Source of the DNA: an uncultured Bacilli bacterium | Lineage (GTDB): Bacteria > Bacillota_I > Bacilli_A > RF39 > UBA660 | DNA: 58,317 nt | Assembly: GCA_947624275.1 (NCBI GenBank) | Contig: CANQJR010000002.1 | Coordinates: forward strand, 1-58,317 | Reading direction: 5' to 3' | Shown here: one piece after another, positions 1 through 58,317 of the stretch | Position numbering within the stretch: position 1 is the stretch's first letter | Layout: every line of letters starts with the position of its first letter | The notes under the pieces: model-generated | Told to the model about the DNA's origin: nothing | What the model saw: only the letters and a program-made list of their open reading frames with translations | Databases searched by the model: none | Translations under genes and position numbers: made by a program

Positions 1-294
1 GACGAATTCATGCAGTATGACGCCATGTATGGAATTCAATGGCATGCGATCAAATATGCTAAAGAGCACGGTTTCGATACATATAATTTTTATGGCATCG
101 AAGGAAACTTCCAAAAAGAGAACAATCCGATGTATGGAGTTTATGAATTTAAAAAGGGATTTGGTGGACGCGTCGTTGAATTAATCGGTGAATTCGACCT
201 ACCAATTAATAAGTTAAAATATAGACTGTATACCTGGGCATTTGCCAGTTATAAAAAGATTAAAAATACAATTAATCGTTTGAAAAATAAATAG
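1..294 (+). CDS. FemAB-family peptidoglycan interpeptide-bridge aminoacyltransferase, C-terminal fragment (5' end lies outside the window)
   Basis: The frame is open from nt 1. The C-terminal motif YGVYEFKKGFGGRVVELIGEFD parallels YGMYEFKKGFNGNVVELIGQFE of the full-length FemAB paralog at 1100-2362. Confidence 0.8.
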   Translation, partial: DEFMQYDAMYGIQWHAIKYAKEHGFDTYNFYGIEGNFQKENNPMYGVYEFKKGFGGRVVELIGEFDLPINKLKYRLYTWAFASYKKIKNTINRLKNK

Positions 295-345
295 AAAACG
301 CAAGTTTTCTATTTATTTATGCATATAATTGGTTAGGAGGTCCAT

Positions 346-1077
346 ATGAATTTAATTGCTGATGGCGGAATAACGACTAAAAATACTCTGATTTATACTA
401 AAGGAGCAATATCTTTGACAGTGAGTACCGATTACATCGATGGCGTCAATTTAGATGTAGCTTATACGACCGATGGTGTCTTCATCATGTATGATGTGGC
501 CAGTCTATTGTTGACAACTCAAGGAACCGGCTATCTCCAAAAGAGTACTTATAATGATCTACTTCATTACAACATTGGTAATAAAGTTTTAAATGCTCAA
601 GTAGTGCGTTTGGAAGAAGTTTTAGAAATATATAAAAATAGCGATAAATTTTTAATCTTAAGTCTCAGTTACCAAGGCGATAGAACCGCAGAGTACACCT
701 ACCAATTACTAGATTTAATCGCCAAATATCCCAATGTTAACATCTATTTAAAAAGTGCTGATAAAGAGATCTTAAACATACTGCAAACAACGCCTAACAA
801 AGCACGGATTGGCGTCATCATCACCGACGACAATCGTGAAGAAATCGATAATGACTATGACTTTTATGTCATAAACACTTATCAAATCGATAGAAATGCC
901 ATTCTGAAAAAGATCAATAATAATAAAGACATCATGACAGAACTCATTCAATTTCCCAATGATCTAATCAACGCCTATTATCTATATGGCAAATATCTTC
1001 TATACAAATTGTTCATCATAGCTAAAGAACCAAAAGCTCTATATGAAACTTTTAAACAGATACAAGCACGCATTTAA
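346..1077 (+). CDS. Glycerophosphodiester phosphodiesterase (GDPD)-fold protein with substituted catalytic residues
   Basis: GGAGG RBS before the ATG. The layout LIADGG..KNTL..NLDV..TDGVFIMYD..TTQG..VVRLEEVL follows the GDPD pattern HRG..ENT..ELDV..DG..HD, but the His, Arg and Glu positions are replaced. Confidence 0.5.
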   Translation: MNLIADGGITTKNTLIYTKGAISLTVSTDYIDGVNLDVAYTTDGVFIMYDVASLLLTTQGTGYLQKSTYNDLLHYNIGNKVLNAQVVRLEEVLEIYKNSDKFLILSLSYQGDRTAEYTYQLLDLIAKYPNVNIYLKSADKEILNILQTTPNKARIGVIITDDNREEIDNDYDFYVINTYQIDRNAILKKINNNKDIMTELIQFPNDLINAYYLYGKYLLYKLFIIAKEPKALYETFKQIQARI

Positions 1078-1080
1078 AAA

Positions 1081-1099
1081 GTACAGTTAATAACTGTAC
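1081..1099. terminator. Bidirectional hairpin between convergent genes
   Basis: GTACAGTTaaTAACTGTAC inverted repeat, flanked by an A-run upstream and a T-run downstream. Confidence 0.6.
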
Positions 1100-2362
1100 T
1101 CATTTTTTGCTGAATAGATGTTTTATCTTTTTACCGAAGTTGTAAATGTGATACATAAAACCAGTAGCTATTTCAAATTGACCGATCAATTCGACGACAT
1201 TGCCATTAAAACCTTTTTTAAATTCATACATGCCATAATATTTATCATTTTTGTCAAAACATCCCGTAATGCCATAAAAATCAACCCATTCAAAATTCAT
1301 TTCATAAGCATCTTTGATGTGTTCATTGTACATGGCATACTTAGGTGTAAAACTTTTATATTCAGCCAGCATACCACTGCTCAAAGTGAGGTATTCATTA
1401 CCAGACTTCAAAGATAATAGAGCTCCAATATCTTTACCTTGAGGATTTTCCTCTTTAAACTTTTTAGCTTTGTCCAACTCCTCACGATATTTGTCTAAAA
1501 GTTTATCAGAGACTTCTTTTTGATTGATCAGTTTGTTGCCAACTAAGTTCTTCTTCATCTTTTCGGCAATATTTTTATTATTCTCCTCTTCATTTCGCAA
1601 AAGTTCTTTGGTATCTTCCAAATAAGTATCGGGATCCAAATAAGCGATATAAATAGTCATCAAGTCTTTCATGTGATGATACATCTTTTTATAATAGTCC
1701 AAACTGCGCGCCTGAAACTCTTTTCTCTGACTAGTGGCATCAAATATTTCCGTCATTGAATCCAAATCTTTTATCGTTCCTTTGCGAACCTTTAGACCCT
1801 TCTTGTAACAAGCATCAATATTCTTGCGCGTACTCTTAGAAAATTTGGCTTTTTTAGTTTCGTAATCTTCATCTAGTTTGAGACGATATTCCCATCTCAC
1901 TTGATAAGTTTCAGCATAGAGATTGAAACCGAAATGTTGATAGCCCAATTTTTCCAAATTGGTTTTGATCACATCATTTCGATCAGCATCATCATTTAAG
2001 ATTTCGCCTTCACTAGAGCGAATGCGATAAATGACATTGGGGTCAATAGTGATTCTAAACCCTTTTTTACTTTTGACAAATTTGATCAATTCATCAGAAA
2101 AAAATTTTAATAAATCATAATCAGCATAATCGATTAAATAACCGCGAGGAGCATAAAAAGTTTTATGGCCTAAAAGCGATTTCTCTTCTAAAATTAGAGT
2201 GGCAGCGACGACTTTATCATCCTTTTTAACACCGACGAGATATGGAACATCACCCAGATCTCGTTTTAAATTAGCCAGTTCGATTGTTTGCATGAATGAG
2301 CTCTGAGGATGATGAGCAATAAAAGTTGCGAATTCCTCATCGGTCAAGATTGTAAATTTCAT
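1100..2362 (-). CDS. FemAB-family aminoacyltransferase (FemX/MurM-like, tRNA-dependent peptidoglycan branch synthesis)
   Basis: 420 aa of typical length. Family pattern with a central coiled-coil insert and the C-terminal YGMYEFKKGF motif. GGAGG RBS. Confidence 0.85.
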   Translation of the reverse strand: MKFTILTDEEFATFIAHHPQSSFMQTIELANLKRDLGDVPYLVGVKKDDKVVAATLILEEKSLLGHKTFYAPRGYLIDYADYDLLKFFSDELIKFVKSKKGFRITIDPNVIYRIRSSEGEILNDDADRNDVIKTNLEKLGYQHFGFNLYAETYQVRWEYRLKLDEDYETKKAKFSKSTRKNIDACYKKGLKVRKGTIKDLDSMTEIFDATSQRKEFQARSLDYYKKMYHHMKDLMTIYIAYLDPDTYLEDTKELLRNEEENNKNIAEKMKKNLVGNKLINQKEVSDKLLDKYREELDKAKKFKEENPQGKDIGALLSLKSGNEYLTLSSGMLAEYKSFTPKYAMYNEHIKDAYEMNFEWVDFYGITGCFDKNDKYYGMYEFKKGFNGNVVELIGQFEIATGFMYHIYNFGKKIKHLFSKK

Positions 2363-2381
2363 AAAATTATCCTCCTCTAAA

Positions 2382-4052
2382 TCAATGTCTATTTTTTAAT
2401 TTGACGACGACCTTTTGGATTATGTCATTACCAAATATCTTATATAACGAACCGTTTTTAATCGTTATTCCTAAATATATTATACCACCAATAGCAGTAT
2501 AAATTACTACGATTAAAAGATTTAACAATTTACTGGAAGAAGATATAGGAATCATTATCTTCAACAACAATAATACAATGGTCATGATGATGACAGCTAT
2601 CATGACGTCGAAGAAACGCTTAATGGTCTCTTCGTAATCGACACGATATTTTATATTTAAATGGAAAAGCGCAATCAAACTGCAGCAGCCATATCCTAAA
2701 ATAGTAGCCATGATTGAACCGTAATATGCTGGTAAACCCATTTTATTGAACCCGTATAGGAGTGGAATGGTCAATAAGACTTTCATCAAAAATCCACTTA
2801 TGAGGGCAATCAAAACCATTTTGTACTCTTTTAAAACTTGAATAGTAGTAATGGTCGACGTGAAGAGAATCGTTGCGACAGCAACAAAGACATAAAGACT
2901 ATAAACTTTAGGTCCATATTCGCTAACCCCATAAAAAATCGTCCAAACGTTAGGAGATAAAATGCTCAAGCCCACCGCCATTGGAATGGTCAAATAGATG
3001 ATCACTTGCAACGTTTGATTGATTTTATGACGGACATCGCGCAAATCATTTTTGACAAAACTGCTGGTCAAATTGGGAATTAGCCTGATCATGATACCGG
3101 TCGATATGGCAATGATGATCTGATTAATTTTTAATCCCCAAGTCGAGATGACGCTCATGATTGTCTCAGCACTTTCTTTAGTGAAACCGAAATTATTAGT
3201 TAACGTTTTGACTAGCAAAAAGACGTCGACCGAATTATATAATGATTTAAAGACATCGATCATGATGAAAGGAAAGGCATAGCCCAACAATTTATAAACG
3301 ATGGCTCTATCAGTAATCTTTTTTTCTTCATCAGATACTTTGTTAGAACGGGCAAAGAAAACTTTTTTATTCTTGTGGGCAACGAGACGAAGGTATAAAT
3401 ATGAGAACAGTGCTCCAACCGTTGCCGAAAAAACAGCAATACCAACTGTATCGCGAAGGGATAGATGAAAGATTTTCATTCCCATAAAACTGCCGATTAA
3501 GATGACTAAAACTCTGACAACTTGTTCTAAAACTTGAGATATCGAAGTCGGTGTGATGACTTTATGTCCTTGAAAATATCCGCGATAGACACTCATAGTT
3601 GGCACCAATAAAATGGCTGTAGAGATGATGCGAATGACGAATTCGACATCTTCAACTGAATTTCCTCCAGAAGTGTTTCCCACTATTAGAGTAGCAATCG
3701 GTTTAGCAAACAACATCAGCAAAACAAAAGAGATGATGCCCATTATGTTCAAAACTTTTTTACTGATATAAAAGGCCCTCTTCTTAGTTTCGTCATATCC
3801 CAAAGCTGCATATTCACTAGTCAATTTGCTCATGGCCAGTGGAATACCAGCTGTGGAAATGCTCAAAAAGAGTGAATAAATAGTATAGGCATAACCATAG
3901 AGAGCTCCCCCTTGATCACCTATCATCGCATAAAAAGGAATGACATAGAGCATGCCAATGATCTTGCACAAAACAATTCCTACAGTAGCAATAAAGGCAC
4001 CTTGTAAAAAATTATGTCTCTTTAACTTTCTCCTTTTCATATACAACACCAC
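2382..4052 (-). CDS. MOP-superfamily flippase (MurJ/SpoVB-like lipid II or polysaccharide flippase)
   Basis: About 14 hydrophobic segments and an N-terminal basic stretch followed by FLQGAFIATVGIVLCKIIGMLYVIPF, typical of MurJ/MviN. The start may be the ATG at 4040 rather than the GTG at 4052. Confidence 0.75.
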   Translation of the reverse strand: MVLYMKRRKLKRHNFLQGAFIATVGIVLCKIIGMLYVIPFYAMIGDQGGALYGYAYTIYSLFLSISTAGIPLAMSKLTSEYAALGYDETKKRAFYISKKVLNIMGIISFVLLMLFAKPIATLIVGNTSGGNSVEDVEFVIRIISTAILLVPTMSVYRGYFQGHKVITPTSISQVLEQVVRVLVILIGSFMGMKIFHLSLRDTVGIAVFSATVGALFSYLYLRLVAHKNKKVFFARSNKVSDEEKKITDRAIVYKLLGYAFPFIMIDVFKSLYNSVDVFLLVKTLTNNFGFTKESAETIMSVISTWGLKINQIIIAISTGIMIRLIPNLTSSFVKNDLRDVRHKINQTLQVIIYLTIPMAVGLSILSPNVWTIFYGVSEYGPKVYSLYVFVAVATILFTSTITTIQVLKEYKMVLIALISGFLMKVLLTIPLLYGFNKMGLPAYYGSIMATILGYGCCSLIALFHLNIKYRVDYEETIKRFFDVMIAVIIMTIVLLLLKIMIPISSSSKLLNLLIVVIYTAIGGIIYLGITIKNGSLYKIFGNDIIQKVVVKLKNRH

Positions 4053-4133
4053 TTCATTATAATAATATCACATTTGATAAAAAAAGACATTAATAAAGAC
4101 AAAAGAATGAAAGATATATTCATAGTTAAAATA

Positions 4134-4162
4134 TTGAAGTGTGATTGTGATTGTAGTAAAAT
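4134..4162 (+). promoter_or_regulatory. Sigma-A type promoter for the phosphoketolase gene
   Basis: TTGAAG, a 17-nt spacer, then TAAAAT, about 27 nt upstream of the ATG. The spacer holds a TGTGATTG/TGATTG direct repeat. Confidence 0.4.
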
Positions 4163-4188
4163 ATTAATGTATGAGAATAGGGGTTGAA

Positions 4189-6546
4189 ATGATGAACGAT
4201 GATTTTTTCTCTTTAAAATATCTTAAAAAAATGGATGCCTATTGGCGCGCAGCCAATTATTTGAGTCTTGGTCAACTATATCTTTTAGACAATCCCCTTT
4301 TACGCGAACCGTTGAAAAAGGAACACATCAAAAAGAAGATTGTTGGTCATTGGGGAACAGTACCTGGACAAAACTTCATCTATGTCCACCTAAATCGCGT
4401 CATTAAAATGTTCGATTTAGATATGATCTATATATCTGGACCTGGTCATGGCGGAAATGCATTAGTCAGCAACACTTATCTAGAGGGAACTTATAGTGAA
4501 ATATATCCCAACATCAGTCGTGACCTCGATGGCATGAGAAAACTGTTCAAACAATTCTCCTTTCCGGGCGGAATTTCTAGCCATGTAGCACCAGAGACAC
4601 CGGGATCCATCAATGAAGGTGGCGAACTTGGTTATTCTCTTGCTCATGCCTTTGGAGCTGTCTTTGACAATCCTGATTTGATTGCGACCTGTGTCGTTGG
4701 GGATGGTGAAGCTGAGACTGGACCACTCGCAACTTCTTGGCACTCTAACAAATTTTTAAATCCGATCACTGATGGTGCTGTTCTCCCCATCTTACATTTG
4801 AACGGCTATAAGATAAGTAATCCCACTGTATTTGCTAGAATATCCCACGAAGAGATCAAAAGTTTCTTTGAAGGATGTGGTTGGAAACCATATTTCGTCG
4901 AAGGAAAAGATCCCTTCACTATGCACATCTTAATGGCCCAAACACTAGAAAAAGTTATTACGGAGATCAAAACCATCCAAAAGAATGCTCGTCAAAACCA
5001 TGATGCGACGAGACCGAAATGGCCAATGATCATTTTTCGATCACCCAAAGGTTGGACGGGACCAAAAGAAGTCGAGGGCAACAAGATTGAAGACAACTTC
5101 AAAGCCCATCAAGTGCCACTTTCGATGGATGGTGAAAAACATTTAGAAATGCTCGAAAAATGGTTGAAGAGTTATCATCCCGAAGAACTATTCGATCAAA
5201 ATGGAACACTACTTCCAGAACTGCAAGAGTTAGCTCCAACTGGCAATCGTCGAATGGGAAGTAATCCTTATGCCAATGGTGGCCTTCTCTTAAAGGATTT
5301 GCGTCTACCCGATTTCCGCCAATATGCCTTAAGATTTGATAAGCCCGGTTCAATTGAAGCACAAGATATGATTGAATTAGGTGGATTTGTGAGAGATATC
5401 TTCGAATTGAATAAAGAAGAACGCAACTTCCGCATTTTTGGACCAGATGAGACTCTATCGAATCGTTTGAATAAAGTCTTTGAAAAAGAAAATCGCAGTT
5501 GGAATGCGAATAGATTAGATAATGATGAATTTTTGAGTAGCGATGGTAGAATAATGGATTCCTATCTATCAGAACACATGTGTGAGGGATGGCTCGAAGG
5601 ATATTTACTAACTGGTCGTCACGGTTTCTTTGCTAGCTACGAAGCTTTTATCCGCGTCGTCGACTCCATGTTTAGTCAACATGCCAAATGGTTAAAGGTG
5701 ACTTCAGAATTGCCTTGGCGCCAAGAGATTGCCTCCTTAAACTACATTTTGACTTCTAACGTTTGGCAACAAGACCACAACGGTTTCACTCATCAAGATC
5801 CAGGTTTCTTAGACCATGTCGCCAATAAAAAAGCCGATATTGTCAGAATGTATTTACCACCAGATACCAATTGCTTGCTATCCGTTTTTGACCATTGCAT
5901 TCGCAGTAAGAACTACGTCAATGTCATGATCACTTCCAAGCATCCAAGACCTCAATGGTTGACGATGGATCAAGCCATCAAGCATTGTACCCAAGGAATA
6001 GGCATTTGGGATTGGGCTAGCAATGATCAAGGTGAAGACCCAGATATCGTGTTAGCTTGTTGTGGAGATACCCCTACTCTAGAATCACTAGCCGCTGTCA
6101 CGATCATGCGAACATATCTACCTGAAGTAAAGATTCGCTTCATCAACGTCGTCGACTTGATGAAACTGCAATCACATCACAAACATCCACACGGTTTGAC
6201 GGATGAAGACTATGATTTATTGTTCACCAAGGATAAACCGATCATCTTCGCTTTCCACGGTTATCCAACGCTAATCCATGAATTGTTATATTATCGTCAC
6301 AATCGTAATTTACACGTCTTTGGATATCAAGAAGAAGGAACGATTACAACACCATTTGACATGCGCGTCCAAAATGAAATAGACCGTTTTCACTTGGTCA
6401 TAGTCATGATCAAAAATCTTCCTCAACTCGGTAATAAAGGTGCATATGTCGTTCAAAAAATGAAAGATAAATTAGTTGAACACGAACAATATATCAAAGA
6501 ATATGGTATTGACTTAGAAGAAGTTAGAAATTGGAAATGGAATTAA
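4189..6546 (+). CDS. xfp: Xylulose-5-phosphate/fructose-6-phosphate phosphoketolase
   Basis: About 785 aa. N-terminal [15 protein letters not shown] and GHWGT.PG, plus EGGELGY and the TPP-binding GDGEAETG motif. AGGGG RBS before ATG 4189. Confidence 0.95.
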
Positions 6547-6548
6547 AA

Positions 6549-6580
6549 AAGATGATAGAATCAATTTTCTATCATCTTTT
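6549..6580. terminator. Bidirectional terminator hairpin
   Basis: 12-bp stem AAGATGATAGAA/TTCTATCATCTT with a 6-nt loop, between convergent genes. Confidence 0.7.
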
Positions 6581-7694
6581 CTTCTGTGATATTGATTAGC
6601 ATCACTATGATGTTGGTGATATTATCGCTCTCATTGATCACTTTGATCGCATAAACTCCTAAATCGTTGATATATGAAGTTATGTCATTGTGATAAACAC
6701 CACTATATATCGCCTTGTCTTCGTCCATAGTCATCACATGTTGGAAATTGAAGTTGACGTCTTCGCCCACGTAATAAATAGACATTTGGCTATCATTTAG
6801 TTCTATTTCTCGCTTGTTATTCACAGTGGTAAAGTTACAAGGAACTTTAGTCTTACCATCATGACAGGTATACTCTCGCAAGTTTAGAACATAATGGTCC
6901 TGTTTAGCGACGTCAACTCTAATCGACTTATCACCGATCTCATAAGCAGTGAAATTATTCATACTTCCATTTTGTTTATATATGAAAGGAACGATCGTTT
7001 TCTCATAGCTCTGATCATAATAGAGAGGGACGACATCATCATTGATTGAAGCGCTAAAATAGTGATATAAGCCACGATTGAATTTCTTGTTTGCTTCGAT
7101 GGTGGCCAAAACACCACCCAATAAAACACAAATTACTAACGCAATCAAAAGTACATTAGTCAAAACTTTTTTGCGTTGATACTTCTTTTGATCTTTTTCT
7201 TCAACCATCATTATTGGTATTTCCGTTTCTATTTCTTTCTTCAGTGGATTATATTCTCTTTTAATCTCATTGACGTCTTTAAAAAATCTATGTTTGGAAC
7301 GTTCAGGATATTTGTTGAAGAACTCCTCAACACCATTTTCACGATCGGGAACAGGAATTGGTCGAATGATGAAAAAGACGATTACGTGTAAAACTATATC
7401 TAATAAACTCAAAAAGTTGGGATAAGCAAGAAATAAGAAAATGAACAAAATGAAGTTAAGAATTTTAAAATAGCGAATGACTCTCTCTTGTAAGATGTAT
7501 TCTTCCTGTTTCAATCTCTTGAAGAGAAAGAGCATGATCAAAGTATCATAAATTATGAAGATCAAGGGATTTAACAAAAGAGTCAAATGCATATTTAGAC
7601 TCTTATAATAGTCAAAAGCCGCTAAAAGCATAGGAATGGCCATCAATGACAAATAACCACATATATATAAACTCTTCTTCGTTTTTAACTTCAT
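6561..7694 (-). CDS. Hypothetical multi-pass membrane protein with a C-terminal extracytoplasmic domain
   Basis: Several N-terminal TM segments, a charged linker, one more TM (LLIALVICVLLGGVLATI), then a roughly 170-aa soluble domain. AGGTGA RBS before ATG 7694. No family recognised. Confidence 0.55.
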   Translation of the reverse strand: MKLKTKKSLYICGYLSLMAIPMLLAAFDYYKSLNMHLTLLLNPLIFIIYDTLIMLFLFKRLKQEEYILQERVIRYFKILNFILFIFLFLAYPNFLSLLDIVLHVIVFFIIRPIPVPDRENGVEEFFNKYPERSKHRFFKDVNEIKREYNPLKKEIETEIPIMMVEEKDQKKYQRKKVLTNVLLIALVICVLLGGVLATIEANKKFNRGLYHYFSASINDDVVPLYYDQSYEKTIVPFIYKQNGSMNNFTAYEIGDKSIRVDVAKQDHYVLNLREYTCHDGKTKVPCNFTTVNNKREIELNDSQMSIYYVGEDVNFNFQHVMTMDEDKAIYSGVYHNDITSYINDLGVYAIKVINESDNITNIIVMLINITEEKMIEN

Positions 7695-7734
7695 ATTTTC
7701 ACCTATAATAATTATAACATAAATAGTATTCATA

Positions 7735-7760
7735 CAAAGAAAAAAGAGCCAAAGCTCTTT
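7735..7760 (-). terminator. Rho-independent terminator after the ABC fusion gene
   Basis: On the minus strand, AAAGAGC tttg GCTCTTT followed by TTTTTCTTT. Confidence 0.65.
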
Positions 7761-7764
7761 TGTT

Positions 7765-10323
7765 TTATTCAGTTCTCAATGCTTCCACTGGATCTTTCTT
7801 ACTAGCCATGCGTGATGGTATTAGTCCGGCAATCAAAGTCAAAACGACAGAGATGATGACGAGAATCGTCGCACCGACGACTGGCAAGACGGATACATTA
7901 GATATATTAGTAACTGATTTGATGATCATATTAATTGGAATGTTCAAAATGACAGTTACGCCAATACCTAATAATCCAGCCACTAAACCGACTATCAAAG
8001 TCTCAGCATTGAAGACGCGTGAAATATCTTTTTTACTAGCACCAATACTTCGCAAAATACCGATTTCTTTCGTTCTTTCAAGCACGCTGATATAAGTTAT
8101 AATACCGATCATGATTGATGAAACAATCAATGAAATACTTACGAAAGCCATCAAGACATAACTGATCGTATTGATGATGGAAGTGACAGAGCGCATCATG
8201 ACTCCAACCATATCCGTATACATGATCTGATCATCATCTTCTTTTGGTTTGTTATAATTGTCAATTATTTCAATGATTTTCTCTTTAGAATCGAAATCGA
8301 CTGGATAAATGCTGATCATGTCAGGATTATCTAAATCGACAATACCTAACGCCAACAAATTAGTCTCATAAGTAGCTTTAGCATTTTCCATATAACTTGA
8401 TACGACTGCCGCTAACTCTTCTTGAGATAGCGTAGCAAGATAAGCCTTCTGTTCATCAGTTAAACTGTCCATATTGAAAGTAGCTGTATCAGAGAACTCA
8501 ATTCCGGTAAAGACATTGATATCTTTATTGGCCTTTTGTTCTTTAGCAATGGCACTATTATTGATTTTCTCAATAGTGTACTTGGTCAAATCGCTCGTAT
8601 AACCAATGACTCCTGTAGTCGAAATAGTCGATTCTTCATTGACACGAATTATACCAACGACTTCGATGTCTTCAGCTTTAGATAACAACTTTTTCATATA
8701 TGTTTCATCATCAGATTTATCAATCCAAAGATTATTCTGTTTTTCATAATAATCAGTGTTTAAGACCAATTTAAACTTTAGACCGATGATTTCATCATAA
8801 TCATAACTCGTCTGTTTAGATTCAATTGGGTTACCATCGATGATGGACTTAAACATCTTTTTCAATTCATCTTGATCTAATAGACCGAGAGAGTATAGTG
8901 CATAATCACTTACTTGGTTATCTTCATCAATTACCAAGACAACTTCATTATACTTAGTAGGCCATTTACCTTTGACCAAATCATATTGCGTTTTCAAAAG
9001 TTCACGATTGTCACTCAATTCCGTCCAAGAATTGACTTCACCAGCACCAAAAGCATATTCAGTACCCATGCCTTCCATTCCCAAATTTTCAAAGACAGTA
9101 CTAGGATTTACTTGAACTATTTTATCATCATAATTAGCTTTATATAAATTGATATTTAAATTATAACCATATTTGATCTCATTGGCATAATCGCGAATAT
9201 TATCACCATTTTTATCTAAAAAAGTTTTAAAATCTTTTAAATTATTAGTACGCATACCAGAAGCCGCAGAAGAAATCATATCGGTCATGATGTTATTAGA
9301 ATAAACTTTACCTGCGACTTGATGAGAAGTATCCTTATTTTCTCCCATTAGTGACATGATCATACTAGTGGCATCAACAGTCGTCTTTTGAATCGTCAAA
9401 GGGTAAGAAGATAAGGTATCCTCTTCGACTCTCTTGATATACTCCTGCACGCCATTGGATAATGACATGATGAGCGCAATACCGATGATACCGATTGATC
9501 CAGCAAAGGCGGTTAGAATAGTCCTTCCCTTCTTGGTCAACAAATTGTTGAAACTCAAAGATAGAGCTGTCATGAAAGACATGTGCGTCTTTTTATGTCT
9601 CTTCTGTTTCTCTAATTGTTTTGTCTCGCGTTCAACTTCGACTCCATCGAAAGGATCGGAATCATTGACGATTTTACCATCTAACAATTTGATGATGCGC
9701 GTTGAATACTCTTCAGCCAAATCGGGATTGTGCGTGACCATGATGACCAATTTATCTTTCGCGATCTCTTTCAACAATTCCATTACTTGGATACTCGTCT
9801 CAGAGTCGAGAGCTCCTGTTGGCTCATCGGCCAACAAAATATCTGGATCATTGACAAGTGCACGAGCAATGGCAATTCTCTGCATTTGCCCACCAGACAT
9901 TTGGTTAGGTCTTTTATACATATGATCTTCCAAACCAACTTTGCGCAAGGCTTCCTTAGCTCTTCGACGACGTTCATTTTTTTCAACACCAGAAAGGGTC
10001 AAAGCCAATTCGACATTGCTTAGAGCTGATTGGTGAGGAATTAAATTGTAACTTTGGAAGACGAAACCGACGCGATGATTACGATAAGTGTCCCAATCGC
10101 GATCTTTATACTGTTTAGTAGAAATTCCATTGATGATCAAATCACCTTTAGTATATTTATCAAGACCTCCAACGATGTTCAAAAGAGTAGTTTTACCACT
10201 ACCACTTTGTCCTAAAATTGATACGAATTCACATTCACGAAACTTGATGCTGACATTGTCTAAAGCCTTTTGTTTGAAGCCAGCCGTTTCATAAACTTTA
10301 GTAACATTTTTTATCTCTAACAT
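7765..10323 (-). CDS. MacB/FtsX-type ABC transporter, fused ATPase-permease
   Basis: N-terminal NBD with GQSGSGKTT, LSGGQMQR, LLADEPTGALD and VTHN. Then TM1, a large extracytoplasmic domain and a C-terminal FtsX-like 3-TM bundle. GGAGGTGG RBS before ATG 10323. Confidence 0.9.
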   Translation of the reverse strand: MLEIKNVTKVYETAGFKQKALDNVSIKFRECEFVSILGQSGSGKTTLLNIVGGLDKYTKGDLIINGISTKQYKDRDWDTYRNHRVGFVFQSYNLIPHQSALSNVELALTLSGVEKNERRRRAKEALRKVGLEDHMYKRPNQMSGGQMQRIAIARALVNDPDILLADEPTGALDSETSIQVMELLKEIAKDKLVIMVTHNPDLAEEYSTRIIKLLDGKIVNDSDPFDGVEVERETKQLEKQKRHKKTHMSFMTALSLSFNNLLTKKGRTILTAFAGSIGIIGIALIMSLSNGVQEYIKRVEEDTLSSYPLTIQKTTVDATSMIMSLMGENKDTSHQVAGKVYSNNIMTDMISSAASGMRTNNLKDFKTFLDKNGDNIRDYANEIKYGYNLNINLYKANYDDKIVQVNPSTVFENLGMEGMGTEYAFGAGEVNSWTELSDNRELLKTQYDLVKGKWPTKYNEVVLVIDEDNQVSDYALYSLGLLDQDELKKMFKSIIDGNPIESKQTSYDYDEIIGLKFKLVLNTDYYEKQNNLWIDKSDDETYMKKLLSKAEDIEVVGIIRVNEESTISTTGVIGYTSDLTKYTIEKINNSAIAKEQKANKDINVFTGIEFSDTATFNMDSLTDEQKAYLATLSQEELAAVVSSYMENAKATYETNLLALGIVDLDNPDMISIYPVDFDSKEKIIEIIDNYNKPKEDDDQIMYTDMVGVMMRSVTSIINTISYVLMAFVSISLIVSSIMIGIITYISVLERTKEIGILRSIGASKKDISRVFNAETLIVGLVAGLLGIGVTVILNIPINMIIKSVTNISNVSVLPVVGATILVIISVVLTLIAGLIPSRMASKKDPVEALRTE

Positions 10324-10414
10324 AACGCCACCTCTATTCACATATAACATTATATAAAAAAGCATATGATAAAATCAATAAAATAAATCAATTTACACAT
10401 TTTTTTCACATTAT

Positions 10415-10582
10415 TTAACGATATAAGATCAAAGCCGAAAAACAATATATTTGTTCTTCCGAAAAAACGCCAACAGCCACTTCATATTTTATGTCAACAA
10501 TCTCATGACCTTCTTCAATAAATTCATTGATGCTATCTTCTAAATCTTTCTCATGTGATTCATCAAACACTTTAACTTTCAT
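10415..10582 (-). CDS. Small Cse60-like protein (sporulation-associated family)
   Basis: 55 aa, MKVKVFDESHEKDLEDSINEFIEE...IVDIKYEVA...EQIYCFSALILYR. This resembles my recollection of the Cse60/YteV family. Start trimmed to ATG 10582. Confidence 0.45.
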   Translation of the reverse strand: MKVKVFDESHEKDLEDSINEFIEEGHEIVDIKYEVAVGVFSEEQIYCFSALILYR

Positions 10583-10618
10583 ATCATCACCATTCCCTAT
10601 TTTAATGGTAATGCGCAT

Positions 10619-10643
10619 AAAAAAATGTCTAAAAAATAGACAT
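10619..10643 (-). terminator. Rho-independent terminator after the phosphatidyltransferase gene
   Basis: On the minus strand, ATGTCTA ttttt TAGACAT followed by a T-run. Confidence 0.65.
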
Positions 10644-10649
10644 CTTGAC

Positions 10650-11429
10650 TTATTTTATATATTTTTTTACTTTTACTTTGACTTTTTCTTTAACCAAGTG
10701 TTCACTATCATCCACTGATTTTAACTCACTGATGGGAAATGAAGATGCACCATAATCTTTTGCCCTTGTCTTTTCAGCACCATCTTTGACATCTTCTTTG
10801 ATATCATTGCCAATAGAAGGAAATTCCTTCTCTTCCACAATTGGCTTTTTTTTCTCATTAGGTCTTACATATGAACCGATAGTAAGTCCTTGCATGATTG
10901 CCGTTATTGGCATCAAAACGGATAGTACTTTACCCATATCAAAAAGAGGCGATAAGATACCAGCACCGACTAGGGCAAAGAGAAACCACGTCTTAACGCG
11001 CCCCATCATTGTCGATTTGGGCTCTTGACCTTGAAACTTCTTTCCGACATTGATACCGGCGATTGCTACTTCTAGTAAAATATTTATTATGAATTGTGGA
11101 TTTAGAAGCGAAGCTGTCGTCAAGAGGGTAAGAGCAAACACTTTATCACAAACGGCATCTAAATCTTTACCCAACTCACTGGTCAAGCCATATTTTCTAG
11201 CGATCAAACCGTCGGCAAAATCAGTTAGGCTGAATCCCGCTATTAAACCGATGATTAACGGAATGTTGCCAGTGAACACGCTGGGAATTATTAATAATGG
11301 TGCCATCAAGCGCATAGAAGTCAAAAGATTAGGTATCTGACGATAACGCTTTTTGGCATCTTTTAAATCATTTAATGCATCTTTTATCTCATGACGATAT
11401 TTATCAAATATTTTTTCTTTATCATCCAT
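10650..11429 (-). CDS. CDP-alcohol phosphatidyltransferase family protein (PgsA-like) with N- and C-terminal extensions
   Basis: DFADGLIARKYGLTSELGKDLDAVCDK matches the D-x2-DG-x2-AR-x8-G-x3-D-x3-D signature. Multi-TM protein with a charged C-terminal tail. Confidence 0.85.
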   Translation of the reverse strand: MDDKEKIFDKYRHEIKDALNDLKDAKKRYRQIPNLLTSMRLMAPLLIIPSVFTGNIPLIIGLIAGFSLTDFADGLIARKYGLTSELGKDLDAVCDKVFALTLLTTASLLNPQFIINILLEVAIAGINVGKKFQGQEPKSTMMGRVKTWFLFALVGAGILSPLFDMGKVLSVLMPITAIMQGLTIGSYVRPNEKKKPIVEEKEFPSIGNDIKEDVKDGAEKTRAKDYGASSFPISELKSVDDSEHLVKEKVKVKVKKYIK

Positions 11430-11489
11430 CACAAATTCCCCCAACGCTTTCATATTTTATTACGTAATTCTGACACTGTCAAATTTTTC

Positions 11490-11516
11490 CAAAATAAAAA
11501 CCAAAATTGGTTTTTA
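11490..11516 (-). terminator. Terminator hairpin after leuS
   Basis: AAAAACCAA/TTGGTTTTT stem overlapping the leuS stop codon, followed by a T-rich stretch. Confidence 0.6.
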
Positions 11517-13928
11517 TTTGACGACTATATTAATAATTTTTCCTTTGATGACGATAACTTTAACTATCTCTTTATCAGCGATGTGATGGATGACATTTTC
11601 TTCCTGCAACGCCTTCTCTTTGATGGTTTCTTCATCATCATTCAAGTTAACTCTAATAGTTGAACGCACTTTGCCATTGACTTGCACAGCGATTTCTTTT
11701 TCTTCCTCGACGGTCTTTGCCTCATCCCAAACTGGCCAAGTTGATTCACAAAGAGGTTTTCCCATCTCGTAAACAGCATTTAACTCCTCCGTGATGTGTG
11801 GGGCAATCGGATTCAATAGAAGGCATAACGTGCGATACTCTTTTTTGGTGATAGTATCTTGCTTTTCCATTTCGTTCAACAATATCATCAAAGTAGAAAC
11901 AGCTGTGTTAAATTTCATACTGTCGATATCTTCCGTAACTTTTTTGATACTCTTATTGATGATCTTTTCAAGATTTTGCGAATATTCATCACCCTCGACA
12001 ACTTTGTTGCCCAATCTGATCACGCGATCGATGAAGCGCTTACATCCGTTCAAGCCCTGTTCACTCCAAGCTACTTCTTTTTCATAGTCACCGATGAACA
12101 TCTCATAACAGCGAAGAGCGTCAGCACCATACAATTTGATCATGTCATCAGGATTGATGACATTGCCAAGACTCTTACTCATCTTGACTCCGCCCTCACC
12201 TAAAATCATTCCATGCGACACACGCACTTTGAATGGTTCTTTGTTGGGAACGAGACCGATGTTATACAAGAATTGATTCCAAAATCTTGCATATAACAAG
12301 TGGCGAGCTGCATGTTCCATACCACCGTTATACCAATCCAATTTTCCCCAATATTTTAAAGCTTCTTGAGAGACGAATTCTTTATCATTATGTGGATCCA
12401 TATATCGCAACCAATACCAACTAGATCCAGCCCAGTTAGGCATCGTATCAGTCTCACGTCTAGCAGGTTTACCACATTTAGGACAAGTCGTATTGACCCA
12501 ATCAGTAATCTTAGCAAGTGGGCTTTCACCATCATCAGTCGGTTCATACTCAGTGACATCTGGCAATAGAACTGGCAAGTCTTTTTCAGGCACAGCCACC
12601 CAACCACAATCTTCACAATATATTAGCGGAATTGGTTCTCCCCAAAATCTCTGACGTGAGAAAATCCAATCTTGCAATTTAAAGTTGGTCTTCTCATGAC
12701 CGATTCCTCTTTCTTTCAAATGGGCAATCATCTTGGCAATGGAATCTTTTTTATTAGTCAATCCGTTCAAAACGCCAGAATTGACCATTTCCCCATCACC
12801 AGTATAGGCTTCTTTAGATATGTCTCCACCTTTGATGACTTCAATGATATCAATACCGAACTTTTTAGCAAAGTCATAATCTCTTTCATCATGTGCAGGT
12901 ACAGCCATGATCGCACCCGTTCCATAGTTCATCATGACATAATCGGAAATATAAATAGGAATTTCTTTATCATTGATCGGATTGATAGCGGTTAAACCGC
13001 TGATTTTTACGCCAGTCTTATCTTTGACCAATTGCGTGCGTTCCAACTCACTCTTCTTATTGGCCATTTCACGATATGCTTTGATTTCATCCATGTTGTT
13101 GATTAAGTCTTGGTATTTATCAATCATGGGATGTTCTGGCGCTACCACCATGAAAGTAACCCCATACAAAGTGTCAGGTCTCGTCGTATAAATCAATAAT
13201 GAATCATCCACTTCTTTTATTTTAAAAGAGACCTCAGCTCCTGTCGATTTACCGATCCAATTGATTTGAGCCAATTTCGTTCGCTCTTGGAAATCAGTGT
13301 CCTCAAGTCCATCGATCAAGTCTTGTGCATAATCACTCATGCGAAGCATCCACTGTTCTTTTTCGCGTTGTTCCACTTGAGTGCCACATCTCTCACACAC
13401 TCCACCAGAAGCATCTTCATTAGATAATCCCATCTTACAATTAGGACACCAATTGATATTCTTCTTAGCTTTATAAGCCATACCATGTTCAAAGAATTTC
13501 AAAAATTGCCATTGAGTCCACTTATAGTATTCTGGATCAGTCGTTGAAAATTCTCTCGTCCAATCGACTGACATACCCAATTTTTTTACTTGTTCTTTAA
13601 AAACTTTAATATTCTCTTCAACGGCTTTTTTGGGATGAATATGATTTTTAATGGCATATTGTTCCGCAGGAGCACCAAACGCATCCCATCCCAATGGAAA
13701 TAGAACGTTGTATCCCATCATTCGCTTTTTTCGAGCCATGGCATCCAAAGCGGTATAACTTCGAACGTGTCCAACGTGAAGTCCAGCTCCACTAGGATAT
13801 GGAAATTCGACCAAATAATAATATTTGGGTTTATCACTATTGTTATGAGCCACAAAAACCTGGCTATCCTCCCAGTATTTTTGCCACTTTTTCTCTATTT
13901 CATTTATTGGTAACATTTCTTTTTTCAT
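11514..13928 (-). CDS. leuS: Leucine--tRNA ligase
   Basis: 804 aa with the class I HIGH motif (HVGH), KMSKS, and the CP1 editing-domain layout typical of bacterial LeuRS. Confidence 0.97.
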   Translation of the reverse strand: MKKEMLPINEIEKKWQKYWEDSQVFVAHNNSDKPKYYYLVEFPYPSGAGLHVGHVRSYTALDAMARKKRMMGYNVLFPLGWDAFGAPAEQYAIKNHIHPKKAVEENIKVFKEQVKKLGMSVDWTREFSTTDPEYYKWTQWQFLKFFEHGMAYKAKKNINWCPNCKMGLSNEDASGGVCERCGTQVEQREKEQWMLRMSDYAQDLIDGLEDTDFQERTKLAQINWIGKSTGAEVSFKIKEVDDSLLIYTTRPDTLYGVTFMVVAPEHPMIDKYQDLINNMDEIKAYREMANKKSELERTQLVKDKTGVKISGLTAINPINDKEIPIYISDYVMMNYGTGAIMAVPAHDERDYDFAKKFGIDIIEVIKGGDISKEAYTGDGEMVNSGVLNGLTNKKDSIAKMIAHLKERGIGHEKTNFKLQDWIFSRQRFWGEPIPLIYCEDCGWVAVPEKDLPVLLPDVTEYEPTDDGESPLAKITDWVNTTCPKCGKPARRETDTMPNWAGSSWYWLRYMDPHNDKEFVSQEALKYWGKLDWYNGGMEHAARHLLYARFWNQFLYNIGLVPNKEPFKVRVSHGMILGEGGVKMSKSLGNVINPDDMIKLYGADALRCYEMFIGDYEKEVAWSEQGLNGCKRFIDRVIRLGNKVVEGDEYSQNLEKIINKSIKKVTEDIDSMKFNTAVSTLMILLNEMEKQDTITKKEYRTLCLLLNPIAPHITEELNAVYEMGKPLCESTWPVWDEAKTVEEEKEIAVQVNGKVRSTIRVNLNDDEETIKEKALQEENVIHHIADKEIVKVIVIKGKIINIVVK

Positions 13929-14415
13929 CTCTTACCACAAGTCCTTTCTTTTTATAATAATTGCCAACGATACTATAACTGATCAATATGATAGGAATGA
14001 CTAGTACCCCACCTATTAATAAACTTATATATACATTGTCAACTTTTAATGATGATACGATTGCTATTATGAAAGCAATATCGAATGAACATACAAAACC
14101 GACTGTTTTCAACAGATCTTTATAATTGATCTTGGCTAAATCTAGATGGTATTTCAAAATCAATATCTCTACTTCAGTAGGAATTTTGATATCTTCTTCG
14201 CTTCTTTTAGGTTTTCGTGGCTTGCGACCACGCGTCAACACCTTTTCTTTTTCACTCGTACTACTGAATAAAAAATGATGAAATCCCTCTTTTATTTTTT
14301 GCCACCAAATATGTCCTTTTCTCTTTTTGAGTTTACCATTTTTATCATATTTATTTATCATGAAGAAATAATAAAAGATATAAATTATTAAAAAGGTAAC
14401 AACAAATTCTATCAT
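13900..14415 (-). CDS. Small membrane protein, first gene of the T-box-controlled leuS transcript
   Basis: 171 aa. N-terminal TM, a very basic loop (RGRKPRKPKRSEED) and two C-terminal TMs. GGAGG RBS before ATG 14415. The stop overlaps the leuS start region. The ORF-track extension to 14478 runs into the T-box terminator. Confidence 0.6.
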   Translation of the reverse strand: MIEFVVTFLIIYIFYYFFMINKYDKNGKLKKRKGHIWWQKIKEGFHHFLFSSTSEKEKVLTRGRKPRKPKRSEEDIKIPTEVEILILKYHLDLAKINYKDLLKTVGFVCSFDIAFIIAIVSSLKVDNVYISLLIGGVLVIPIILISYSIVGNYYKKKGLVVRDEKRNVTNK

Positions 14416-14427
14416 AATACCTCCTCG

Positions 14428-14629
14428 ATAAAAAAGACTATTCATCCAATATAAGGACGAACAGTCTCGCGGTACCACCTTAATTCATAGTTAAACTATG
14501 CACTCAAACTCTTAACGCGAAAAAACGATTTGCTCCTCGTGGAACAAGTTCATGAATCTATACCACCAGTTTCCACCAACCACTGGCTCTCTATCAATAA
14601 TCAATTCATTACTACTCTCCACAGCAATT
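14428..14629 (-). promoter_or_regulatory. T-box riboswitch leader, Leu specifier (CUU)
   Basis: All elements lie on the minus strand. There is an AGUA S-turn element, an AGAGAG bulge and a distal CCAGUGGUUGGUGGAAACUGG. GAA-CUU-G sits in the specifier position (CUU at 14546-14548). The T-box sequence is AAUUAAGGUGGUACCGCG (14469-14486). The terminator AGACUGUUCGUCC..GGAUGAAUAGUCU is followed by U6. Confidence 0.85.
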
Positions 14630-14635
14630 ACTAGT

Positions 14636-14664
14636 ATTATATTAAATTTGTTCCATATATTCAA
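14636..14664 (-). promoter_or_regulatory. Sigma-A promoter of the T-box/leuS unit
   Basis: TTGAAT, a 17-nt spacer, then TATAAT on the minus strand, embedded in the 3' end of the GH31 gene. Confidence 0.6.
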
Positions 14665-17134
14665 GTAATTTTTTAAATAAGCGCACGAATGATTGATCCA
14701 AACCTTTTTTCTTCAATTTGGTCAAAGCCACTCTTTTCTTACGCAATTCCATATCGCTAAAAATGATTTTAGCAATTTCATCTTTCAATTTGGTCTGAAT
14801 CTGCAAGTTGTTCAAAATGTCATCGATGTCGTCAGCCATGACGTGGGCAGCATCGATTTCAATATTATCACCCTTACAAGTGACAGTTAATTGTCCAACG
14901 GTTGGAACATCTTTTACTTCGATGACGAAGTCATTTCCTTGTGTGTAATGTTTCTCTTCTATCTTCGTCTCATTGAAGTAGGCACTAGTCGTTTGAGCTT
15001 CACGAGTATTGCGGAAACGAATGATGTAATTGCGCTTATCAGGAATAATGCCACTCTTACCTTCAACCGATCTGACGATGACCGTATAATTACTTGGCAA
15101 ATAGTTATAAGATATCTCTGTCTTTATGTAATAGCCCTCTTTGTATAGAGAACTGATTCCATCATCTTCATACATCGTATAAGTGTTGTTCTCGCCCGCA
15201 AATACCTGAATCTCTAGATCAGTTGGAGCGGATGTGTTATTGACGTTACTCTTTTTAGAAAGCGGGATGATAGCGCCCGTCTTGGCAAATACTGGATAAT
15301 CCTCTTCTTTATAAAAGGCGATGTATTTATGTTTTCCAATATATTTTTGACCAGTGAAGAAATCATACCAAATACCATCTGGCAAGAAGAAATGGTGAAT
15401 CGTTCGATTCATGACCAAATCTTTTTTATTAAGAATTGGTGTGACAAACAATTGACGACCGAAAAAGTATTCATTGCGGTAGACTACATCGTCATAGAAT
15501 TTGGGATATAAATAATATAGCGGTTGGAAAATCATCATTCCTTTATCATAATACTCATAAGCTTCTGTATACAAATATGGGATCAATTCATGGCGCAAGC
15601 GCAAATAGTCATCAACTACTTCAAAAGTCTTCTTATCCCAACGCCAAGGCTCTCTTTTATAATATTTTCCTTTATCAGAGTGAAAACGCAAAATTGGTGA
15701 AAAGACTCCCAATTCAACTGATCTTATGTACAATTCACTATCTTCAATACCATCGTTGTAACCACCGATGTCATGGCTCCACCAACAAACACCGATATTA
15801 GAAGCTGACAAATTGAAGAAGGGAATCGTCTTAAAGTTGTCCCAACTGACCTTGGTCTTACCAGAATACAAAACGGGATAGCGATGGGCAGCAACCATGC
15901 CACTTCGTCCTAACACCATGCCTCTTTTTTCGGGTAGGCGAGCCAAATCTTTATACAAGTAATGGTTCAATAACCATGTAACGCGCATATCCGCATTATC
16001 ACTATTGTAATCGTTCCAAAAGAAGTCAATTCCTAAACTCTCAAGAGGATGGATCAACAATTTTAAATAGACATCGATGAAAATGGGATCATAAGGTGCA
16101 AATGAAATGACATTGTCCTCATTCGGTTTTAAATATTTTTTGATCTCTTCAAAAAAATATTCATAATTTCTTATCCCGTCTTTAGGATTAGTGTTCAAAC
16201 CGACTCTAGTTCCTCTTTGATGAAGTTCTTCAACCATCTTTTTAGGATTAGGTATTAAATCCGTATTGAAAGTAAAACCTGTCTCATACAATTTATCTTT
16301 GGGATTAGTGACTAATCCCTGTTTTTTGATGTCCAGTTTGTTCGGATCATCAGATGGTTCCTTACTGACAGGAGTTTGGCGATAATGCCAATCCTTGTCC
16401 AACAACAAAACGGATAATGGTATGTTACTTTCACTAAATTTATTAGATAGATTTAAAATTTCATCTTGCGTATATGGAAGATTGCGACACCACCAATTTC
16501 CCAAAGCATAACGCGGAATGAATGCTGGCATACCCGTCAATTTGAAATAGTCTTGAATGCAGTAACCGAAATCTTTGCCATACACGAAGACATATATGTC
16601 GGTATAACTCTTATTCTCAACTTCAACTGGTTTGACCGTGCCATCGTAATCGAAGCGAAGTGATTGCGAGTCGTCTAGACTAACAAAGCCTTCAATGGAA
16701 TACAATCCCTTATTGGTCGATGTCGTCTTATTAAACTCTTCCAAAGTCGAATTGTTACCATGATAGTTTCTAACCTCGGGATGTCCATAATACCAAATGG
16801 AATCCATCCCATTAACTTGGATGTTTAAATTTTTCATAGCGTTAGTTGACGTACCTTTAAAAGGGGTATTTTTGGCATAGGTGAGCGTGAAATATTTGGT
16901 CTTGATCTCTAGAAAGAGACTATCCTGTTTCGCCTCAAAAACGGGTTTATCAAAGACACGATTCACGACTAATTGGGTCGCATCGTTACTGAACTTTCCT
17001 ATTTCACTATATTCGAGACGCACGAGACGCTCTGTCAAAACAGTGATGCGATATTTGCTTCCCTGATAGATGACGTCAGCTTTTACTTTTAAATTGGCTG
17101 GATCGATTATAAAGTGTTGACCAAGATTATACAT
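14642..17134 (-). CDS. Glycoside hydrolase family 31 (alpha-glucosidase/alpha-xylosidase type)
   Basis: 830 aa. Central TIM-barrel segment with DFFWNDYN and WWSHDIGGY, matching the GH31 catalytic-region pattern. Confidence 0.85.
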   Translation of the reverse strand: MYNLGQHFIIDPANLKVKADVIYQGSKYRITVLTERLVRLEYSEIGKFSNDATQLVVNRVFDKPVFEAKQDSLFLEIKTKYFTLTYAKNTPFKGTSTNAMKNLNIQVNGMDSIWYYGHPEVRNYHGNNSTLEEFNKTTSTNKGLYSIEGFVSLDDSQSLRFDYDGTVKPVEVENKSYTDIYVFVYGKDFGYCIQDYFKLTGMPAFIPRYALGNWWCRNLPYTQDEILNLSNKFSESNIPLSVLLLDKDWHYRQTPVSKEPSDDPNKLDIKKQGLVTNPKDKLYETGFTFNTDLIPNPKKMVEELHQRGTRVGLNTNPKDGIRNYEYFFEEIKKYLKPNEDNVISFAPYDPIFIDVYLKLLIHPLESLGIDFFWNDYNSDNADMRVTWLLNHYLYKDLARLPEKRGMVLGRSGMVAAHRYPVLYSGKTKVSWDNFKTIPFFNLSASNIGVCWWSHDIGGYNDGIEDSELYIRSVELGVFSPILRFHSDKGKYYKREPWRWDKKTFEVVDDYLRLRHELIPYLYTEAYEYYDKGMMIFQPLYYLYPKFYDDVVYRNEYFFGRQLFVTPILNKKDLVMNRTIHHFFLPDGIWYDFFTGQKYIGKHKYIAFYKEEDYPVFAKTGAIIPLSKKSNVNNTSAPTDLEIQVFAGENNTYTMYEDDGISSLYKEGYYIKTEISYNYLPSNYTVIVRSVEGKSGIIPDKRNYIIRFRNTREAQTTSAYFNETKIEEKHYTQGNDFVIEVKDVPTVGQLTVTCKGDNIEIDAAHVMADDIDDILNNLQIQTKLKDEIAKIIFSDMELRKKRVALTKLKKKGLDQSFVRLFKKLLEYMEQI

Positions 17135-17228
17135 TTAAATCACCCTCATATTCTTCATATATCATAATTCATTATAACATAGATGAGTTTATGAATATAA
17201 CATTTTTATTCTTTTTTTAAATAAATTT

Positions 17229-17237
17229 TGATATAAT
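17229..17237 (+). promoter_or_regulatory. Extended -10 promoter element for the patatin gene
   Basis: TGaTATAAT lies 17 nt upstream of ATG 17254. Confidence 0.45.
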
Positions 17238-17253
17238 TTATTTGGTGAAGAAA

Positions 17254-18486
17254 ATGAAAGCATTAGTATTAGCTGGTGGTGGAGCTAAAGGAGCATATGA
17301 AATGGGTGTTTGGAAAGCTCTACGCCGTCTAAAAATAAAAATAGATATCGTAACGGGAACGTCTATCGGTTCACTCAATGGTGCCCTAATCGTTCAGAAC
17401 AGTTATTACAAAGCGATGCGCCTCTGGTTGACAACCGATTTCTATAAATTGTTCGGTTCTGAATTAAAGAATTTGACCGATGTTAAAAAAGCCTTACAAA
17501 TCTATAGCGAAAACATCTTAAAGCGCGATGGAATCGATACTTATGGCTATCAAGATCTCGTCAAAAAGACGATCGATTTGAACAAATTTTACAACTCACC
17601 AATCAATTATGGTTTGATAACTTACAACTTTAGTACTAGAAAACCATGTTTACTAACTAAAAATAAGATTAAAAGAGATAAATTATGTGATTACATCATT
17701 GCTTCCACTTCTTGTTTTCCAGCTCTCGACATGAAAGAAATAGATGGTGATAAATACGTCGATGGCGGTTATTATGACAACATGCCCATCAACCTAGCTG
17801 TCGACATGGGAGCAACGAACGTCATAGCTGTCGATTTAGAAAGCGTGGGAATCGTTCGTAACGTCAAAGACGACAATGTGGAAATCACTTATATCAAGCC
17901 CAGTTGTGACTTAGGAAACTTTTTAGTCTTTGATCAAAAATTAATTAAGAAAAACATCGCAATTGGCTACAACGATACGATGAAAAAATTTGGCAAATTG
18001 GATGGAGACTATTACACTTTTAAAAAGAATCATCTCAATAAGAACTATCAAAAATATGGAGAAGAATTTGCATATATTGCTAAGAGGATGATCGGAATCA
18101 ACACCAAAAAGACTTTGAATAAATTGACATCAATATCTTTTTATCGCCACTTGATCAAAAATAATTTTAACGATCGTAAGACGATGAATAAGAGTCTCGA
18201 GTTATTAGGAGAGATATTTGAAGTTCCCAATCAAAAGATATATGACATAAATATGTTCAATCATATTTTAAAAACAGATTTTGCCAATTTTGGAAATGAG
18301 GAATTGATTGATATTGAGAATTTGAAGAATCTTCATTTCAATCAGACGATCAATCGTCGTCACATCGTGAAACACATTTATAACTATATGTTGAAACCGG
18401 TAGAATATCATAAACAGTTATTAGAATTGAGCATCTTATTCCCAAAAGAATTCATGGGAGCTCTATATTTATATACGATTAGTTGA
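17254..18486 (+). CDS. Patatin-like phospholipase
   Basis: GGGAKGAY oxyanion motif, GTSIGS (GxSxG nucleophile) and DGG (catalytic Asp). Confidence 0.9.
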   Translation: MKALVLAGGGAKGAYEMGVWKALRRLKIKIDIVTGTSIGSLNGALIVQNSYYKAMRLWLTTDFYKLFGSELKNLTDVKKALQIYSENILKRDGIDTYGYQDLVKKTIDLNKFYNSPINYGLITYNFSTRKPCLLTKNKIKRDKLCDYIIASTSCFPALDMKEIDGDKYVDGGYYDNMPINLAVDMGATNVIAVDLESVGIVRNVKDDNVEITYIKPSCDLGNFLVFDQKLIKKNIAIGYNDTMKKFGKLDGDYYTFKKNHLNKNYQKYGEEFAYIAKRMIGINTKKTLNKLTSISFYRHLIKNNFNDRKTMNKSLELLGEIFEVPNQKIYDINMFNHILKTDFANFGNEELIDIENLKNLHFNQTINRRHIVKHIYNYMLKPVEYHKQLLELSILFPKEFMGALYLYTIS

Positions 18487-18487
18487 T

Positions 18488-19957
18488 ATGCGTAAAAATA
18501 AATTCAAATATACTAATTCCAATAAAAGATATTATACCCTCGACTATTTCTATAAAAATAAATTTGATTCCAAAGTTTTCAAAGTGAGTTTAAATGCCGG
18601 TTTTTCTTGTCCCAATAAAGATGGAAAAGTGGGATTTGGCGGTTGTATATATTGTGCAAATGGCAGTGGTGATTTCGCCGGTGATGTCTTAAAGCCACTA
18701 TCTGTTCAATTTGAAGAGATAAAGAATCAACTTTTAAAGAAGTGGCCACACAGTAAATACATCGGTTATTTCCAAGCTAATACCAATACTTATGCTGATG
18801 TCGATACGCTGCGAGCAAAATACGAAGAAATATTAAAAATAGATGGTGTCGTCGGATTGAACATCGCAACTAGACCCGACAGCATCACGGCTGAATGTTA
18901 CCAATATTTGGAAGAATTGTCGCATAAAACGTACTTAACCATCGAGTTAGGCCTTCAAACGATTCACGAAAAGACGGCCAAGTTGATAAATCGTTGTCAC
19001 AACTTGGAATGCTTCGTCAATTGCGTCAAAGAACTGCGCCAGAGAAAGATAAACGTCGTCGTCCACATCATCAATGGTCTTCCCTATGAGACGAAAGAGA
19101 TGATGTTAGAGACGGTTTCCTTTTTGAACAAATTGGACATTCAAGGCATCAAAATTCATATGTTACACATTTTAAAAAATACGCCACTTGCCCACATGTA
19201 TGAAAGAGAAAAATTTCACGTCTTGACCGAACGAGAATACGTCGATATCGTCTGTGATCAAATCGAATTATTGCGTGAAGATATCGTCATCCATCGCATC
19301 ACGGGGGACCCCAATAGCGATGACTTAGTCGAACCGAGTTGGTTGATCAAAAAATTTGGGGTTCTAAATGAAATAGATAAAGAATTAGCACGAAGAAATA
19401 GCTATCAAGGATATCGCAAATCGATTTTGAATTACGTCCACAACTTGATCGATTCCTACATAAAAAATAATGATATCGTCGTCGATGCGACCATAGGTAA
19501 TGGCAATGATACTGCCTATCTATGTCGCGCTGTTCCAAAAGGCCAAGTTTTCGGTTTTGACATCCAAGCCAAGGCTATTTCCCAAACAGAGAAACTGTTG
19601 CGTGATGAAGGTCACCAAAATTATCAACTGTTTCAAGAGAGTCATGCGAATATCGCCAAAGTTTTAAAAGATTATAAAGGCAAGATATCGCTCGTCTTAT
19701 TCAATCTCGGCTATCTTCCTAATGGCGACAAGACGATCACCACAAAAGCATCAAGCACCATTGAAGCCATCCAATCATCTTTGACCTTACTTCACCAAAG
19801 GGGGATGATTCTACTCGTCATCTATCCTGGTCATGAAGAAGGAAAAAGAGAGAGCGAAGAAATTCACAAATATCTGGGGAAAAATCATTATGAATATCAA
19901 GAGTTCCACAACACAGACAATGCAATAGCACCATATTTAATCGAAATTCAAAAATAA
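18488..19957 (+). CDS. Fusion of a TIGR01212-type radical SAM protein (YtqA/MnmL-like) with a YtqB/MnmM-like SAM-dependent methyltransferase
   Basis: N-terminal half has the CxxxCxxC-like cluster CPNKDG..GGCIYC and the TIGR01212 layout. The C-terminal roughly 190 aa (VVDATIGNGNDT...FNLGYLPNGDKTITT...VIYPGHEEGK) aligns by eye along its length with B. subtilis YtqB. Confidence 0.85.
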   Translation: MRKNKFKYTNSNKRYYTLDYFYKNKFDSKVFKVSLNAGFSCPNKDGKVGFGGCIYCANGSGDFAGDVLKPLSVQFEEIKNQLLKKWPHSKYIGYFQANTNTYADVDTLRAKYEEILKIDGVVGLNIATRPDSITAECYQYLEELSHKTYLTIELGLQTIHEKTAKLINRCHNLECFVNCVKELRQRKINVVVHIINGLPYETKEMMLETVSFLNKLDIQGIKIHMLHILKNTPLAHMYEREKFHVLTEREYVDIVCDQIELLREDIVIHRITGDPNSDDLVEPSWLIKKFGVLNEIDKELARRNSYQGYRKSILNYVHNLIDSYIKNNDIVVDATIGNGNDTAYLCRAVPKGQVFGFDIQAKAISQTEKLLRDEGHQNYQLFQESHANIAKVLKDYKGKISLVLFNLGYLPNGDKTITTKASSTIEAIQSSLTLLHQRGMILLVIYPGHEEGKRESEEIHKYLGKNHYEYQEFHNTDNAIAPYLIEIQK

Positions 19958-19982
19958 AAAGATATTGTTAACAATATCTTTT

Positions 19983-19985
<3 letters not shown>
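19956..19985. terminator. Bidirectional terminator (perfect palindrome)
   Basis: AAAAGATATTGTTAACAATATCTTTT between convergent genes. Confidence 0.75.
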
Positions 19986-21977
<1,992 letters not shown>

Positions 21978-22052
21978 CTATTTATATTATACCAAAACAT
22001 GAATATTTTAGATATAACAATAAAAAAATTGAATAAATATTTATTCAATTTT

Positions 22053-22970
22053 TTATTTCCACAAATCATTTGGATAGATGCCATCATCGACCATCTTTTT
22101 GAGGGAAGCAACGACGTTTTCTTTATCCTCGCGATAAGTAACTCCATACCACTTAGCTGTCGTCGTCAAAACTTTGACATTGGCCGTATTTTCTTCAATG
22201 GCTTCAAATAAGACATCTGGTATTAAAAATTCACACTTTTGATAATCATTTCTATTTTTCTCTAAGAAAACTTTTAACTTCTTTTCAAGAATTGGGAATA
22301 GAGCTGGTGTGAAACCTAATAAATTCATAGATACAGGTGTGTCATCACTAACAGTGAAAGCATCTCTACCATCCAATGGTTTGGCAACGATCTTGCCATC
22401 AATTCGCTCGACACTACTCTCGACGAGATTGGTCAAGTAACCATCTCTTTCTTCACAAACGCCGCGCTTTACCGCTCCGTTTTCCGTTAGAGTGTTGCAG
22501 ACGTTATAACCGACGATGGCAAATTCTTCTTTTTCATGCTTTTCGAGATTATTCAAATAATTGGCAAGGACCATGTAACCATCGCGCCCATAAAAATCAT
22601 CGGCATTGATGACAGCAAAGTTCTCATGGATCACGTCTTTGGCAGCCAAAATGGCATGTCCAGTACCCCAAGGTTTTTCACGATCAGTCATGTCTTGGAA
22701 TTCACTAGGAATATCCGTTATTTTTTGGAAGACGTATTCCACTTTGATGTTCTGTCTCTCGACGCGCTTTCCTATCGTGTTTTTAAATATTTCATAATTT
22801 TCTTCTTTGATGATGAATACGACTTTGTTAAATCCAGCCTTGATGGCATCGTAAATAGAATAGTCAATCAAAAATTCACCATTTGGTCCGACCGGCTCAA
22901 TTTGTTTTAAACCACCAAAACGTGATCCCATACCGGCAGCCATGATCAATAAAGTTAAATCTTTTTTCAT
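22053..22970 (-). CDS. Sugar-phosphate nucleotidyltransferase family protein
   Basis: N-terminal LIMAAGMGSRFGG.K signature of GlmU/RmlA-like NTP transferases. 8 nt downstream of pcrA with its own GGAGG RBS. Confidence 0.7.
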   Translation of the reverse strand: MKKDLTLLIMAAGMGSRFGGLKQIEPVGPNGEFLIDYSIYDAIKAGFNKVVFIIKEENYEIFKNTIGKRVERQNIKVEYVFQKITDIPSEFQDMTDREKPWGTGHAILAAKDVIHENFAVINADDFYGRDGYMVLANYLNNLEKHEKEEFAIVGYNVCNTLTENGAVKRGVCEERDGYLTNLVESSVERIDGKIVAKPLDGRDAFTVSDDTPVSMNLLGFTPALFPILEKKLKVFLEKNRNDYQKCEFLIPDVLFEAIEENTANVKVLTTTAKWYGVTYREDKENVVASLKKMVDDGIYPNDLWK

Positions 22971-22978
22971 AATTCCTC

Positions 22979-25066
22979 CTATATCTTCTTTAAACTTTTA
23001 TGATTTTTCATCAATTTTCTAATTCCATATGGATGTTTAAATGCAATCGTTGCGACCGAATCGGATAAATCAATAATTTTTCCTTGACCGAAGACGTCGT
23101 GATAGACGAAATCGCCAACTGCATAATCGACATCCTCATGGTACATTTCCTCTTTATCAATTTTTTCTTCTGGTTCTTTTTCGACAAAAGCTTTATTGAT
23201 AAATCTTTCGTCGATCTCACTTATGAAACGACTCGTCGGATTAGACTGTTCCTTTCCATAAAGAGTTCGCATGCGACTGTTGACCAAATACAATCTCTTT
23301 TTAGCTCGCGTAATCGCAACGTAACAGAGGCGTCTTTCTTCTTCCAATTCACTGTTGTCCATGAGCGAGTTGATATGGGGGAAAATTCCTTCTTCCAATC
23401 CGACGACAAACACGTTGTCAAACTCCAAACCTTTGACCGAATGTACCGTCATCAGACTGACGCGATTCGGATCATCGCGATAGTCACTGATGTCCGTCAA
23501 CAAGCTGATTTCTAAAAGAAAGTCTTCTAGGGATATGATACCATCCCTTTCCTCGAACGTCTTCGTTATCGTTTTGAACTCTTCCAAGTTCTCCAGTCTG
23601 ATATCCGCTTCTAAAGTGTTCTCATTTTCTAACTCTTGACGAATACCAGTTACATCCAATATTTTATCGACTAACTCCGTCAATGTCAAATCGAGAGAAA
23701 TTCGTTTTAAATCTTCAATCATCTTTTTGAAATCCAATTCTTTACCACTATCAATTGCTTCATACATGCTGACGTTTAAAGAATCCGCTTTTAAATTTAA
23801 ATTGCTCAAACTCTTGAGACCGATTCCTCTTTTGGGAACATTGATAACTCTAGTCAAACTGACGTTGTCCTTCGAATTGTGGATGAGACGGAGATAGGCC
23901 AATAGATCTTTTATTTCTTTACGACTATAAAACCCTGTACCACCGACGATGGTATATGGTATATTCTCTTTTAAAAACTCTTCTTCCAAGACATGGGATT
24001 GAGCATTAGTCCTATAGATAACCGCTATATCTTGATATTCCACACCCTCATCTACTAACTTTTTCACTTCGCGCGTGCAATAGGCAGCTTCATCCTTCTC
24101 ATTAAACGCTTTGAAATAATTGATCTTTTCACCTTCGCCCTTATCAGACCATAGATTTTTATCTTTTCGTTCTTTATTATGTCTGATGACACAATTAGCC
24201 GCTTCCAAAATATTAGAAGTAGATCGATAATTCTGTTCGAGTTTAATCGTTTTAGCGTTTTGATAATCTTTTTCAAAATTTAAAATATTGCGATAATTAG
24301 CTCCTCTAAAACTATAAATAGATTGGTCATTATCGCCAACACAACAGATATTTTTATATTTGGCACTTATCATCTTAGTCAAAATGTATTGAGCTTCATT
24401 AGTATCTTGATATTCATCGATTAAGACATATTTAAACTTCTCTTGATATCTCTCCAAAATATTGATTCTTTCTTTGAACAGTTTGATCGGTAAAATCAAT
24501 AAGTCATCAAAATCGACAGAGTTATTGCGCTTTAACATCTTGTCATAGCGTTTATAAACTTCCCAAACGACTTTTTCTAAATCGCTAATGGCATATTTAC
24601 CGTATTCTTCACAAGATATCATTTCGTTTTTACAACTGCTTATCTTATTTCTAATGGCATTGGGATTATATATTTTGGAATCCAGATTCATCTCTTTCAA
24701 AATTCGCTTTATGACAGTGAGTGAATCATCGCTATCCATGATGATGAAATTAGAATCATAACCCAACTCTTGACAGTTTTCGCGAATTATTCGCACCCCA
24801 AAAGAGTGAAAAGTCGATACCTGACAATTGCGTGATAAATCACCGACTAAGCTATAGAGACGACTACTCATCTCTTTAGCGGCTTTATTGGTAAAAGTAA
24901 TCGCTAAGATGTTATACGGACTAACCTTTTTCTCCTTGATTAAATAAGCTATTTTGGTCGTCAAGACACGCGTTTTACCACTACCTGCTCCCGCCAAAAT
25001 TAAAAGAGGGCCTTCGGTTGTCAACACTGCTTCTCTCTGTTCTTTGTTCAAATCGTTCAAATCCAT
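22979..25066 (-). CDS. pcrA: ATP-dependent DNA helicase PcrA (UvrD family)
   Basis: MDLNDLNKEQREAV..AGAGSGKT (motif I), DEYQDT (motif II) and VHSVKGLEF. pcrA...ligA synteny as in Bacilli. Start trimmed to ATG 25066. Confidence 0.95.
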   Translation of the reverse strand: MDLNDLNKEQREAVLTTEGPLLILAGAGSGKTRVLTTKIAYLIKEKKVSPYNILAITFTNKAAKEMSSRLYSLVGDLSRNCQVSTFHSFGVRIIRENCQELGYDSNFIIMDSDDSLTVIKRILKEMNLDSKIYNPNAIRNKISSCKNEMISCEEYGKYAISDLEKVVWEVYKRYDKMLKRNNSVDFDDLLILPIKLFKERINILERYQEKFKYVLIDEYQDTNEAQYILTKMISAKYKNICCVGDNDQSIYSFRGANYRNILNFEKDYQNAKTIKLEQNYRSTSNILEAANCVIRHNKERKDKNLWSDKGEGEKINYFKAFNEKDEAAYCTREVKKLVDEGVEYQDIAVIYRTNAQSHVLEEEFLKENIPYTIVGGTGFYSRKEIKDLLAYLRLIHNSKDNVSLTRVINVPKRGIGLKSLSNLNLKADSLNVSMYEAIDSGKELDFKKMIEDLKRISLDLTLTELVDKILDVTGIRQELENENTLEADIRLENLEEFKTITKTFEERDGIISLEDFLLEISLLTDISDYRDDPNRVSLMTVHSVKGLEFDNVFVVGLEEGIFPHINSLMDNSELEEERRLCYVAITRAKKRLYLVNSRMRTLYGKEQSNPTSRFISEIDERFINKAFVEKEPEEKIDKEEMYHEDVDYAVGDFVYHDVFGQGKIIDLSDSVATIAFKHPYGIRKLMKNHKSLKKI

Positions 25067-25130
25067 ATGTATCATACCCTTCATATCAATTATACAGTAT
25101 CTCCAAGAGAAATAAAAGAAGAAGTCCAAT

Positions 25131-25156
25131 GAAAAAGAGGAATTATTTTTCCTCTT
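25131..25156 (-). terminator. Rho-independent terminator closing the five-gene orphan operon
   Basis: On the minus strand, an 8-bp stem AAGAGGAA/TTCCTCTT with the 6-nt loop aaataa (which contains the stop codon), followed by TTTC. It overlaps the stop of the 371-aa gene. Confidence 0.6.
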
Positions 25157-26258
25157 CTACTCTAAATATATAACGCCAAACTTCTTTACCATTGACGATG
25201 ACGAAGTATCCCTCTTTGTTACTCTTGGTCTCAAAATAAGCAATTGGAATGCGCAACTCATTTTGGGCATCTAACAACTCTTCAATGCTTTCCACTTCGA
25301 TGATGTTGTGATTGGCAAGATTGATCTTGTTCTTAACGCGCACGATCACTTCATTGTTAGCTGAAAGGATTCTATTCAATTTGTTGATATAACGCGTTTG
25401 GGCTCTTTCGCTCTTCATCACTTTTCTAAATTCTTGAACGAATAACAGAATAGCCGCAATGAACATTAGAACGGCAAAGGCGACAAAACAATAACTGTGT
25501 GCCATAGAACTGCTTTCAGAATAAACAGAATCTTTGACATCTTTCGGATTGTTTGTGGTTATCTTAACAGGATTAGTTGCGAGCGGAATGGTGACGTCCA
25601 TGACTTTCTCCAATTCCACAGTCTTGCCATCACACTCATCGACGATTGCCACGTGCATAGACACTTTTAAATAGGCATCGACGATCAAAGCATAAGTCGT
25701 ACGATATTTGTTCACGAAAGTATTATAAGTGGCATAATCGATCACATAGTCTTTTTCTAATGAATAATTATCACTAGCAATCACTTTACCAGTCATCGTA
25801 TTTTCCAACTGATAAGACCTAGTCAATAATCGTTCCCCTTGACGATGATTGATATCTTGGTCATTGATGACCAAATCAGCAACCGTAAAATATTTGTACT
25901 GATAATCGCCTAGTTGTTCTGTTTTAAAATTATACTTATAGTGGATATTTATCTTATCAATAATAGTCGTCGGATACAATTGATTCATACCGAGAGTATT
26001 TGATTGATAAAAATTATTTTTGCGAACGGTCACATCATAGGTGACTGAACTGTTCTCTTCATAATCAATGATGCTTTTCCTACTATCAACTTGAATATTG
26101 GTGGCCATCACCAACAAAGATATGGCACCGATGAATAATAAACAGATGAGAAAGGCATTAAAAACCATATGTCCCTTGATATCCAATTTAGTTTTAAAAA
26201 AGGTATCACTATTAAATTTTTCTTTTTTAGGTGTAACTTTTTTCTTTTTCATAAGCAC
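25143..26258 (-). CDS. Two-TM membrane protein with a large extracytoplasmic beta-rich domain and a roughly 95-aa cytoplasmic tail (possibly DUF5305-like)
   Basis: Basic N-terminus, TM1 (FNAFLICLLFIGAISLLVMA), about 200 aa outside, TM2 (CFVAFAVLMFIAAILLFV), then a charged C-terminal domain. The family assignment is from memory only. Confidence 0.5.
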   Translation of the reverse strand: MLMKKKKVTPKKEKFNSDTFFKTKLDIKGHMVFNAFLICLLFIGAISLLVMATNIQVDSRKSIIDYEENSSVTYDVTVRKNNFYQSNTLGMNQLYPTTIIDKINIHYKYNFKTEQLGDYQYKYFTVADLVINDQDINHRQGERLLTRSYQLENTMTGKVIASDNYSLEKDYVIDYATYNTFVNKYRTTYALIVDAYLKVSMHVAIVDECDGKTVELEKVMDVTIPLATNPVKITTNNPKDVKDSVYSESSSMAHSYCFVAFAVLMFIAAILLFVQEFRKVMKSERAQTRYINKLNRILSANNEVIVRVKNKINLANHNIIEVESIEELLDAQNELRIPIAYFETKSNKEGYFVIVNGKEVWRYIFRVEEEK

Positions 26259-26309
26259 CTCACTAGCAAACTATTCTATTATAAACATTATACTATAAAT
26301 TGATTTTTT

Positions 26310-26600
26310 TTAAATACCTATCAAATCAAAGTTGAAGACATCGGCATTGAGTAAAGCGATCATATTCGTATCACATTCTGACAAAGTGTCCTTTAAAGAA
26401 TCGAGACCGTCATAAAAAATATTAGTTTTATATATCAAGATATCTTTCAAATTCGTGATGCCAATCGATAATAAATAATCAATAATAGCGGTAACTCGCG
26501 GTTCGTTCAATTCGATTTCGATTCTATCATCATCATCAAGTCTTTGGGTTATGTCCATGATGTCTTCATCGGTTAAATCATATTTTTTTAAATATTCCAT
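26310..26600 (-). CDS. Hypothetical acidic 96-aa protein
   Basis: The ATG lies 1 nt after the stop of the upstream 620-aa gene. It contains IIDYLLSIGITNLKDIL, the same L-x3-G-[FIL] motif repeated in the upstream protein. Confidence 0.55.
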   Translation of the reverse strand: MEYLKKYDLTDEDIMDITQRLDDDDRIEIELNEPRVTAIIDYLLSIGITNLKDILIYKTNIFYDGLDSLKDTLSECDTNMIALLNADVFNFDLIGI

Positions 26601-26601
26601 A

Positions 26602-28464
26602 TCATTTCACCTTCTTCACCATATCGTCTTTAATGGAGGTGAAATTATCATTGGTCAATTTCATGCCACTGGTAAGACAATACAATAGTGCTCCTTCTCT
26701 TTTTTCAATGCCATTTTCTTTCAATAGGCTATAATTTCGCAAAAATTTAGGTCGAGAGATGACGACGTCACCGACGCGATAAACGTATTCATTATTGGCA
26801 ACACCAAAATCATTTTCCATTGTTTTTACTACTTCATCATCTAAAATGGCTGGATCAAATGACGGAGAAATAGAATTTTCAACAATGGAATTATAAAGAG
26901 AATAATTGGGAATGTTTTGTGATAGGGAAATAAAATTTTCTCTATTGATCTGTTCTGTCTTAGCGCGTCCCTTTTCTGATGCGACACTCGCAATAAATGA
27001 TGATGACAGATTGCCTTCAAAACCTAAATTGTTAGAGAAAATAGTCTCATAATAATCTTGGCTATTCATCATCTGTTTGAAATAAGAAGCGATGGTCAAG
27101 AAGTCATCGTTCAATCGTAACAAAACTGATGGATAGCGATGCGCATAGTTGGTTCGACCATAACTAGAAGAAACATCGCCATGTAATAATCCCAATTCGA
27201 TCAATTGATCACATTTTTCTTCGATGTTAGAAGTCGTCAATGAGGAAATGGGGAATTTGGACAAATCTTGACGATTTTCAAAAAAGCCATATTGTTGTAA
27301 GACTTCATATGAATGTTTTAAATGATAATTTGGTCGACGCAAAATAGACATGTTCTTCTTATCATTGATGGAAGCGTAGAACCCTTTGGAGAGAAGAAAA
27401 CGTTCATTCTCAATAATTTCATCAGCGGATATTTGATGGGCAACAGTTGACAATCGGTGATTTTCTTGAGGCAATAAGATCTTTTTATTGTGGCGTTTAC
27501 GCCTCGATTCTTGCTTGTAATCATTGACAATCCAAGCACTTGGCATCGTGAAGAAACCGCTGTCAAAACTTCCCCTTTTGATCATCCTATTGATCTGTTC
27601 TTCAACGCTTTCCTTATTACCATAAATAGCTATGGTCACTAAAGTCAATTGTTCATCTTTAAAACGTTGTAATAGACTCAAATCCAAGCCATCCAACTTG
27701 GCCTCTTTCAAACTCGTCAAAACTTCACGGATGTTGTCGATATCAGCATTATTCATTATTTCATTCGCATTGCTTTTAATGATTTTTTCAACATAAGGGT
27801 CATCCGTAAACTCCTTGAAAACAGCTAAGACATTTTCAATGGAAACTTTTTCTCTCTTTTGTACATTGTCGTTGTATGAATTAAATTTTATCAATACCTC
27901 TTTCTTAGTATCATTGGGTATCTTGGGACTGGTGATGATCGTTCTATAGATCAAATTCAAATCCTCATCATCCAAGGCGCTTTTCCCCGCCTTTATTTTC
28001 CCAATTAGATCATCATAAGAAATGATGTCATCCTGTAACTGTTCCATTCTTTTCTGTTGGGCAAAATTATTCTGATCAACACTTTCGAGAGTTCGCCCAA
28101 TGCGCTCGTCGACAGTGACCAATTTCGTCAACAAGTCATTGACAAAATCTCTTTGTTCTTGCGTCAAATCAGTAGCTAATCCATCGTGTTTACCCTTTAA
28201 GACTAGATAGATGTGCGATAATTTCTTTTCATAAGCCTTTAAATCAAAATCGTCTAAATTATCTTTCAAGATATTGCCAAGTTGTTCAATTTCTGCATAG
28301 AGAAGATCATCGATATCTCTTCTCAAACTGTCTATTGTATCCTCGACAGTTACTCGATATTGTTTCAATTGTTGAATATAATTTTGATTATCACGCGCAT
28401 CATAATCATTGTACTCTTTATTCAAACGCTTTAATTGTGATTGTAATATTTCGATTAGAGTCAT
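26602..28464 (-). CDS. Hypothetical 620-aa helical protein with three exact 32-residue repeats
   Basis: GGGGTGG RBS before ATG 28464, which lies 1 nt after the stop of the 65-aa gene. N-terminal coiled-coil-like acidic region. Gly of FLLSKGF, VLQQYGF and LIELGL falls at ORF-track residues 369, 401 and 433. Confidence 0.6.
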   Translation of the reverse strand: MTLIEILQSQLKRLNKEYNDYDARDNQNYIQQLKQYRVTVEDTIDSLRRDIDDLLYAEIEQLGNILKDNLDDFDLKAYEKKLSHIYLVLKGKHDGLATDLTQEQRDFVNDLLTKLVTVDERIGRTLESVDQNNFAQQKRMEQLQDDIISYDDLIGKIKAGKSALDDEDLNLIYRTIITSPKIPNDTKKEVLIKFNSYNDNVQKREKVSIENVLAVFKEFTDDPYVEKIIKSNANEIMNNADIDNIREVLTSLKEAKLDGLDLSLLQRFKDEQLTLVTIAIYGNKESVEEQINRMIKRGSFDSGFFTMPSAWIVNDYKQESRRKRHNKKILLPQENHRLSTVAHQISADEIIENERFLLSKGFYASINDKKNMSILRRPNYHLKHSYEVLQQYGFFENRQDLSKFPISSLTTSNIEEKCDQLIELGLLHGDVSSSYGRTNYAHRYPSVLLRLNDDFLTIASYFKQMMNSQDYYETIFSNNLGFEGNLSSSFIASVASEKGRAKTEQINRENFISLSQNIPNYSLYNSIVENSISPSFDPAILDDEVVKTMENDFGVANNEYVYRVGDVVISRPKFLRNYSLLKENGIEKREGALLYCLTSGMKLTNDNFTSIKDDMVKKVK

Positions 28465-28465
28465 C

Positions 28466-28663
28466 TTACCACCCCAATAATAAATCATATGTTTTTAGAT
28501 ATAATGAAAAATCTTTATCGCGAACACGGAATTTAGCGATGAAATCGTCTAGAGTAATGCCAAGGCAAAAAGCTAATTCTTCGATATCGACATTTTTTTC
28601 TTCGATCATTTTTAAACATTGGTTCTTCATATCGATATATAAAGCATCTAAATCGTTACTCAT
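28466..28663 (-). CDS. Small helix-turn-helix protein (Xre-like, antitoxin-sized)
   Basis: 65 aa. DIEELAFCLGITLDDFIAKF fits an HTH. Its ATG overlaps the upstream stop (ATGA). Confidence 0.55.
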   Translation of the reverse strand: MSNDLDALYIDMKNQCLKMIEEKNVDIEELAFCLGITLDDFIAKFRVRDKDFSLYLKTYDLLLGW

Positions 28664-30042
28664 GATAAAGTCACTCCTTTTTCACTGTTCAAGTTGCTAG
28701 CGAATGACTCAGCGAAAGCGGCACTCGCCGTCAAAACTCGTTCATCATTATTTCTGATATCGCCTAGTCTCTTCTTGATTGAATCATCGTATTTATCAAC
28801 GATGTGCTTAGCATTGTCATAAATCTTCGTAGCACTATCTATGTCAAGCAGTAATATCGTATCATCATTAACTCTGATGTAAGTACAAGCCATTTGCCCA
28901 GATTTTTTACAATAGACATGATAATCCGTTTTCTTGGCCATGCGCACTTTGGCATGTGAAGTTTTATTATCATAATCATAAAAACCGTTTTCCAATTTGT
29001 CCAAAAGCATCTTTACGCGCTTGTTATCATCAGTTTTAAAAGCTGATGTATCAAATAGTGGATTACCATCATCGTCTAAAAAGAACACTACTTTAGAAGG
29101 GGATCCATTCTCCTCACGTTCATCTTTTTCAAGTTCAACCATCGTCTCATCAATTTCACCCATGACATCCCCTAATTCCATCATGTATAGACTGACGTCA
29201 TCATAATTGGGTTTGTCACGTTCAAATTCTTTTTCCAAAGCATCGCGCATCTCTATCAATTCGACGACATAGACTAACATGCGCATATCGAGATAATTGT
29301 AGTCATCGAGATTGAAATCGACATTGTCGCGTCTAGCTTCCTTGATGGCATCGACGATGGCTTTAGCGGCCTTGATCTGTTCTTCATTCTTCCCTTCGAC
29401 ATAGCGATAGTTTTTAGAGATTGTCTCATTCAATTTGTCACTGATTTCTCTATAGTTCGCATAAAGAGTACGAACGTCATCTCTTTTTCCCTCTTCTTCA
29501 CCAATTAAGGAAGCGACATCAACAGAAATTTCCGCTTGATCTACACGTTTTGGACAACGCTTCAAAGTCTCGTTCAACAATACCGCAATCTGTTCTTCAT
29601 CAGACAGTTTACTCTGCGATAATAAGTCATTCATATACACGAAGTCATAATCATCACCCTCGATGAGTGGTTTTACTCTTTCTAACTCATCAACTTGTCG
29701 TTCTCGCAAATTTTCTTGATTTGGCAAGTCATCTAAATAATTATCCAAAGCCTTTGATGACAATATCTTATCAATGGCAATGGATACTTGTTCAATATCA
29801 CTGACACCGTTTTCAACAAAATAATTTATAACTTTGATCTGGTCGGCAATTTCATCATCAATTGTCGATAGAATTGGACGCATTTGTAATAAGTTATCAA
29901 CTGTTGGTCTCTTTTTAAAATCGATTATTGATTGTCCATTATCGATAAAAGATTCACATTTAGAAATAGCTCTTTTTAAACTGCGGGCATAATTTTCTAA
30001 ATAATCTTTAAATTTGGCTATTGCACGTTCATCTATTTCCAC
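28660..30042 (-). CDS. Hypothetical acidic helical protein with a possible RelE/HigB/Gp49-like C-terminal domain
   Basis: Start trimmed to GTG 30042 (GGCGAGGTG RBS), because an extended -10 promoter lies inside the longer ORF. The C-terminal segment VVFFLDDDGNP..RVKMLLDKLENG..HAKVRMAKKTDYHVY..ACTYIRVNDDTILLLDI follows the beta-alpha-beta3 pattern of Gp49/HigB toxins. This is a by-eye comparison only. Confidence 0.55.
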   Translation of the reverse strand: MEIDERAIAKFKDYLENYARSLKRAISKCESFIDNGQSIIDFKKRPTVDNLLQMRPILSTIDDEIADQIKVINYFVENGVSDIEQVSIAIDKILSSKALDNYLDDLPNQENLRERQVDELERVKPLIEGDDYDFVYMNDLLSQSKLSDEEQIAVLLNETLKRCPKRVDQAEISVDVASLIGEEEGKRDDVRTLYANYREISDKLNETISKNYRYVEGKNEEQIKAAKAIVDAIKEARRDNVDFNLDDYNYLDMRMLVYVVELIEMRDALEKEFERDKPNYDDVSLYMMELGDVMGEIDETMVELEKDEREENGSPSKVVFFLDDDGNPLFDTSAFKTDDNKRVKMLLDKLENGFYDYDNKTSHAKVRMAKKTDYHVYCKKSGQMACTYIRVNDDTILLLDIDSATKIYDNAKHIVDKYDDSIKKRLGDIRNNDERVLTASAAFAESFASNLNSEKGVTLS

Positions 30043-30069
30043 AATAAACACCTCGCCTATATTACAAAT

Positions 30070-30078
30070 ATTATACCA
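30070..30078 (-). promoter_or_regulatory. Extended -10 promoter of the orphan operon
   Basis: TGgTATAAT on the minus strand, about 28 nt upstream of GTG 30042. Confidence 0.5.
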
Positions 30079-30160
30079 TATATTTCTTTTCGTCATCGAG
30101 TTTTTTCACCAAAGGATGTCTATTTGCGTATAATACACTGTAATTATTAAGGAGGTAATT

Positions 30161-30756
30161 ATGAAAAAAACAATTATCAATATTGCAGTCATCGCATCAA
30201 TATTTTTAATTTTATGTGCTGCAATCCTCAATTTGAACAAAGGCGATAAAAATAGTGATAAAAATTTGACTAAAGTTAGAGTGGCTGAAGTTGCTCATAG
30301 TCTTTTCTATGCTCCCCAATACGCTGCCATCAACAATGGCTATTTCGAAGAAGAGGGACTGGACATAGATTTGACTTTGGCAAGTGGTGCTGATAAAGTT
30401 ACGGCGGCCGTTTTATCAGGCGATGTCGACATCGGTTTTTGTGGTAGTGAAGCAACCATCTACATCTATAATGGTGGCGAAGAAGACTATTTGAAAACTT
30501 TTGCCCAACTCACTCAAAAAGATGGCAGTTTCATCGTGGCAAGAGAAAAACAAGATAACTTCACGCTTCATGATTTGCGAGGAAAATATATCATCGGTGG
30601 ACGAGAAGGTGGTATGCCTGAAATGACATTGGAATGGATATTACGCGAAAATGGCATCGATCCCCAAAAAGATGTGACCATTGATACTAGTATCAGTTTC
30701 GCAGCTATGAGTGGTTCATTCATATCAGGAATAGGTGACTACGTATCATTATTTGA
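30161..30756 (+). pseudogene. NMT1/SsuA-type ABC substrate-binding lipoprotein, N-terminal part (interrupted by island 1)
   Basis: Signal/anchor peptide, then VRVAEVAHSLFYAPQYAAINNGYFEEEGLD...GDYVSLF. After 30756 the frame runs into island sequence (DINAAKRKH*). Confidence 0.85.
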
Positions 30757-30806
30757 TATTAATGCAGCAAAAAGAAAGCACTGAGCATAAAAAAAGATGA
30801 ATCGCT

Positions 30807-31559
30807 TCATCTATCCACTATTTTTCTAATGGCTGAAATTTGAAAATCTGTATTTTTGATAAAACTCTTACAATAATCACATTTGTTACCATGTAGTGCG
30901 GCTCCACAATTAGGACAATTAGTCAATTCTTCACGATTGAAATCCTTTCTAAATTCCACTTCAAATCGCTCAATGGTAGGATTTTCTCTATTACCACTAA
31001 TTATATAGCCATCCTTGTTCAAAGTATAACTTATGTAAGAGACGACGATCATAGCTGAAGCCACTTGTTTAGCGACAGTACTATCAACCTCATACAAGAC
31101 GACCTTTTTTCGTTTTATATCATTTATAACTTTTTTCTTACCAATTTTTAAATTGAGAGCTATACCCGTGTGATATTTTTGAAATAACTGTTCAGTACTC
31201 AACAAGCGCATCTCATTATAATCCAAATTGTTATAGGCATTTTCAAAGCGATAAAATATGTCGTATAAATAATCTTTTAATGAATCGATATCCTCGATAT
31301 TAAAGCGATCTAATTCTTTTTGAGATACATCAGTATAAATATTTTTCTTGCCATGAGTCGTATCTATCTCATTGTTCTTTTTAGAATTTTGATTCACGTC
31401 ATTAAAAACGATCGTCGTTTTAAAATATTTTTCTGAATTAGCTCTTCTAATGGAGTCACAGAGAACTTTTATGATCAAGAAAAAAATGATTAGAGGAGCA
31501 AGTGAGATGGCACTATAAATTAAAAAAGTTATCAAAATAGCAATATCCACAGACAACAA
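30807..31559 (-). CDS. Membrane-anchored Tim44-like/SnoaL-fold protein with a C-terminal zinc ribbon (island 1 cargo)
   Basis: N-terminal TM and a CPNCGA...CDYC ribbon near the C-terminus. The central region resembles Tim44-like domain proteins. This assignment is from memory. Confidence 0.45.
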   Translation of the reverse strand: MLSVDIAILITFLIYSAISLAPLIIFFLIIKVLCDSIRRANSEKYFKTTIVFNDVNQNSKKNNEIDTTHGKKNIYTDVSQKELDRFNIEDIDSLKDYLYDIFYRFENAYNNLDYNEMRLLSTEQLFQKYHTGIALNLKIGKKKVINDIKRKKVVLYEVDSTVAKQVASAMIVVSYISYTLNKDGYIISGNRENPTIERFEVEFRKDFNREELTNCPNCGAALHGNKCDYCKSFIKNTDFQISAIRKIVDR

Positions 31560-31676
31560 CCTACTTTCGTATTACAATTATACCAATATTATATCACAAA
31601 TTGAACAATTATTTATTTTATCGAAACTATTCTTTTTTTATTAGTTAAAATATTGTACAATGATATCGGTGATAAT

Positions 31677-33188
31677 ATGAAAGATAATCGAGAAGTAAGA
31701 GAATATCGCGATAAAGTAGTGAAGATGACTTTTATCATTTTTTTATTGATCAGTTTTATTAGTCCCGTCACAGGAGATGATTGGAAAAACTATGTCATAG
31801 GCAATTCTGGTCTTTTAAACATCTTCAAAAACGTATGGGAAATGTATTTGACTTGGGAGGGAAGAATGGCCAGTAGATTGTTCATAGATTTACTGATACC
31901 ACATAAATTGATATTTTCTACCCTATTTGCTTTACTCATAGCATCATCAACCTACTGCATTTGTAATTTGATGGGAAAAGTGAAGAGAAAAGAGTATTAT
32001 CTAATTCCACTAATTGCTTTATTGTTAGTCAACGTCAACAGTTTTGCCCAAAACTATACTTGGAAGACGGGATGTATCACTTATACCTTTCCTGCTCTGA
32101 TGACCATTTTATACTTCGCCTATATCTTTCAAAAGAAAACGCTCTATTTCGATCTAAAAGAAATAATTGCTCTATCGATAACGGCTTTATTAATCCCAAT
32201 GTTCGTCGAAAATATCGGTCTCAGTTTTGTGTTGGGAAACATCATCTTGACCAGTTTTTACTTCATCAAAAAAAGAAAGATATCATTACCTCTAACCGGT
32301 TTCACCATCATATCAGGAGTTTCTCTAATAGCCATGCTTCTAAGCCCAGGTTCAGCCCTTAGAATGGAGACAGAAACAGCATTTGCTTCCTTGAACCTCT
32401 TCGAAAAAATAGGCACTAATATCCCCAATTTTATTGCCCATGTCTTCACTCATAACTTCATCATAACCCTCTTGATGACGATACCGATTAACTATTATTT
32501 GTCGCGCGTTTTAAAAGGAAAGAAAATTTTCAAGAACTCAGTCATCGCTCTTTTCAACATCGTTCCCCTTTTCAACATCTACTGCAATCTACATGAGATG
32601 ATTCCTGTCAATGTGACATTAGTTTTCAAACCTTATAATGGCATCTTTCTACCATCCAAGTGGTATTTCATCTTCTACTGGATCATCTTCATAACGCTCT
32701 TCATTTTAAGTATCTTTTACATCATAAAAGATCAAAAGAAAAAAGAGATTGTCCTCTTTTTCTACATCATTACCCTAATGTCCAGCATGGCAATGTTACT
32801 ATCACCAGTCTGGGGTGAAAGAGTAGTATTTTTAACCATCTTGGGCAGTATTTTAACAGTATCTATTCTGATAGAAGAAATGCATCTCAAATTATCATTT
32901 AAAAAACTCCATTTTCTATTGATCATCTTGATGATATATTATTTCAGCATCTATACTTTTTCCTATTACATAGATCGTGAAAGAGGTAATTACATCAAAA
33001 AACAGATGCGTGAAAATAGCGATGTAATCGAAGTAATAGCTAATCCCTTTCATCTAGTTTGGAATTATAATCCAGACCTCAATGGACTAATCAATAAATT
33101 GCGATTATACTATGACATACCTAAAGATAAAGAAATCAAATTTGTCTATAGAGGTATCTTTAAAGAGATAGAAGACAAAGTAAAATAA
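31677..33188 (+). CDS. Polytopic membrane protein, possible GT-C type glycosyltransferase (island 1 cargo)
   Basis: At least 12 TM segments, with a GDDW motif in the first predicted external loop as in GT-C enzymes. GGTGA RBS before ATG 31677. Confidence 0.4.
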   Translation: MKDNREVREYRDKVVKMTFIIFLLISFISPVTGDDWKNYVIGNSGLLNIFKNVWEMYLTWEGRMASRLFIDLLIPHKLIFSTLFALLIASSTYCICNLMGKVKRKEYYLIPLIALLLVNVNSFAQNYTWKTGCITYTFPALMTILYFAYIFQKKTLYFDLKEIIALSITALLIPMFVENIGLSFVLGNIILTSFYFIKKRKISLPLTGFTIISGVSLIAMLLSPGSALRMETETAFASLNLFEKIGTNIPNFIAHVFTHNFIITLLMTIPINYYLSRVLKGKKIFKNSVIALFNIVPLFNIYCNLHEMIPVNVTLVFKPYNGIFLPSKWYFIFYWIIFITLFILSIFYIIKDQKKKEIVLFFYIITLMSSMAMLLSPVWGERVVFLTILGSILTVSILIEEMHLKLSFKKLHFLLIILMIYYFSIYTFSYYIDRERGNYIKKQMRENSDVIEVIANPFHLVWNYNPDLNGLINKLRLYYDIPKDKEIKFVYRGIFKEIEDKVK

Positions 33189-33214
33189 AGAGACTTGAAT
33201 TGTCAAGTCTCTTT
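33187..33214. terminator. Bidirectional terminator inside island 1
   Basis: 12-bp stem AAAGAGACTTGA/TCAAGTCTCTTT with a 4-nt loop. Confidence 0.7.
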
Positions 33215-34135
33215 TCATCCCATTATTTGTCCACCGTTATTGTGAATGACTTGACCAGTCATGTAGCTGGAATCATCACTCGCTAAGAAGACAAAAGTAG
33301 GTGCTAGTTCATAGGGCATTGCTCCTCTAGCCATGGCCGCATCGGCTCCTAATGATGGTATTTTTTCTTTGACCCAACAAGAAGGTTGAAGTGGCGTCCA
33401 GAAAAAGCCGGGTGCGATGGCATTTACCCTGATATTTTTCAAAGCTAAATTTCTAGCTAAAGCCCTTGTAAAGCCCACGATTGCCCCTTTAGTAGTAACA
33501 TAATCAATCAATTGTGGATCTCCATAAAAAGTTGTTACTGAAGTTAGGTTGATAATAGACGAACCCGCTTTTAAATGTGGTAATACCTCTTTCGTCAAAT
33601 AGAACATGCCATATACATTGACTTTCATCGTTTGATCAAATTGTTCGTCACTAATATCTTCCAATTTGTTCTGTTGATATTGAACCCCAGCATTATTGAC
33701 TAAAATATCGATCTTGCCAAAACGATCTAAAGTTTGTTCAACGATGTATTTAGAGAACTTTTTATCGATGATATTACCAGATAATAAGAGACATTCCCCT
33801 CCCAGTTTTTCAATATATGCCTTTGTCTCTTCCGCATCTCGATGTTCGTCATAATAAGGAATGACAACTTTTGCTCCCTCTTTGGCAAAAGCGACTGCAC
33901 AAGCTCTTCCCAAACCACTATCGCCACCAGTGATGATGGCAACTTTATCTTTTAATTTGCCACTGCCCTTATAATTGGGATTGTCAAAGACTGGACGAGG
34001 ATTCATCAAGTATTCTAAACCGGGTTGACGTCGCTGTGACTGTTCTGGAGCCATAATTTCATATTCCACACTTTGAATTCCCTTTGGATAATAATAATCA
34101 TAATACTTATTGCCAAATTCATAATTATGTTTCAT
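33215..34135 (-). CDS. SDR-family oxidoreductase (YhdF/YhxC general-stress type; island 1 cargo)
   Basis: TGGDSGLGRA cofactor motif, NNAG, and the long N-terminal leader typical of the GSP39 subgroup. GGAGGAAAA RBS before ATG 34135. Confidence 0.8.
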   Translation of the reverse strand: MKHNYEFGNKYYDYYYPKGIQSVEYEIMAPEQSQRRQPGLEYLMNPRPVFDNPNYKGSGKLKDKVAIITGGDSGLGRACAVAFAKEGAKVVIPYYDEHRDAEETKAYIEKLGGECLLLSGNIIDKKFSKYIVEQTLDRFGKIDILVNNAGVQYQQNKLEDISDEQFDQTMKVNVYGMFYLTKEVLPHLKAGSSIINLTSVTTFYGDPQLIDYVTTKGAIVGFTRALARNLALKNIRVNAIAPGFFWTPLQPSCWVKEKIPSLGADAAMARGAMPYELAPTFVFLASDDSSYMTGQVIHNNGGQIMG

Positions 34136-34166
34136 AATTTTCCTCCAATCTAATATATGTAAAAAA

Positions 34167-35798
34167 TCATTTCTTTTGCCCATTTTGGGAAATTTCATCA
34201 ACTTCTTTTTGATAATGATATTTGACTAAATAATCTATTTCATATCTCTTCGTGCTACTTGTATCAAAACCGCGCTTAAAACGGAAATCTTTCACTATGT
34301 CACTTCCCGTCACATTTAAATATAAATCAACAATTATTTTATCATCGCTTTTATCAATCCAAATTTGATCTATTAAGAGCTTATCAATGTCATCGAGTAT
34401 CTCCTTAGACGACATTCTTTTCGCCAAAGCGTTCTCAACTCTTTCTAAATCTAAATCTTGACTGTGATCTCGGACTATTTCTTTCTCTTTCGTGTTCAAT
34501 TCTTCTCGCTTTTTTAATAGTTCCTCATCCGTTATAATACCATTTAAATTCAATTCTAAAAGATGATTCTTTTTAACTTGGATCTCTTTTAAAGGTTCAG
34601 AGATATCTTCATCAACATTATCCAGATAGATATCTAATAGGGTTTTGATCAATTGCTTTTTAGAAAGAAAAACATCACTCACTGCTGAAATGATGACTTT
34701 TAGTTCACTCTCTCTAACTTTAGGACTGTCACAAAATCTTTTACCACTAGTCAAATACTTGGAACAGACCCAAGTCATATCGCTCTTTTTTTTTCGAAAA
34801 TGGCGCTTATAAAATGGCTTATGACAGTGGGCACAGTATATTTTACCATTATAGATATCAGAATCGACATTTTTGGTGCGCTCATTTCGTCTACTATGGC
34901 TTTTCTGATGAGCTAAATCCCAAGTTTGTTCTGTGATGATCGGTGGTATTTTTTGAACATCCTCATAAACGATCCATTCTTCTTCAGGCAAATGTTTTAC
35001 TCTTTTAGTCATATAATCGACGACTTCTACTTTTTTTCCACAATAATAACCTTTATATTTAGGATTTTTAATGATTCTCGATATCGATGTAGAAGACCAA
35101 TTCTTGTTTTGCCTAGTCTTAATGCCATCATAATTCAGTCTTCGACTTATGGCATTGAAAGATAGATCATCAATTATGTACATATCATATATCTTCTTGA
35201 TGACTGTTGCCTCTTCTTCAATTATTTTAAGATTTCCTGTGACACGATCTTTCTTATATCCATAAAGCATATCATTTCCTAAAATGTGACCATTTTCTTG
35301 GGAACGATGCATACCAAACTTCACTCGCTCAGATAACCTCCTAACCTCGTCTTGAGCAAGAGAAGCCATTATAGTAAGTCTTAGCTCACTGTCTGGCAAA
35401 AAGGTATTTATGTTGTCATTTAAGAAGAAGACTGCCACGCCACGATTCAACAATTCACGCGTGTATTTGATACTATCAAGAGTATTTCTAGAAAAGCGCG
35501 AAATCTCTTTAGTGATTATCAAATCAAATTTATTTTTTTTACTATCCGCAATCATGCGCATAAAGTTTTCTCGTCTGACGTCACTAGTACCAGTTATTCC
35601 TTCATCGACATACCCTTCGACATATTGCCAATTGCTGTTATCTTTGATCATTTTTTCAAAATGTTCATTTTGATTATTGAGCGATTGAATTTGTTCTAAG
35701 TGATCTGTTGAAACTCTAGAATAGTAAGTGACCCGCAATTCTAAATCTTTTAGATTATATCCCATATTTAATTTTTGTCGCATTTCTAATAGATCCAT
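34167..35798 (-). CDS. Large serine recombinase (island 1 integrase)
   Basis: Resolvase catalytic domain (YSRVSTDHLEQ, DLIITKEISRFSRN), recombinase domain, Cys-rich zinc beta-ribbon (C.HC...C) and a long C-terminal coiled-coil-like region. Confidence 0.9.
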   Translation of the reverse strand: MDLLEMRQKLNMGYNLKDLELRVTYYSRVSTDHLEQIQSLNNQNEHFEKMIKDNSNWQYVEGYVDEGITGTSDVRRENFMRMIADSKKNKFDLIITKEISRFSRNTLDSIKYTRELLNRGVAVFFLNDNINTFLPDSELRLTIMASLAQDEVRRLSERVKFGMHRSQENGHILGNDMLYGYKKDRVTGNLKIIEEEATVIKKIYDMYIIDDLSFNAISRRLNYDGIKTRQNKNWSSTSISRIIKNPKYKGYYCGKKVEVVDYMTKRVKHLPEEEWIVYEDVQKIPPIITEQTWDLAHQKSHSRRNERTKNVDSDIYNGKIYCAHCHKPFYKRHFRKKKSDMTWVCSKYLTSGKRFCDSPKVRESELKVIISAVSDVFLSKKQLIKTLLDIYLDNVDEDISEPLKEIQVKKNHLLELNLNGIITDEELLKKREELNTKEKEIVRDHSQDLDLERVENALAKRMSSKEILDDIDKLLIDQIWIDKSDDKIIVDLYLNVTGSDIVKDFRFKRGFDTSSTKRYEIDYLVKYHYQKEVDEISQNGQKK

Positions 35799-36059
35799 GT
35801 CATTCACTTCTCCGCCAGATTTCTCTCTCCGCTTTCCGATATAAATAATAGGATATATAAGATTCGTCATATAGGTCTTTATTTAGAATTAAGAGGAGCT
35901 GATAATAAATATTTTTATTCATAGTACATCATATGTCAAAAAAAGTTATTTCATCAAAAGATTATGATTTATTATTGTAAACATCAATTATTAGTTTTAA
36001 TTTTTGAAGTGATATTGCACTTTAAACAATTTTTAGCGTTTTCGTATTGTAACACTGAG

Positions 36060-36471
36060 TGAACCTAATGCTTTAGAAGTAGAAAAAGAAGGTTATGGTC
36101 ATGTAGTGGCATCTCTTGGACAATTGGGTGGTGTTGTCCCATACACATCATATAATGCTAAAATCAGTTATATCAAAGAGAACAGGGATATAATTGTCAA
36201 ATTCACTCGTGCAATTCAAAAAGGATTAGATTTTGTCAATAATAGTGATAGTGAAACCATTGCCAAAGCTATTGTAAATTTCTTTCCAGATACATCATTA
36301 GATGACTTAACTAAAGTGGTAGATAGATACAAGAAACAAGATAGTTGGCCAACGACGACATCTTTTAGTAAGAAATCGTTTGACCACTTACAAGAGATAA
36401 TGACATCAGCTGGACATTTGGACAAAAAAGTTCCTTATGAAGATTTGATCTATCAAATAGATGAAAAATAA
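36060..36471 (+). pseudogene. NMT1/SsuA-type binding protein, C-terminal part
   Basis: In-frame continuation EPNALEVEKEGYGHVVASLGQLGGVVPYTSY... to a stop that overlaps the ATPase ATG at 36461. Confidence 0.85.
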
Positions 36472-37039
36472 TATCTTAACGATTAAAAATTTAAAAAAGA
36501 TATATCACGATACTAAAGGTGAAACATTAGCAATCGATGATATATCTTTGGACATCAAAGAAAAAGACTTTATATCTATTGTAGGGCCATCTGGTTGCGG
36601 TAAATCAACACTTCTATCGATTTTAGCCGGTTTAGAGACAAAATCGGATGGACAAATAATCAGTGCTGACAATTTACGAATTGGTTATATGTTACAAAGT
36701 GACTCATTGTTTCCTTGGCGAACAGTTTTAGAAAATTGTCTATTAGGCTTAGAAATAAATCGAGAACTCAATGATGAAAATAAAGAGAGAGTCATAAACT
36801 TGTTAAAATCTTATGGTCTCTATGAGTTCAAAGACAAATATCCGTGCAATCTATCTGGTGGTATGCGCCAAAGAGTTGCCTTGATCAGAACATTAGCTAT
36901 CAATCCAGATATTTTATTATTGGATGAACCTTTCTCAGCACTAGATTATCAAACGCGTCTATCACTTGCTGATGACGTAGCGAATATCATAAAAAAGGAA
37001 AATAAGACAACTATTATGGTTACTCATGACCTAGCTGAA
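36461..37039 (+). pseudogene. NitT/TauT-family ABC ATPase, N-terminal part (interrupted by island 2)
   Basis: GPSGCGKST, LSGGMRQRVAL, LLLDEPFSALD and MVTHDLAE. After 37039 the frame enters island sequence (LIFQLT*). Confidence 0.9.
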
Positions 37040-37065
37040 CTCATTTTCCAATTGACATAAATTTA
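37040..37065. repeat. Island 2 left terminal inverted repeat (attP P' arm)
   Basis: CTCATTTTCCAATTGACATAAATTTA matches the reverse complement of 40147-40172 at 20 of 26 positions in exact register (hand count). Confidence 0.75.
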
Positions 37066-38376
37066 TTTGACAACTATCCAAGCATTTGGCAAACTGCGAA
37101 TAGTGCGTTGATATCCATTCCATGGATTGTTGACGTATTTGTTATTCTCGACGAGAGCTGTAGAAGTACCACCATCCAAGTTAGCTGCATTATAAGCCCC
37201 ATAATTAGCCATTATTTTGGCAACGTCAGCATAACTTGCTCCATAACTTCCCGGTTGATTACCACCATCGATGACCAAGAACAAAACGATACCATCTTTG
37301 CGTTGACCAATGACACTGCGCGAAGTTCCCCAAGTGAAGTTTTTAACATTGGCAAACTTATTTTTACCATTGACAATTAAGAATGGTCCCCAATCCATCG
37401 CATCTCTGATACCCATCTTTAATGCTTCTTCTTTGCTCATGTTTTTGAGTACCAAACGATTGTCTTTAGTAAATCCGATGAGTCCACCACTATTGATGCC
37501 TCTTCTGAATTCGCTCAACACTTTACCATCTTTGATGACGAGACCATGGGGAATACCACCATTGCTGTTCCAATAAGGATCATAAAAACCACCAGCATTC
37601 ATTGCTATCAACGCCTTATTTTTCTTGGCGATGATTGATAGTATTTCACCATATGCTCCATCATGGGTACCCGCCCCACTCGATGTAGCAATTTTCACTT
37701 TGGAAGGATCGTATATGGCTACTAAATAACCGCGATATTTATAATTTGCGCCAATCGTCGTACCATTGATTTTAATTATTTTATATAGATCATCTTCATT
37801 TTCTTTTGAAAGAATCTGTTCTTCATATTTATTGGCATAAATTTTTTGATTGTACTCAACTTTTTCAAATTCAATTTTATTACTGCTCTCCAACTCCGTC
37901 TTAGTCTCTTCTTTAGCCTGCATCAAAGTCTCATCAATCGTCTTGGCACTGAACAACCACGTCGCAAAATATTGATGATCCTTAGTCTTCATCGCGCTAT
38001 CAATGATATAATTGCGAATCTGACTATTGCTTCCATATAGTATTAAACCAATTATTAAAAAGAGAACGACATAGAGTGAAGACAAAGCTAATTTGATCAT
38101 TTTAGAAATCATATTATTGGGCTTTTTTATCTCATCGACAATTCCATAAACTAAAAGGACACTAAATACTAAAATTCCCACAAGACAAAAAGAACTTATG
38201 CGTTCGTTGACCAAATCATAACTGTGGAGAGATATGATGTAAGTCAAGACTAAAATGGGTAATAAAATTACTGATATTAACAAAAGTTTATTATCAAAAA
38301 AAGAAAGACTATCACGAGATACTTCTTTTTTATTCTTTTCATTCATATGTCGTTGTCTAATATTGGGGTATCTCAT
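37063..38376 (-). CDS. Phosphodiester glycosidase family protein (DUF2233-type) with an N-terminal membrane region (island 2 cargo)
   Basis: C-terminal domain with AMNAGGFYDP...GGIPHGLVIKDGKV...GPFLIVNGK...NLDGGTST, typical of the family. Confidence 0.75.
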   Translation of the reverse strand: MRYPNIRQRHMNEKNKKEVSRDSLSFFDNKLLLISVILLPILVLTYIISLHSYDLVNERISSFCLVGILVFSVLLVYGIVDEIKKPNNMISKMIKLALSSLYVVLFLIIGLILYGSNSQIRNYIIDSAMKTKDHQYFATWLFSAKTIDETLMQAKEETKTELESSNKIEFEKVEYNQKIYANKYEEQILSKENEDDLYKIIKINGTTIGANYKYRGYLVAIYDPSKVKIATSSGAGTHDGAYGEILSIIAKKNKALIAMNAGGFYDPYWNSNGGIPHGLVIKDGKVLSEFRRGINSGGLIGFTKDNRLVLKNMSKEEALKMGIRDAMDWGPFLIVNGKNKFANVKNFTWGTSRSVIGQRKDGIVLFLVIDGGNQPGSYGASYADVAKIMANYGAYNAANLDGGTSTALVENNKYVNNPWNGYQRTIRSLPNAWIVVK

Positions 38377-38387
38377 GTCTTTCTCCT

Positions 38388-38942
38388 TTACTTTATTACA
38401 CCGGAATGTTCTCCATTGCTATCAGCATCGATATAACTATCATAAAATGAAGTGCTATACTTTTTGAGATCTGTATCACTCCACTCGTTATAATCATCGA
38501 TTCTTCTATTGTATTCGCGAACTAGCGAAACATAAGCATTGACGATTGCTTCATAATTATGATTTATCGCTGAACACTTCTCATCGATATCATAATCATT
38601 ATAATTTCTAGCTGAGCATTCATAACGCAATTTTTTAGTCATCGTATCCAATGCTTTGATCTGTTCTTCAATATTTTTTAATTCTTTGATATTTTGTTCA
38701 TAGCGATATTTTATATCAGAATAATACTTGGCATCAAAAACCGTTGTATCCTTTATCTGATAAGAAATCTTTTCTAAATCAATCGCATAAGAATTGTAGC
38801 TGTTCTTAATTAAGTTCGCAGCTGCATTACTCATTTTGACATCGAGGCTATAACCATCGACAAAACTGATTGAATAACCGATTACAATCAAAACAAATGC
38901 TACAATTATAGTAACACTTGAAATTACTCTCACTCTCTTCAC
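38388..38942 (-). CDS. Hypothetical membrane-anchored protein (island 2 cargo)
   Basis: 184 aa. N-terminal TM, then a helical Tyr/Asn-rich domain. 11 nt upstream of the glycosidase gene. Confidence 0.5.
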   Translation of the reverse strand: MKRVRVISSVTIIVAFVLIVIGYSISFVDGYSLDVKMSNAAANLIKNSYNSYAIDLEKISYQIKDTTVFDAKYYSDIKYRYEQNIKELKNIEEQIKALDTMTKKLRYECSARNYNDYDIDEKCSAINHNYEAIVNAYVSLVREYNRRIDDYNEWSDTDLKKYSTSFYDSYIDADSNGEHSGVIK

Positions 38943-39038
38943 GTTACTCGCCTCTCTATTATAAAGTATACAATTATTTAAATATTAAATAAAGAAAAAA
39001 ATAATAATTTTACAGTATATTTTGCTCAATTGTAAAAT

Positions 39039-40124
39039 TTAATAATGGTTTATCTCCAATTGTTTATCTAAAGAGATAATTTTAATTTTCTTTATTTTTT
39101 CTTGAACGAAATGCTCTTTGAAAGAAGAAGTCTCATTGGCAATGTTTAAGTATTTATCTAAATACCTATGACTCACACTTTTAAAATCACAATTATGATT
39201 ATGACAGATGTAATTTATGTAACATTTGCCATGGAAATAAGTCCTTTTAGTCGCCATTCTTTGGTGACAGAGGCACTCCAATTTATTTGAATAATATGCA
39301 TCGCTTTTTGTGCGCAAACGATTTTGCAATTTCTCTCTCACTTCATAATATTGCTTTTCATCAATTATTTGTGTATGTCTTCCAACTGTTTCAAAGTAAT
39401 GATTAGTATTTATTCCATATCGCACTTTACCAATGTAATTGGGATTGGTCAAAATATTAATAATGTTTTTAGTCGTCCATTGTCTGTTCTTTTTGGTGTG
39501 AACCTTTTGACCATTCAGTTTTTTAGCTATGTCTGTAATACTAGTACCATTCAAATACATGGCAAAAATGTCTTTCACTATTTTGCTCTCTGATCGTTCA
39601 ACGGTTTGAACTTTTTCGCCTTTAGAACGACTATAACCATAAGAGGGAGTAGAACTGCACAAGCTATAACCTTCTCGCACCTTTCTCTCCAAACCAACTT
39701 TGATTCTCTCCACGATGGTCTCACGTTCAAATTCGGCAAATAAACCGATTATTTTGACAAACATTCTCCCCGCTGGTGAAGCAGTATCAATTGCTTCAGT
39801 CAATGAATTAAAAGCACAATTACAAGCTTGAAACAATTCGATCAAATCGATTAAATCCTTAGTCGATCTAGTCAGACGATCTATTTTATAGACCAAAACG
39901 TTATTGACTTGGGAACTCTTGACATCAGCAATCAATCTTTGAACTTCGCTCCTGTTCAAATTTTTACCACTTATACCTTCATCAATATATATGTCATAAA
40001 TTTCCCATTCTTTTATTTTGGCATAACTCATCAGTTTTTCTCTTTGAGCTCGTACTGAATAGCCATGCTTAGCCTGTTCCTCAGTAGAAACTCTAATATA
40101 TATACCAGTTTTAAAATCACTCAT
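39039..40124 (-). CDS. Serine recombinase, short form (island 2 integrase)
   Basis: 361 aa. GIYIRVSTEEQ catalytic Ser, VYKIDRLTRS, a recombinase domain and a Cys/His-rich ribbon (CLCHQ...CYINYICHNHNC), with very little sequence after it. Confidence 0.9.
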   Translation of the reverse strand: MSDFKTGIYIRVSTEEQAKHGYSVRAQREKLMSYAKIKEWEIYDIYIDEGISGKNLNRSEVQRLIADVKSSQVNNVLVYKIDRLTRSTKDLIDLIELFQACNCAFNSLTEAIDTASPAGRMFVKIIGLFAEFERETIVERIKVGLERKVREGYSLCSSTPSYGYSRSKGEKVQTVERSESKIVKDIFAMYLNGTSITDIAKKLNGQKVHTKKNRQWTTKNIINILTNPNYIGKVRYGINTNHYFETVGRHTQIIDEKQYYEVREKLQNRLRTKSDAYYSNKLECLCHQRMATKRTYFHGKCYINYICHNHNCDFKSVSHRYLDKYLNIANETSSFKEHFVQEKIKKIKIISLDKQLEINHY

Positions 40125-40146
40125 ATTTCATTCTATTTATTTGTTT

Positions 40147-40172
40147 TAAATTTATGCTAATGCGAATATAAG
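40147..40172. repeat. Island 2 right terminal inverted repeat (attP P arm)
   Basis: TAAATTTATGCTAATGCGAATATAAG is the partner of 37040-37065. Confidence 0.75.
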
Positions 40173-40350
40173 TGAAGCAATAAGTCTCTCAGACAAAATA
40201 ATCGTCTTGTCCAAAAGGCCTTCAACCATTAAAACTGTTCATGAAATAGAGGTCGACAAAACTTTATCCCCAACCCAAAGAAGAAGGAATAAAATGTTCA
40301 ATATTTATTACGATCAAATTTGGAAGGAGATAGATAATAATGTACAGTGA
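40173..40350 (+). pseudogene. NitT/TauT-family ABC ATPase, C-terminal part
   Basis: (S)EAISLSDKIIVLSKRPSTIKTVHEIEV... The stop overlaps the permease ATG at 40340. This segment is not in the supplied ORF track because it has no start codon. Confidence 0.85.
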
Positions 40351-41131
40351 AGAACATGTTCAATTTTTAAAAAAAATAAAGCTCCATAAATTCTTGGTAC
40401 TATTAGCCCAATTCTTAACATTGATAATCTTTTTAACGATATGGGAGTTATTGTCCAAATACGAAATCATCAACCCTTTTTTATATTCATCACCAATCAA
40501 AGCTGTTCAAACCATCAGCCAATTATTCCAGAGTAACGATTTAATAAATCACATTTATGTGACTTCATATGAAACTGTCATAAGTTTCATCCTCGCTTCC
40601 ATAATTGGCTTTGGTGTCAGCACCATTCTTTGGTGGAACAGATTTATCTTTGAAGTTATCGATCCATATCTAACTGTTTTGAACTCTCTTCCCAAAGTAG
40701 CTCTTGGACCACTTATAATCATTTGGGTTGGCGCAACGACCAAATCCATCATAATAATGGCATTACTCATATCCACTTTTATTAGTATTATCAATATCTA
40801 TAATGGTTTCATATCGGTCGATAGCAATTTGATAACACTTATGAAGAGTATGAAAGCTAGTAAATTGCAAGTTTTTTACAAAGTGATATTGCCCAGTAAT
40901 TTACACAATATCATAAACGCTTTTAAAATAAATATTAGTATGTCCCTAATCGGGGTCATCATGGGAGAATTATTGGTATCAAAAGAGGGATTGGGATATT
41001 TGATCATGTATGGATCACAAGTCTTCAACATCAATTTAGTCATCACTTCAGTAATATTACTAGCAATTCTCTCCTATGTCATGTATGCAGTTATTGTGTT
41101 CATCGAAAAGAAGACGATAAAAAATCAATAA
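40340..41131 (+). CDS. NitT/TauT-family ABC permease (SsuC/TauC-like)
   Basis: 263 aa with six TM segments and a BPD-transporter EAA-like loop (LMKSMKASKLQVFYKVILP). Confidence 0.85.
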   Translation: MYSEEHVQFLKKIKLHKFLVLLAQFLTLIIFLTIWELLSKYEIINPFLYSSPIKAVQTISQLFQSNDLINHIYVTSYETVISFILASIIGFGVSTILWWNRFIFEVIDPYLTVLNSLPKVALGPLIIIWVGATTKSIIIMALLISTFISIINIYNGFISVDSNLITLMKSMKASKLQVFYKVILPSNLHNIINAFKINISMSLIGVIMGELLVSKEGLGYLIMYGSQVFNINLVITSVILLAILSYVMYAVIVFIEKKTIKNQ

Positions 41132-41145
41132 TCAATTCAAGAATA

Positions 41146-41170
41146 AAAAGAGTCAAACTCTTTTTATTTA
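41146..41170 (+). terminator. Terminator of the ABC operon
   Basis: AAAAGAGT caa ACTCTTTT followed by T. Confidence 0.65.
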
Positions 41171-41173
41171 TAT

Positions 41174-41202
41174 CCATAAAAAAAGTGACTTTAAGTCACT
41201 TT
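41174..41202 (-). terminator. Terminator of the surface-protein gene
   Basis: On the minus strand, AAAGTGACT taa AGTCACTTT followed by T-rich sequence. Confidence 0.65.
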
Positions 41203-41206
41203 CTTA

Positions 41207-42475
41207 TTATTCACTTACTTTCTTTAAGCAAATAGTTAAACCGCATACACTTATTAAAGCAATAGCACAAACTACAGCATGAGTTAAAACACTATCTCCA
41301 GTAGCTGGATTAGTCTCTTCTGAAGGAACTTTTGTAAATTTAGCAGTTACTGTCATATTTTCAGCAACAGCTGCTTCAGCATTGAAAAGTTTACCTTTTG
41401 CATCAAACCATCCATCAAAAGTATATCCTTTTTTAGAAACTTTAGGGATGTCACTTTGAGCAAGTTTAGTATTTTTCTTAACTAAAACAACATTACTTTT
41501 TCCATCTACAACAAATTCAACATAGACATATTCTGTTTCTCCAGCAATTAGATTACCTTCAATTACTGTGTTCTCTGCTTCGAAAGAATTTTCTTCTTTA
41601 CCATTAGCATTATATACAGCACCTAATTCATCATCTGTATTAATAAGTTTAGAATCAGTTACTGTTACAGTGACATCTGTAACATCTTTACCTTCATAAT
41701 CACTCATTAATATCAAATCACTTCTAGCACCATTAGCATTATCGAAATTATTTCTTATTTCAGAATTATTCTTTATGTCAATAGTAACGTCTGTCTTATT
41801 TCCAACGACTATAGTTCCATAATCATTTCTCATATCAGATGTTCCAACAGAATAACCTGTAAGAACACTATTATCAATAGTAACTTTATTACCTGAAGTT
41901 GCTTGTTGGCTTGAAGTTAAATCAAGGGCAGCATATCCAGAAAGTTCACTATCTTTAACAACTAATTCACTATCTCCACCTTGCATCCAAACTGCATATT
42001 TTGCTTGAATAACAGAATCTGTAATAGTAACTTTTGTACCTTCTTTGACACCAAGTGATACTTTTACTCCTGTACCCTTAGACGTGAAAGAACTGCTATC
42101 GTCTTTTTCACCATAATAGATGGTAACGTTTGATAGAGTAAGATCTACTGCTGCTTGTGTAGAAGTAACGTCAATATATGGACTATCACCTCCAGCAAGA
42201 GAACCTGTCATAGTCAAACCACTGATACTAACTTTTGTTCCACCAGTTACTGTGAAAGTTCCATTAATTTTGGCATCGTGTCCAACGATTTCAACATCAT
42301 CTTGAATTGTGAAGTTTCCTACATATTCTTGACCTGCTTCTAATTCAATAGTTGGTGTTTGAGCTCCTAATAAACGAGTTAAAGCAGCTGCATCATCTGC
42401 TGTATCGGCATACACATTTGGCATGGCAAACATGCTCATAACAAATAGAGTTATAAAAAATAAAACTTTTTTCAT
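41207..42475 (-). CDS. Secreted parallel beta-helix surface protein with a Listeria/Bacteroides-type repeat and a C-terminal NPATG sorting signal
   Basis: Signal peptide (..PNVYA), V/T/S-rich roughly 22-aa turns (VTITDSVIQ, LVVKDSELSG, VTIDNSVLTG) and GYTFDGWFD. NPATG is followed by a hydrophobic segment and KKVSE. Confidence 0.75.
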   Translation of the reverse strand: MKKVLFFITLFVMSMFAMPNVYADTADDAAALTRLLGAQTPTIELEAGQEYVGNFTIQDDVEIVGHDAKINGTFTVTGGTKVSISGLTMTGSLAGGDSPYIDVTSTQAAVDLTLSNVTIYYGEKDDSSSFTSKGTGVKVSLGVKEGTKVTITDSVIQAKYAVWMQGGDSELVVKDSELSGYAALDLTSSQQATSGNKVTIDNSVLTGYSVGTSDMRNDYGTIVVGNKTDVTIDIKNNSEIRNNFDNANGARSDLILMSDYEGKDVTDVTVTVTDSKLINTDDELGAVYNANGKEENSFEAENTVIEGNLIAGETEYVYVEFVVDGKSNVVLVKKNTKLAQSDIPKVSKKGYTFDGWFDAKGKLFNAEAAVAENMTVTAKFTKVPSEETNPATGDSVLTHAVVCAIALISVCGLTICLKKVSE

Positions 42476-42548
42476 GTTATCCTCTTCCTTTCTCATAAAC
42501 AAATAATAAGTTGTTCGAGATTCCTCCTTTCTTTAATTTTTCAACTAT

Positions 42549-42580
42549 ATAATAACATCCCCCCCCCCAGCCAATGTCAA
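42549..42580 (-). promoter_or_regulatory. Promoter with a homopolymeric G10 tract in the -35/-10 spacer
   Basis: On the minus strand: TTGACA, ttggct, G10, aTGt, TATTAT. The present spacer is 20 nt. Confidence 0.65.
42559..42568. repeat. C10/G10 homopolymer
   Basis: Ten consecutive C on the plus strand in an AT-rich intergenic region. Confidence 0.95.
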
Positions 42581-42650
42581 CCCATTTGAGATGAATATTC
42601 GAGTAATTTGACAATATCTCTGTCTTTTTTGATAATGTGAGGAGTTAATC

Positions 42651-42676
42651 CCAAAATAAAAAGAGTCTAACTCTTT
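42651..42676 (-). terminator. Terminator after the sortase gene
   Basis: AAAGAGT tag ACTCTTT (the loop is the stop codon), followed by TTATTTT. Confidence 0.6.
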
Positions 42677-43251
42677 CTACTCAACATTAAAATCAGATAT
42701 TTATCTTTATGTTTTTGACTACAAGTGATTAAGAATAGATTACTGCGACGATCAGTTAAAATGGAAATGCCATCGTTTTTAGCAATCTCTACAATATCAT
42801 ATACCTCATACACATACTTATTGTTTTGATAATAGAGATAGGCCAAATCGCTTTCTTGCATTTTGACTAGATCATTAAAATATGATTGTTTGCCTGTCCC
42901 TGAATGGGCCGCAATGTAGATGTTGCCCTCTTCATCAGGATGAACTGAGCCCTTTAAAATAGTGACATTTTTATCGATATTATTATCGGGATCATCAATG
43001 CTTAAGATTCCCTTTTTCAAGTTGATTTTAGGCAGTTCTAAAACCAATTCATAGTTTATTATTGGTGATTTAGACACTTCTTTTTTCAAATTGGGAGTAT
43101 CATCTATTTCTTTCACCTCATAAATGATACTTTTCTCCTCAATCAATCGCTGTTGTTCATCTCTATACCTAATGATGAAAATATTTAATAACTGTAAGAG
43201 AATGAGTGCTGCCAATACGACTATTGCTACTCTAATGACATTTTTTAACAT
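42667..43251 (-). CDS. Sortase (class not assigned)
   Basis: N-terminal TM, IAAHSG (catalytic His region), LITCS (TLxTC Cys) and a late Arg. It overlaps the adhesin gene by 20 nt. Confidence 0.8.
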   Translation of the reverse strand: MLKNVIRVAIVVLAALILLQLLNIFIIRYRDEQQRLIEEKSIIYEVKEIDDTPNLKKEVSKSPIINYELVLELPKINLKKGILSIDDPDNNIDKNVTILKGSVHPDEEGNIYIAAHSGTGKQSYFNDLVKMQESDLAYLYYQNNKYVYEVYDIVEIAKNDGISILTDRRSNLFLITCSQKHKDKYLILMLSRKS

Positions 43252-44716
43252 ACATCAAAATACATCCTAAAAGAGCTATCGATGTCATGATCAAATCAAA
43301 AGCGATATCATTTGTGCTGTGTTGATAAGTATCAGGTACTTTTAAATCATTTAAATAGTATTCGATCAGATTGGGACTCTTTTCATCAATGGTTATTTTA
43401 AAGTCATCCACTTTGGCATAACCATCTGTCGTATTTACTTGATGAAGTGTGTAACTGCCGTATGGCAAATCGAATTCAACTGTCCCATATTCATCAGTCG
43501 TAACTTCTTGATAGATCTCTCCTCGGGAATCAATTATTTGAAAAGTGATGTTTTTCTCAACTATTTTTTTATCATTTTCAGATTCAAAAAATTTATGAAG
43601 TTTTACTTTCTTCTCAATGACTTTATTATTTAAAACGATTTCTACTACTTTATTATCGCTATCAATAGTAACATCATAAGTTTCATCATCGACTTCATAA
43701 CCCTTGCCACTACTTTTCTCTTTTATCTTATATTTACCATATTTCAAATTGGATAGACTGCCCGTGTTATCTTCAGAGATTTCTATTTCCCCGACCAAAT
43801 TACCACCTTCGTCAAAGACCTCATAAATAGCTCCTATTAAACTGCCTTCACCACGTGGTACTGTCGAATTATTATCCTGGTCTAACTTAATGATTTTAAT
43901 TTCACCGCTATCAACGATTACATTTAAATTGGAAGTGATGGTATCATAACTCCCCACTGTCAAAACATTTTGATAAGTATCACTTATATAAACGATGGGT
44001 ACACTGTTATAAGTAGTATCCTTTTTTAATAATTTTATATCGATATCTTCCTTATTTTCATGACTATTAATCAATAGTTTATTATCACTTATCACGACAT
44101 CTATATCATCATTTTTGACTACTTCATAATCTTTTAAAACATTATTTTCATCCACTAATGTCAAAGATGAGGTGATAGACATGTCATAAGTTTTATTTAT
44201 GAATGACGGTTGGACATCATGATTATTTACCAAATTATCGAGTTCCTGCATCTCTTTTTCAAATTTAGTAACTTTTTTACCTTTAAATGTATCAGTCCAA
44301 TAAAAATCAGCTTTTGTATCAATCGTTTTCCAAATCATGATTTGGGTAATTGAATACCATTTATCCGCTGTATGATTCTTATAACCATAACCGTAGTAGG
44401 CCAAAAGGCTAATCCTTTTCCATTTAGCTTTAGACATGGATAATAGTTTCTCGTAATTGGCATCATATCCCGTGTAATTGGTATTTTCTGCCAAATTGAC
44501 AAAAGGTTCAATGCAATAGATTATCTTTTTATCAGAAGAACGGCGCATAAATCTGGCCTGTCGATAAGAAGTAGAACCATTTTTAGTCTTCGCATAGTAA
44601 AGATTATCTATGTCTTCAGACACGACAAATTTATCAGTATAACTCTTAGCAAAAACATCTGTTTTAAGACCCATAAATAATGATAGTATCATCAATAGTA
44701 ATATTAACTTCTTCAT
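43232..44716 (-). CDS. Thioester-domain (TED) adhesin with two SpaA/Cna-B-like domains and a C-terminal anchor
   Basis: Signal peptide, YCIEP (Cys68) and TQIMIW (Gln125), matching the TED Cys...TQxA(I/V)W pattern. Two G.Y.L.E......GY domains. C-terminal VPDTY, a hydrophobic segment, then KKCH. Confidence 0.7.
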   Translation of the reverse strand: MKKLILLLMILSLFMGLKTDVFAKSYTDKFVVSEDIDNLYYAKTKNGSTSYRQARFMRRSSDKKIIYCIEPFVNLAENTNYTGYDANYEKLLSMSKAKWKRISLLAYYGYGYKNHTADKWYSITQIMIWKTIDTKADFYWTDTFKGKKVTKFEKEMQELDNLVNNHDVQPSFINKTYDMSITSSLTLVDENNVLKDYEVVKNDDIDVVISDNKLLINSHENKEDIDIKLLKKDTTYNSVPIVYISDTYQNVLTVGSYDTITSNLNVIVDSGEIKIIKLDQDNNSTVPRGEGSLIGAIYEVFDEGGNLVGEIEISEDNTGSLSNLKYGKYKIKEKSSGKGYEVDDETYDVTIDSDNKVVEIVLNNKVIEKKVKLHKFFESENDKKIVEKNITFQIIDSRGEIYQEVTTDEYGTVEFDLPYGSYTLHQVNTTDGYAKVDDFKITIDEKSPNLIEYYLNDLKVPDTYQHSTNDIAFDLIMTSIALLGCILMYVKKCH

Positions 44717-44777
44717 ATTCCTCCTTCATTACCATCAATACTATCATTACCCATAGCCAACCCCATTTCCTACTGAA

Positions 44778-44800
44778 AATAAAAAAAGCCCTTAGGCTTT
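44778..44800 (-). terminator. Terminator after helD
   Basis: AAAGCC taag GGCTTT followed by a T-run on the minus strand. Confidence 0.6.
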
Positions 44801-46841
44801 ATTGATTGTAGACGATCAATTGATGTTGACTTCGCGTACAGGCGACATAATACAAATATTTTTCCTTTTCACGGTATTTATCGAGTTCATCAGTATAGAT
44901 GATGACCGAATCAAACTCTAATCCCTTCGCAACATAAGAAGGAATGACGACCAATTCTTTATTGAATCTGACAGAGCTGGAGTTTAAAAGGGCAAGATCT
45001 TCGATATCATCCTTCAATAGATCATATAAATATTCACTCTCTTCATCCGTCTTAGTTATGATTGCTACACTCTTATATTCTTCTTTCAAGTGTTTAACGT
45101 CATTGATCAAACTGTCTTTAACATCAACACCATTCCTAAAGATAACCGGTTTATGATTGCTTCTCCTAATCGCAGATACGTGATTGAGATTCAAGATCTT
45201 ATTAGTGTAATCGATAATTTCTGGTGAAGAACGATAGGTCTTCTTTAATTCTAAATAATTAGTACCACTTTGAAAAACTTCTTTTAAAACTTCTAAACTG
45301 TCATACTTATAATAGGGATTTATCGTCTGATTGACATCACCTAAAATAGTGAAATTAGCTTTTTTAAAAATATTTTTAAGAATGATATACTGCAGTTTGG
45401 AATAGTCCTGTGCCTCATCGATGACCACCTGTCTGATTGAACCACGATAATCAAAACCTTGTAATAAAGATTTTAAATAAGTGAATACACAAGCATCTTC
45501 ATAACTGATCGTTTTACTTTTACCAATACTTTCAATTTCAGCATCCGAAATATCTCCACCATAACTGTTTTTGAAAAAAGAACTGCGATAAAAATTCATA
45601 TATATTTCTTTAAAATCGATTTTAATATTTATAATACCATTCAAATTAGCTCTGATAGTTCGTGTTTTAGTGCCATTGCCACCACAATATATATCAGAAA
45701 TTTTCTCAGCGATGAGATCCAATCTCTCAGTTAATAACATCTTGCTGTAGCGATCTTTCAACATGCGATTCAACTCATCTTTATCGATTGAAAAATCCTT
45801 ATTGTCGAGTCCATCGACAAATTCAATTCTATTCAAAAGATCTTCGACGTAATTGTTGAAATCAGTAATGATTTGATCACTTTGTTTGTATTTGATCAAC
45901 TGTTCATTCGCATCACTACCTTTATAATATCTCTCAATAAAATTAGTGAATGATTCGACTTGTTTGAATTCATTAGTATACGTCGTCAAAAAGTCATGAA
46001 AAGTGGTTTGCATAGTATTTTCTTCACCAAGTTCTGGTAATACATTAGATATGTATTCAGAAAAGATTTGGTTTGGTGAAAAGATCAAAACATTATTAGA
46101 TTTCAAATTATCGATCTTATAAAGTAAAAAGGCAATGCGATGAAGTGCCACTGATGTCTTACCACTTCCAGCAATTCCTTGAACGATTAAATTTTTGTCA
46201 TCGACATTGCGAATGACAGCATTTTGTTCTTGTTGAATAGTGTTGACAATATTTTTCATTCTATCGCTTGATTCACTAGCCAAAACTTCTTGGAGAAGAT
46301 CATCATCGATGTTCAAATTATTATCAAACATTCTAATGATTTGACCATCTTTAATATTGTATTGGCGCTTGTTCAAAATCTTTCCTTCAATTTCACCCAT
46401 TGGCGATAAATATTTAGCAGGACCGATTTCATAATCATAAAACATTGAACAGATTGGTGCACGCCAATCATTGACTAAATAGATATCGTTCTCTTCGTCT
46501 TCGACATGAGTGATACCGATATAGATTTTATTAGGTCCCTTCTCATCTTCAAAAATCAATGAACCAAAATATGGACTATCCTGGACGCGATATAGTTTTT
46601 GCAAATACTTGCTTTTATTCTGCATCAACATGACTTCAGTATCATTGGCCAAAATCATATTTTTCATCTCAGTAGGATCCATATCAGTTTTACTATCCCA
46701 CACAAATTTTTGAAATTCTTGAACGCGATCTGAACGTTCATAAAGTTCTTGACCCAATTTCGATATTTTTTGACGGATCACATCCAAGGTAATACCCAAA
46801 TAAATCTTTTCCTGTTGTATTTCTTTGTCAGTAATCTCCAT
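44799..46841 (-). CDS. helD: HelD-type UvrD-family helicase (RNA polymerase recycling factor)
   Basis: N-terminal coiled-coil region before the helicase core, GIAGSGKTSVALHR Walker A, and VIDEAQDY. GGGAGG RBS before ATG 46841. Confidence 0.75.
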   Translation of the reverse strand: MEITDKEIQQEKIYLGITLDVIRQKISKLGQELYERSDRVQEFQKFVWDSKTDMDPTEMKNMILANDTEVMLMQNKSKYLQKLYRVQDSPYFGSLIFEDEKGPNKIYIGITHVEDEENDIYLVNDWRAPICSMFYDYEIGPAKYLSPMGEIEGKILNKRQYNIKDGQIIRMFDNNLNIDDDLLQEVLASESSDRMKNIVNTIQQEQNAVIRNVDDKNLIVQGIAGSGKTSVALHRIAFLLYKIDNLKSNNVLIFSPNQIFSEYISNVLPELGEENTMQTTFHDFLTTYTNEFKQVESFTNFIERYYKGSDANEQLIKYKQSDQIITDFNNYVEDLLNRIEFVDGLDNKDFSIDKDELNRMLKDRYSKMLLTERLDLIAEKISDIYCGGNGTKTRTIRANLNGIINIKIDFKEIYMNFYRSSFFKNSYGGDISDAEIESIGKSKTISYEDACVFTYLKSLLQGFDYRGSIRQVVIDEAQDYSKLQYIILKNIFKKANFTILGDVNQTINPYYKYDSLEVLKEVFQSGTNYLELKKTYRSSPEIIDYTNKILNLNHVSAIRRSNHKPVIFRNGVDVKDSLINDVKHLKEEYKSVAIITKTDEESEYLYDLLKDDIEDLALLNSSSVRFNKELVVIPSYVAKGLEFDSVIIYTDELDKYREKEKYLYYVACTRSQHQLIVYNQ

Positions 46842-46941
46842 AAATACCTCCCTAAACAAAAAACGAACTGTTTAAAGCTCGTCATTATTATATCATCAAG
46901 TTGTAACTTGAGCACTGTAATATGAAATATACACCAATTTT

Positions 46942-49098
46942 TTACTTTTGTCTAGGTGTCAAATTCTTAATTTTAACTTTATCATGGCTATTAGCATTAA
47001 CTAAGCCCATCGATGTGAAATTGATACTGCTTTTTTCTTTACTAGCGCTCTTAACTCTCAATAAAATTCTATCTCCTAAATACAATTCTTTTCCATCTTC
47101 GTCACGCAAACACAAATGTTGTTTATCAAAATCATAGAATCTTTTAGGTTCGCTATCACCTATGTTGACATAGCCTTTGATCAAATTGTCCAATACGACT
47201 GACATTCCACGCTCATTGACACCCATTATAGTACCTTCATAAACTTCACCGATATGATTTTCCATGTATTCGGCTGTCTTCATATAAATAGCATCGTATT
47301 CAGCATTCTGCGCTTCATATTCAGAAAGAGAAGATTTAGAAGCAATTTCCGCGATTCTATTCTCTAAATCGCCATTATCGATGCTCGGGTCTTTTCCCTT
47401 AGCATAAAGATTGATCAATTGATGTACTAACAGATCAGGAAAACGTCTGATTGGCGAAGTGAAATGCGTATAATTATTCAAGGCTAATCCATAATGACCA
47501 TCGTTCTCCGAAGAGTAAACAGCTCTACTCATCGAACGCAAAATCATATCGGAAAAAGCAGGATACTCTTTAGTTTCCCTCATCTCATCTAAAAACTTTT
47601 GGACGACTTTAGAAGAAGCGATATCAAATTCAGGAATTTCGATATGATTATTGATATGAGAAATCGTGTTATATGTCTTATAAAGATTGCCAACATTGGG
47701 AGCACCATGGACGCGATAGATGAATGGCATTTTTTTAGTCGCATAAATGGACGCTACGACCTGGTTGGCAGCCAACATAAAATTCTCAATCAAAGTTTCA
47801 CCAGCCTGCGGTTTAAAGGCCTCCACTTCTGATATTTTATTGCGATCATTCATCTTGATTTTCATTTCTTTTTTTTCGAATTGAAGAGCACCACGTCTAT
47901 TTTTGCGCTTTTCTAATACTTCAGACAAGATATACATTTTCATCAACGCATCAACAAACGGTTCATACCCTTTAGTGACAATTCCTTCTTCTAATATCTT
48001 ATTAACTGCTTCATATGACATCTTCTTTTTTGATTTAATAATGCTATCATAAACGCGTGAATTAATGATATTGCCCTTTTTATCCAATTCTATTTCACAC
48101 GTTTTAGCAAGGCGCTCTTCACCTTCATTTAGAGAACAGATGCCATTTGATAGTTCCCTTGGCAACATCGGAATGACGGTGTTTAACATGTAGACAGAAG
48201 TACCTCTTTTTAAAGCTTCCTCATAAATAGCTGAATCTTTTTTTACGTAGTGCGCTACATCAGCTATGTGAACTCCTAATAGATAGTTTCCATTTGGTAA
48301 AATTTCTAACGATATGGCATCATCGATATCTTTCGTATCTTCACCATCAATAGTAAAAATCAATTTATCACGCAAGTCGACACGATTCTTTTTCTCTTCT
48401 TCTGATATATATTGCGGAATCTCTTTTACTTCAGCAATGACCTCTTTAGGAAATTCAAAATCGAAGCCATGAACGGCCGCAATAGTGATCAATTCACTAT
48501 TAGGATCATATTTATTACATATCTTCTTGACGACTTTACCCAAGTATTGTTTACCATCTTTTTCAAGACCGATACTGACGACTAAACGATCGCCTTCAAA
48601 ATAATCTTTCAAATCGTCATTGCTGATCTTTATCGATAATGAATCATTTCTAGATACGGGCAATAATAACTTATGTCCCGCCAAATTCGTCACTTCACAA
48701 ACGACTTTATCATTATATCTATCAAGAACTCGTTCAACTCGACCTTCTTGTCTTTTCTTAACCGTCTTCAAATTGCCAACGATTACTTTATCACCTGGTA
48801 AAGCCCCATTCAAAAAATCGTGATGGACAAAAGTCACGTTTCCTTCTTCGTCGGTCAAAATGCCTCCGCCCTTGCGCGTGATGCGAATAGTTCCAAAAAT
48901 ACGTCCCAGTCCTTTACTGTCCCATGGTACGAATTTATCTTTTTTACCACGAAATATTTTGCCATCTCGTTCCAAGTTTTCAATAGCCTGTTTGATGATT
49001 TCATGAGCAATTCCCGTCTCTTCAGCAATTTCTTCAGTCGACATACCAACTTTTTTTATTTTCAACAATTCAACTAATTTATTTTCTAACTCACCCAT
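46942..49098 (-). CDS. rnr: Ribonuclease R
   Basis: N-terminal HTH and cold-shock regions, an RNB domain (DGEDTKDIDDA) and a C-terminal S1 domain. Start trimmed to ATG 49098. Confidence 0.92.
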   Translation of the reverse strand: MGELENKLVELLKIKKVGMSTEEIAEETGIAHEIIKQAIENLERDGKIFRGKKDKFVPWDSKGLGRIFGTIRITRKGGGILTDEEGNVTFVHHDFLNGALPGDKVIVGNLKTVKKRQEGRVERVLDRYNDKVVCEVTNLAGHKLLLPVSRNDSLSIKISNDDLKDYFEGDRLVVSIGLEKDGKQYLGKVVKKICNKYDPNSELITIAAVHGFDFEFPKEVIAEVKEIPQYISEEEKKNRVDLRDKLIFTIDGEDTKDIDDAISLEILPNGNYLLGVHIADVAHYVKKDSAIYEEALKRGTSVYMLNTVIPMLPRELSNGICSLNEGEERLAKTCEIELDKKGNIINSRVYDSIIKSKKKMSYEAVNKILEEGIVTKGYEPFVDALMKMYILSEVLEKRKNRRGALQFEKKEMKIKMNDRNKISEVEAFKPQAGETLIENFMLAANQVVASIYATKKMPFIYRVHGAPNVGNLYKTYNTISHINNHIEIPEFDIASSKVVQKFLDEMRETKEYPAFSDMILRSMSRAVYSSENDGHYGLALNNYTHFTSPIRRFPDLLVHQLINLYAKGKDPSIDNGDLENRIAEIASKSSLSEYEAQNAEYDAIYMKTAEYMENHIGEVYEGTIMGVNERGMSVVLDNLIKGYVNIGDSEPKRFYDFDKQHLCLRDEDGKELYLGDRILLRVKSASKEKSSINFTSMGLVNANSHDKVKIKNLTPRQK

Positions 49099-49117
49099 AA
49101 ATACCCCCGAAATAAAA

Positions 49118-50122
49118 TTAATACAAATCGACACTCGATTGAGCATTGATATCAAGCGTTGCCGTTCTACCATTGATGTAATAATAATATCCTGCTGATG
49201 CAATCATTGCCGCATTATCAGTACAATACTTGATAGATGGAAAACTGTATTCGATATGATTTTCATCACATATTTGCGCTAGAGCACTTCTAATATCACT
49301 ATTAGCTGCGACACCACCAGCTGTGACAAAATATTTAATTTCCTTTTCACTGATAGCTTTTTCAACGCGTTTACAAAGAGTATCAACGACTACTTTCTGG
49401 AAAGAAGCCGCTAAGTCTTCTTTGTTCAATGAATGTCCTTTTTGTTCTTCATTGTGATTTAAATTTATGACAGCACTCTTCAAGCCACTGAAACTAAAAT
49501 TGTAAGAGTCATCATTTAAAGGTGATGGCAACTTATAATTAACTTTACCAATGTGTGCCAATTTATCAATTTGTGGACCACCGGGATAAGGTATTCCAAC
49601 CACCCTTGCGACCTTGTCATAACATTCACCAACGGCATCGTCCAATGTCCCACCAAGTTTTTCAAAATTTAAATGATCACGCATATAAACGAGTTCAGTA
49701 TGTCCGCCACTAATGACTAGCGATAATAGAGGAAAATGCATCTCTTTCACTAAATTATTAGCATAGATGTGACCAGCGATGTGATGAACTGGCACGAGCG
49801 GTTTATCATAGATGTATGCGAGTGTCTTAGCAGCCTCTAACCCGATCAACAATGACCCAATTAATCCAGGGCCATAAGTCACGGCTATCGCATCGATATC
49901 TGTCATTTTCATCTTGGCCTGTTCTAGGCATTCTTCAATGACCATAGTGATGTTTTTTACGTGTTGACGACTCGCTATTTCCGGAACGACACCACCATAA
50001 TTTTTATGTATATCGATTTGGGAAGAGATGACAGTTGCCAATTCTTCTCTACCATTTTTTACAATTGAACAACTCGTCTCATCACAACTGCTTTCGATTC
50101 CCAATATATAGATATCTTTCAT
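49118..50122 (-). CDS. tsaD: tRNA N6-adenosine threonylcarbamoyltransferase TsaD
   Basis: ILGIESSCDETS, HIAGH and the Kae1/TsaD layout. Confidence 0.95.
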   Translation of the reverse strand: MKDIYILGIESSCDETSCSIVKNGREELATVISSQIDIHKNYGGVVPEIASRQHVKNITMVIEECLEQAKMKMTDIDAIAVTYGPGLIGSLLIGLEAAKTLAYIYDKPLVPVHHIAGHIYANNLVKEMHFPLLSLVISGGHTELVYMRDHLNFEKLGGTLDDAVGECYDKVARVVGIPYPGGPQIDKLAHIGKVNYKLPSPLNDDSYNFSFSGLKSAVINLNHNEEQKGHSLNKEDLAASFQKVVVDTLCKRVEKAISEKEIKYFVTAGGVAANSDIRSALAQICDENHIEYSFPSIKYCTDNAAMIASAGYYYYINGRTATLDINAQSSVDLY

Positions 50123-50554
50123 TTACATCATCTCTTTTTCCATCAAAACCCCGTCTATTCCATTATAATAACTCTTTCTCACACTTTTTGCAACAAAACC
50201 GTATTTTTTATATAAACTGATGGCTCGATAATTATCAATGCGCACTTCTAGAGTGATATTTTGAATCTTTTTATTTTGACCCTCTTCAATGACCTTCTCC
50301 ATCAACTTAGAAGCAATCCCCTTACTTCGAAAGTCTTCCAATACGAATAGATTATTTATCTCATAGCGATCATATATGGCATTTATATGAATTAAACCAA
50401 CTATTTGTCCGTCTTCAATATCGATGTATACTTGCGTATAAGGATTAAATAAGAACTCTTTTTTTAATCCATCTTTTTGATCATACACCTCATTAAATAT
50501 GACTTGTAGTTGGTCTATCAATTTTTCATCACTATTATTAACTAATTGAACCAT
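50123..50554 (-). CDS. rimI: Ribosomal-protein-alanine N-acetyltransferase (GNAT)
   Basis: GNAT motif A (RSKGIASKLM). It sits in the position between tsaB and tsaD, as in Bacilli. Confidence 0.8.
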   Translation of the reverse strand: MVQLVNNSDEKLIDQLQVIFNEVYDQKDGLKKEFLFNPYTQVYIDIEDGQIVGLIHINAIYDRYEINNLFVLEDFRSKGIASKLMEKVIEEGQNKKIQNITLEVRIDNYRAISLYKKYGFVAKSVRKSYYNGIDGVLMEKEMM

Positions 50555-51176
50555 TTAACTTTTCCTCAGCTTCAGTAAGTTTGAGATAGTCAGCATCAAT
50601 GCTATGGGGATTCACGCATTCTTTATCTCTAAACTTAGAAACGATCATCAAAATATTGGGATCATACTTCTTCACATCACCATTCAAAACTATATCATCA
50701 TTTGTGATGTAGACGTAACAATCTGACATGTTTTCAACAGCTGTCTCTAAGACGCTCTTTTTGATATATTGATTTTTTAAAATAGGATTGTTTTCAAGAT
50801 CATATATCCCAGCATAAACATAGTCTCTTCTAGCATCGATCACAGGTACGTGATAATCATACTCATCGTCGATCAAAGCCATTGCTTCTAGACTAGAAAT
50901 AACTGTAATGGGAATGTTCAAAGTCCAAGCATAAACCTTGGCAATAGTTATACCAATACGACATCCCGTAAAGGAACCAGGACCATTGACCAATATTATT
51001 TTATCGATATCATTCGGTTTCAAATGTACGCTAGCCATCATCTCAGCAATGAAAGATAGTGCTTTAGTCGACAAATCTTTGCCCAAATATTCTTTCTTTT
51101 CCGCAAGCAATGAATCATCTCTTACAATGCCAGCATACAAGAAACTGGAAGTAGTGTCTAAATATAGATAGTTCAT
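50538..51176 (-). CDS. tsaB: tRNA threonylcarbamoyladenosine biosynthesis protein TsaB
   Basis: LYLDTTS...GPGSFTGCRIG motif. Confidence 0.9.
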   Translation of the reverse strand: MNYLYLDTTSSFLYAGIVRDDSLLAEKKEYLGKDLSTKALSFIAEMMASVHLKPNDIDKIILVNGPGSFTGCRIGITIAKVYAWTLNIPITVISSLEAMALIDDEYDYHVPVIDARRDYVYAGIYDLENNPILKNQYIKKSVLETAVENMSDCYVYITNDDIVLNGDVKKYDPNILMIVSKFRDKECVNPHSIDADYLKLTEAEEKLNGSIS

Positions 51177-51625
51177 AGGACAGCTCCACAAATTTCCTCA
51201 TATTTTTTACCATGAGGAATAAATTTTAAAACACGCGAATTTTCATCGATTACTTTAAATTTTATATCTAAGCGTTCAGCTGGTAAATACTCTTCAATGG
51301 TATCGGCCCATTCAATGATGACAACGCCACCTTTAGAAAAATATTCTTCTATTCCAATACCCTCAACATTGCCATCTAAGCGATAGACATCCATGTGGTA
51401 CAAAGGCATTTCACCATTCAAATATTCTTTAATAATATTGAACGTAGGAGAAGTAATATTTTCATCTATTCCTAATGCTTGGGCAAATCCCTTAGTAAAA
51501 ACTGTCTTGCCACTACCGAGATCGCCATCTAAGCATATGATCATATTGGGAAATTTTTCTGATTCAAAATTCTGAGCAATTTCAATTGTTTCCTTTTCAC
51601 TATAAGTTGTAATTTTTTCTATCAT
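51173..51625 (-). CDS. tsaE: tRNA threonylcarbamoyladenosine biosynthesis ATPase TsaE
   Basis: GDLGSGKT P-loop, SPTF.I and HMDVYRL motifs. Confidence 0.9.
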   Translation of the reverse strand: MIEKITTYSEKETIEIAQNFESEKFPNMIICLDGDLGSGKTVFTKGFAQALGIDENITSPTFNIIKEYLNGEMPLYHMDVYRLDGNVEGIGIEEYFSKGGVVIIEWADTIEEYLPAERLDIKFKVIDENSRVLKFIPHGKKYEEICGAVL

Positions 51626-51721
51626 AATATCACCAATTTCATTATAGCAAATTAAAAAAGTTAAAAACAACAATCTTATCTAAACTTTACATATAAAAAG
51701 AATAACTTAACAGCAACACAC

Positions 51722-51744
51722 AAAAAAAGCCCGAATATTCGAGC
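51722..51744 (-). terminator. Terminator after rpsI
   Basis: GCTCGAA ta TTCGGGC followed by T7 on the minus strand. Confidence 0.7.
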
Positions 51745-51763
51745 TTTTCCAACAAAATATTTT

Positions 51764-52183
51764 CTATCTCTTACTGAATTGTGGAGCACGTCTTGCTTTC
51801 TTCAATCCTGGTTTCTTACGTTCTTTGATTCGTGCATCTCTCGTGATGAATCCTTCTGGCTTCAACAATTTTCTAAAACTGTTTTCACTATCGGCATCAG
51901 TTATTGAATCATAATCTAGTAATGCTTTAGTAATTCCTAAACGAATTGCACCAGTCTGACCTGAAAAACCTCCACCTTTAACTTCAACTACAACATCAAA
52001 GATTTCTCTCGTCTTTGTAATATCTAATGGTTGAGTCAAATCCATAACTAAAGTTTCATAAGGTAAATATTCATTAACATCTTTACCATTAACAGTAATC
52101 TTACCTGTACCTGGTATCAATTTAACTTTAGCAACACTAGTTTTTCTCTTACCAGTTCCATAATAAATCTTTTTATTAGCCAT
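51764..52183 (-). CDS. rpsI: 30S ribosomal protein S9
   Basis: YYGTGKRK...C-terminal [17 protein letters not shown]. Confidence 0.97.
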
Positions 52184-52196
52184 ATCTATTTACCTC

Positions 52197-52628
52197 CTAC
52201 TTCAATTCCATAGCCACAGGTTTCTGTGCCATATGTGGATGTTCACTACCAGCATATACAAATAATTTTTTGTACATCTGTCTACCTAGTCTATTGTGAG
52301 GTAACATCCCTTTAACAGCTCTTTCAACCATCTCTGTTGGATATTTTTCTTTCATAACTTTAGCATTTCTAGCTCTCAATCCACCTGGATACATAGAGTG
52401 ATTATAATACATCTTTTCTTCTAACTTATTACCAGTCAAAACAGCTTTTTCAGCATTGATGATTATTACATAATCACCACAATCGATATGTGGAGTATAA
52501 GTTGGTTTATGTTTTCCACGCAATACATGGGCTGCTTTAGCAGCAATTCTACCTAAAACTTGCCCCTCTGCATCTATGACATACCATTTACGCTCTACAG
52601 TTTCTTTCTTTTGCATATAACTATTCAT
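52197..52628 (-). CDS. rplM: 50S ribosomal protein L13
   Basis: [16 protein letters not shown]...A..LRGKHKP. Confidence 0.97.
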
Positions 52629-52649
52629 ATTTATTCTCCTTTTTTACTA

Positions 52650-52678
52650 ACTTTGATTTGCCGGATCTAAATCAAAGT
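52650..52678 (-). promoter_or_regulatory. 5' UTR hairpin of rplM (candidate L13-type leader)
   Basis: 10-bp stem ACTTTGATTT/AAATCAAAGT with a 9-nt loop, ending about 21 nt before the ATG and next to the AAGGAG RBS. Confidence 0.3.
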
Positions 52679-52708
52679 AATGTGGGGATAATTAATGTAC
52701 CAATTGAG

Positions 52709-52737
52709 ATTATACTAAAAAGGTCCTTAAAAGTCAA
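52709..52737 (-). promoter_or_regulatory. Sigma-A promoter of rplM-rpsI
   Basis: TTGACT, a 17-nt spacer, then TATAAT on the minus strand. Confidence 0.65.
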
Positions 52738-52762
52738 TGATTTTCCACGCTTTTAACAAGAT

Positions 52763-53983
52763 TTACCAAGCAAAATTGCCATTTTCAAAAACGATTACTT
52801 CTTCACCAGACGAAGTAGTACCCACAATTTTTAAATCGGCTGTCCCAATCATGAAGTCAGTATGTTCATCAGATTGGTTAACTCCGACATCTAAAAGTTG
52901 TTCACTAGTCATATTGATGCCGTTCTCATAACAAGAAGGGAACCCATTTCCAAGAGCTAAATGACAAGCTGCATTTTCATCAAATAGCGTATTGTAAAAA
53001 AGGATTTTGGAATTAGAAATGGGTGAGTCATATTCTACTAGGGCTACTTCTCCCAACTTACACGAACCCTGATCTAAGCCAATGATGCCGGCTAAGACAT
53101 CTCTACCGACTTTAGCATCAAAAGATACCGCTTTACCCTTTTCAAATTTGATCCAGAATCCATCGATTAGACTACCACTATAAATTAGAGGTTTGGAAGC
53201 ATAAACTATTCCTTCCGTCTCATTCATCATCGGACTAGTAAAAATTTCTTCAGTTGGGATGTTGACCAATAGAGGTCGACCATTTGGCATTTTTTCATCA
53301 GCACCACACCAAATGTGTCCATCACCCAATTTGACGATTAAATCCGTTCCCAAACTGTTCGTGTAATGTAACTGTTTTAGATGGAGATCATTCAACTTTT
53401 TGACATTATTCTTACTTCGAGCTATTTTTTGATCCCATTCTCGTAACGGATCATCACAATTGATCAAACATGCCTTAAAAATTTCTTCCCATAAGCGCTC
53501 TTTGGCCTTTTCAACACCTGGAAAGACCTTTCTAGCTGATACTTCAGTCGATACCATCGCAATGCACCATGGAACTTCGTACTTGCTCTGTTTTTCTTTG
53601 TAAATGGGGCGAGTCGTCCTACTGATATAACTGCTCTTTGAAATCATTTGGGGATCGACTCCTTCAAAAATTTCACTCTCCTCAGCACTCAACATCAAGA
53701 ATGCCCCATTCTTTTTAGCATATTCGTCATACACTTTTTTATTCCAAAATGGACTATTTTCTAATTCTTTTTCATCATAATTACTCAATTGATATAGTTT
53801 TAAATAACTATCTGACCAATCAAAATAAATATCGTGTACCCCATACTCATTAGCGGTTTTAGCCAATACTCTGACGAAATCGATACACTCAATAGGACTG
53901 GTGATGACAAGTGGTTGGTTCTTTTCAATATTTAACCCCTTAAACAACAATAATTCAGCATATTTTTCAAAGTTACTTTTCAT
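52763..53983 (-). CDS. M29-family aminopeptidase (AmpS/PepS type)
   Basis: N-terminal FEKYAELLL.KGLNI.K.QPLVI and the C-terminal HLALG...H.DF motifs of the thermophilic metalloprotease family. Confidence 0.85.
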   Translation of the reverse strand: MKSNFEKYAELLLFKGLNIEKNQPLVITSPIECIDFVRVLAKTANEYGVHDIYFDWSDSYLKLYQLSNYDEKELENSPFWNKKVYDEYAKKNGAFLMLSAEESEIFEGVDPQMISKSSYISRTTRPIYKEKQSKYEVPWCIAMVSTEVSARKVFPGVEKAKERLWEEIFKACLINCDDPLREWDQKIARSKNNVKKLNDLHLKQLHYTNSLGTDLIVKLGDGHIWCGADEKMPNGRPLLVNIPTEEIFTSPMMNETEGIVYASKPLIYSGSLIDGFWIKFEKGKAVSFDAKVGRDVLAGIIGLDQGSCKLGEVALVEYDSPISNSKILFYNTLFDENAACHLALGNGFPSCYENGINMTSEQLLDVGVNQSDEHTDFMIGTADLKIVGTTSSGEEVIVFENGNFAW

Positions 53984-54043
53984 AAATCCTCCCATATATA
54001 AATTAATCTTAACACTAATTCAATATTTATTCAAAAAAAGAAG

Positions 54044-54775
54044 TTAATATGTAACTTCTTCTAAATATAGACCTTCGCTTTTAGCCGTCATGACCATTTT
54101 TTCGTTAGTGGGATCAGCAAATATTTTTTTTATGGCATCGACGTCCAATTTCCCCTTGCCAATCTTGATCAATGTACCGACCATGTTGCGAACTTGATAT
54201 TTCATAAAACCATTACCGACGAAAGTGAACTTTATTATGTCGTCACTCTTGTCCAAATAGGCCTCATATATTTCTCTTTCATAACTGTCTTTGACACAAT
54301 CATTGGAAACGAAAGAAATGAAATCGTGGACACCGATATAATCTTTAATAGCCTTGGCCATCTCATCATAGTCGAGGCTATGATTATACTGATACACATA
54401 ATTGCGTTGTAACGGATCGTATTCACCAACATTTAAATAATAGACATACTTCTTATTCTTCACCATGTAGCGAGCGTGAAAATCATCGTTGACCGCTTCA
54501 GCTTCGTTGACGTGAATATCAGGTGGTAAAAGACTGTTCAAAGCACACTTTAACTTGTATGGAGTAATGTCGACCTTTAAATCGAAGTGCGCTACTTGTC
54601 CTTTGGCATGAACTCCTCTATCTGTTCGTCCCGAAGAACATATCTTAGTATCGAGATGATCATTTATATCAAACAAAGCCTTTTCAAAGCACCCTTCAAC
54701 TGTACGATAATTCTTCTGTTTTTGATAGCCATAAAAATTGGTTCCATCATAAGAAAATGTAATTTTATACCTCAT
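54044..54775 (-). CDS. truA: tRNA pseudouridine(38-40) synthase
   Basis: YDGT.F.GYQ.Q, plus GRTD.GVHA with the catalytic Asp. Confidence 0.95.
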   Translation of the reverse strand: MRYKITFSYDGTNFYGYQKQKNYRTVEGCFEKALFDINDHLDTKICSSGRTDRGVHAKGQVAHFDLKVDITPYKLKCALNSLLPPDIHVNEAEAVNDDFHARYMVKNKKYVYYLNVGEYDPLQRNYVYQYNHSLDYDEMAKAIKDYIGVHDFISFVSNDCVKDSYEREIYEAYLDKSDDIIKFTFVGNGFMKYQVRNMVGTLIKIGKGKLDVDAIKKIFADPTNEKMVMTAKSEGLYLEEVTY

Positions 54776-54777
54776 AT

Positions 54778-55407
54778 CTATCTACCTAACACTAAAACGA
54801 TGATGAAGAGAATGAGACTTATGAACATATAAAAATTATCATAGTTATTCCAAGAAAAGGCCAAATGACTCTTCTTATGACTATAAAAGCGATCAAAACG
54901 AATGCGATCTATCAAATACATATCCTCAATCAAGGCATCAGCTTTCTTCTCAGCTTGCATAGTCAAATATTTGTTATACTTTTCAGGTTGATCCAAATAC
55001 TTGATTATTTTTTGATTGTCTTCAATATTCTTATTGACCAAATCTTTGTAGTAATACTTTTTGACATAACTTTTCAATTTATTATTGCTGTTGCTGCGAT
55101 AAAATAGTTTATCATATAGATATCTTTTTTCTATGGACAAAAGACTTGACTCAATTATTAAAGCATAGATAATTACCAATACTACTCGCAAGATCAAAAA
55201 CGTGATGTCATTATAATTAACCCAAAAAGTTACTAAGAAGAGCAATAATGATAGAAAGAAATATTTTTTTTCACGATTGATGAAACTGACGATGAAAATC
55301 ATGCCACATAAGAGTAAGAATATATTATAATTTTTTATTATTACCATTGCGATGACCATTAAAACCAAACTTACCAATTTACCAAAAAAACTACAACTCT
55401 TATACAT
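54778..55407 (-). CDS. Short divergent membrane protein in the EcfT position
   Basis: 209 aa. Four N-terminal TMs, a charged helical region (..LIDRIRFDRF..) and one C-terminal TM. It overlaps the upstream ATPase-like gene by 8 nt. The link to EcfT rests on position and weak resemblance only. Confidence 0.45.
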   Translation of the reverse strand: MYKSCSFFGKLVSLVLMVIAMVIIKNYNIFLLLCGMIFIVSFINREKKYFFLSLLLFLVTFWVNYNDITFLILRVVLVIIYALIIESSLLSIEKRYLYDKLFYRSNSNNKLKSYVKKYYYKDLVNKNIEDNQKIIKYLDQPEKYNKYLTMQAEKKADALIEDMYLIDRIRFDRFYSHKKSHLAFSWNNYDNFYMFISLILFIIVLVLGR

Positions 55408-56191
55408 GTTTATATATATCCTTTATTATATCTCTGACATCTTTATGAAAAGACAATTTTATCTTTTTATCATTTCTGGCAAAATAAGTTACTTGGGTCA
55501 TACTTGGCATATTTATCACATTCTCTCTCATCAATTCTATTGAAGTAAACAGTTTATCACTGGCACCACTTTTATATTCTTTAGATCCATCCAATAAGAG
55601 TACTTCATCAGTTATTTCATATAAAGTATTGACGTCATTAGTCGATACGATGACAATCTTTTTATCCTCTTTTAAGTTGTTCAATAAAACGATCAGTTTC
55701 TTTTTAGCGTTGTGATCTAGGGAAACAAAAATATCTTTAAACATTATGATTTCAGGATCATACATCAAATTAATGGCGATTGATAATAGATATTTTTCAC
55801 TTGAAGAAAGGGAAGCAATATCGCGATCCAAAATGGTTAAATCCAATCCGACAGCTTGTAAAAAGCGTTCCTCTTTGGCAACTAAGTCATCACAAAAGTA
55901 CTTGCGGACGTCCAAGACGAACTTAAATTCATCAGATACCTTAGTAGTAAAAAAAGAGGGAAAAGAATCGATTAAAGCAATAGAAGATGGATTGTTTTTG
56001 AAAAAATCAGAATCGACATTTGTCTTTTCAAAATCGATATAACCGTCATAATCACTGATATCACCATTGATGACATCCAGTAAATATTTGCTGTTATTAC
56101 CATAGATTCCCGTTATGCGACGGCGTGAAAAGCGATAACTGATATCATCCAACCAATTTTTATATTTAATATTACTAACTGTTAATCCCAT
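55400..56191 (-). CDS. EcfA2-position ABC ATPase-like protein with degenerate motifs
   Basis: The Walker A position reads GIYGNNSKY, the signature LSSSE, Walker B IIMFKDI, and the H-loop position STND. Confidence 0.7.
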   Translation of the reverse strand: MGLTVSNIKYKNWLDDISYRFSRRRITGIYGNNSKYLLDVINGDISDYDGYIDFEKTNVDSDFFKNNPSSIALIDSFPSFFTTKVSDEFKFVLDVRKYFCDDLVAKEERFLQAVGLDLTILDRDIASLSSSEKYLLSIAINLMYDPEIIMFKDIFVSLDHNAKKKLIVLLNNLKEDKKIVIVSTNDVNTLYEITDEVLLLDGSKEYKSGASDKLFTSIELMRENVINMPSMTQVTYFARNDKKIKLSFHKDVRDIIKDIYKHV

Positions 56192-56988
56192 AATTCATCA
56201 ACCATTTCTTTTTCATCTAATATTACTTTATCTAACAAATTATAAAATTTTAACTTGACGGACATATCCATCATAATGGGTATTTCGATACCCAATCTAG
56301 TCAAAGTGTTATCATGTTCCAAAATTTCATCTAAACGTCCGCTATAGACGACGCTTCCCTCATGAAGAACCAATATTGAGTCACTGTAAATAGTATCTTG
56401 AAGACTGGAAGTTGCAGCAATGACGATGATGCCCAACTCCCTTATAATTCTCTTCAAAATTAGGAGTATGTGTTCTCTATCTTCATCATTTAAACCCAAT
56501 AATACGTCATCTAACAACAGAACTTTCGGTTTATGAATGAGAGAGGTCGCAAGTAAGACCTTCAATCTGTCCAAAGGATTTAATTGCCATATCTCTCGAT
56601 TGAGGATATCGTCTAAAAAGAGATATCCATTTATTTCATCAAGGGCCTGTTTTATCTCTTTTTTACTATAATTCAAATTACAGAGTGGAAATGTTATTTC
56701 ATCAATTACTTTATCGAACAAAAATTGGCATATGTCGCGATTGAAAACGACACCTATTTCACGAGCATATTTCTTAATATTTTTTTTATTCAAAACTACA
56801 TCATCAATACTGACACATTCTTCAATAGACATAACACCTGATAAACATTTGATAAATGTTGTTTTGCCACAATTATTAGAACCTATTACTGAAATCAAAG
56901 AAGGTTTTTTTATTTTTAACGTAATATCTTTTAAAACTTCTTTATCGCCATATGAAAAATTTAATTGATTTATAAAAATAGTACTCAT
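56182..56988 (-). CDS. EcfA1-position ABC ATPase-like protein with degenerate motifs
   Basis: Walker A is intact (GSNNCGKTT). The signature is replaced by LNPLD, Walker B reads LLLDDV (no Glu), and the H-loop position reads ATSS. Confidence 0.7.
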   Translation of the reverse strand: MSTIFINQLNFSYGDKEVLKDITLKIKKPSLISVIGSNNCGKTTFIKCLSGVMSIEECVSIDDVVLNKKNIKKYAREIGVVFNRDICQFLFDKVIDEITFPLCNLNYSKKEIKQALDEINGYLFLDDILNREIWQLNPLDRLKVLLATSLIHKPKVLLLDDVLLGLNDEDREHILLILKRIIRELGIIVIAATSSLQDTIYSDSILVLHEGSVVYSGRLDEILEHDNTLTRLGIEIPIMMDMSVKLKFYNLLDKVILDEKEMVDELWD

Positions 56989-57020
56989 TTGACCACCCTC
57001 TACAAGAAAAAAGAAAATGA

Positions 57021-57788
57021 TTAACTTTCTCTTTTTTTCTCAATTTTTTTTCTTTGTATTCTATATGTAATTTTAGCTAAAGTCTTAGTCGATAAAAACC
57101 TCGTGAAGAAAACTGATACTTTCATTTTTAGACCAGGAATGATAATTAACTTCTTCTTGAACATCTTCTTGATGGCATATTGACTGACGTATTTACTGGA
57201 TAGAGGTTTAATAGAAAATTTGACGCCAGCAACTTCATTAAAATTGGTATCGACAGGACCAGGACACAAGCAAGATACAACAACTTTCGACTTATCTCTT
57301 CGCAACTCTTCATATATTGATGTCGTAAGGCGCAAAACATAAGCTTTAGTAGCATAATAAGTTGCCATTAAAGGACCAGGTTCAAAAGCTGCAGATGAGG
57401 CCACATTTAAAATATAACCACTATTTCTCTTTTTCATATCCTTTAAAAATAACTTAGTCAAGATGTGAACAGCTTTAATATTCGTATTTATCATTTCAAT
57501 TTCATTGTTTAGATCGATTGTATCAAAAGAACCGCATTTGCCAAAACCCGCATTGTTTATGAGAACGTCGATGTTTTCATTCTTGCACAAGACATAGACC
57601 TCTTTGAGTTTGCTTTCAATTGATAAATCAGCAACTATTATTTTGACGTTAGTAGAAATATCTTTTTGCATTTCTTGAAGTTTTTCTTTATTGCGAGCAA
57701 CCAATATCAAATCATAACCCAAACTGCTCAAATAATAGGCCATATCTTTGCCAATACCAGATGATGCACCGGTGATCAATGCTTTCAT
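57021..57788 (-). CDS. SDR-family oxidoreductase
   Basis: MKALITGASSGIGK, NNAG and Y..TK motifs. GGAGA RBS before ATG 57788. Confidence 0.85.
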   Translation of the reverse strand: MKALITGASSGIGKDMAYYLSSLGYDLILVARNKEKLQEMQKDISTNVKIIVADLSIESKLKEVYVLCKNENIDVLINNAGFGKCGSFDTIDLNNEIEMINTNIKAVHILTKLFLKDMKKRNSGYILNVASSAAFEPGPLMATYYATKAYVLRLTTSIYEELRRDKSKVVVSCLCPGPVDTNFNEVAGVKFSIKPLSSKYVSQYAIKKMFKKKLIIIPGLKMKVSVFFTRFLSTKTLAKITYRIQRKKIEKKRES

Positions 57789-57922
57789 ACAATCATCTCC
57801 AAACCAATTATAACATGAAAACAATCATCCATCTATTAAAAGTAAATAATAAAAGATGCAAAATATTACATTTAATTTATATTTTAAAAAAATATCATGG
57901 AGAAATCAATACTTTTTTACAT

Positions 57923-57955
57923 AAAAAAAATCCACAAACGATGTGGAAAAAATAA
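57923..57955 (-). terminator. rRNA operon terminator
   Basis: TCCACA aacga TGTGGA hairpin flanked by A- and T-runs, just downstream of the 5S gene. Confidence 0.6.
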
Positions 57956-57968
57956 CAAAAAAAAATTA

Positions 57969-58070
57969 TTGGCAATGACCTATTTTCGCATACACTATCG
58001 TCGGCACTTGAGAGCTTAACTTCTGTGTTCGGGATGGGAACAGGTGTACCCTCTCAGTCATAATCACCAA
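57969..58070 (-). rRNA. rrf: 5S ribosomal RNA (short, about 102 nt)
   Basis: The reverse complement reads UUGGUGAUUAUGAC...CCUGUUCCCAUCCCGAACACAGAAGUUAAGCUC...GGUCAUUGCCAA, with terminal helix pairing. Confidence 0.9.
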
Positions 58071-58138
58071 TAAAATAGAGAGAAAATAATTCTCTGAAAA
58101 CTAAGATAATGTGTCGATCCAATCAAATTAACAATTAT

Positions 58139-58317
<179 letters not shown>

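Follow-up and report, generated by a model that had tools for sequence, protein, structure and literature searches.

The window analysed here is the whole of positions 1 to 58,317 of contig CANQJR010000002.1 (GCA_947624275.1), from an uncultured Bacilli bacterium, and all coordinates given below refer to it. The locus contains five consecutive ORFs, A to E, all on the minus strand and followed by pcrA (Table 1). The preliminary description had noted five minus-strand genes with tight coupling, and the ORFs, the ATGA overlap and the 1-nt spacings are all confirmed. The same set of 460, 65, 620, 96 and 369 aa was reproduced by independent gene calls (two metagenome contigs). Within-species dN/dS of the five genes lies between 0 and 0.27 (A, 0.25; C, 0.15; B and D, 0); therefore, all five are real genes. 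None of the products of A–D, all of them acidic, has a transmembrane segment. The product of E contains hydrophobic stretches at about residues 25–56 and 248–279, corresponding to two transmembrane helices. Gene E had been read as a 371-aa protein after a 51-nt gap; the gene stands, and its start is corrected. It is most likely the ATG at 26252 rather than the GTG at 26258, resulting in a gap of 57 nt. The ribosome binding site of E, GAGGTG, is conserved among relatives.

Table 1. Genes and sequence features at the locus (window coordinates).
Feature	Position	Strand	Description
Extended −10 promoter of gene A	30078–30070	−	TGGTATAAT; read directly in sequence
Gene A	28660–30042	−	460 aa; GTG start after GGCGAGGTG; pI 4.6
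C-terminal domain of A with a putative HigB/RelE fold, residues about 318–452	28687–29091	−	Foldseek on AF2 model
Gene B	28466–28663	−	65 aa; ATGA overlap with A; pI 4.4
Gene C	26602–28464	−	620 aa; ATG 1 nt past B stop; pI 5.3
Most conserved motif of C, YxYxxGxxxISRxKxLRxY	26716–26793	−	β-hairpin and helix; alignment and model
Gene D	26310–26600	−	96 aa; ATG 1 nt past C stop; pI 4.05
A–D cassette with the promoter of gene A	26318–30100	−	Precise indel relative to closest relatives
Gene E promoter, TTTAAA-16-TATAAT	26314–26287	−	In the D–E gap; kept in relatives without A–D
Gene E	25143–26252	−	369 aa, 2 TM; outside the cassette
Weak hairpin overlapping the E stop codon	25133–25158	−	−10.9 to −11.5 kcal/mol, z −1.28
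pcrA	22979–25066	−	Conserved downstream neighbour of E; TGTATAAT at 25096–25089

The extended −10 promoter TGgTATAAT reported earlier in front of gene A is present, and TGnTATAAT also precedes gene A in all four homologous cassettes with upstream DNA read (L099, L104, L106, L107). The terminator that had been placed at the last stop codon did not hold up: the structure found there is a weak hairpin (z about −1.3), 24 of 200 shuffled sequences fold equally well, and the stem takes up part of the U-run. A terminator scan did not report it.

Comparison with related genomes delimits the A–D cassette. The flanks of this 3.8-kb segment are colinear with the intergenic region between SBP and the DUF5305 gene in five relatives (L087, L088, L091, L092, L094), whose pcrA genes are 79.5–81% identical to that of the window. 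A–B–C–D, with the same order, sizes and coupling, is found in at least four other species (L098/L104/L105, L099, L106, L107), where the neighbours are housekeeping genes, with the cassette lying between frr and ackA or between greA and tig; the frr–ABCD–ackA arrangement is common to three species. The reading of the genes as a translationally coupled unit holds for A–D, which travel together and have a promoter of their own. The preliminary description had counted fixed housekeeping synteny against an accessory system, and such synteny was in part what we found. All carriers so far are metagenomes or MAGs of uncultured low-GC Bacilli, and the named ones come from guts.

The content of the cassette varies. 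Homologues of A (438–487 aa) were found in L098, L099, L100, L101, L104, L106 and L107. Reduced forms consist of A′–C′–D′ (L100, L101) or of C–D (L103), with B missing from all three. In 10 genomes the same slot between SBP and pcrA is occupied by Bg/‘big’ and D95 genes, which hhalign matches to C, over its C-terminal half (probability 95–96), and to D (probability 95). Fusions also occur: M112 is joined to D95 in L026 and L028, while in L027 and L029 Bg continues into a segment homologous to the C-terminal half of C. The content of the slot between SBP and pcrA changes across about 30 related genomes, with Fic/DOC and a ResIII helicase found elsewhere, which bears out the suggested accessory-gene hotspot at pcrA.

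The genes of the cassette evolve much faster than the flanking genes, yet purifying selection acts on them. Between L098 and L099, the neighbours frr, nrnA and ackA are 87%, 77% and 55% identical, compared with 52% for B, 39% for D, 37% for C and 27% for A. The GC content of the cassette is that of its flanks.

Sequence searches of Pfam, NCBIfam, PADLOC, PHROG and the PDB gave no match for A–D (PHROGs returned noise only), and PADLOC-DB v2 yielded no family for A, B, C, D or E (E ≤ 1). No match was found by tblastn of A and C against phage records, by tblastn of A against plasmid records, or in IMG/VR scanned with the C alignment. A–D have no family assignment in these collections. The earlier statement that none of the five genes has a recognisable function is wrong for E, which belongs to Pfam DUF5305.

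Structure comparison by Foldseek, which had been suggested as a check, gave a HigB/RelE-like assignment for the C-terminal domain of A and no significant structural neighbour for C. In the AF2 model of A (pLDDT 75, above 90 at residues 10–130), a helical domain at the N-terminus is followed by an acidic linker, then by four long helices and, at the C-terminus, by a β-α-β-β-β domain. For the latter, at E-values no better than 0.26–3, 6af4_C was matched with a probability of 0.99 (TMt 0.62, rmsd 3.8), 6af3_A with 0.97 and RelE 3bpq_B with 0.85; HigB2 (5jaa) and ParE2 (7r5a) were matched as well. Overall, S. pneumoniae HigB chains (6AF4/6AF3) gave probabilities of 0.94–0.99 with TMt 0.56–0.62, and HigB and RelE chains together 0.85–0.99 with TMt 0.50–0.62; these values come from a medium-confidence model (domain pLDDT about 70–85) built on a 9-sequence alignment. 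A sequence-profile search of the PDB with A gave no match backing the fold call, and neither A nor five C-terminal domains matched HigB, Gp49, RelE, ParE or YoeB in Pfam, NCBIfam or PADLOC (E ≤ 1–10).

6AF4 is the S. pneumoniae HigBA complex; the active-site residues reported for its HigB are R68, R73, F90 and K92 (PMC7984235). The A–B pair resembles HigBA in several respects: the gene with the putative toxin fold comes first, its end overlaps by 4 nt with a small HTH-like gene, the partner is acidic, and the fold match covers residues about 318–440 of A. The pair also differs from HigBA. The HigBA toxin is a stand-alone protein of about 90–120 aa, while in A the fold forms the C-terminal quarter (about 130 aa) of a 460-aa helical protein that does not belong to the toxin families at the sequence level. 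The four active-site residues have no conserved counterparts in A: all invariant positions of its domain are hydrophobic (Y388, I389, I407, I422), L100 and L101 carry K or V in place of R390, and the KK motif is absent. An antitoxin would be expected always downstream, whereas B follows A only in the window, L098/L104, L099, L106 and L107. Since B is missing from L100, L101 and L103 while A′ (where present) retains the domain, A is unlikely to be a B-dependent toxin. Finally, HigBA has no counterparts of the obligate genes C and D. Of the toxin–antitoxin-like role suggested earlier, the fold of A and the small HTH-like B behind it remain; the unconserved catalytic residues and the occasional loss of B speak against it.

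Gene B is the best conserved of the four cassette genes (43–52% identity; pI 4.3–5.2). It looks like a small XRE-type HTH protein, and Pfam and PDB searches returned no HTH family match for it; this and its acidity count against the toxin–antitoxin reading.

A single-sequence search among 1.84 billion proteins revealed 72 full-length representatives (50%-identity clusters) of the C family. The AF2 model of C (pLDDT 88) is all-α and has no significant fold match in the PDB or BFVD; residues 102–159 make up a single helix of 58 residues, and residues 316–335 a disordered loop. In its most conserved motif, Y562, S570 and K573 are invariant, and the motif is also found in the ‘big’ proteins of L029 and L027. 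Gene D is helical and in every case neighbours a C-type gene; it matches the D95 family in hhalign (probability 95, E 2.5e-8), a D-family HMM matches 17 of 17 C/D or Bg/D loci, and in L026 and L028 D is fused to the preceding gene. The best structural match of C, the TAL effector dHax3, is at noise level (E 0.11, probability 0.63, TM about 0.2), as is a weak contact of the D-family profile with human mTERF domain-containing protein 1 (3m66; E 0.83). C and D share with such α-solenoid binders (TAL effectors, mTERF) repeated helix-hairpin ‘LxxxG’ motifs but differ from α-solenoid nucleic-acid binders in being acidic (pI 5.3 and 4.05). An hhalign self-comparison detected no repeat periodicity and Pfam mTERF gave no match; we treat this likeness as a lead only.

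Gene E is of a different kind. It matches Pfam DUF5305 (PF17231) at 45.4 bits, well above the gathering cut-off of 29 bits (E 8.4e-12; the match spans positions 14–217 of the 217-position profile), and most of its homologues, which fall into 49 clusters, carry a precomputed PF17231 assignment. In eight of the eight related contexts examined (L087–L097), an E homologue (42–57% identity) is found immediately in front of pcrA–NTP_transferase–ligA, and none of these contexts contains A–D; in the window NTP_transferase and ligA follow pcrA, as in the relatives. Conversely, E is absent from all other loci with the A–D module.

The literature places DUF5305/TafG in surface-fibre loci (Tafi, AbpX and TasA-like) and proposes that it assists signal peptidase I as an accessory subunit (PMC11821415; bioRxiv 10.64898/2026.01.04.697558). 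E shares the topology described for this family, in which two transmembrane helices flank an extracytoplasmic domain (about 190 aa in size) and are followed by a tail in the cytoplasm (bioRxiv 10.64898/2026.01.04.697558). Neither the window nor L087–L097 contains a gene for signal peptidase I or a TasA-like protein. Instead, unlike in the fibre loci, in relatives E follows genes for a SpaA-pilin, a sortase and a protein of about 265 aa and always precedes pcrA; in three more distant contexts (L089, L090, L097) E comes directly after a SpaA-pilin and sortase cluster. E has no link to A–D. We read gene E as a DUF5305/TafG-like membrane protein, independent of the cassette and vertically conserved next to pcrA.

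We favour, with moderate confidence, a reading in which two things lie side by side: the A–D module, forming a complex and derived from a toxin–antitoxin pair, and the separate gene E. The preliminary description had instead treated all five genes as one unit with a membrane effector. Such a single system, with E as the effector or anchor of an A–D complex, would fit the shared strand, a D–E gap of merely 57 nt and the lack of a strong terminator between D and E, which makes read-through into E likely in this genome. We consider it very improbable, as E is missing from every other module locus, none of the eight E contexts contains A–D, E has its own conserved promoter, and the literature ties DUF5305 to signal peptidase and fibre loci. 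As E never accompanies A–D elsewhere, has its own promoter, is linked to pcrA outside the module and belongs to a described family, the A–D module has no membrane effector. In the gene-neighbourhood comparison proposed at the outset, A–D were found to travel together, E was not found with them, and no defence islands appeared.

A–D is an undescribed cytoplasmic module that probably derives from a toxin–antitoxin pair. The results above show its gene set, conservation, coupling, promoter, indel, Foldseek assignment, fast evolution and purifying selection, whereas any activity is inferred. A–D probably form one transcription unit for a cytoplasmic multi-protein complex. C and D, always adjacent, are the obligate core, with A usually present and B optional; fusion and fission of these parts are seen among homologues. 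The module may descend from, or have taken in, a HigBA-like toxin–antitoxin pair. In A a long helical arm would have been joined to the toxin fold, which would probably have ceased to be a classical RNase and could instead have a role in binding or regulation, possibly aimed at the ribosome or RNA. B might be a partner of A or an autoregulator, and C–D a helical scaffold or sensor. The acidity of all four proteins argues against simple nucleic-acid binding. A more specific form of this reading, which we put forward tentatively, is a new system made of a tethered HigB/RelE-fold A, B and fast-evolving helical C–D, acting as a ribosome- or RNA-directed regulator or a conflict system specific to small-genome gut Bacilli. 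None of the components is in a catalogued family, and under this reading the fold arrangement of C would be a new one.

The module may also be possible to explain, without accessory or conflict functions, as a vertically inherited, lineage-specific housekeeping complex (in translation, transcription or chromosome biology, for example) in which the HigB-like fold is merely structural. Its neighbours are always core genes (frr, pheST, ackA, nrnA, greA, tig, lon, rnc, rnj, uppS, pcrA), with frr next to ABCD in three species and no adjacent integrase, transposase or defence gene, and the GC content, purifying selection and lack of a conserved catalytic set in the HigB-like domain agree with such a role. 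However, the cassette is precisely absent from the slot in the five closest relatives, its position varies by species and its content by the presence of A and B, its genes diverge at a far higher rate than those around them, and the single-sequence search of 1.84 billion representatives gave only 72 family clusters at 50% identity. These features leave a housekeeping complex short of probable. Fast evolution of A, C and D, the presence/absence polymorphism in a slot that elsewhere holds Fic/DOC or a ResIII helicase, the strong promoter of its own, and the toxin-then-antitoxin order of the HigB-fold domain and the HTH-like gene would suit an active anti-phage or abortive-infection system, in which C–D would sense infection and free or activate an RNase in A, with B as antitoxin or repressor. 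Like multi-gene systems of PADLOC-DB v2, A–D has a tightly coupled operon, coiled-coil proteins and a variable slot; unlike them, it lacks an ATPase, nuclease or protease motif and a defence-island context. We think an active defence system unlikely: PADLOC gave no match, about 8 distinct contexts contain no defence neighbours, C is absent from IMG/VR, A and C from phage records and A from plasmid records, the toxin residues are unconserved, some family members do without B, and the synteny is of a housekeeping type. Nothing ties the cassette to phages, plasmids or defence islands, and the defence role considered earlier is not supported.

If A–D functions as a unit, it would add at least four new protein families, among them the C family, which has no annotation anywhere, and an unusual use of the RelE/HigB fold, carried on a helical arm of about 310 aa within a four-gene operon. 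Its hosts are uncultured small-genome gut Bacilli with barely characterised biology, and it sits by translation and transcription genes, which makes it a clonable 3.8-kb target for studying domestication of a toxin–antitoxin fold, whether for housekeeping or defence. The annotation of E should be corrected to DUF5305/TafG-like and handled apart from A–D. Its invariable place before pcrA, together with the pilin–sortase cluster upstream in L089, L090 and L097, provides a separate lead on the putative function of DUF5305.

Two metagenome contigs of the window's species, on which genes were called independently, encode the same set of 460-, 65-, 620-, 96- and 369-aa proteins (97–100% identical), bearing out the five minus-strand ORFs of the preliminary description, here designated A (most 5′) to E (most 3′, with pcrA downstream). 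The extended −10 promoter TGgTATAAT that it had placed ahead of A is likewise present, and no inverted-repeat operator was detected within this promoter in the window. Comparison with the two contigs gave dN/dS values of 0.25, 0, 0.15, 0 and 0.05 for A to E, respectively (0.06 for pcrA), indicating that all five are genuine, constrained genes. A–D are all acidic (pI 4.6, 4.4, 5.3 and 4.05, respectively) and have no hydrophobic segment; E contains two TM-like segments. As for the terminator described over the last stop codon, we found only a weak hairpin, as 24 of 200 shuffled sequences fold equally well and the terminator-scan output does not contain it. Since pcrA has an extended −10 element of its own, it is probably not dependent on read-through from upstream genes.

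Features of the window and of related loci from other genomes (L handles); positions refer to the window unless a locus is named
Feature	Position	Strand	Remarks
Gene A	28660–30042	minus	460 aa; GTG start, RBS GGCGAGGTG ahead of it
Gene B	28466–28663	minus	65 aa; start overlaps A stop as ATGA
Gene C	26602–28464	minus	620 aa; ATG 1 nt past B stop
Gene D	26310–26600	minus	96 aa; ATG 1 nt past C stop
Gene E	25143–26252 (most likely)	minus	369 aa
A promoter, TGGTATAAT	30078–30070	minus	seen in sequence
E promoter match in D–E gap, TTTAAA-16-TATAAT	26314–26287	minus	rated a good match
Hairpin across E stop codon	25133–25158	minus	~−11 kcal/mol, z −1.3
pcrA extended −10, TGTATAAT	25089–25096		inside 76-nt E–pcrA gap
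Split SBP gene/recombinase-element region	30161–30784, 30807–35870, 36106–37060, 37063–40124		
SpaA/TED pilin, 194-aa ORF	42667–44716		pilin 494 aa
Module, L098/L104/L105 and L099	between frr and ackA		A–B–C–D
Module, L107	just after frr		A–B–C–D
Module, L106	between greA and tig–lon		A–B–C–D
Module, L100 and L101	varied neighbours; L101 upstream of uppS		A′–C′–D′, without B
Module, L103	adjoins znuA, yidD, rnc, rnj		213-aa protein, then C–D
Distant form 1	L027, L029		‘big’ + 95-aa protein
Distant form 2			Bg, then M112, then 95-aa protein; 267-aa protein in place of M112 in L031
M112–D95 fusion	L026 9166–9789; L028 4037–4657		206–207 aa
Bg + C-like C-terminal half	L027 4264–6249; L029 7309–9585		one protein, 661–758 aa
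Pilin–sortase–DUF5305 clusters	L089 6571–11068; L097 6547–11131		

E is a member of a known family. In scans of Pfam, NCBIfam, PADLOC and PHROGs it alone among the five proteins matched a family (Pfam DUF5305, 45.4 bits versus a cut-off of 29), and its homologues form 49 clusters with 32–57% identity. As in the window, pcrA–NTP_transferase–ligA directly follow an E homologue in eight of eight contexts (L087–L097), and homologues of A, B, C or D are absent from these loci. In the literature, DUF5305 (TafG) is a protein with two TM segments, a β-sandwich outside the cell and an α/β domain in the cytoplasm, for which a role as accessory subunit of signal peptidase I in Tafi/AbpX/TasA-like fibre loci has been proposed (PMC11821415; bioRxiv 10.64898/2026.01.04.697558); the topology of E agrees with the published description. 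In L089, L090 and L097, genes for a SpaA-type pilin, a sortase and an unannotated ~265-aa protein are followed by DUF5305 and then pcrA. DUF5305 may possibly be tied to sortase-pilus biogenesis rather than to the signal-peptidase/TasA context of the literature. The earlier statement that none of the five proteins has a recognisable function holds for A–D, which match no family, and fails for E. With E loci free of A–D, E standing beside pcrA and E having a family of its own, the proposed single five-gene unit is contradicted: E is an independent DUF5305 gene outside the A–D unit, and the whole finding is a composite.

The limits of A–D were defined using the closest relatives as judged by pcrA (L087, L094, L088 and L092; 79.5–81% identity). 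These have a short intergenic region between E and a divergently transcribed gene for an NMT1-type substrate-binding protein (SBP). The window to the left of 30100 and to the right of 26318 is colinear with this region, including the promoter and the RBS of E, and thus positions 26318–30100, comprising the A promoter and A, B, C and D, represent a precise 3.8-kb indel. The 3′ end of D, its final two codons and stop codon, falls within sequence homologous to the flanks. The cassette has the same GC content as its surroundings, and no compositional anomaly was detected in it. Judging from these alignments, the indel may be either an insertion in the window or a loss in the relatives.

A word-indexed homologue search with C, both as a single sequence and as a profile, returned essentially C itself only. 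Exhaustive scanning of 1.84 billion representatives with HMMER revealed 72 C clusters, mostly full-length and with 25–35% identity, through which the comparison loci were obtained. In full A–B–C–D sets the proteins are 438–460, 65–66, 615–636 and 93–96 aa long, with order and tight coupling as in the window; the expected co-travelling of the genes is therefore upheld for A–D at L098/L104/L105, L099, L106 and L107. The A′ proteins are homologues of A (hhalign probability against the A family 97.8). A TGnTATAAT extended −10 precedes A in L099, L104, L106 and L107, the loci for which upstream DNA was read, and in the last three of these it comes after the terminator of the upstream gene. One of the two distant forms, ‘big’ with a 95-aa protein or Bg–M112–95-aa, fills the SBP–pcrA slot of ten genomes that are further removed (pcrA ~58% identical), one of them a Candidatus Coprovivens MAG. 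The 95-aa family (D95) is homologous to D (hhalign probability 95, E-value 2.5e-8), and the C-terminal 250 aa of ‘big’ are homologous to the C-terminal half of C (probability 95–96). Fused versions of these parts, M112 with D95 and Bg with the C-like half, occur in two loci each. C-type and D-type genes are adjacent at every locus seen, and the pattern of fusion and fission argues for physical association. A–(B)–C–D is thus shown to be a conserved module with a promoter of its own, built around a C–D core.

Between L098 and L099, flanking genes are 55–87% identical, while identity drops to 52% for B, 39% for D, 37% for C and 27% for A. The module, diverging more than its flanks, is thus fast-evolving yet kept intact. 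In the same-species pair L098 and L104 (1345–1887 and 2877–3419, respectively), A–D, ackA and nrnA are 99–100% identical and frr only 92%; this contrast suggests that a recombination boundary lies at the cassette's upstream edge.

In a structural model built from a 46-sequence alignment (pLDDT 88), C is all-α: one helix runs for 58 residues, residues 316–335 form a disordered loop, and a single β-hairpin plus helix bears the most conserved motif of the family, YxYxxGxxxISRxKxLRxY (Y562, S570 and K573 are invariant). Foldseek comparison with PDB and BFVD revealed no significant fold match: the best, TAL effector dHax3 (E-value 0.11, TM ~0.2), is at noise level, as are matches to tape-measure proteins. 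An SxxK or Ser-Lys catalytic site and a tyrosine-recombinase-like domain were both considered for the S570/K573/Y562 motif and rejected for want of fold support; an AbrB-like reading of this motif was set aside as well. No Pfam family is shared among the 46 members. D is small, acidic and helical, and matches an mTERF-domain structure with an E-value of 0.83, a lead only. B is acidic and the best conserved of A–D (43–52% identity); by eye it resembles a minimal XRE-type HTH protein, and it gave no family or PDB match. Sequence searches of PDB with A and B and with profiles of A, its C-terminal domain, B, C and D returned nothing significant. Hhalign gave no support for D as a repeat of C, or for a relationship of A to C or of short Bg proteins to A.

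In the model of A (nine sequences, pLDDT 75), a helical N-terminal domain predicted with confidence is followed by a disordered, acidic linker and by four long helices, and the protein ends in a β-α-β-β-β domain. This last domain resembles Streptococcus pneumoniae HigB (6AF4/6AF3; Foldseek probability 0.94–0.99, TMt 0.56–0.62, rmsd ~4 Å across ~120 columns), as well as Methanocaldococcus jannaschii RelE (probability 0.85), HigB2 and ParE2; Foldseek E-values for this domain are weak (0.26–3). No RelE-type Pfam match was obtained for five such domains, and sequence profiles give no backing either. Because only hydrophobic residues are invariant in the domain, A has no conserved counterpart of the catalytic residues that were reported for HigB (PMC7984235). 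The pI of the HigB-like core (alignment A6) is near-neutral or acidic (5.5–6.5) in modules with B and basic (8.8–9.6) in L100 and L101, which have no B.

We infer that A–D are a toxin–antitoxin (TA)-derived module. It would incorporate a HigBA-like pair, the C-terminal domain of A together with B, with the toxin fold fused to a helical arm and classical RNase chemistry probably lost; it would function as part of a cytoplasmic complex that includes the C–D scaffold. Our confidence in this mechanism is moderate to low. A–D are without annotated relatives, the predicted fold being their sole link to HigBA; that they are something categorically new seems to us somewhat unlikely. The core-gene neighbourhoods of the module would suit a purely housekeeping, lineage-specific complex, but the indel at the window slot, the varying location and gene content and the fast divergence make this somewhat unlikely. 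An active defence or Abi system would agree with the TA-like pair, the fast evolution and the hotspot position of the cassette, yet B is dispensable and we see no defence, phage or plasmid association: tblastn found no match for A or C in phage records or for A in plasmid records, an IMG/VR scan with C gave none, PADLOC matched none of the five proteins, PHROGs matched none of A–D, and no recombinase or defence gene adjoins the module in other species. We consider such a role quite unlikely. One system formed by all of A–E is highly improbable, being contradicted by the comparative context. A–D constitute a clean, conserved, clonable module in a poorly understood clade.

The suggestion that the cassette occupies an accessory-gene hotspot proved correct. 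Across ~30 related genomes the content of the SBP–pcrA slot varies widely: the slot may be empty (L030) or hold a 115-aa ORF (L007), Fic/DOC (L016, L038), a VanW-like protein (L021), a 1095-aa ResIII helicase with seven HA repeats plus a 96-aa protein (L037), a pilin–sortase cluster (L009), Bg–D95 or DUF5305. In the window, a large-serine-recombinase element splits the ABC-operon SBP gene that adjoins the cassette, and a second element lies in the ATPase gene. The same NMT1-type SBP gene is broken by recombinase elements in many relatives (L007, L025, L029, L033 and L087–L096), with differing cargo: Tim44-like, DUF6056 and SDR in the window, MgtC, SpaA pilin and sortase in L088–L096, and ADP-ribosyltransferase with WXG100 in L029. 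From these comparisons, the SBP gene looks like a recurrent, gene-specific integration site. Beyond the ABC permease of the window, the SpaA/TED pilin gene is accompanied by the 194-aa ORF at the sortase position, an arrangement that mirrors the left edge of L094 and L096.

Follow-up and report, generated by a model that had tools for sequence, protein, structure and literature searches.

Two unrelated serine-recombinase islands divide adjacent genes of an ABC importer operon in an uncultured gut Bacilli genome

A serine-recombinase island inserted in a gene is ordinary biology. In the 58,317-bp stretch of DNA analyzed here, which we call the window, two such islands lie in neighboring genes of a single three-gene operon, and each could in principle be removed without a scar. 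This raises the question of whether the operon is being disabled by mobile elements, held in reserve by a switch that the cell controls, or simply decaying.

Two importer genes, each divided at a precise site

The operon is chromosomal and encodes the binding protein, ATPase and permease of a NitT/TauT-type ABC importer. The divided genes and the boundaries of the two islands are as follows.

30161..30756, plus strand: 5′ part of the substrate-binding protein gene (NMT1/SsuA-like), codons 1-198 and two bases
30754..30756: attL1 core, TGA, also at 36060-36062
30757..36062: island 1, 5306 bp, of an element family targeting codon 198 of the binding-protein gene
36060..36062: attR1 core, TGA
36063..36471, plus strand: 3′ part of the binding-protein gene, last base of codon 199, codons 200-334 and stop
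36461..37039, plus strand: 5′ part of the ABC ATPase gene, codons 1-193, with Walker A, signature, Walker B and H-loop
37036..37039: attL2 core, TGAA, also at 40173-40176, with the dyad centered on GA
37040..40176: island 2, 3137 bp, of an element family targeting codon 193 (H-loop) of the ATPase gene
40173..40176: attR2 core, TGAA
40177..40350, plus strand: 3′ part of the ATPase gene, codons 194-250 and stop
40340..41131, plus strand: permease gene (BPD_transp_1), uninterrupted in the window

Left unjoined, the 5′ part of the binding-protein gene runs into island DNA and stops at 30784 (tail DINAAKRKH), and that of the ATPase gene ends at 37060 (tail LIFQLT). Joining 30161-30756 to 36063-36471 yields a full-length binding protein of 334 aa that aligns without a gap to eight intact orthologues (69-75% identity); the residues LFEP, which span the junction, are invariant in that alignment. 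Since TGA is common to both junctions, joining at 30754/36061 gives the identical protein. The rejoined ATPase (36461-37039 plus 40177-40350) is likewise full-length at 250 aa. It is gap-free against the intact ATPase of a related genome, L002, across the junction (MVTHDLAE followed by AISLS), and intact ATPases of 248-249 aa, at 77-80% identity, cover 99-100% of it. Its stop codon (40348-40350) lies just past the permease ATG (40340). No stop or frameshift interrupts any of the four gene fragments or the permease, and their invariant residues are retained. An earlier note on this DNA had placed both splits at these coordinates and had named alignment to intact orthologues as the test of whether the N- and C-terminal fragments are contiguous parts of single proteins; the alignments bear it out. 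The gaps that it put at about 5.3 and 3.1 kb measure 5306 bp (30757-36062) and 3137 bp (37040-40176), and the empty-site string that it predicted, GACCTAGCTGAAGCAATAAGT, occurs verbatim in the uninterrupted operon of L002.

Both insertions are precise, with a shared core of 3-4 bp that contains GA, and in island 1 this dinucleotide is probably the crossover site. GA is also at the center of both reconstructed attP sites, in which 14 of 26 positions (attP1) and 19 of 26 positions (attP2) are dyad-symmetric, and the junction arms are conserved among members of each island family. An independent ENA contig, L135, represents a second sample of the same species. It is 99.67% identical over window positions 35800-37307, a segment that spans attR1 and attL2, and both of these inner junctions are occupied.

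Recombinases and cargo of the two islands

The islands carry the following genes.

30807..31559, minus strand: island 1, membrane protein of 250 aa, Cys-rich motif at the C terminus, Tim44-like match weak and sub-threshold
31653..33188, plus strand: island 1, DUF6056 polytopic membrane protein, 511 aa
33215..34201, minus strand: island 1, short-chain dehydrogenase/reductase (SDR; PRK06701-like)
34167..35798, minus strand: LSR1, large serine recombinase of 543 aa at the right edge of island 1, its ATG preceded by the ribosome-binding site GGAGGTGAA
37063..38376, minus strand: island 2, NAGPA-type phosphodiester glycosidase, 437 aa, with an N-terminal membrane region
38388..38942, minus strand: island 2, membrane-anchored 184-aa protein of no recognized family, always paired with the NAGPA gene
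39039..40124, minus strand: LSR2, serine recombinase of 361 aa at the right edge of island 2, with catalytic, recombinase and zinc-ribbon parts

As the earlier note had it, these are two different serine-recombinase islands seated precisely in adjacent genes, the removal of which restores the reading frame, and each has its recombinase gene at the right edge in the same orientation. The two enzymes share only ~27% identity. LSR1 is a full-length open frame, extending upstream to 35870, with Resolvase (PF00239, 4.7e-30), Recombinase (PF07508) and Zn_ribbon_recom (PF13408) domains; its RVST and RFSRN motifs match the catalytic motifs of the LSR2 family. A tail of 187 aa follows its zinc-ribbon cysteines and probably retains the coiled-coil. 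Recombinases of the island 1 family occupy the same site in L083, L084, L085, L103, L127 and L128, with conserved junction arms.

LSR2 matches Resolvase (PF00239, 7.2e-42) and Recombinase (PF07508) in Pfam, and its zinc-ribbon part is marked by a conserved cysteine cluster (C284, C286, C307, C312) and by beta-hairpins in the structure model. Residues S13, R11, D82, R83 and R86 are invariant in an alignment of LSR2 with 29 homologues. The AlphaFold model matches the structures of the SPbeta, Bxb1 and LI integrases, and the catalytic domain is ~50% identical to that of TP901-1 integrase, as judged by eye from a printed alignment. Unlike the TP901-1 and LI (A118-type) integrases, however, LSR2 and its relatives lack the ~100-aa coiled-coil insert of the zinc-ribbon domain, which in studied integrases mediates synapsis and directionality. 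LSR2 shows a ~100-aa gap against homologues of 486-529 aa, only 49 residues follow its last cysteine, and its model contains no long helical hairpin. LSR2 is a natural large serine recombinase without a coiled-coil, and it belongs to a sizeable family (relatives of roughly 355-381 aa). The other hallmarks of integrative elements of this class are present, namely a catalytic domain, Recombinase and zinc-ribbon domains, and att sites with precise insertion. Deletion of the coiled-coil from LI integrase leaves weak activity on both PxB and LxR substrates (PMC5499577, PMC10754689). LSR2-type enzymes could reveal how natural recombinases control directionality or dispense with it, and they may serve as compact tools of ~360 aa with defined sites of 40-50 bp; attB, attP, attL and attR are all predicted here.

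Searches that included Pfam, PHROG and PADLOC matched no defense, conjugation, replication or phage structural gene in the cargo of either island, and the 250-aa membrane protein of island 1 had no PHROG or PADLOC match. No relaxase domain was found in any island ORF and no oriT was found either, a feature that sequence alone cannot judge. A prophage or conjugative element was rejected on the absence of such genes. The description of the cargo in the earlier note thus holds for what is missing and fails in calling all of it envelope-type, because the SDR of island 1 is a cytoplasmic-type enzyme. Homologues of this SDR, at 79-81% identity, adjoin the operon in L032 and L049, and the NAGPA-type protein of island 2 is 41-67% identical to its counterparts in sister islands. 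Cargo differs among family members and includes metal-efflux ATPases, pilin with sortase, and envelope enzymes. Every ORF of at least 40 aa in the two islands can be assigned to a recombinase, the SDR, or a membrane or secreted protein, and none is an apparent directionality factor gene; since such factors share no common signature, their absence is unprovable. In NCBIfam, both recombinases match CcrB, CcrC and XisF best, but far below the cut-offs (110-189 bits for CcrB and CcrC, against 900), and the phage integrases in the collection reach at most 42% identity to either enzyme.

The operon in related species

The earlier note regarded the stacking of two islands as unusual. In this lineage it is not. 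The operon is cut in 28 of 67 assessable related species (~40%), at about eight sites distributed over all three genes. L127 and L128/L129 carry the same double interruption as the window, the ATPase gene of L124 is cut twice, and in L131 other elements cut the binding-protein and permease genes; where the permease gene is cut in other species, the site is at about codon 205. The island 2 family, with the same site and a homologous gene set, is found in L003, L042 and L124-L130. Serine recombinase genes number 0 in 567 kb of upstream flank, versus 14 inside or after the cut operon, and six of seven sites tested fall at the 82nd-98th percentile of nucleotide conservation. In an uncultured gut-bacterial order, about eight element families share one small operon as a landing pad, and it is often cut two or three times over. 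We found no description of such a landing pad in the literature searched.

Closely related genomes differ in occupancy. The permease-occupied L131 and the empty L132 are 99.2% identical; for the occupied L003 and the empty L002 the figure is 89-95%, with a 4-nt overlap between the alignment pieces at the junction, the position of TGAA. In the ATPase tree, carriers are interleaved with intact lineages. As read from these genomes, such empty and occupied pairs show that the elements come and go precisely, and that insertion is reversible on an evolutionary time scale. One carrier shows decay: in L128 the 5′ part of the binding-protein gene is reduced to codons 140-202. A lone binding-protein gene is all that 11 related loci keep.

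Substitution rates were compared within clades of carriers. In all-carrier clades, dN/dS is 0.14 for the N fragment of the ATPase gene versus 0.12 for the binding protein, at dS 0.4-0.9. Among four carriers of island 2, two ATPase N-fragment pairs were measurable and gave 0.07-0.11 at dS 1.2-1.8; pairs for the other genes were mostly near or at synonymous saturation. These estimates indicate that the split genes are under purifying selection (dN/dS about 0.1). For LSR2, dN/dS is 0.11-0.23. The recombinase genes are intact and under purifying selection. Recombinase divergence follows host divergence (r = 0.83 in one comparison), which fits long residence, and during long residence in a dead gene stop codons would be expected.

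Readings of the interrupted operon

We favor, with a probability of roughly 0.6, the reading that site-specific cargo islands have knocked out an operon that is conserved yet dispensable. Two unrelated small islands would have entered the operon independently, each by means of its own serine recombinase at a fixed coding site; the family to which each belongs is found at that very codon in other species. With both integrated the importer presumably cannot be made, because the binding protein would lack its C-terminal lobe and the ATPase the strands that follow the H-loop. Recombination of attL with attR would restore each gene exactly, and gain and loss probably occur over evolutionary time at the least. 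The operon may be hit often because it offers long-conserved stretches of DNA in genes that a cell can lose without dying, and elements that target it would therefore persist and co-diverge with their hosts. In Firmicutes, the closest known elements include integrative mobilizable elements and serine-integrase genomic islands, SCC/Ccr cassettes among them (PMC5704250). These are likewise small and att-bounded and carry variable cargo, and the specific site at which their large serine recombinase integrates them often lies within a conserved gene or at its end. In contrast to integrative mobilizable elements, no relaxase was found in the islands; in contrast to SCC, the target is not rlmH/orfX but importer genes, and the Ccr-family cut-off is not reached. 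Also distinctive are a recombinase family without a coiled-coil and the use of about eight sites in one operon by different families.

Three observations sit uneasily with cargo islands of this kind: purifying selection on the split genes is strong in clades in which every sampled member is cut, recombinase divergence follows that of the hosts, and the inner junctions are occupied in both samples of the species. All three would suit a function that is retained and depends on excision. An alternative explanation is that islands are often gained and lost while selection acts on the empty alleles.

Retained function is the core of a second, less probable reading, in which the islands are long-resident, vertically inherited, programmed gene-intervening elements and regulated excision would rebuild the importer when needed, either during sporulation in the mother cell, the pattern of skin, SPbeta and gin, or in part of the population through a switch resembling phase variation. 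Besides the selection on split fragments and the co-divergence of recombinases and cargo with host genes, this reading would account for the retention of the same double interruption in L127, L128 and the window. A directionality factor gene would not fit into island 2, and LSR2, like the coiled-coil-deleted LI integrase, might excise without one. At least one relative, Candidatus Faecimonas, is assigned to GTDB order RF39 (PMC8035907), for which an ability to sporulate is predicted (PMC10868615). Skin in sigK, SPbeta in spsM and gin in gerE of Bacillus cereus (PMC4191935, PMC5595907, PMC5025042) are likewise large serine recombinase elements inside coding sequence that persist in a lineage and whose precise excision would rebuild the gene, and gin illustrates that such an element need not be prophage-like. 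However, the target here is a nutrient importer and no mother-cell sporulation gene, and no sporulation gene was found among the window ORFs scanned against Pfam, a scan that covered those outside 43232 to 57824. The islands measure 3.1 and 5.3 kb, compared with 28.6 kb for gin, and several unrelated elements are stacked in one operon, so that a switch would require the joint action of two or three unrelated recombinases. The probable coiled-coil of LSR1 implies a need for a directionality factor, and none is visible in island 1. Patchy occupancy and cargo turnover are typical of selfish islands, and the binding-protein gene has decayed in L128.

The skin/sigK analogy drawn in the earlier note therefore fails on its target, and a skin-type element was rejected. 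Its "two-key" switch fares no better: nothing shows a regulated one, no directionality factor is apparent, and most of the binding-protein 5′ part is gone in L128. Active lysogeny, of which the Listeria prophage in comK is an example, offers a likeness in that a mobile element splits a host gene that reversible excision could control, but the analogy fails because phage genes are absent from these islands of only 3.1 and 5.3 kb. The present data gave no sign of excision having been co-opted by the host as a programmed switch, and such a switch is rated here as possible.

Purifying selection and co-divergence nonetheless raise the question of gene-intervening elements outside sporulation. A bolder and still more tentative proposal is that an importer of RF39-like gut Bacilli has been kept functional over the long term while split, in a system tied neither to sporulation nor to phage, with coiled-coil-less recombinases toggling it without a directionality factor. 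Excision and re-integration by LSR2, and probably by two other short families, would switch the importer on and off. A possible benefit would be escape from phages or bacteriocins that use the transporter as a receptor, with the gene kept in reserve.

It is doubtful that the locus is dead, with immobile islands, inactive recombinases and an operon reduced to a pseudogene cluster on its way to loss. Occupied junctions in both samples, the lack of a visible directionality factor, the truncation in L128 and the 11 loci with a lone binding-protein gene would all be expected, but this reading is at odds with the open, unframeshifted gene fragments and their invariant residues, with the constraint on LSR2 and its invariant catalytic residues, with the full-length, three-domain frame of LSR1, and with empty and occupied pairs among close relatives in two families. 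Finally, although the window is one entire contig, probably from a metagenome-assembled genome, a misassembly that joined the islands to the operon is scarcely credible: the junctions show recombinase-type cores and dyad symmetry, the same architecture recurs in L124-L130 from other studies, and the independent L135 contig, which reproduces both inner junctions, effectively refutes such an artefact.

The split genes and their islands

Listing the ORFs and reading the sequence across all four junctions confirmed the earlier note's observation that islands split both the binding-protein gene and the ATPase gene of this NitT/TauT-type ABC importer operon. The binding-protein gene starts at 30161 and, past ...GDYVSLF, enters foreign sequence with a stop at 30784; when 30161-30756 is fused to 36063-36471, the product has 334 aa, and its NMT1/THI5-like and NMT1_2 domains both extend across the junction. 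The ATPase gene (36461-37039) retains Walker A, the signature motif, Walker B and the H-loop, and joining it to 40177-40350 gives a 250-aa ATPase. The proposal that the N and C fragments are contiguous parts of single proteins held for both joins, which are free of gaps against intact orthologues. The joined binding protein aligns in this way with 8 of them (69-75% identity), with LFEP invariant at the junction. The joined ATPase does so over MVTHDLAE^AISLS (^ marks the breakpoint) with the intact ATPase of a related genome, and intact ATPases of 248-249 aa with 77-80% identity give 99-100% coverage. Residual activity of the truncated ATPase, whose 199 aa include all catalytic motifs, is unlikely because the core strands beyond the H-loop are missing.

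Islands, recombinase genes and permease gene
30757-36062: island 1 gap, 5306 bp; TGA common to both junctions
34167-35798, minus strand: LSR1, 543 aa from the likely start; Resolvase, Recombinase and Zn_ribbon_recom domains
37040-40176: island 2 gap, 3137 bp; TGAA common to both junctions
39039-40124, minus strand: LSR2, 361 aa; Resolvase and Recombinase domains
40340-41131: permease gene, intact

As described previously, a serine recombinase gene lies at the right edge of each island, on the minus strand in both; a catalytic-domain profile run over the whole window found only these two. LSR1 and LSR2 share ~27% identity, and the closest phage integrases are at most 42% identical to the island recombinases. 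Two membrane proteins, one weakly Tim44-like and the other with DUF6056, and an SDR oxidoreductase make up the island 1 cargo; island 2 encodes a phosphodiester glycosidase of the NAGPA type and a 184-aa protein with a membrane anchor. Cargo searches of both islands gave no phage structural, replication, conjugation or defence matches, as the first reading had it for the first three classes, and PADLOC assigned the cargo no defence function. SDR homologues 79-81% identical adjoin the operon in two relatives (L032 12659-13585; L049 5019-5945), as do a NAGPA gene and its membrane partner, 49-53% identical, in two others (L044 7892-9844; L068 2364-4317), in each case with no recombinase nearby. 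This suggests neighbouring genes captured by islands, or island remnants.

In attP2, rebuilt from the island ends, 19/26 positions are dyad-symmetric about the GA of TGAA, and in attP1, rebuilt likewise, 14/26 are, also centred on GA. Judged by sequence, this is the anatomy expected of serine-integrase sites.

Predicted empty-site (attB) and circular (attP) junctions
attB1: ...GTATCATTATTTGAACCTAATGCTTTAG...
attP1: ...GTAACACTGAGTGATATTAATGCAGCAAAA...
attB2: ...CATGACCTAGCTGAAGCAATAAGTCTC...
attP2: ...GAATATAAGTGAACTCATTTTCCAATTG...

An exact-sequence look-up of the window permease, LSR2 and a 567-aa form of LSR1 returned no contigs, and a cluster look-up led to L135, an independent ENA contig 99.67% identical to window 35800-37307. 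It covers attR1 and attL2; the double interruption is therefore real and has been seen twice in one species.

The window around the operon is ordinary chromosome, with ligA, a UvrD-family (PcrA-like) helicase gene, leuS, and sortase and pilin genes. Its end in rRNA genes identifies it as a whole 58317-bp contig broken at an rRNA operon.

RNA features of the surroundings
14450-14628, minus strand: T-box leader upstream of leuS
57967-58071 and 58137-58317, minus strand: 5S rRNA and 23S rRNA 3' end, at the contig end

Directly upstream of the operon, 26602-28488 and 28660-30096 (both minus strand) encode large acidic proteins of 628 and 478 aa, for which Pfam, PHROG and PADLOC gave no match. The sequence upstream of the operon has no riboswitch, or any other Rfam element, that would name a substrate, and we name none for the importer because every NCBIfam match fell below its cut-off.

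Recurrent insertion into the operon

A binding-protein alignment scan with one genome per species recovered 80 loci from uncultured gut Bacilli, including Candidatus Faecimonas, which has been placed in GTDB RF39 (PMC8035907), Ca. Onthousia and CAG:1193. The uninterrupted operon that the earlier note proposed to seek in relatives was present in 39 of them.

State of the operon at 80 loci
Uninterrupted: 39
ATPase cut after LSGGMRQRVA (codon 140): 19
ATPase cut at codon 193: 2
ATPase cut at codon 159 by a prophage-like insert: 1
Permease cut at codon 205: 6
Contig end inside the ATPase gene: 2
Lone binding-protein gene: 11

The 11 loci without an ATPase were first counted as possible interruptions. 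This reading was rejected because each stop is followed directly by a terminator-like hairpin, beyond which the genes are unrelated; these loci resemble orphan paralogues. The codon-159 insert (L021 5970-15477) follows LLLDEPF; its products include a possible amidase and large proteins of the tail type.

Three further sites, all in the binding-protein gene, came from other sources: ~codon 105 (L099, L100, L102), ~codon 150 (L131, L134) and codon 198, the island 1 site. Every site has its own recombinase family. Stacking of two islands, which had been called unusual, recurs: L127 and L128 carry the same two cuts as the window, the ATPase gene of L124 is cut at codons 140 and 193, and L131 has both binding protein and permease cut. 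In L124 (7781-13000; also L125 and L126) the ATPase gene thus lies in three pieces separated by two different islands. The middle piece, 59 codons (137-195) 90% identical to the window, sits between the island 2 relative and a codon-140-type recombinase.

Both islands belong to families with fixed targets. Island 1 relatives have recombinases of 48-72% identity at the same binding-protein codon in L083, L084, L085, L103, L127 and L128, with junctions ...TATTTGA^T..TAA(T/C)GC... and ...GA^ACCTAATGC.... Island 2 relatives have short recombinases of 53-68% identity at the same ATPase codon in L003, L042, L124-126, L127 and L128-130. They keep a gene set of recombinase, membrane-anchored protein, NAGPA and sometimes a PAP2-like protein, and their arms are conserved (left ...GCTGAA^CT(C/T)A..., right ...TGAA^GC(A/G/T)ATAAGT).

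The codon-140 islands, found in L013, L019, L030, L035, L040, L054 and L055 among others, span 4-9 kb, have terminal inverted repeats TGAATGTTGTTAAGACAC ... GTGTCTTAACAATATTCA and split the ATPase just past the ABC signature motif. Their recombinases have 519-536 aa, the one scanned (L030) with a DUF4368 tail. Six of these loci (L019, L030, L035, L040, L054, L055) share a pair of 726-aa and 617-aa ORFs; in L030 this pair encodes two heavy-metal P-type ATPases, and an ArsR regulator comes next. The cargo of the ~codon-150 binding-protein island (L131 2650-7320; L134 1276-6365) is a sortase and a SpaA-type pilin.

Across the 80 loci, the catalytic-domain profile detected 14 serine recombinase genes inside or after the cut operon and none in 567 kb of upstream flank. 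Ranked by nucleotide conservation inside the operon, six of the 7 tested sites lie between the 82nd and 98th percentiles and the island 2 site lies at the 50th. Target conservation together with tolerance of loss is the best-supported cause of the hot spot.

Mobility, residence and selection

The empty sites sought in relatives exist and, with the tree below, speak for mobility. Over 2137 bp, L131 and L132 share 99.2% identity; L131 has the permease island and L132 does not, and the sequences part at TTAATTGG^. L002 is empty and L003 holds a 1888-bp island 2 relative; the two are 89-95% identical, and their alignment falls into pieces with a 4-nt overlap at the junction, the location of the TGAA core. 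In the ATPase tree, carriers are interleaved with intact-gene lineages.

These data support a mechanism in which two unrelated serine-recombinase cargo islands would integrate site-specifically where the coding sequence of a dispensable importer operon is conserved. Importer function would be knocked out while the islands are present, and excision could restore the genes exactly. Of the earlier note, the observation therefore stands, and its interpretation is supported in part. Neither of its two labels, sporulation element (skin) and active lysogeny, fits, since an importer operon rather than a sporulation gene is targeted and the islands lack phage genes; the non-prophage gin element of Bacillus cereus is the closest described analogue (PMC5595907).

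Excision may perhaps also serve as a switch. In favour of this, the split genes are under purifying selection: in an 11-species clade whose members are all cut at codon 140, dN/dS is 0.14 for the ATPase N fragment, 0.11 for the C fragment and 0.12 for the binding protein. Among four island 2 carriers, with many pairs at or near synonymous saturation, it is 0.07-0.11 in the two measurable ATPase N-fragment pairs, 0.09-0.15 for the permease and 0.11-0.23 for LSR2. Binding-protein C-fragment pairs that include the window were read one base out of frame and are disregarded; the L127-L128 pair is sound. Recombinases and hosts also appear to have diverged together, as evidence of long residence, with recombinase identity tracking host identity (r = 0.83, 15 pairs) and dS of recombinase and cargo (0.25-0.64) of the same order as that of the host (0.35-0.79). 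However, frequent gain and loss with selection on empty alleles accounts for the same data, and one lineage shows decay, the 5' part of the L128 binding-protein gene being reduced to codons 140-202. What chiefly makes the system described here of interest is that the hot spot extends across the lineage, that split genes carry a selection signal and that a natural family of recombinases lacks the coiled-coil.

In L007 (10291-10520), the intact binding-protein gene is followed downstream by a degenerate second copy of its 3' part. It starts at codon 195, near the island 1 site, and may be the footprint of an old insertion or replacement event.

Recombinases without a coiled-coil

LSR2 and dozens of relatives of 355-381 aa can be aligned with homologues of 486-529 aa (49-51% identity), against which they show a ~100-aa gap directly past the zinc-ribbon cysteines. 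After the last cysteine LSR2 has 49 residues, versus 145-187 in the island 1, codon-140 and codon-205 recombinases. Its AlphaFold model (mean pLDDT 83.9) has only two short helices in that region and matches the SPbeta, Bxb1 and LI integrase structures. The binding-protein codon-105 and codon-150 recombinases (~370-400 aa) have a similarly short tail past the zinc ribbon.

Recombinases that are short or lack the coiled-coil
Window 39039-40124, minus strand: LSR2
P0122-P0177: related proteins
L100 10001-11110
L131 2650-3849

We recognize in the 355-381 aa group a sizeable natural family of predicted 'large' serine recombinases in which the zinc-ribbon domain has no coiled-coil insert; a literature search for naturally coiled-coil-less members of this class returned nothing relevant, which is weak evidence of absence. 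Deleting the coiled-coil of LI integrase leaves weak activity on PxB and LxR alike, with loss of directionality, and the corresponding deletion in phiC31 integrase abolishes activity (PMC5499577, PMC10754689). The ORF listing of island 2 contains no directionality-factor-like ORF. From this, the missing coiled-coil and the LI deletion, we infer that LSR2 may need no partner protein to work in either direction. Genes resembling LSR1 (45% identical) and LSR2 (46-49%) also lie close together in L089 (10001-13652) and L091 (10001-19406), two contigs without the operon.

What the first reader, a model, noticed from the sequence alone, without database searches (positions are those of the whole stretch)
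37036..40176. Island 2: nucleotide-exact junctions, a TGAA core and a symmetric reconstructed attP
Both junctions share TGAA (37036-39 and 40173-76).

Joining the island ends gives TAAATTTATGCTAA-TGCGAATATAAG-TGAA-CTCATTTTCCAA-TTGACATAAATTTA. Two 26-nt arms are inverted repeats in exact register, matching at 20 of 26 positions by hand count. The outer block CATAAATTTA is identical in both arms. The arrangement is 12 nt, TGAA, then 12 nt between the outer blocks, which places the symmetry axis on the central GA.

This is the architecture expected of a large-serine-recombinase attP with a 2-bp crossover. The reconstructed attB (GACCTAGC-TGAA-GCAATAAGTC) also shows partial dyad symmetry. The sequence therefore supplies a complete, testable att-site set for a compact recombinase.
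Basis: seen in the sequence. Interest (0 to 1): 0.65.

Follow-up and report, generated by a model that had tools for sequence, protein, structure and literature searches.

The report
Recombinase mini-island splitting a transporter gene
A 3.1-kb DNA insert carrying its own unusually short serine recombinase splits a transporter gene at one exact codon; relatives show it has been inherited with its host for a long time while both gene halves stayed intact, so it most likely still cuts itself out precisely.

Summary
TGAA stands at 37036-39 and 40173-76, and removing 37040-40176 restores a 250-aa ABC-transporter ATPase (…VTHDLAE|AISLSDKIIVLS…) that aligns end to end with uninterrupted homologues. 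The joined island ends give 26-nt inverted arms matching 20/26 around TG|AA. No contiguous 26-4-26 position in the window reaches 20.

The 361-aa protein is a large serine recombinase: resolvase and recombinase domains, a four-Cys ribbon, and best fold matches to the SPβ, Bxb1 and φC31 integrases. It lacks the coiled-coil motif.

All 15 distinct element types examined from its compact clade (312-384 aa) sit at this same codon. Every junction read out has TGAA, and the attP arms vary between elements while keeping the same axis.

Host and recombinase trees agree, which points to one old acquisition, co-divergence and one clean empty site inside the clade. The detached 56-codon 3' fragment is intact in all occupied genomes examined (dN/dS mostly 0.03-0.26).

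My reading is a vertically inherited gene-intervening element that still excises at the central GA, probably without a directionality factor. It does not look like a recently mobile island.

Excision itself was not seen, because the read data were too thin. The attB dyad is not significant. The same operon is hit by serine-recombinase elements at four sites in relatives.

The parts
37040..40176 (.). Island 2 (3,137 bp, counting one copy of the TGAA core): the segment whose removal restores the ATPase gene.
   Evidence: Elements at the same codon measure 1,846-4,152 bp in the 10 relatives measured.
37036..37039 (+). Left copy of the TGAA core. The proposed crossover dinucleotide is GA at 37037-37038. 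T37036 is the third base of the Ala192 codon, and GAA is Glu193.
   Evidence: The synonymous T is invariant in 13/13 occupied genomes but is T in only 5/12 empty ones.
40173..40176 (+). Right copy of the TGAA core (GA at 40174-40175).
37010..37065 (.). attL: host B arm 37010-37035, core, island P' arm 37040-37065 (CTCATTTTCCAATTGACATAAATTTA).
   Evidence: A Logan contig of rabbit-gut run X4 spans 36939-37197, so the integrated junction is real in an independent data set.
40147..40202 (.). attR: island P arm 40147-40172 (TAAATTTATGCTAATGCGAATATAAG), core, host B' arm 40177-40202.
39039..40124 (-). 361-aa serine recombinase with resolvase, recombinase and four-Cys zinc-ribbon domains and no coiled-coil. 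The start codon lies 48 nt from the attR core.
   Evidence: Pfam PF00239 E=7e-42 and PF07508 E=6e-22, with no PF13408 hit. R11, S13, D82, R83 and R86 are invariant; C284, C286, C307 and C312 are invariant in the 11-sequence alignment and at least 90% conserved in the 49-sequence one. AlphaFold2 model pLDDT 86 with only an 11-residue helix (333-343) where the coiled-coil would be. Foldseek top hits are 9dxd, 9dxf, 9iu2, 9tep and 4kis. dN/dS 0.07-0.46.
38388..38942 (-). 184-aa cargo protein of unknown family. The hydrophobic stretch near its N-terminus, read by eye from the translation, suggests a membrane anchor; no predictor was run.
   Evidence: No Pfam, NCBIfam or PHROG hit. Conserved next to the recombinase in L001-L004, L112 and L133 (21-49% identity).
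37063..38376 (-). 437-aa cargo protein: an N-terminal hydrophobic region (read by eye) followed by a NAGPA phosphodiester-glycosidase domain.
   Evidence: PF09992 E=1e-38. In sister elements the cargo is replaced by PAP2, an LtaS-like sulfatase, VWA, sortase or GT2 genes.
36461..37039 (+). 5' part of the ABC ATPase gene (codons 1-193, through the H-loop His189 and Glu193). In the integrated state the ORF runs on for 6 island codons (LIFQLT) to a stop at 37058-37060.
40177..40350 (+). Detached 3' part of the ATPase gene (57 codons plus stop). It has no start codon of its own and overlaps the permease start (40340).
   Evidence: It is intact in all 11 occupied genomes analysed. Between occupied genomes dN/dS is 0.03-0.26 (one pair 0.45) at dS 0.65-2.7.
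40340..41131 (+). Permease gene of the same transporter (BPD_transp_1).
30161..36471 (+). Context: the substrate-binding-protein gene of the same operon, itself split (30161-30756 and 36063-36471) by Island 1 (30757-36062), which carries a 567-aa recombinase.

Best explanation
Island 2 is a small gene-intervening element. It holds one recombinase gene and two cell-surface cargo genes, and it splits the ATPase gene of an SBP-ATPase-permease importer after codon 193, inside the H-loop.

Inferred mechanism: dimers of the 361-aa serine recombinase bind the imperfect inverted repeats at attL (37010-37065) and attR (40147-40202). The two sites pair. All four strands are cut with a 2-nt stagger at the central GA of TGAA. 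One half of the complex rotates 180 degrees and the ends are rejoined. The result is an intact 250-aa ATPase gene (attB) and a 3,137-bp circle (attP).

The enzyme descends from coiled-coil-bearing integrases, at least one of which sits on a conjugative-type element at about the same site, and it has lost the coiled-coil. I therefore expect the reaction to need no directionality factor and to be weakly reversible, as reported for engineered coiled-coil deletions of the Listeria integrase.

Shown here: the junctions, the domain content, the loss of the coiled-coil, the conserved site and axis, the co-divergence with the host, and purifying selection on both gene halves and on the recombinase. 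Inferred: that excision still happens, where exactly the cut falls, that no directionality factor is needed, and what triggers excision.
For: Exact junctions and a restored ORF.

attP dyad of 20/26, more than at any contiguous position in the window.

Same codon in all 15 distinct element types examined from the compact clade: window, L001-L004, L112, L133, L134/135, L136/137, L138-140, L141, L142, L143, L145, L146. TGAA stands at both junctions in the 13 whose junctions were read out; for L145 and L146 only the gene layout was seen.

Inner arms differ between elements (CTCATTTTCC, GTTGAGTTCT, CCTAGAGTCT, GTTATATATA, GTCATAACAT) but remain inverted repeats about the same axis. That axis is the best-scoring or tied-best in 5 of the 6 elements scanned. 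L003 has perfect 9-nt arms around CTTCAC on the recombinase strand.

The synonymous core T is invariant in 13/13 occupied genomes against 5/12 empty ones.

Occupied genomes form a single host clade with one empty member, L081. The recombinase tree shows the same three sub-clades, and recombinase and permease pairwise identities correlate (Pearson r = 0.77).

The 3' fragment is intact in 11/11 occupied genomes with dN/dS 0.03-0.26. The recombinase has dN/dS 0.07-0.46, and its catalytic residues are invariant.

The coiled-coil is absent. The compact clade is monophyletic, with long relatives outside it.

The smallest element, L141, holds only a PAP2 gene and the recombinase, which leaves no room for a conserved directionality factor.

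Published work: LI integrase lacking the coiled-coil recombines attL x attR and attP x attB alike at low yield (PMC10754689; PMC5499577).
Against: No excision product (attB or circle junction) was found. Exact scans of genome, metagenome and viral collections were empty.

Logan contigs for the window's organism are at about 3x depth. In the better-covered L002 species the island sits at the same depth as its flanks, with contigs crossing both junctions in several samples. The integrated form therefore dominates in gut populations.

No strain-level occupied/empty pair exists for this site. The closest uninterrupted ATPase is 80% identical.

Purifying selection on the gene halves could also come from homologous exchange with strains that carry the intact gene.

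φC31 integrase without its coiled-coil is inactive (PMC10754689), so activity of a natural coiled-coil-less enzyme cannot be assumed.

In one relative (L001) one arm is shifted by 1 nt, and its dyad score falls to 8/26.
Confidence: 0.62

Rival explanations
1. An active integrative mobile island. The recombinase mainly integrates a circular element (attP) into attB, and the island moves between strains.
For: The architecture is that of a serine-integrase element. A full-length relative with a coiled-coil (P0058, 54% identity) lies next to an ATPase gene cut off at about the same place, with conjugation-type genes around it (L144: AAA_10, LPD1, DpnD-PcfM). Sibling elements in the permease gene are present or absent between 99.4-99.9% identical strains (L138/L139, L135/L134). 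Cargo differs between elements.
Against: There are no transfer, replication or mobilisation genes in 3.1 kb. Recombinase and host trees agree, and all occupied genomes form one clade. No two genomes hold near-identical copies; the closest recombinase is 70% identical among 5.8 billion proteins. The coiled-coil that promotes attP x attB synapsis is missing.
Confidence: 0.2
2. A fixed relic. The element no longer recombines, the transporter gene is dead or dispensable, and the symmetry is left over from an old insertion.
For: The integrated form is the only one seen in every data set. Some relatives carry two or three recombinase elements in the same operon (L001+L094, L112), which makes repair by several separate excisions look unlikely. 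A metatranscriptome contig reads across the attL junction in the L002 species.
Against: At dS of 0.65 to above 2 a dead 56-codon fragment should have picked up stops or frameshifts, yet it is intact in 11/11 genomes with dN/dS about 0.1. The recombinase is under purifying selection with invariant catalytic residues. The arms co-vary and keep their register. A synonymous core base is frozen only in occupied genomes. L081 shows a clean empty site inside the clade.
Confidence: 0.13
3. The split gene works without DNA rearrangement. The 199-aa truncated ATPase is active, or the two parts are made separately and assemble, so the island is a neutral passenger.
For: The truncated product keeps Walker A, the signature motif, Walker B and the H-loop His189. 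This would explain why both halves are conserved while the element stays integrated.
Against: The 3' fragment has no start codon upstream of codon 204 (TTG at 40207), and I saw no ribosome-binding site by eye. From general knowledge of ABC ATPase folds, which was not tested here, the strand after the H-loop belongs to the core sheet. This reading does not explain selection on the recombinase, the arms and the core T.
Confidence: 0.05

Closest known systems
Gene-intervening elements of spore formers excised by large serine recombinases: skin (SpoIVCA) in sigK, SPβ (SprA/SprB) in spsM, gin (GirC/GirX) in gerE (PMC4191935, PMC5499854, PMC5595907)
   Same: An element with its own serine recombinase splits a protein-coding gene, and precise excision restores the reading frame. 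gin is likewise a small element without phage genes. The element is inherited with the host.
   Different: Those elements interrupt sporulation genes and excise in the terminal mother cell, with a separate directionality factor and a full-length recombinase. Here the target is a transporter ATPase in uncultured gut Bacilli with no known differentiation. No candidate directionality factor is conserved, and the recombinase lacks the coiled-coil.
Interruption elements in nif and hup genes of heterocyst-forming cyanobacteria (XisA, XisC, XisF; survey in PMC4874684)
   Same: Several independent elements, each with its own recombinase, interrupt genes of one functional unit. Recombinase phylogeny tracks the elements, persistence is long, and some elements are barely larger than the recombinase gene.
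   Different: A different phylum, mostly tyrosine recombinases (XisF is a serine one), and excision tied to heterocyst development. NCBIfam XisF scores 133 bits against a cut-off of 375, so this protein is not an XisF orthologue.
Canonical serine integrases (Bxb1, φC31, A118/LI, SPβ, TP901-1)
   Same: Catalytic, recombinase and zinc-ribbon domains. Best structural matches are 9dxd, 9dxf, 9iu2, 9tep and 4kis. The attP is an imperfect dyad of about 56 bp, attP/attB identity is limited to a short core, and the central dinucleotide is non-palindromic.
   Different: There is no coiled-coil motif: 49 residues follow the last zinc Cys, against roughly 170 in the 490-aa relative P0058. The protein is 361 aa rather than 450-610 aa. 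The outer arm motif sits at nearly the same distance in the attP and attB arms (G at position 17 versus 18, my reading), rather than the roughly 5-bp offset I recall for canonical sites.
Engineered coiled-coil deletions of LI integrase (PMC5499577, PMC10754689)
   Same: The same domain content as the natural protein here. The reported behaviour is low-yield recombination of both attP x attB and attL x attR without a directionality factor.
   Different: Those are laboratory truncations with poor activity. This is a natural, monophyletic clade under purifying selection that may have compensating changes.

Membership tests
Large serine recombinase (serine integrase) | N-terminal resolvase-type catalytic domain with the nucleophilic Ser and conserved Arg/Asp residues | tested here: met
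   PF00239 E=7e-42. R11, S13, D82, R83 and R86 are invariant in 49 sequences. TP901-1 integrase catalytic domain 3bvp E=5e-29.
Large serine recombinase (serine integrase) | Recombinase domain following the long alpha-E helix | tested here: met
   PF07508 E=6e-22, residues 178-269. The model has helix 117-150 followed by a helical domain.
Large serine recombinase (serine integrase) | Zinc-ribbon domain with four Cys | tested here: met
   C284, C286, C307 and C312 are invariant in the 11-sequence alignment and at least 90% conserved in the 49-sequence one. The model shows beta strands 291-297, 300-306 and 316-318 at pLDDT above 90. Full-length Foldseek matches to SPβ and Bxb1 integrases. Caveat: Pfam PF13408 itself gives no hit at E<=0.01.
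Large serine recombinase (serine integrase) | Long coiled-coil motif emerging from the zinc-ribbon domain | tested here: not met
   About 125-165 residues present in the 487-528-aa relatives are absent. The model has only an 11-residue helix (333-343) and a terminal hairpin. The 35-aa tail does not align to P0058.
Large serine recombinase (serine integrase) | attP is an imperfect dyad; attP and attB share only a short core with a non-palindromic central dinucleotide | tested here: met
   Arms match 20/26, the identity is TGAA only, and the centre is GA.
Large serine recombinase (serine integrase) | Unidirectional attP x attB integration, with excision needing a directionality factor | not testable with these tools
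   This needs a biochemical or in vivo assay. No conserved third gene is present in the elements.
Gene-intervening element (skin / SPβ / gin / cyanobacterial type) | Interrupts a protein-coding gene whose parts stay intact and in frame | tested here: met
   covering 11 of 11 occupied genomes analysed.
Gene-intervening element (skin / SPβ / gin / cyanobacterial type) | Carries its own site-specific recombinase and is inherited vertically | tested here: met
   Congruent host and recombinase trees, with occupied genomes forming a single clade.
Gene-intervening element (skin / SPβ / gin / cyanobacterial type) | Precise excision observed, restoring the gene | tested here: inconclusive
   In silico the restoration is exact, and one clean empty site (L081) lies inside the occupied clade. 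No excision junction appears in any read or contig set.
Gene-intervening element (skin / SPβ / gin / cyanobacterial type) | Excision coupled to terminal cell differentiation | not testable with these tools
   The hosts are uncultured gut Bacilli known only as MAGs, and no developmental programme is known for them.
Integrative conjugative or mobilisable element | Transfer or mobilisation genes (relaxase, coupling protein, type IV secretion genes) | tested here: not met
   There are only three genes and none is of that kind. The long relative P0058 does lie among such genes.
Small serine recombinase (resolvase / invertase) | About 180-200 aa, with a catalytic domain plus a C-terminal helix-turn-helix only | tested here: not met
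   The protein is 361 aa with recombinase and zinc-ribbon domains.

The most novel reading that the evidence does not exclude
A natural, monophyletic lineage of serine integrases has lost the coiled-coil directionality device. It has been kept for a long time as a factor-independent, possibly reversible DNA switch of a nutrient importer in gut bacteria with no known cell differentiation. The same three-gene operon serves as a landing pad for up to four independent serine-recombinase elements, a transporter counterpart of the multiply interrupted nif operons of heterocystous cyanobacteria.
Probability: 0.3. Interest if true: 0.8.

Novelty: new variant of a known kind. Interest (0 to 1): 0.6.

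Why it matters
If the 361-aa enzyme (312-384 aa in relatives) is active on the sites defined here, it would be a natural serine integrase without the coiled-coil. That is a direct test case for how directionality and synapsis work without that motif. It would also be a markedly smaller candidate tool than Bxb1 or φC31.

The large LSR discovery screen kept only proteins of 400-650 aa (PMC10083194), so this clade was filtered out of it.

On the biology side, it would extend "split gene repaired by excision" from sporulation and heterocyst genes to an ordinary transporter operon in gut bacteria. Thirteen natural att-site sets were read out for one conserved attB, which is useful for learning the recognition code.

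Tried and rejected
1. Exact-match scans for the reconstructed attB (genome contigs), for the host right flank (metagenome contigs), for attP (viral contigs) and for the host flank of L134 (metagenome contigs) all found nothing.

2. Logan contigs of rabbit-gut runs X1-X6 laid on the window are at about 3x and fragmentary. All listed joints have 20-31-nt sides and none lies at a junction. Only attL is spanned, by a contig of X4.

3. The better-covered L002 species (runs X7, X10, X11, X17, X20-22, X31) shows the island at flank depth and no excision or circle joint. Contigs drop rare variants, so rare excision is not excluded.

5. There is no match to phage records.

6. No riboswitch or other Rfam element lies upstream of the operon, so the substrate remains unknown. 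NCBIfam gives only sub-threshold ATPase matches (SaoA, PhnT2).

7. The promoter scan gave only weak consensus matches. One (CTGAGA-16-TATATT, 40192-40165, minus strand) spans attR, but I do not rely on it.

8. I guessed that the C-terminal 35 aa correspond to the terminal hairpin of the long relatives. BLASTP finds no alignment, so I dropped this as a claim.

9. attB dyad symmetry was rejected as not significant.

10. DNA inversion or phase variation by inversion was rejected, because the two cores are in direct orientation.

Full report
**1. The observation**

TGAA stands at 37036-37039 and 40173-40176, and these four bases are the only identity between the two junctions. Joining the island's right end (40147-40172), TGAA and its left end (37040-37065) gives two 26-nt arms. 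They are inverted repeats in exact register, matching at 20/26, and the outer ten bases match perfectly.

As a control I scored every contiguous 26-4-26 position of the 58-kb window. The mode is 7 matches, the maximum is 19 (seen once), and none reaches 20. The symmetry axis falls between G and A of TGAA, so the two bases that straddle it are GA. The flanking T and A are themselves a symmetric pair.

The claimed partial dyad of attB is weak. It scores 11/26, a value reached by about 8% of window positions, and TG|AA is not the best axis for attB.

**2. What the island interrupts**

The ORF 36461-37060 is an ABC-transporter ATPase that reads …MVTHDLAE and then six island-coded residues and a stop. 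Deleting 37040-40176 gives a 250-aa protein, …VTHDLAE|AISLSDKIIVLSKRP…. Its stop overlaps the start of the permease gene at 40340.

Uninterrupted homologues of 248-249 aa align over 99-100% of this reconstruction at up to 80% identity. At the DNA level they read through the join exactly, for example L084 …GATTTAGCTGAAGCTATT…. The junctions are therefore exact to the nucleotide, and the split lies after Glu193, four codons past the H-loop histidine.

**3. What the island carries**

All three genes are on the minus strand.

- A 361-aa serine recombinase (39039-40124).
- A 184-aa protein with no family match (38388-38942).
- A 437-aa protein with a NAGPA phosphodiester-glycosidase domain (37063-38376).

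Both cargo proteins have a hydrophobic stretch near the N-terminus, which I read by eye from the translations and did not test with a predictor. There are no phage, replication or transfer genes, and there is no match to phage records.

**4. The recombinase**

Pfam finds the resolvase catalytic domain (E=7e-42) and the recombinase domain (E=6e-22), but not the zinc-ribbon model. Even so, four cysteines (C284, C286, C307, C312) are invariant in an 11-sequence alignment and at least 90% conserved in a 49-sequence one. The catalytic residues R11, S13, D82, R83 and R86 are invariant.

An AlphaFold2 model (mean pLDDT 86) shows a beta-ribbon at 291-318, then only an 11-residue helix (333-343) and a terminal hairpin. 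Its best structural matches are full-length serine integrases: SPβ (9dxd, 9dxf, 9dxh), Bxb1 (9iu2), φC31 and the Listeria integrase (4kis, 6dnw).

Relatives at about 50% identity are ordinary 485-540-aa integrases with the zinc-ribbon Pfam domain. In the alignment they hold about 125-165 further residues after the ribbon, which is the region of the coiled-coil motif, and the compact proteins lack these. In a neighbour-joining tree the compact proteins (356-384 aa) form one clade with the long ones outside it, which suggests a single loss. I could not show that the short tail corresponds to the C-terminus of the long proteins.

**5. Relatives of the element**

I looked up 15 distinct element types from the compact clade (50-70% identity): the window, L001-L004, L112, L133, L134/135, L136/137, L138-140, L141, L142, L143, L145 and L146. 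All lie between the same permease gene and the same truncated ATPase gene. For the 13 whose junctions I read out, the insertion is at the same codon, with TGAA at both ends. For L145 and L146 only the gene layout was seen.

Element length, measured for eleven elements including the window's, runs from 1,846 to 4,152 bp. The smallest, L141, holds only a PAP2 gene and the recombinase.

Cargo differs between elements: NAGPA, PAP2, an LtaS-like sulfatase, VWA, sortase and a GT2 glycosyltransferase. All are of a cell-surface kind.

The inner arm sequences also differ between elements (CTCATTTTCC, GTTGAGTTCT, CCTAGAGTCT, GTTATATATA, GTCATAACAT). Within each element, though, the two arms remain inverted repeats about the same TG|AA axis. 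That axis is the best-scoring or tied-best in five of the six elements scanned for it. L003 has perfect 9-nt arms around CTTCAC on the recombinase strand. L001 is the exception, with a 1-nt register shift in one arm. Arms that change yet stay paired are the expected signature of sites still recognised by a dimeric protein.

**6. History**

In a permease tree all occupied genomes form one clade. Inside it only L081 is empty, with a clean ORF. The recombinase tree shows the same three sub-clades, and pairwise recombinase and permease identities correlate (Pearson r = 0.77). The closest recombinase among 5.8 billion proteins is 70% identical, so no recent spread is visible.

Across this old divergence (dS 0.65 to above 2):

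- The detached 56-57-codon 3' fragment, which has no start codon of its own, is intact in 11/11 genomes. Its dN/dS is 0.03-0.26 (one pair 0.45), like the 5' part (0.07-0.16) and like uninterrupted pairs.
- The recombinase has dN/dS of 0.07-0.46.
- The T of TGAA is a synonymous third-codon base. It is T in 13/13 occupied genomes but in only 5/12 empty ones.

Together these results argue that the split gene, the enzyme and the sites are all still in use. The simplest reading is that excision occurs and matters.

Two caveats apply. The occupied genomes are one clade, so the counts are not independent. Homologous exchange with strains carrying the intact gene could also preserve the halves.

**7. 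Mechanism**

By analogy with studied serine integrases, I propose the following. Recombinase dimers bind attL and attR. The sites pair. Both sites are cut with a 2-nt stagger at GA. One half of the complex rotates and the ends are rejoined. This yields attB (the intact gene) and a 3,137-bp circle. The cores are in direct orientation, so the outcome is deletion, not inversion.

Published work on the Listeria integrase shows that removing the coiled-coil abolishes the block on attL x attR. It leaves a low, similar activity on both attP x attB and attL x attR. φC31 integrase without its coiled-coil is dead (PMC5499577; PMC10754689).

A natural enzyme without the motif is therefore expected to need no directionality factor and to be weakly reversible. 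The two-gene element L141 fits this expectation, since it has no room for such a factor. This step is inference.

**8. What I could not show**

No excision product was seen. Exact scans for attB, attP and host flanks found nothing. Contigs of the rabbit-gut runs that hold the window's organism are at about 3x, and they confirm only the integrated attL.

In the well-covered L002 species the island is at flank depth in several ruminant samples, with contigs crossing both junctions. A metatranscriptome contig crosses attL. The integrated state therefore dominates, and rare excision can be neither shown nor excluded with assembled contigs.

The trigger, the regulation of the recombinase and the transporter's substrate are unknown. 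There is no riboswitch, and ATPase family matches are all below threshold.

**9. Context seen on the way**

The same operon is a target for serine-recombinase elements at four places.

- The binding-protein gene. This is Island 1 of the window, 30757-36062, with TGA shared at both ends and a 567-aa recombinase.
- The ATPase gene near codon 137-139.
- The ATPase gene after codon 193, which is this finding.
- The permease gene near codon 205-208.

One rabbit MAG (L001+L094) carries three of them. For the permease site, two pairs of 99.4-99.9% identical contigs differ only by the element (L138/L139 and L135/L134). For L138/L139 I read out a short shared core and a symmetric attP, so such elements have moved recently in this operon.

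A full-length relative with a coiled-coil (P0058, 54% identity) lies next to an ATPase gene cut off at about the same place, with conjugation-type genes around it. This suggests the compact elements are the reduced descendants of such an element.

**10. Comparison and verdict**

In kind, this is a gene-intervening element with a serine recombinase, like skin, SPβ or gin in spore formers and like the interruption elements of heterocystous cyanobacteria (PMC4191935, PMC5595907, PMC4874684).

It differs in four ways: the target is a transporter ATPase; the host is an uncultured gut Bacilli lineage with no known differentiation; there is no conserved helper gene; and the recombinase has no coiled-coil. 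It meets every tested feature of the large serine recombinases except the coiled-coil.

I rate it a new variant of a known kind. The picture of a recently mobile island and the attB dyad are not.

Noticed in passing
window 30161-36471: Island 1. The substrate-binding-protein gene of the same operon is split after about codon 199 (…GDYVSLFE|PNALEVEK…). TGA is shared at 30754-56 and 36060-62. The insert 30757-36062 (5,306 bp) carries a 567-aa full-length serine recombinase (34167-35870, minus strand), an SDR reductase, a DUF6056 membrane protein and one more ORF. The six bases TAATGC recur at the same offset after both cores.
   Followed up: partly
loci L001, L094, L097-L101, L103, L109, L112, L099/L100, L135, L138: In relatives the SBP-ATPase-permease operon is interrupted by serine-recombinase elements at four distinct sites: the SBP gene, the ATPase gene near codon 137-139, the ATPase gene after codon 193, and the permease gene near codon 205-208. 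MAG Lapin-024 bin108 (L001+L094) has three interruptions in one operon.
   Followed up: partly
L138 1698-5181 versus L139 about 5188; L135 versus L134: Strain-level presence or absence of a 3.48-kb element with a 459-aa (or 422-aa) recombinase in the permease gene. Flanks are 99.4-99.9% identical. For L138/L139 the empty site reads …ACGCCAATTA|GAGACATA… and the reconstructed attP has arms TTCTCGCCATAT / ATATAGCGAGAA. This shows recent site-specific movement in the same operon.
   Followed up: yes
L144 5001-8621: A 490-aa relative with a coiled-coil (P0058, 54% identity) lies next to an ATPase gene cut off at about the same place, with conjugation-type genes around it (AAA_10, LPD1, DpnD-PcfM). 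It is a likely model for the ancestor of the compact elements. Only one junction lies in the locus.
   Followed up: partly
L133, L134, L139, L141, L142, L145, L146: Cargo at the same site is swapped between lineages: NAGPA, PAP2, an LtaS-like sulfatase, VWA, sortase and a GT2 glycosyltransferase. All are envelope or surface functions. The host genes next to the permease are a SpaA-type pilin and a sortase in most loci.
   Followed up: no
window 37036 / 40173 and reconstructed attB of 13 loci: Synonymous positions near the core are frozen in occupied genomes only. The third base of codon 192 is T in 13/13 occupied genomes against 5/12 empty ones. ATA-AGT (codons 195-196) and ATT-ATG (codons 185-186) are also more uniform than in empty genomes. 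This may mark the attB footprint.
   Followed up: partly
L001 attL arm: In L001 the outer CAT motif of the P' arm lies 1 nt further from the core than in the other elements. Its dyad score drops to 8/26.
   Followed up: no
window 40165-40192 (minus strand): A weak promoter-like match (CTGAGA-16-TATATT) spans attR, with its first hexamer in host DNA and its second in the island arm, upstream of the recombinase start. I saw no Shine-Dalgarno-like sequence before the ATG at 40124 by eye.
   Followed up: no
window 14450-14628 (-), 57967-58071 (-), 58137-58317 (-): A T-box leader, a 5S rRNA gene and the 3' end of a 23S rRNA gene. No tRNA genes were found in the window.
   Followed up: no
L095 7588-14588; L096 about 7258: Two further genomes have the ATPase gene cut off at or near the same codon, but by other inserts. 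In L095 the insert is longer than 7 kb, with a recombinase only 38% identical at its far end. L096 reads …HDLSE|PRY*. The site therefore appears to be used by more than one recombinase lineage.
   Followed up: no

Follow-up and report, generated by a model that had tools for sequence, protein, structure and literature searches.

In Neisseria meningitidis, the porA promoter carries about 9-11 G between its -35 and -10 elements, and the spacing around the 17-nt optimum gives high, medium or no expression (PMC7864442). The tp0126 gene of Treponema pallidum, which encodes an OmpW homologue, has a poly-G tract between -35 and -10; transcription is best with a 17-nt spacer, and tracts of different length occur within single isolates as well as between isolates (PMC7864442). 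The tracts of Treponema tprE, tprG, tprJ and tprL lie elsewhere in the promoter and act in a different way, and the poly-C tract of Neisseria opc covers the -35 element (PMC7864442). In mycoplasmas, the poly-A tract of M. hyorhinis vlp and the (TA)n repeat of M. mycoides Vmm are in the promoter spacer and turn the expression of a variable surface protein on or off (PMC10502178). For the sortase-dependent pili of Bifidobacterium breve, a G tract changes by replication slippage, and populations of different tract lengths shift in vivo (PMC9187656).

Here we describe a run of ten G (G10) in the promoter spacer of a gene for a secreted, probably sortase-anchored beta-helix protein. The run is in a contig of an uncultured Bacilli bacterium, and the whole stretch that was analysed (58,317 nt, 34.8% GC) is called the window. 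Similar to porA, it is a G homopolymer strictly within the sigma-70-type spacer of a surface protein gene, and similar to tp0126, it is a poly-G tract between -35 and -10. Unlike porA, which is an outer-membrane porin gene of a Gram-negative pathogen and was shown by experiment to be controlled in this way, the gene in the window is from a Gram-positive-type gut bacterium, its product is a putative wall-anchored beta-helix protein, and the case is built from sequence. The host of tp0126 also differs, being a spirochaete, and its target is an outer-membrane protein. With vlp and Vmm the locus shares a host among the Bacilli in the broad sense, an AT-rich genome and a spacer repeat before a surface protein gene, and two of its homologues have exactly the Vmm-type (TA)n spacer. 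However, the mycoplasmas are wall-less, their targets are lipoproteins, the vlp homopolymer is poly-A and not poly-G, and the genes are unrelated in sequence. B. breve is likewise a gut bacterium with a G tract and a sortase-dependent surface structure, but it is a high-GC actinobacterium and its tract is intragenic, acting by frameshift (translational on/off) and not in a promoter spacer. In the AT-rich genome of Campylobacter jejuni, a Gram-negative bacterium, the rare poly-G or poly-C tracts of at least 8 mark phase-variable genes for surface structures and are mostly intragenic.

Two precedents had been proposed for this locus in an earlier note made from the DNA. The poly-A tract of M. 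hyorhinis vlp is an apt one, whereas the poly-C tract of opc covers the -35 element, so that porA and tp0126 are closer (PMC7864442). Judged by its sequence-level features, which are a slippery repeat, the position of this repeat, polymorphism between strains and a surface target, the locus would belong to the same mechanistic class as porA, tp0126, vlp and Vmm. To our knowledge, repeats in promoter spacers are a textbook form of phase variation that has been documented almost wholly in Gram-negative pathogens, spirochaetes and wall-less mycoplasmas, and for gut commensals most work on phase variation has concerned invertible promoters and intragenic tracts. In the literature covered, which was incomplete and leaves absence unproven, no promoter-spacer poly-G switch was described, either for this protein family or for gut Firmicutes/Bacilli with a cell wall. 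The locus is very probably a known kind of switch in a group for which it had not been described before, namely uncultured wall-bearing gut Bacilli, where it would stand before a sortase-type surface protein gene.

The promoter and its surface module in the window

The promoter was read directly on the minus strand. The features of the promoter and of the adjoining genes are as follows.

43232..44716, minus strand: thioester-domain/SpaA-fold adhesin-like protein, first gene of the surface module (Pfam TED and SpaA)
42667..43251, minus strand: sortase of 194 aa, directly upstream and not under the G-tract promoter (PF04203, 1.8e-16; TIGR01076 above cutoff)
42654..42682, minus strand: terminator-like hairpin with a U-run (-13.3 kcal/mol, z = -2.2)
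42575..42580, minus strand: -35 hexamer TTGACA (direct reading)
42555..42574, minus strand: whole spacer of 20 nt, ttggct + G10 + atgt (direct reading)
42569-42574, minus strand: 5' part of the spacer, ttggct (direct reading)
42559..42568, minus strand: G10 homopolymer, the proposed slippage-prone element of the spacer (direct reading; C10 on the plus strand)
42555-42558, minus strand: aTGt, with the TG at 42557-42556
42549..42554, minus strand: -10 hexamer TATTAT (direct reading)
42476..42548, minus strand: predicted 5' leader of 73 nt, with a Shine-Dalgarno-like GGAAGAGG at 42488-42481, 5 nt 5' of the ATG
41207..42475, minus strand: gene of the 422-aa secreted beta-helix protein, the putative target of control (Pfam/NCBIfam matches, AlphaFold, family alignment)

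The minus-strand module runs from the TED/SpaA adhesin-like gene through the sortase, the hairpin, the G-tract promoter and the leader to the 422-aa gene. The order of the adhesin, sortase and beta-helix genes is syntenic in a relative that is represented by two contigs, L033 and L034. At the level of the sequence consensus, the repeat lies between the two hexamers (TTGACA, 20 nt, TATTAT). The TG at 42557-42556 makes an extended -10 element, TGnTATTAT, and TG-n-TATTAT is also found in L033/L034. The distance from the end of the -10 hexamer to the ATG (42475) is 74 nt. The earlier note had given this same anatomy, and its coordinates and counts were exact when the sequence was read again; its arithmetic also held, as the spacer is 20 nt at G10 and would be 17 nt after loss of three G (G7). 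It had further noticed no comparable G or C run elsewhere, and G10 is indeed the only G or C run of at least 7 in the 58,317 bases of the window. From the base composition, about 0.004 G or C runs of at least 10 would be expected in the window. The pattern TTGAC-N1-8-G7+-N0-12-TATWAT has one match in the window and none in 100 dinucleotide-preserving shuffles of it. The 5' leader had no match in Rfam, and its RNA fold was not significant (z = 0.13).

Several other elements around the tract were considered and rejected. At G10, no other -10/-35 pairing with 17 nt is acceptable, for the hexamer 17 nt away, TGTTAT, is without the essential A2, and the remaining -10 candidates would have spacers of 23-25 nt. 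A G-quadruplex was rejected because only one G run is present. On the plus strand, a promoter-like site at 42608-42636 (TTGACA-17-GATAAT, 11/12 matches) is antisense into the sortase gene and directed away from the G-tract promoter. It is not conserved in the syntenic relative L033 and is probably a chance match. The TGTCAA of this plus-strand site and the -35 TTGACA form an inverted hexamer pair, 27 nt apart (42613-42575).

The terminator-like hairpin straddles the stop codon of the sortase gene, and a comparable hairpin is 3' of the sortase gene in L033. The hairpin would insulate the 422-aa gene, and therefore this gene would need a promoter of its own. No class-specific NCBIfam model scored the sortase itself above its cutoff. 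The thioester adhesin ends with VPDTY, a TM segment and KKCH, in this order (43232-43350, minus strand).

The 422-aa protein begins with a signal peptide, MKKVLFFITLFVMSMFAMPNVYA, and has an InlB-B-repeat/Flg_new domain C-terminal to a predicted right-handed beta-helix. The AlphaFold model (pLDDT 85.3, pTM 0.81) has stacked short strands at residues ~40-310. With this model, Foldseek found tailspikes, the AlgE4 epimerase and polysaccharide lyases/hydrolases, all of them weak matches (E 4e-4 and above, TM-scores 0.2-0.4). The beta-helix region matched no Pfam beta-helix family, and the matches in Pfam, NCBIfam and PDB sequences cover the B-repeat only. The model predicts the right-handed beta-helix with confidence. 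An exact look-up of the protein, with the 422-aa and 431-aa start variants, gave no match; the copy in the database is a 429-aa call from the window itself.

At the C-terminus (41207-41330, minus strand), the protein has an NPATG motif, then a hydrophobic/TM segment and then a KK tail. Across the family the sorting motif is mostly NPxT[G/S/L/A/I]D (alignment columns 495-537), and two homologues differ (NPNALD and VPKTG). We take the NPATG-type motif to resemble the NPxTG signals known for class B sortases. The earlier note had called the protein a sortase substrate. The signal peptide, the TM segment, the KK tail and the adjoining sortase agree with this, but the motif is NPATG and not a canonical LPXTG. 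We infer, with good reason, that the protein is a sortase substrate with a non-LPXTG signal, and because the motif is only NPxTG-like, we do not treat this as a demonstrated fact.

Homologous promoters and tract length

The protein family is small, with 13 clusters at E <= 1e-10 among 5.8 billion proteins. It is known from NCBI, ENA and Logan data only; the NCBI genomes are labelled as uncultured Bacilli, and their MAG names point to rabbit gut ('Lapin'). Scans of JGI metagenomes with the DNA pattern and with the family profile were both empty. Two promoter patterns had no match in the IMG/VR viral data, and therefore there is no sign of a phage-borne module. For eight further lineages, the DNA was fetched and the region upstream of each homologous gene was read. 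The promoters are given below, with the protein identity to the window.

L033/L034 (61%, syntenic): TTGACA-cgacc-G9-aaTGt-TATTAT, spacer 19 nt
L004 (52%, 3' of an HTH gene): TTGACG-t-G9-...-TATAAT, spacer 18 nt
L045-L048 (52%, close relative of L004, four samples): G10, the rest as in L004, spacer 19 nt
L038 (47%): TTGACG-c-G8-...-TATAAT, spacer 16 nt
L037 (54%): TTGACA-agctat-G7-a-TATAAT, spacer 14 nt
L039/L040 (44%, between smpB and infC): TTGACA-atacgt-G11-t-GATAAT, spacer 18 nt
L043 (47%): TTGAC-(TA)11-...-TATAAT, repeat at L043:1215-1236, spacer 17 nt
L044 (47%): TTGACA-(AT)9-...-TATAAT, repeat at L044:1703-1720, spacer 15 nt
L035/L036 (55%, repeat absent): TTGACA-17 nt-TATAAT, spacer 17 nt

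TTGAC(A/G/T) was kept at the equivalent position in all the homologous promoters (9/9), and the -10 hexamer of the homologues is TATAAT, GATAAT or TATTAT. An uninterrupted tract of G7-G11 is in the equivalent spacer down to 44% protein identity and across differing gene neighbourhoods, and most of the homologues are not beside a sortase operon. In 109 kb of non-redundant DNA from nine lineages (22-35% GC), all six G or C runs of at least 7 are in this spacer, and TA repeats of at least 9 units in the 109 kb of related DNA are confined to this promoter position. The promoter pattern matched none of 28 unrelated Flg_new loci. Thus a slippery repeat is conserved at an exact position across a diverged family.

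In several homologues the -10 hexamer is only ~25 nt 5' of the ATG, with AGGAG directly after it. This compact layout leaves no room for another promoter, which argues that the hexamers are the promoter of the family. The repeat-less homologue, with TTGACA-17 nt-TATAAT at the equivalent position, argues for the same. Moreover, the hexamers stay conserved in nine lineages while their upstream flanks diverge. The hexamers are therefore probably the promoter in use.

The predicted spacers in the family are 14, 15, 16, 17, 17, 18, 18, 19, 19, 19, 20, 20 and 21 nt. Such scatter around the 17-nt optimum would be expected for a wandering repeat. In a crude neighbour-joining tree of the proteins, without support values, the two TA-type promoters do not group as sisters, one protein (P0009) pairs with the G10-bearing P0005 (66% identity), and the gene without a repeat falls within the poly-G genes. 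Given these positions of the TA types and of the repeat-less gene, it seems to be the presence of a repeat, and not a particular sequence, that is retained. This suggests that the type of repeat turns over, and that having some slippery repeat at this position is kept.

Same-lineage copies of the promoter were found by an exact look-up of the sortase, which gave three metagenome contigs from three other samples whose intergenic regions match the window.

L002: G9, 2 mismatches in 2193 nt against the window
L003: G10, identical to the window; the contig stops 6 nt past the tract
L001: G11, 99.1% identical to the window; the contig stops 9 nt past the tract

The four copies of the window lineage thus have G9, G10, G10 and G11 at 99.1-100% flank identity, so the length is polymorphic between near-identical sequences. 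Furthermore, L004 has G9 and L045 has G10 at 95% DNA identity. The earlier note had pointed to related genomes as a place to look for changes in tract length. The tract lengths vary in the window lineage and between L004 and L045, but the consensus tract is uniform in other lineages: all four samples of L045-L048 have G10, G9 is shared by L033 and L034, which are 98.2% identical (1.8% divergence), and G11 by L039 and L040. These comparisons are between assembly consensus sequences, several of them from low-coverage Illumina data (about 2-7x), where an error of one base at G9-G11 is possible in each contig.

The spacers of the window lineage are 19-21 nt, so that all four copies are away from 17 nt. 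This would mean that in the sampled guts the gene is mostly off, or else that the real optimum, promoter or mechanism differs from the one that we propose. Four contigs break at or beside the tract: L001 stops 9 nt past it and L003 6 nt past it, and the first bases of L041 and L042 are already within it. These breaks are compatible with heterogeneity of the tract, and equally with low coverage or with read errors at poly-G.

Some further features of the related loci were observed. The contigs of the four samples L045-L048 begin at an identical base, 224 nt upstream of the gene, which suggests a repeat or a mobile-element boundary. L004, a relative of L045-L048, has a different upstream neighbour, a gene for an HTH protein. 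The related-species loci with a homologous gene are more AT-rich than the window (22-29% GC vs 34.8%). At L039:5310-6961, the precomputed Pfam matches put Rho_N on the ribosomal proteins L20 and S2; these would be unusual fusions or extensions.

Explanations for the G tract

We consider it likely that the G10 tract is a spacing switch, that is, a contingency element in the spacer of a sigma-A-type promoter. Slipped-strand mispairing in replication would add or remove G's, and with each change of length, the -35 (TTGACA) and the -10 (TGnTATTAT) would come to stand at another distance and in another rotational phase to each other. Cells of one clone would then differ in their protein levels, by on/off or by volume control. 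With G10 and a 20-nt spacer, the copy in the window is predicted to be weak or off, with some basal activity possible via the extended -10. The predicted optimum is G7 (17 nt), and the productive range would be G6-G8. Through the extended -10, the promoter could in part escape control by the -35 spacing, and because the extended -10 may leave basal activity, volume control is as likely as a strict on/off switch. The length of the tract would thereby control transcription, and switching may be frequent and reversible within a population. This is what the earlier note had proposed as a candidate, and the proposal is strengthened by the polymorphism, the conserved position of the repeat, the repeat-less homologue with its 17 nt and the uniqueness of the tract in 109 kb. 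We do not put the spacing switch higher than likely because the data are at the consensus level, the tracts are uniform in some lineages, contigs break at the tract, and no copy of the window lineage is near 17 nt.

The uniform lineages could also be explained by a static tract, which would be a fixed weak promoter tuning or a structural or spacer element, with the differences between lineages arising by slow ordinary divergence. The shared consensus lengths in the four L045-lineage samples, in L033/L034 and in L039/L040 are in line with this. But the window lineage has 9, 10, 10 and 11 G among sequences that are 99-100% identical, and tracts of 7-11 G put the spacers anywhere from 14 to 21 nt, without a shared 'tuned' value. 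Uninterrupted G runs in genomes of 22-35% GC survive at this site only, and in two homologues (TA)n replaces poly-G, which makes little sense unless a slippery repeat is selected for. A static tract is therefore unlikely. Another way to read the polymorphism is that the tract does vary but acts otherwise than by the -35/-10 spacing, either by shifting or altering a regulator site or through DNA melting or structure. The window-lineage spacers, all far from 17 nt, would suit such a route, as would an extended -10 that may not require a -35, and the TGTCAA-N27-TTGACA inverted hexamer pair is just upstream (42613-42575). There are also precedents in Neisseria opc and Treponema tprL (PMC7864442). 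Nevertheless, in every case the repeat sits wholly inside the interval from a near-consensus -35 to a -10, and in the homologue without a repeat the hexamers are exactly 17 nt apart. Conservation between lineages does not extend to the upstream sequences, and therefore no shared operator is visible. We regard a route other than spacing as quite improbable.

It could further be argued that TTGACA and TATTAT are chance matches, that the gene is transcribed from another promoter or by read-through from the TED-sortase operon, and that the tract is in a transcribed leader or has no function. AT-rich DNA is indeed rich in promoter-like matches (23 in 3 kb vs 14 expected). However, the hexamers are conserved in nine lineages whose flanks have diverged, most homologues are away from any sortase operon, and the terminator-like hairpin lies before the promoter. 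Moreover, a scan for promoter-like sites found no further one on the minus strand from the hairpin to the ATG. Another promoter is thus very improbable. An artefact of sequencing or assembly might be suspected, since poly-G is error-prone on Illumina and L001, L003, L041 and L042 break at or beside the tract. It is effectively refuted, since >15 independent assemblies that differ in sample and pipeline (NCBI MAGs, ENA and Logan) all have the tract, each time at this one promoter position.

The spacing switch may also be part of a wider pattern, although we lean slightly against it and put it forward tentatively. The gene family could serve a clade of uncultured, AT-rich walled gut Bacilli as a dedicated contingency cassette, which carries its own slippery promoter into new contexts, with selection acting on mutability itself and not on any sequence. 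Among nine lineages, poly-G and (TA)n would then have been exchanged at least twice and the repeat lost once, and the sampled populations would be mostly off the optimum (low or off). If this cassette reading is true, it would imply a strong fluctuating counter-selection on the beta-helix protein, which might for instance be a phage receptor or be targeted by IgA. The same promoter position with poly-G of 7-11, (TA)n or no repeat would be a compact natural experiment on selection for mutability. The order TTGAC, slippery repeat, TATAAT may serve as a search rule for contingency loci in MAGs, where slippery-spacer sites tend to break assemblies.

Genomic context of the window

The window is a chromosomal contig, with leuS, ligA, pcrA, phosphoketolase, RNase R, tsaD and rRNA genes. 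No match to MutS or MutL was found in two sets of ten ORFs of the window, one of them made up of large ORFs, and as the window is only a part of the genome, this negative is uninformative. Two large serine recombinase genes, at 34167-35870 and 39039-40124 (both minus strand), are at most 8 kb downstream of the surface module. The second encodes 361 aa only, without a match to the zinc-ribbon domain, and may be truncated. L033 likewise has a large serine recombinase, beyond ABC transporter genes. The recombinases may be remnants of an element that was integrated beside the surface module. A T-box leader is upstream of leuS (14450-14628, minus strand). At the end of the contig there are a 5S rRNA gene (57967-58071, minus strand) and the 3'-terminal 181 nt of a 23S rRNA gene (58137-58317, minus strand), and therefore the contig stops inside an rRNA operon.
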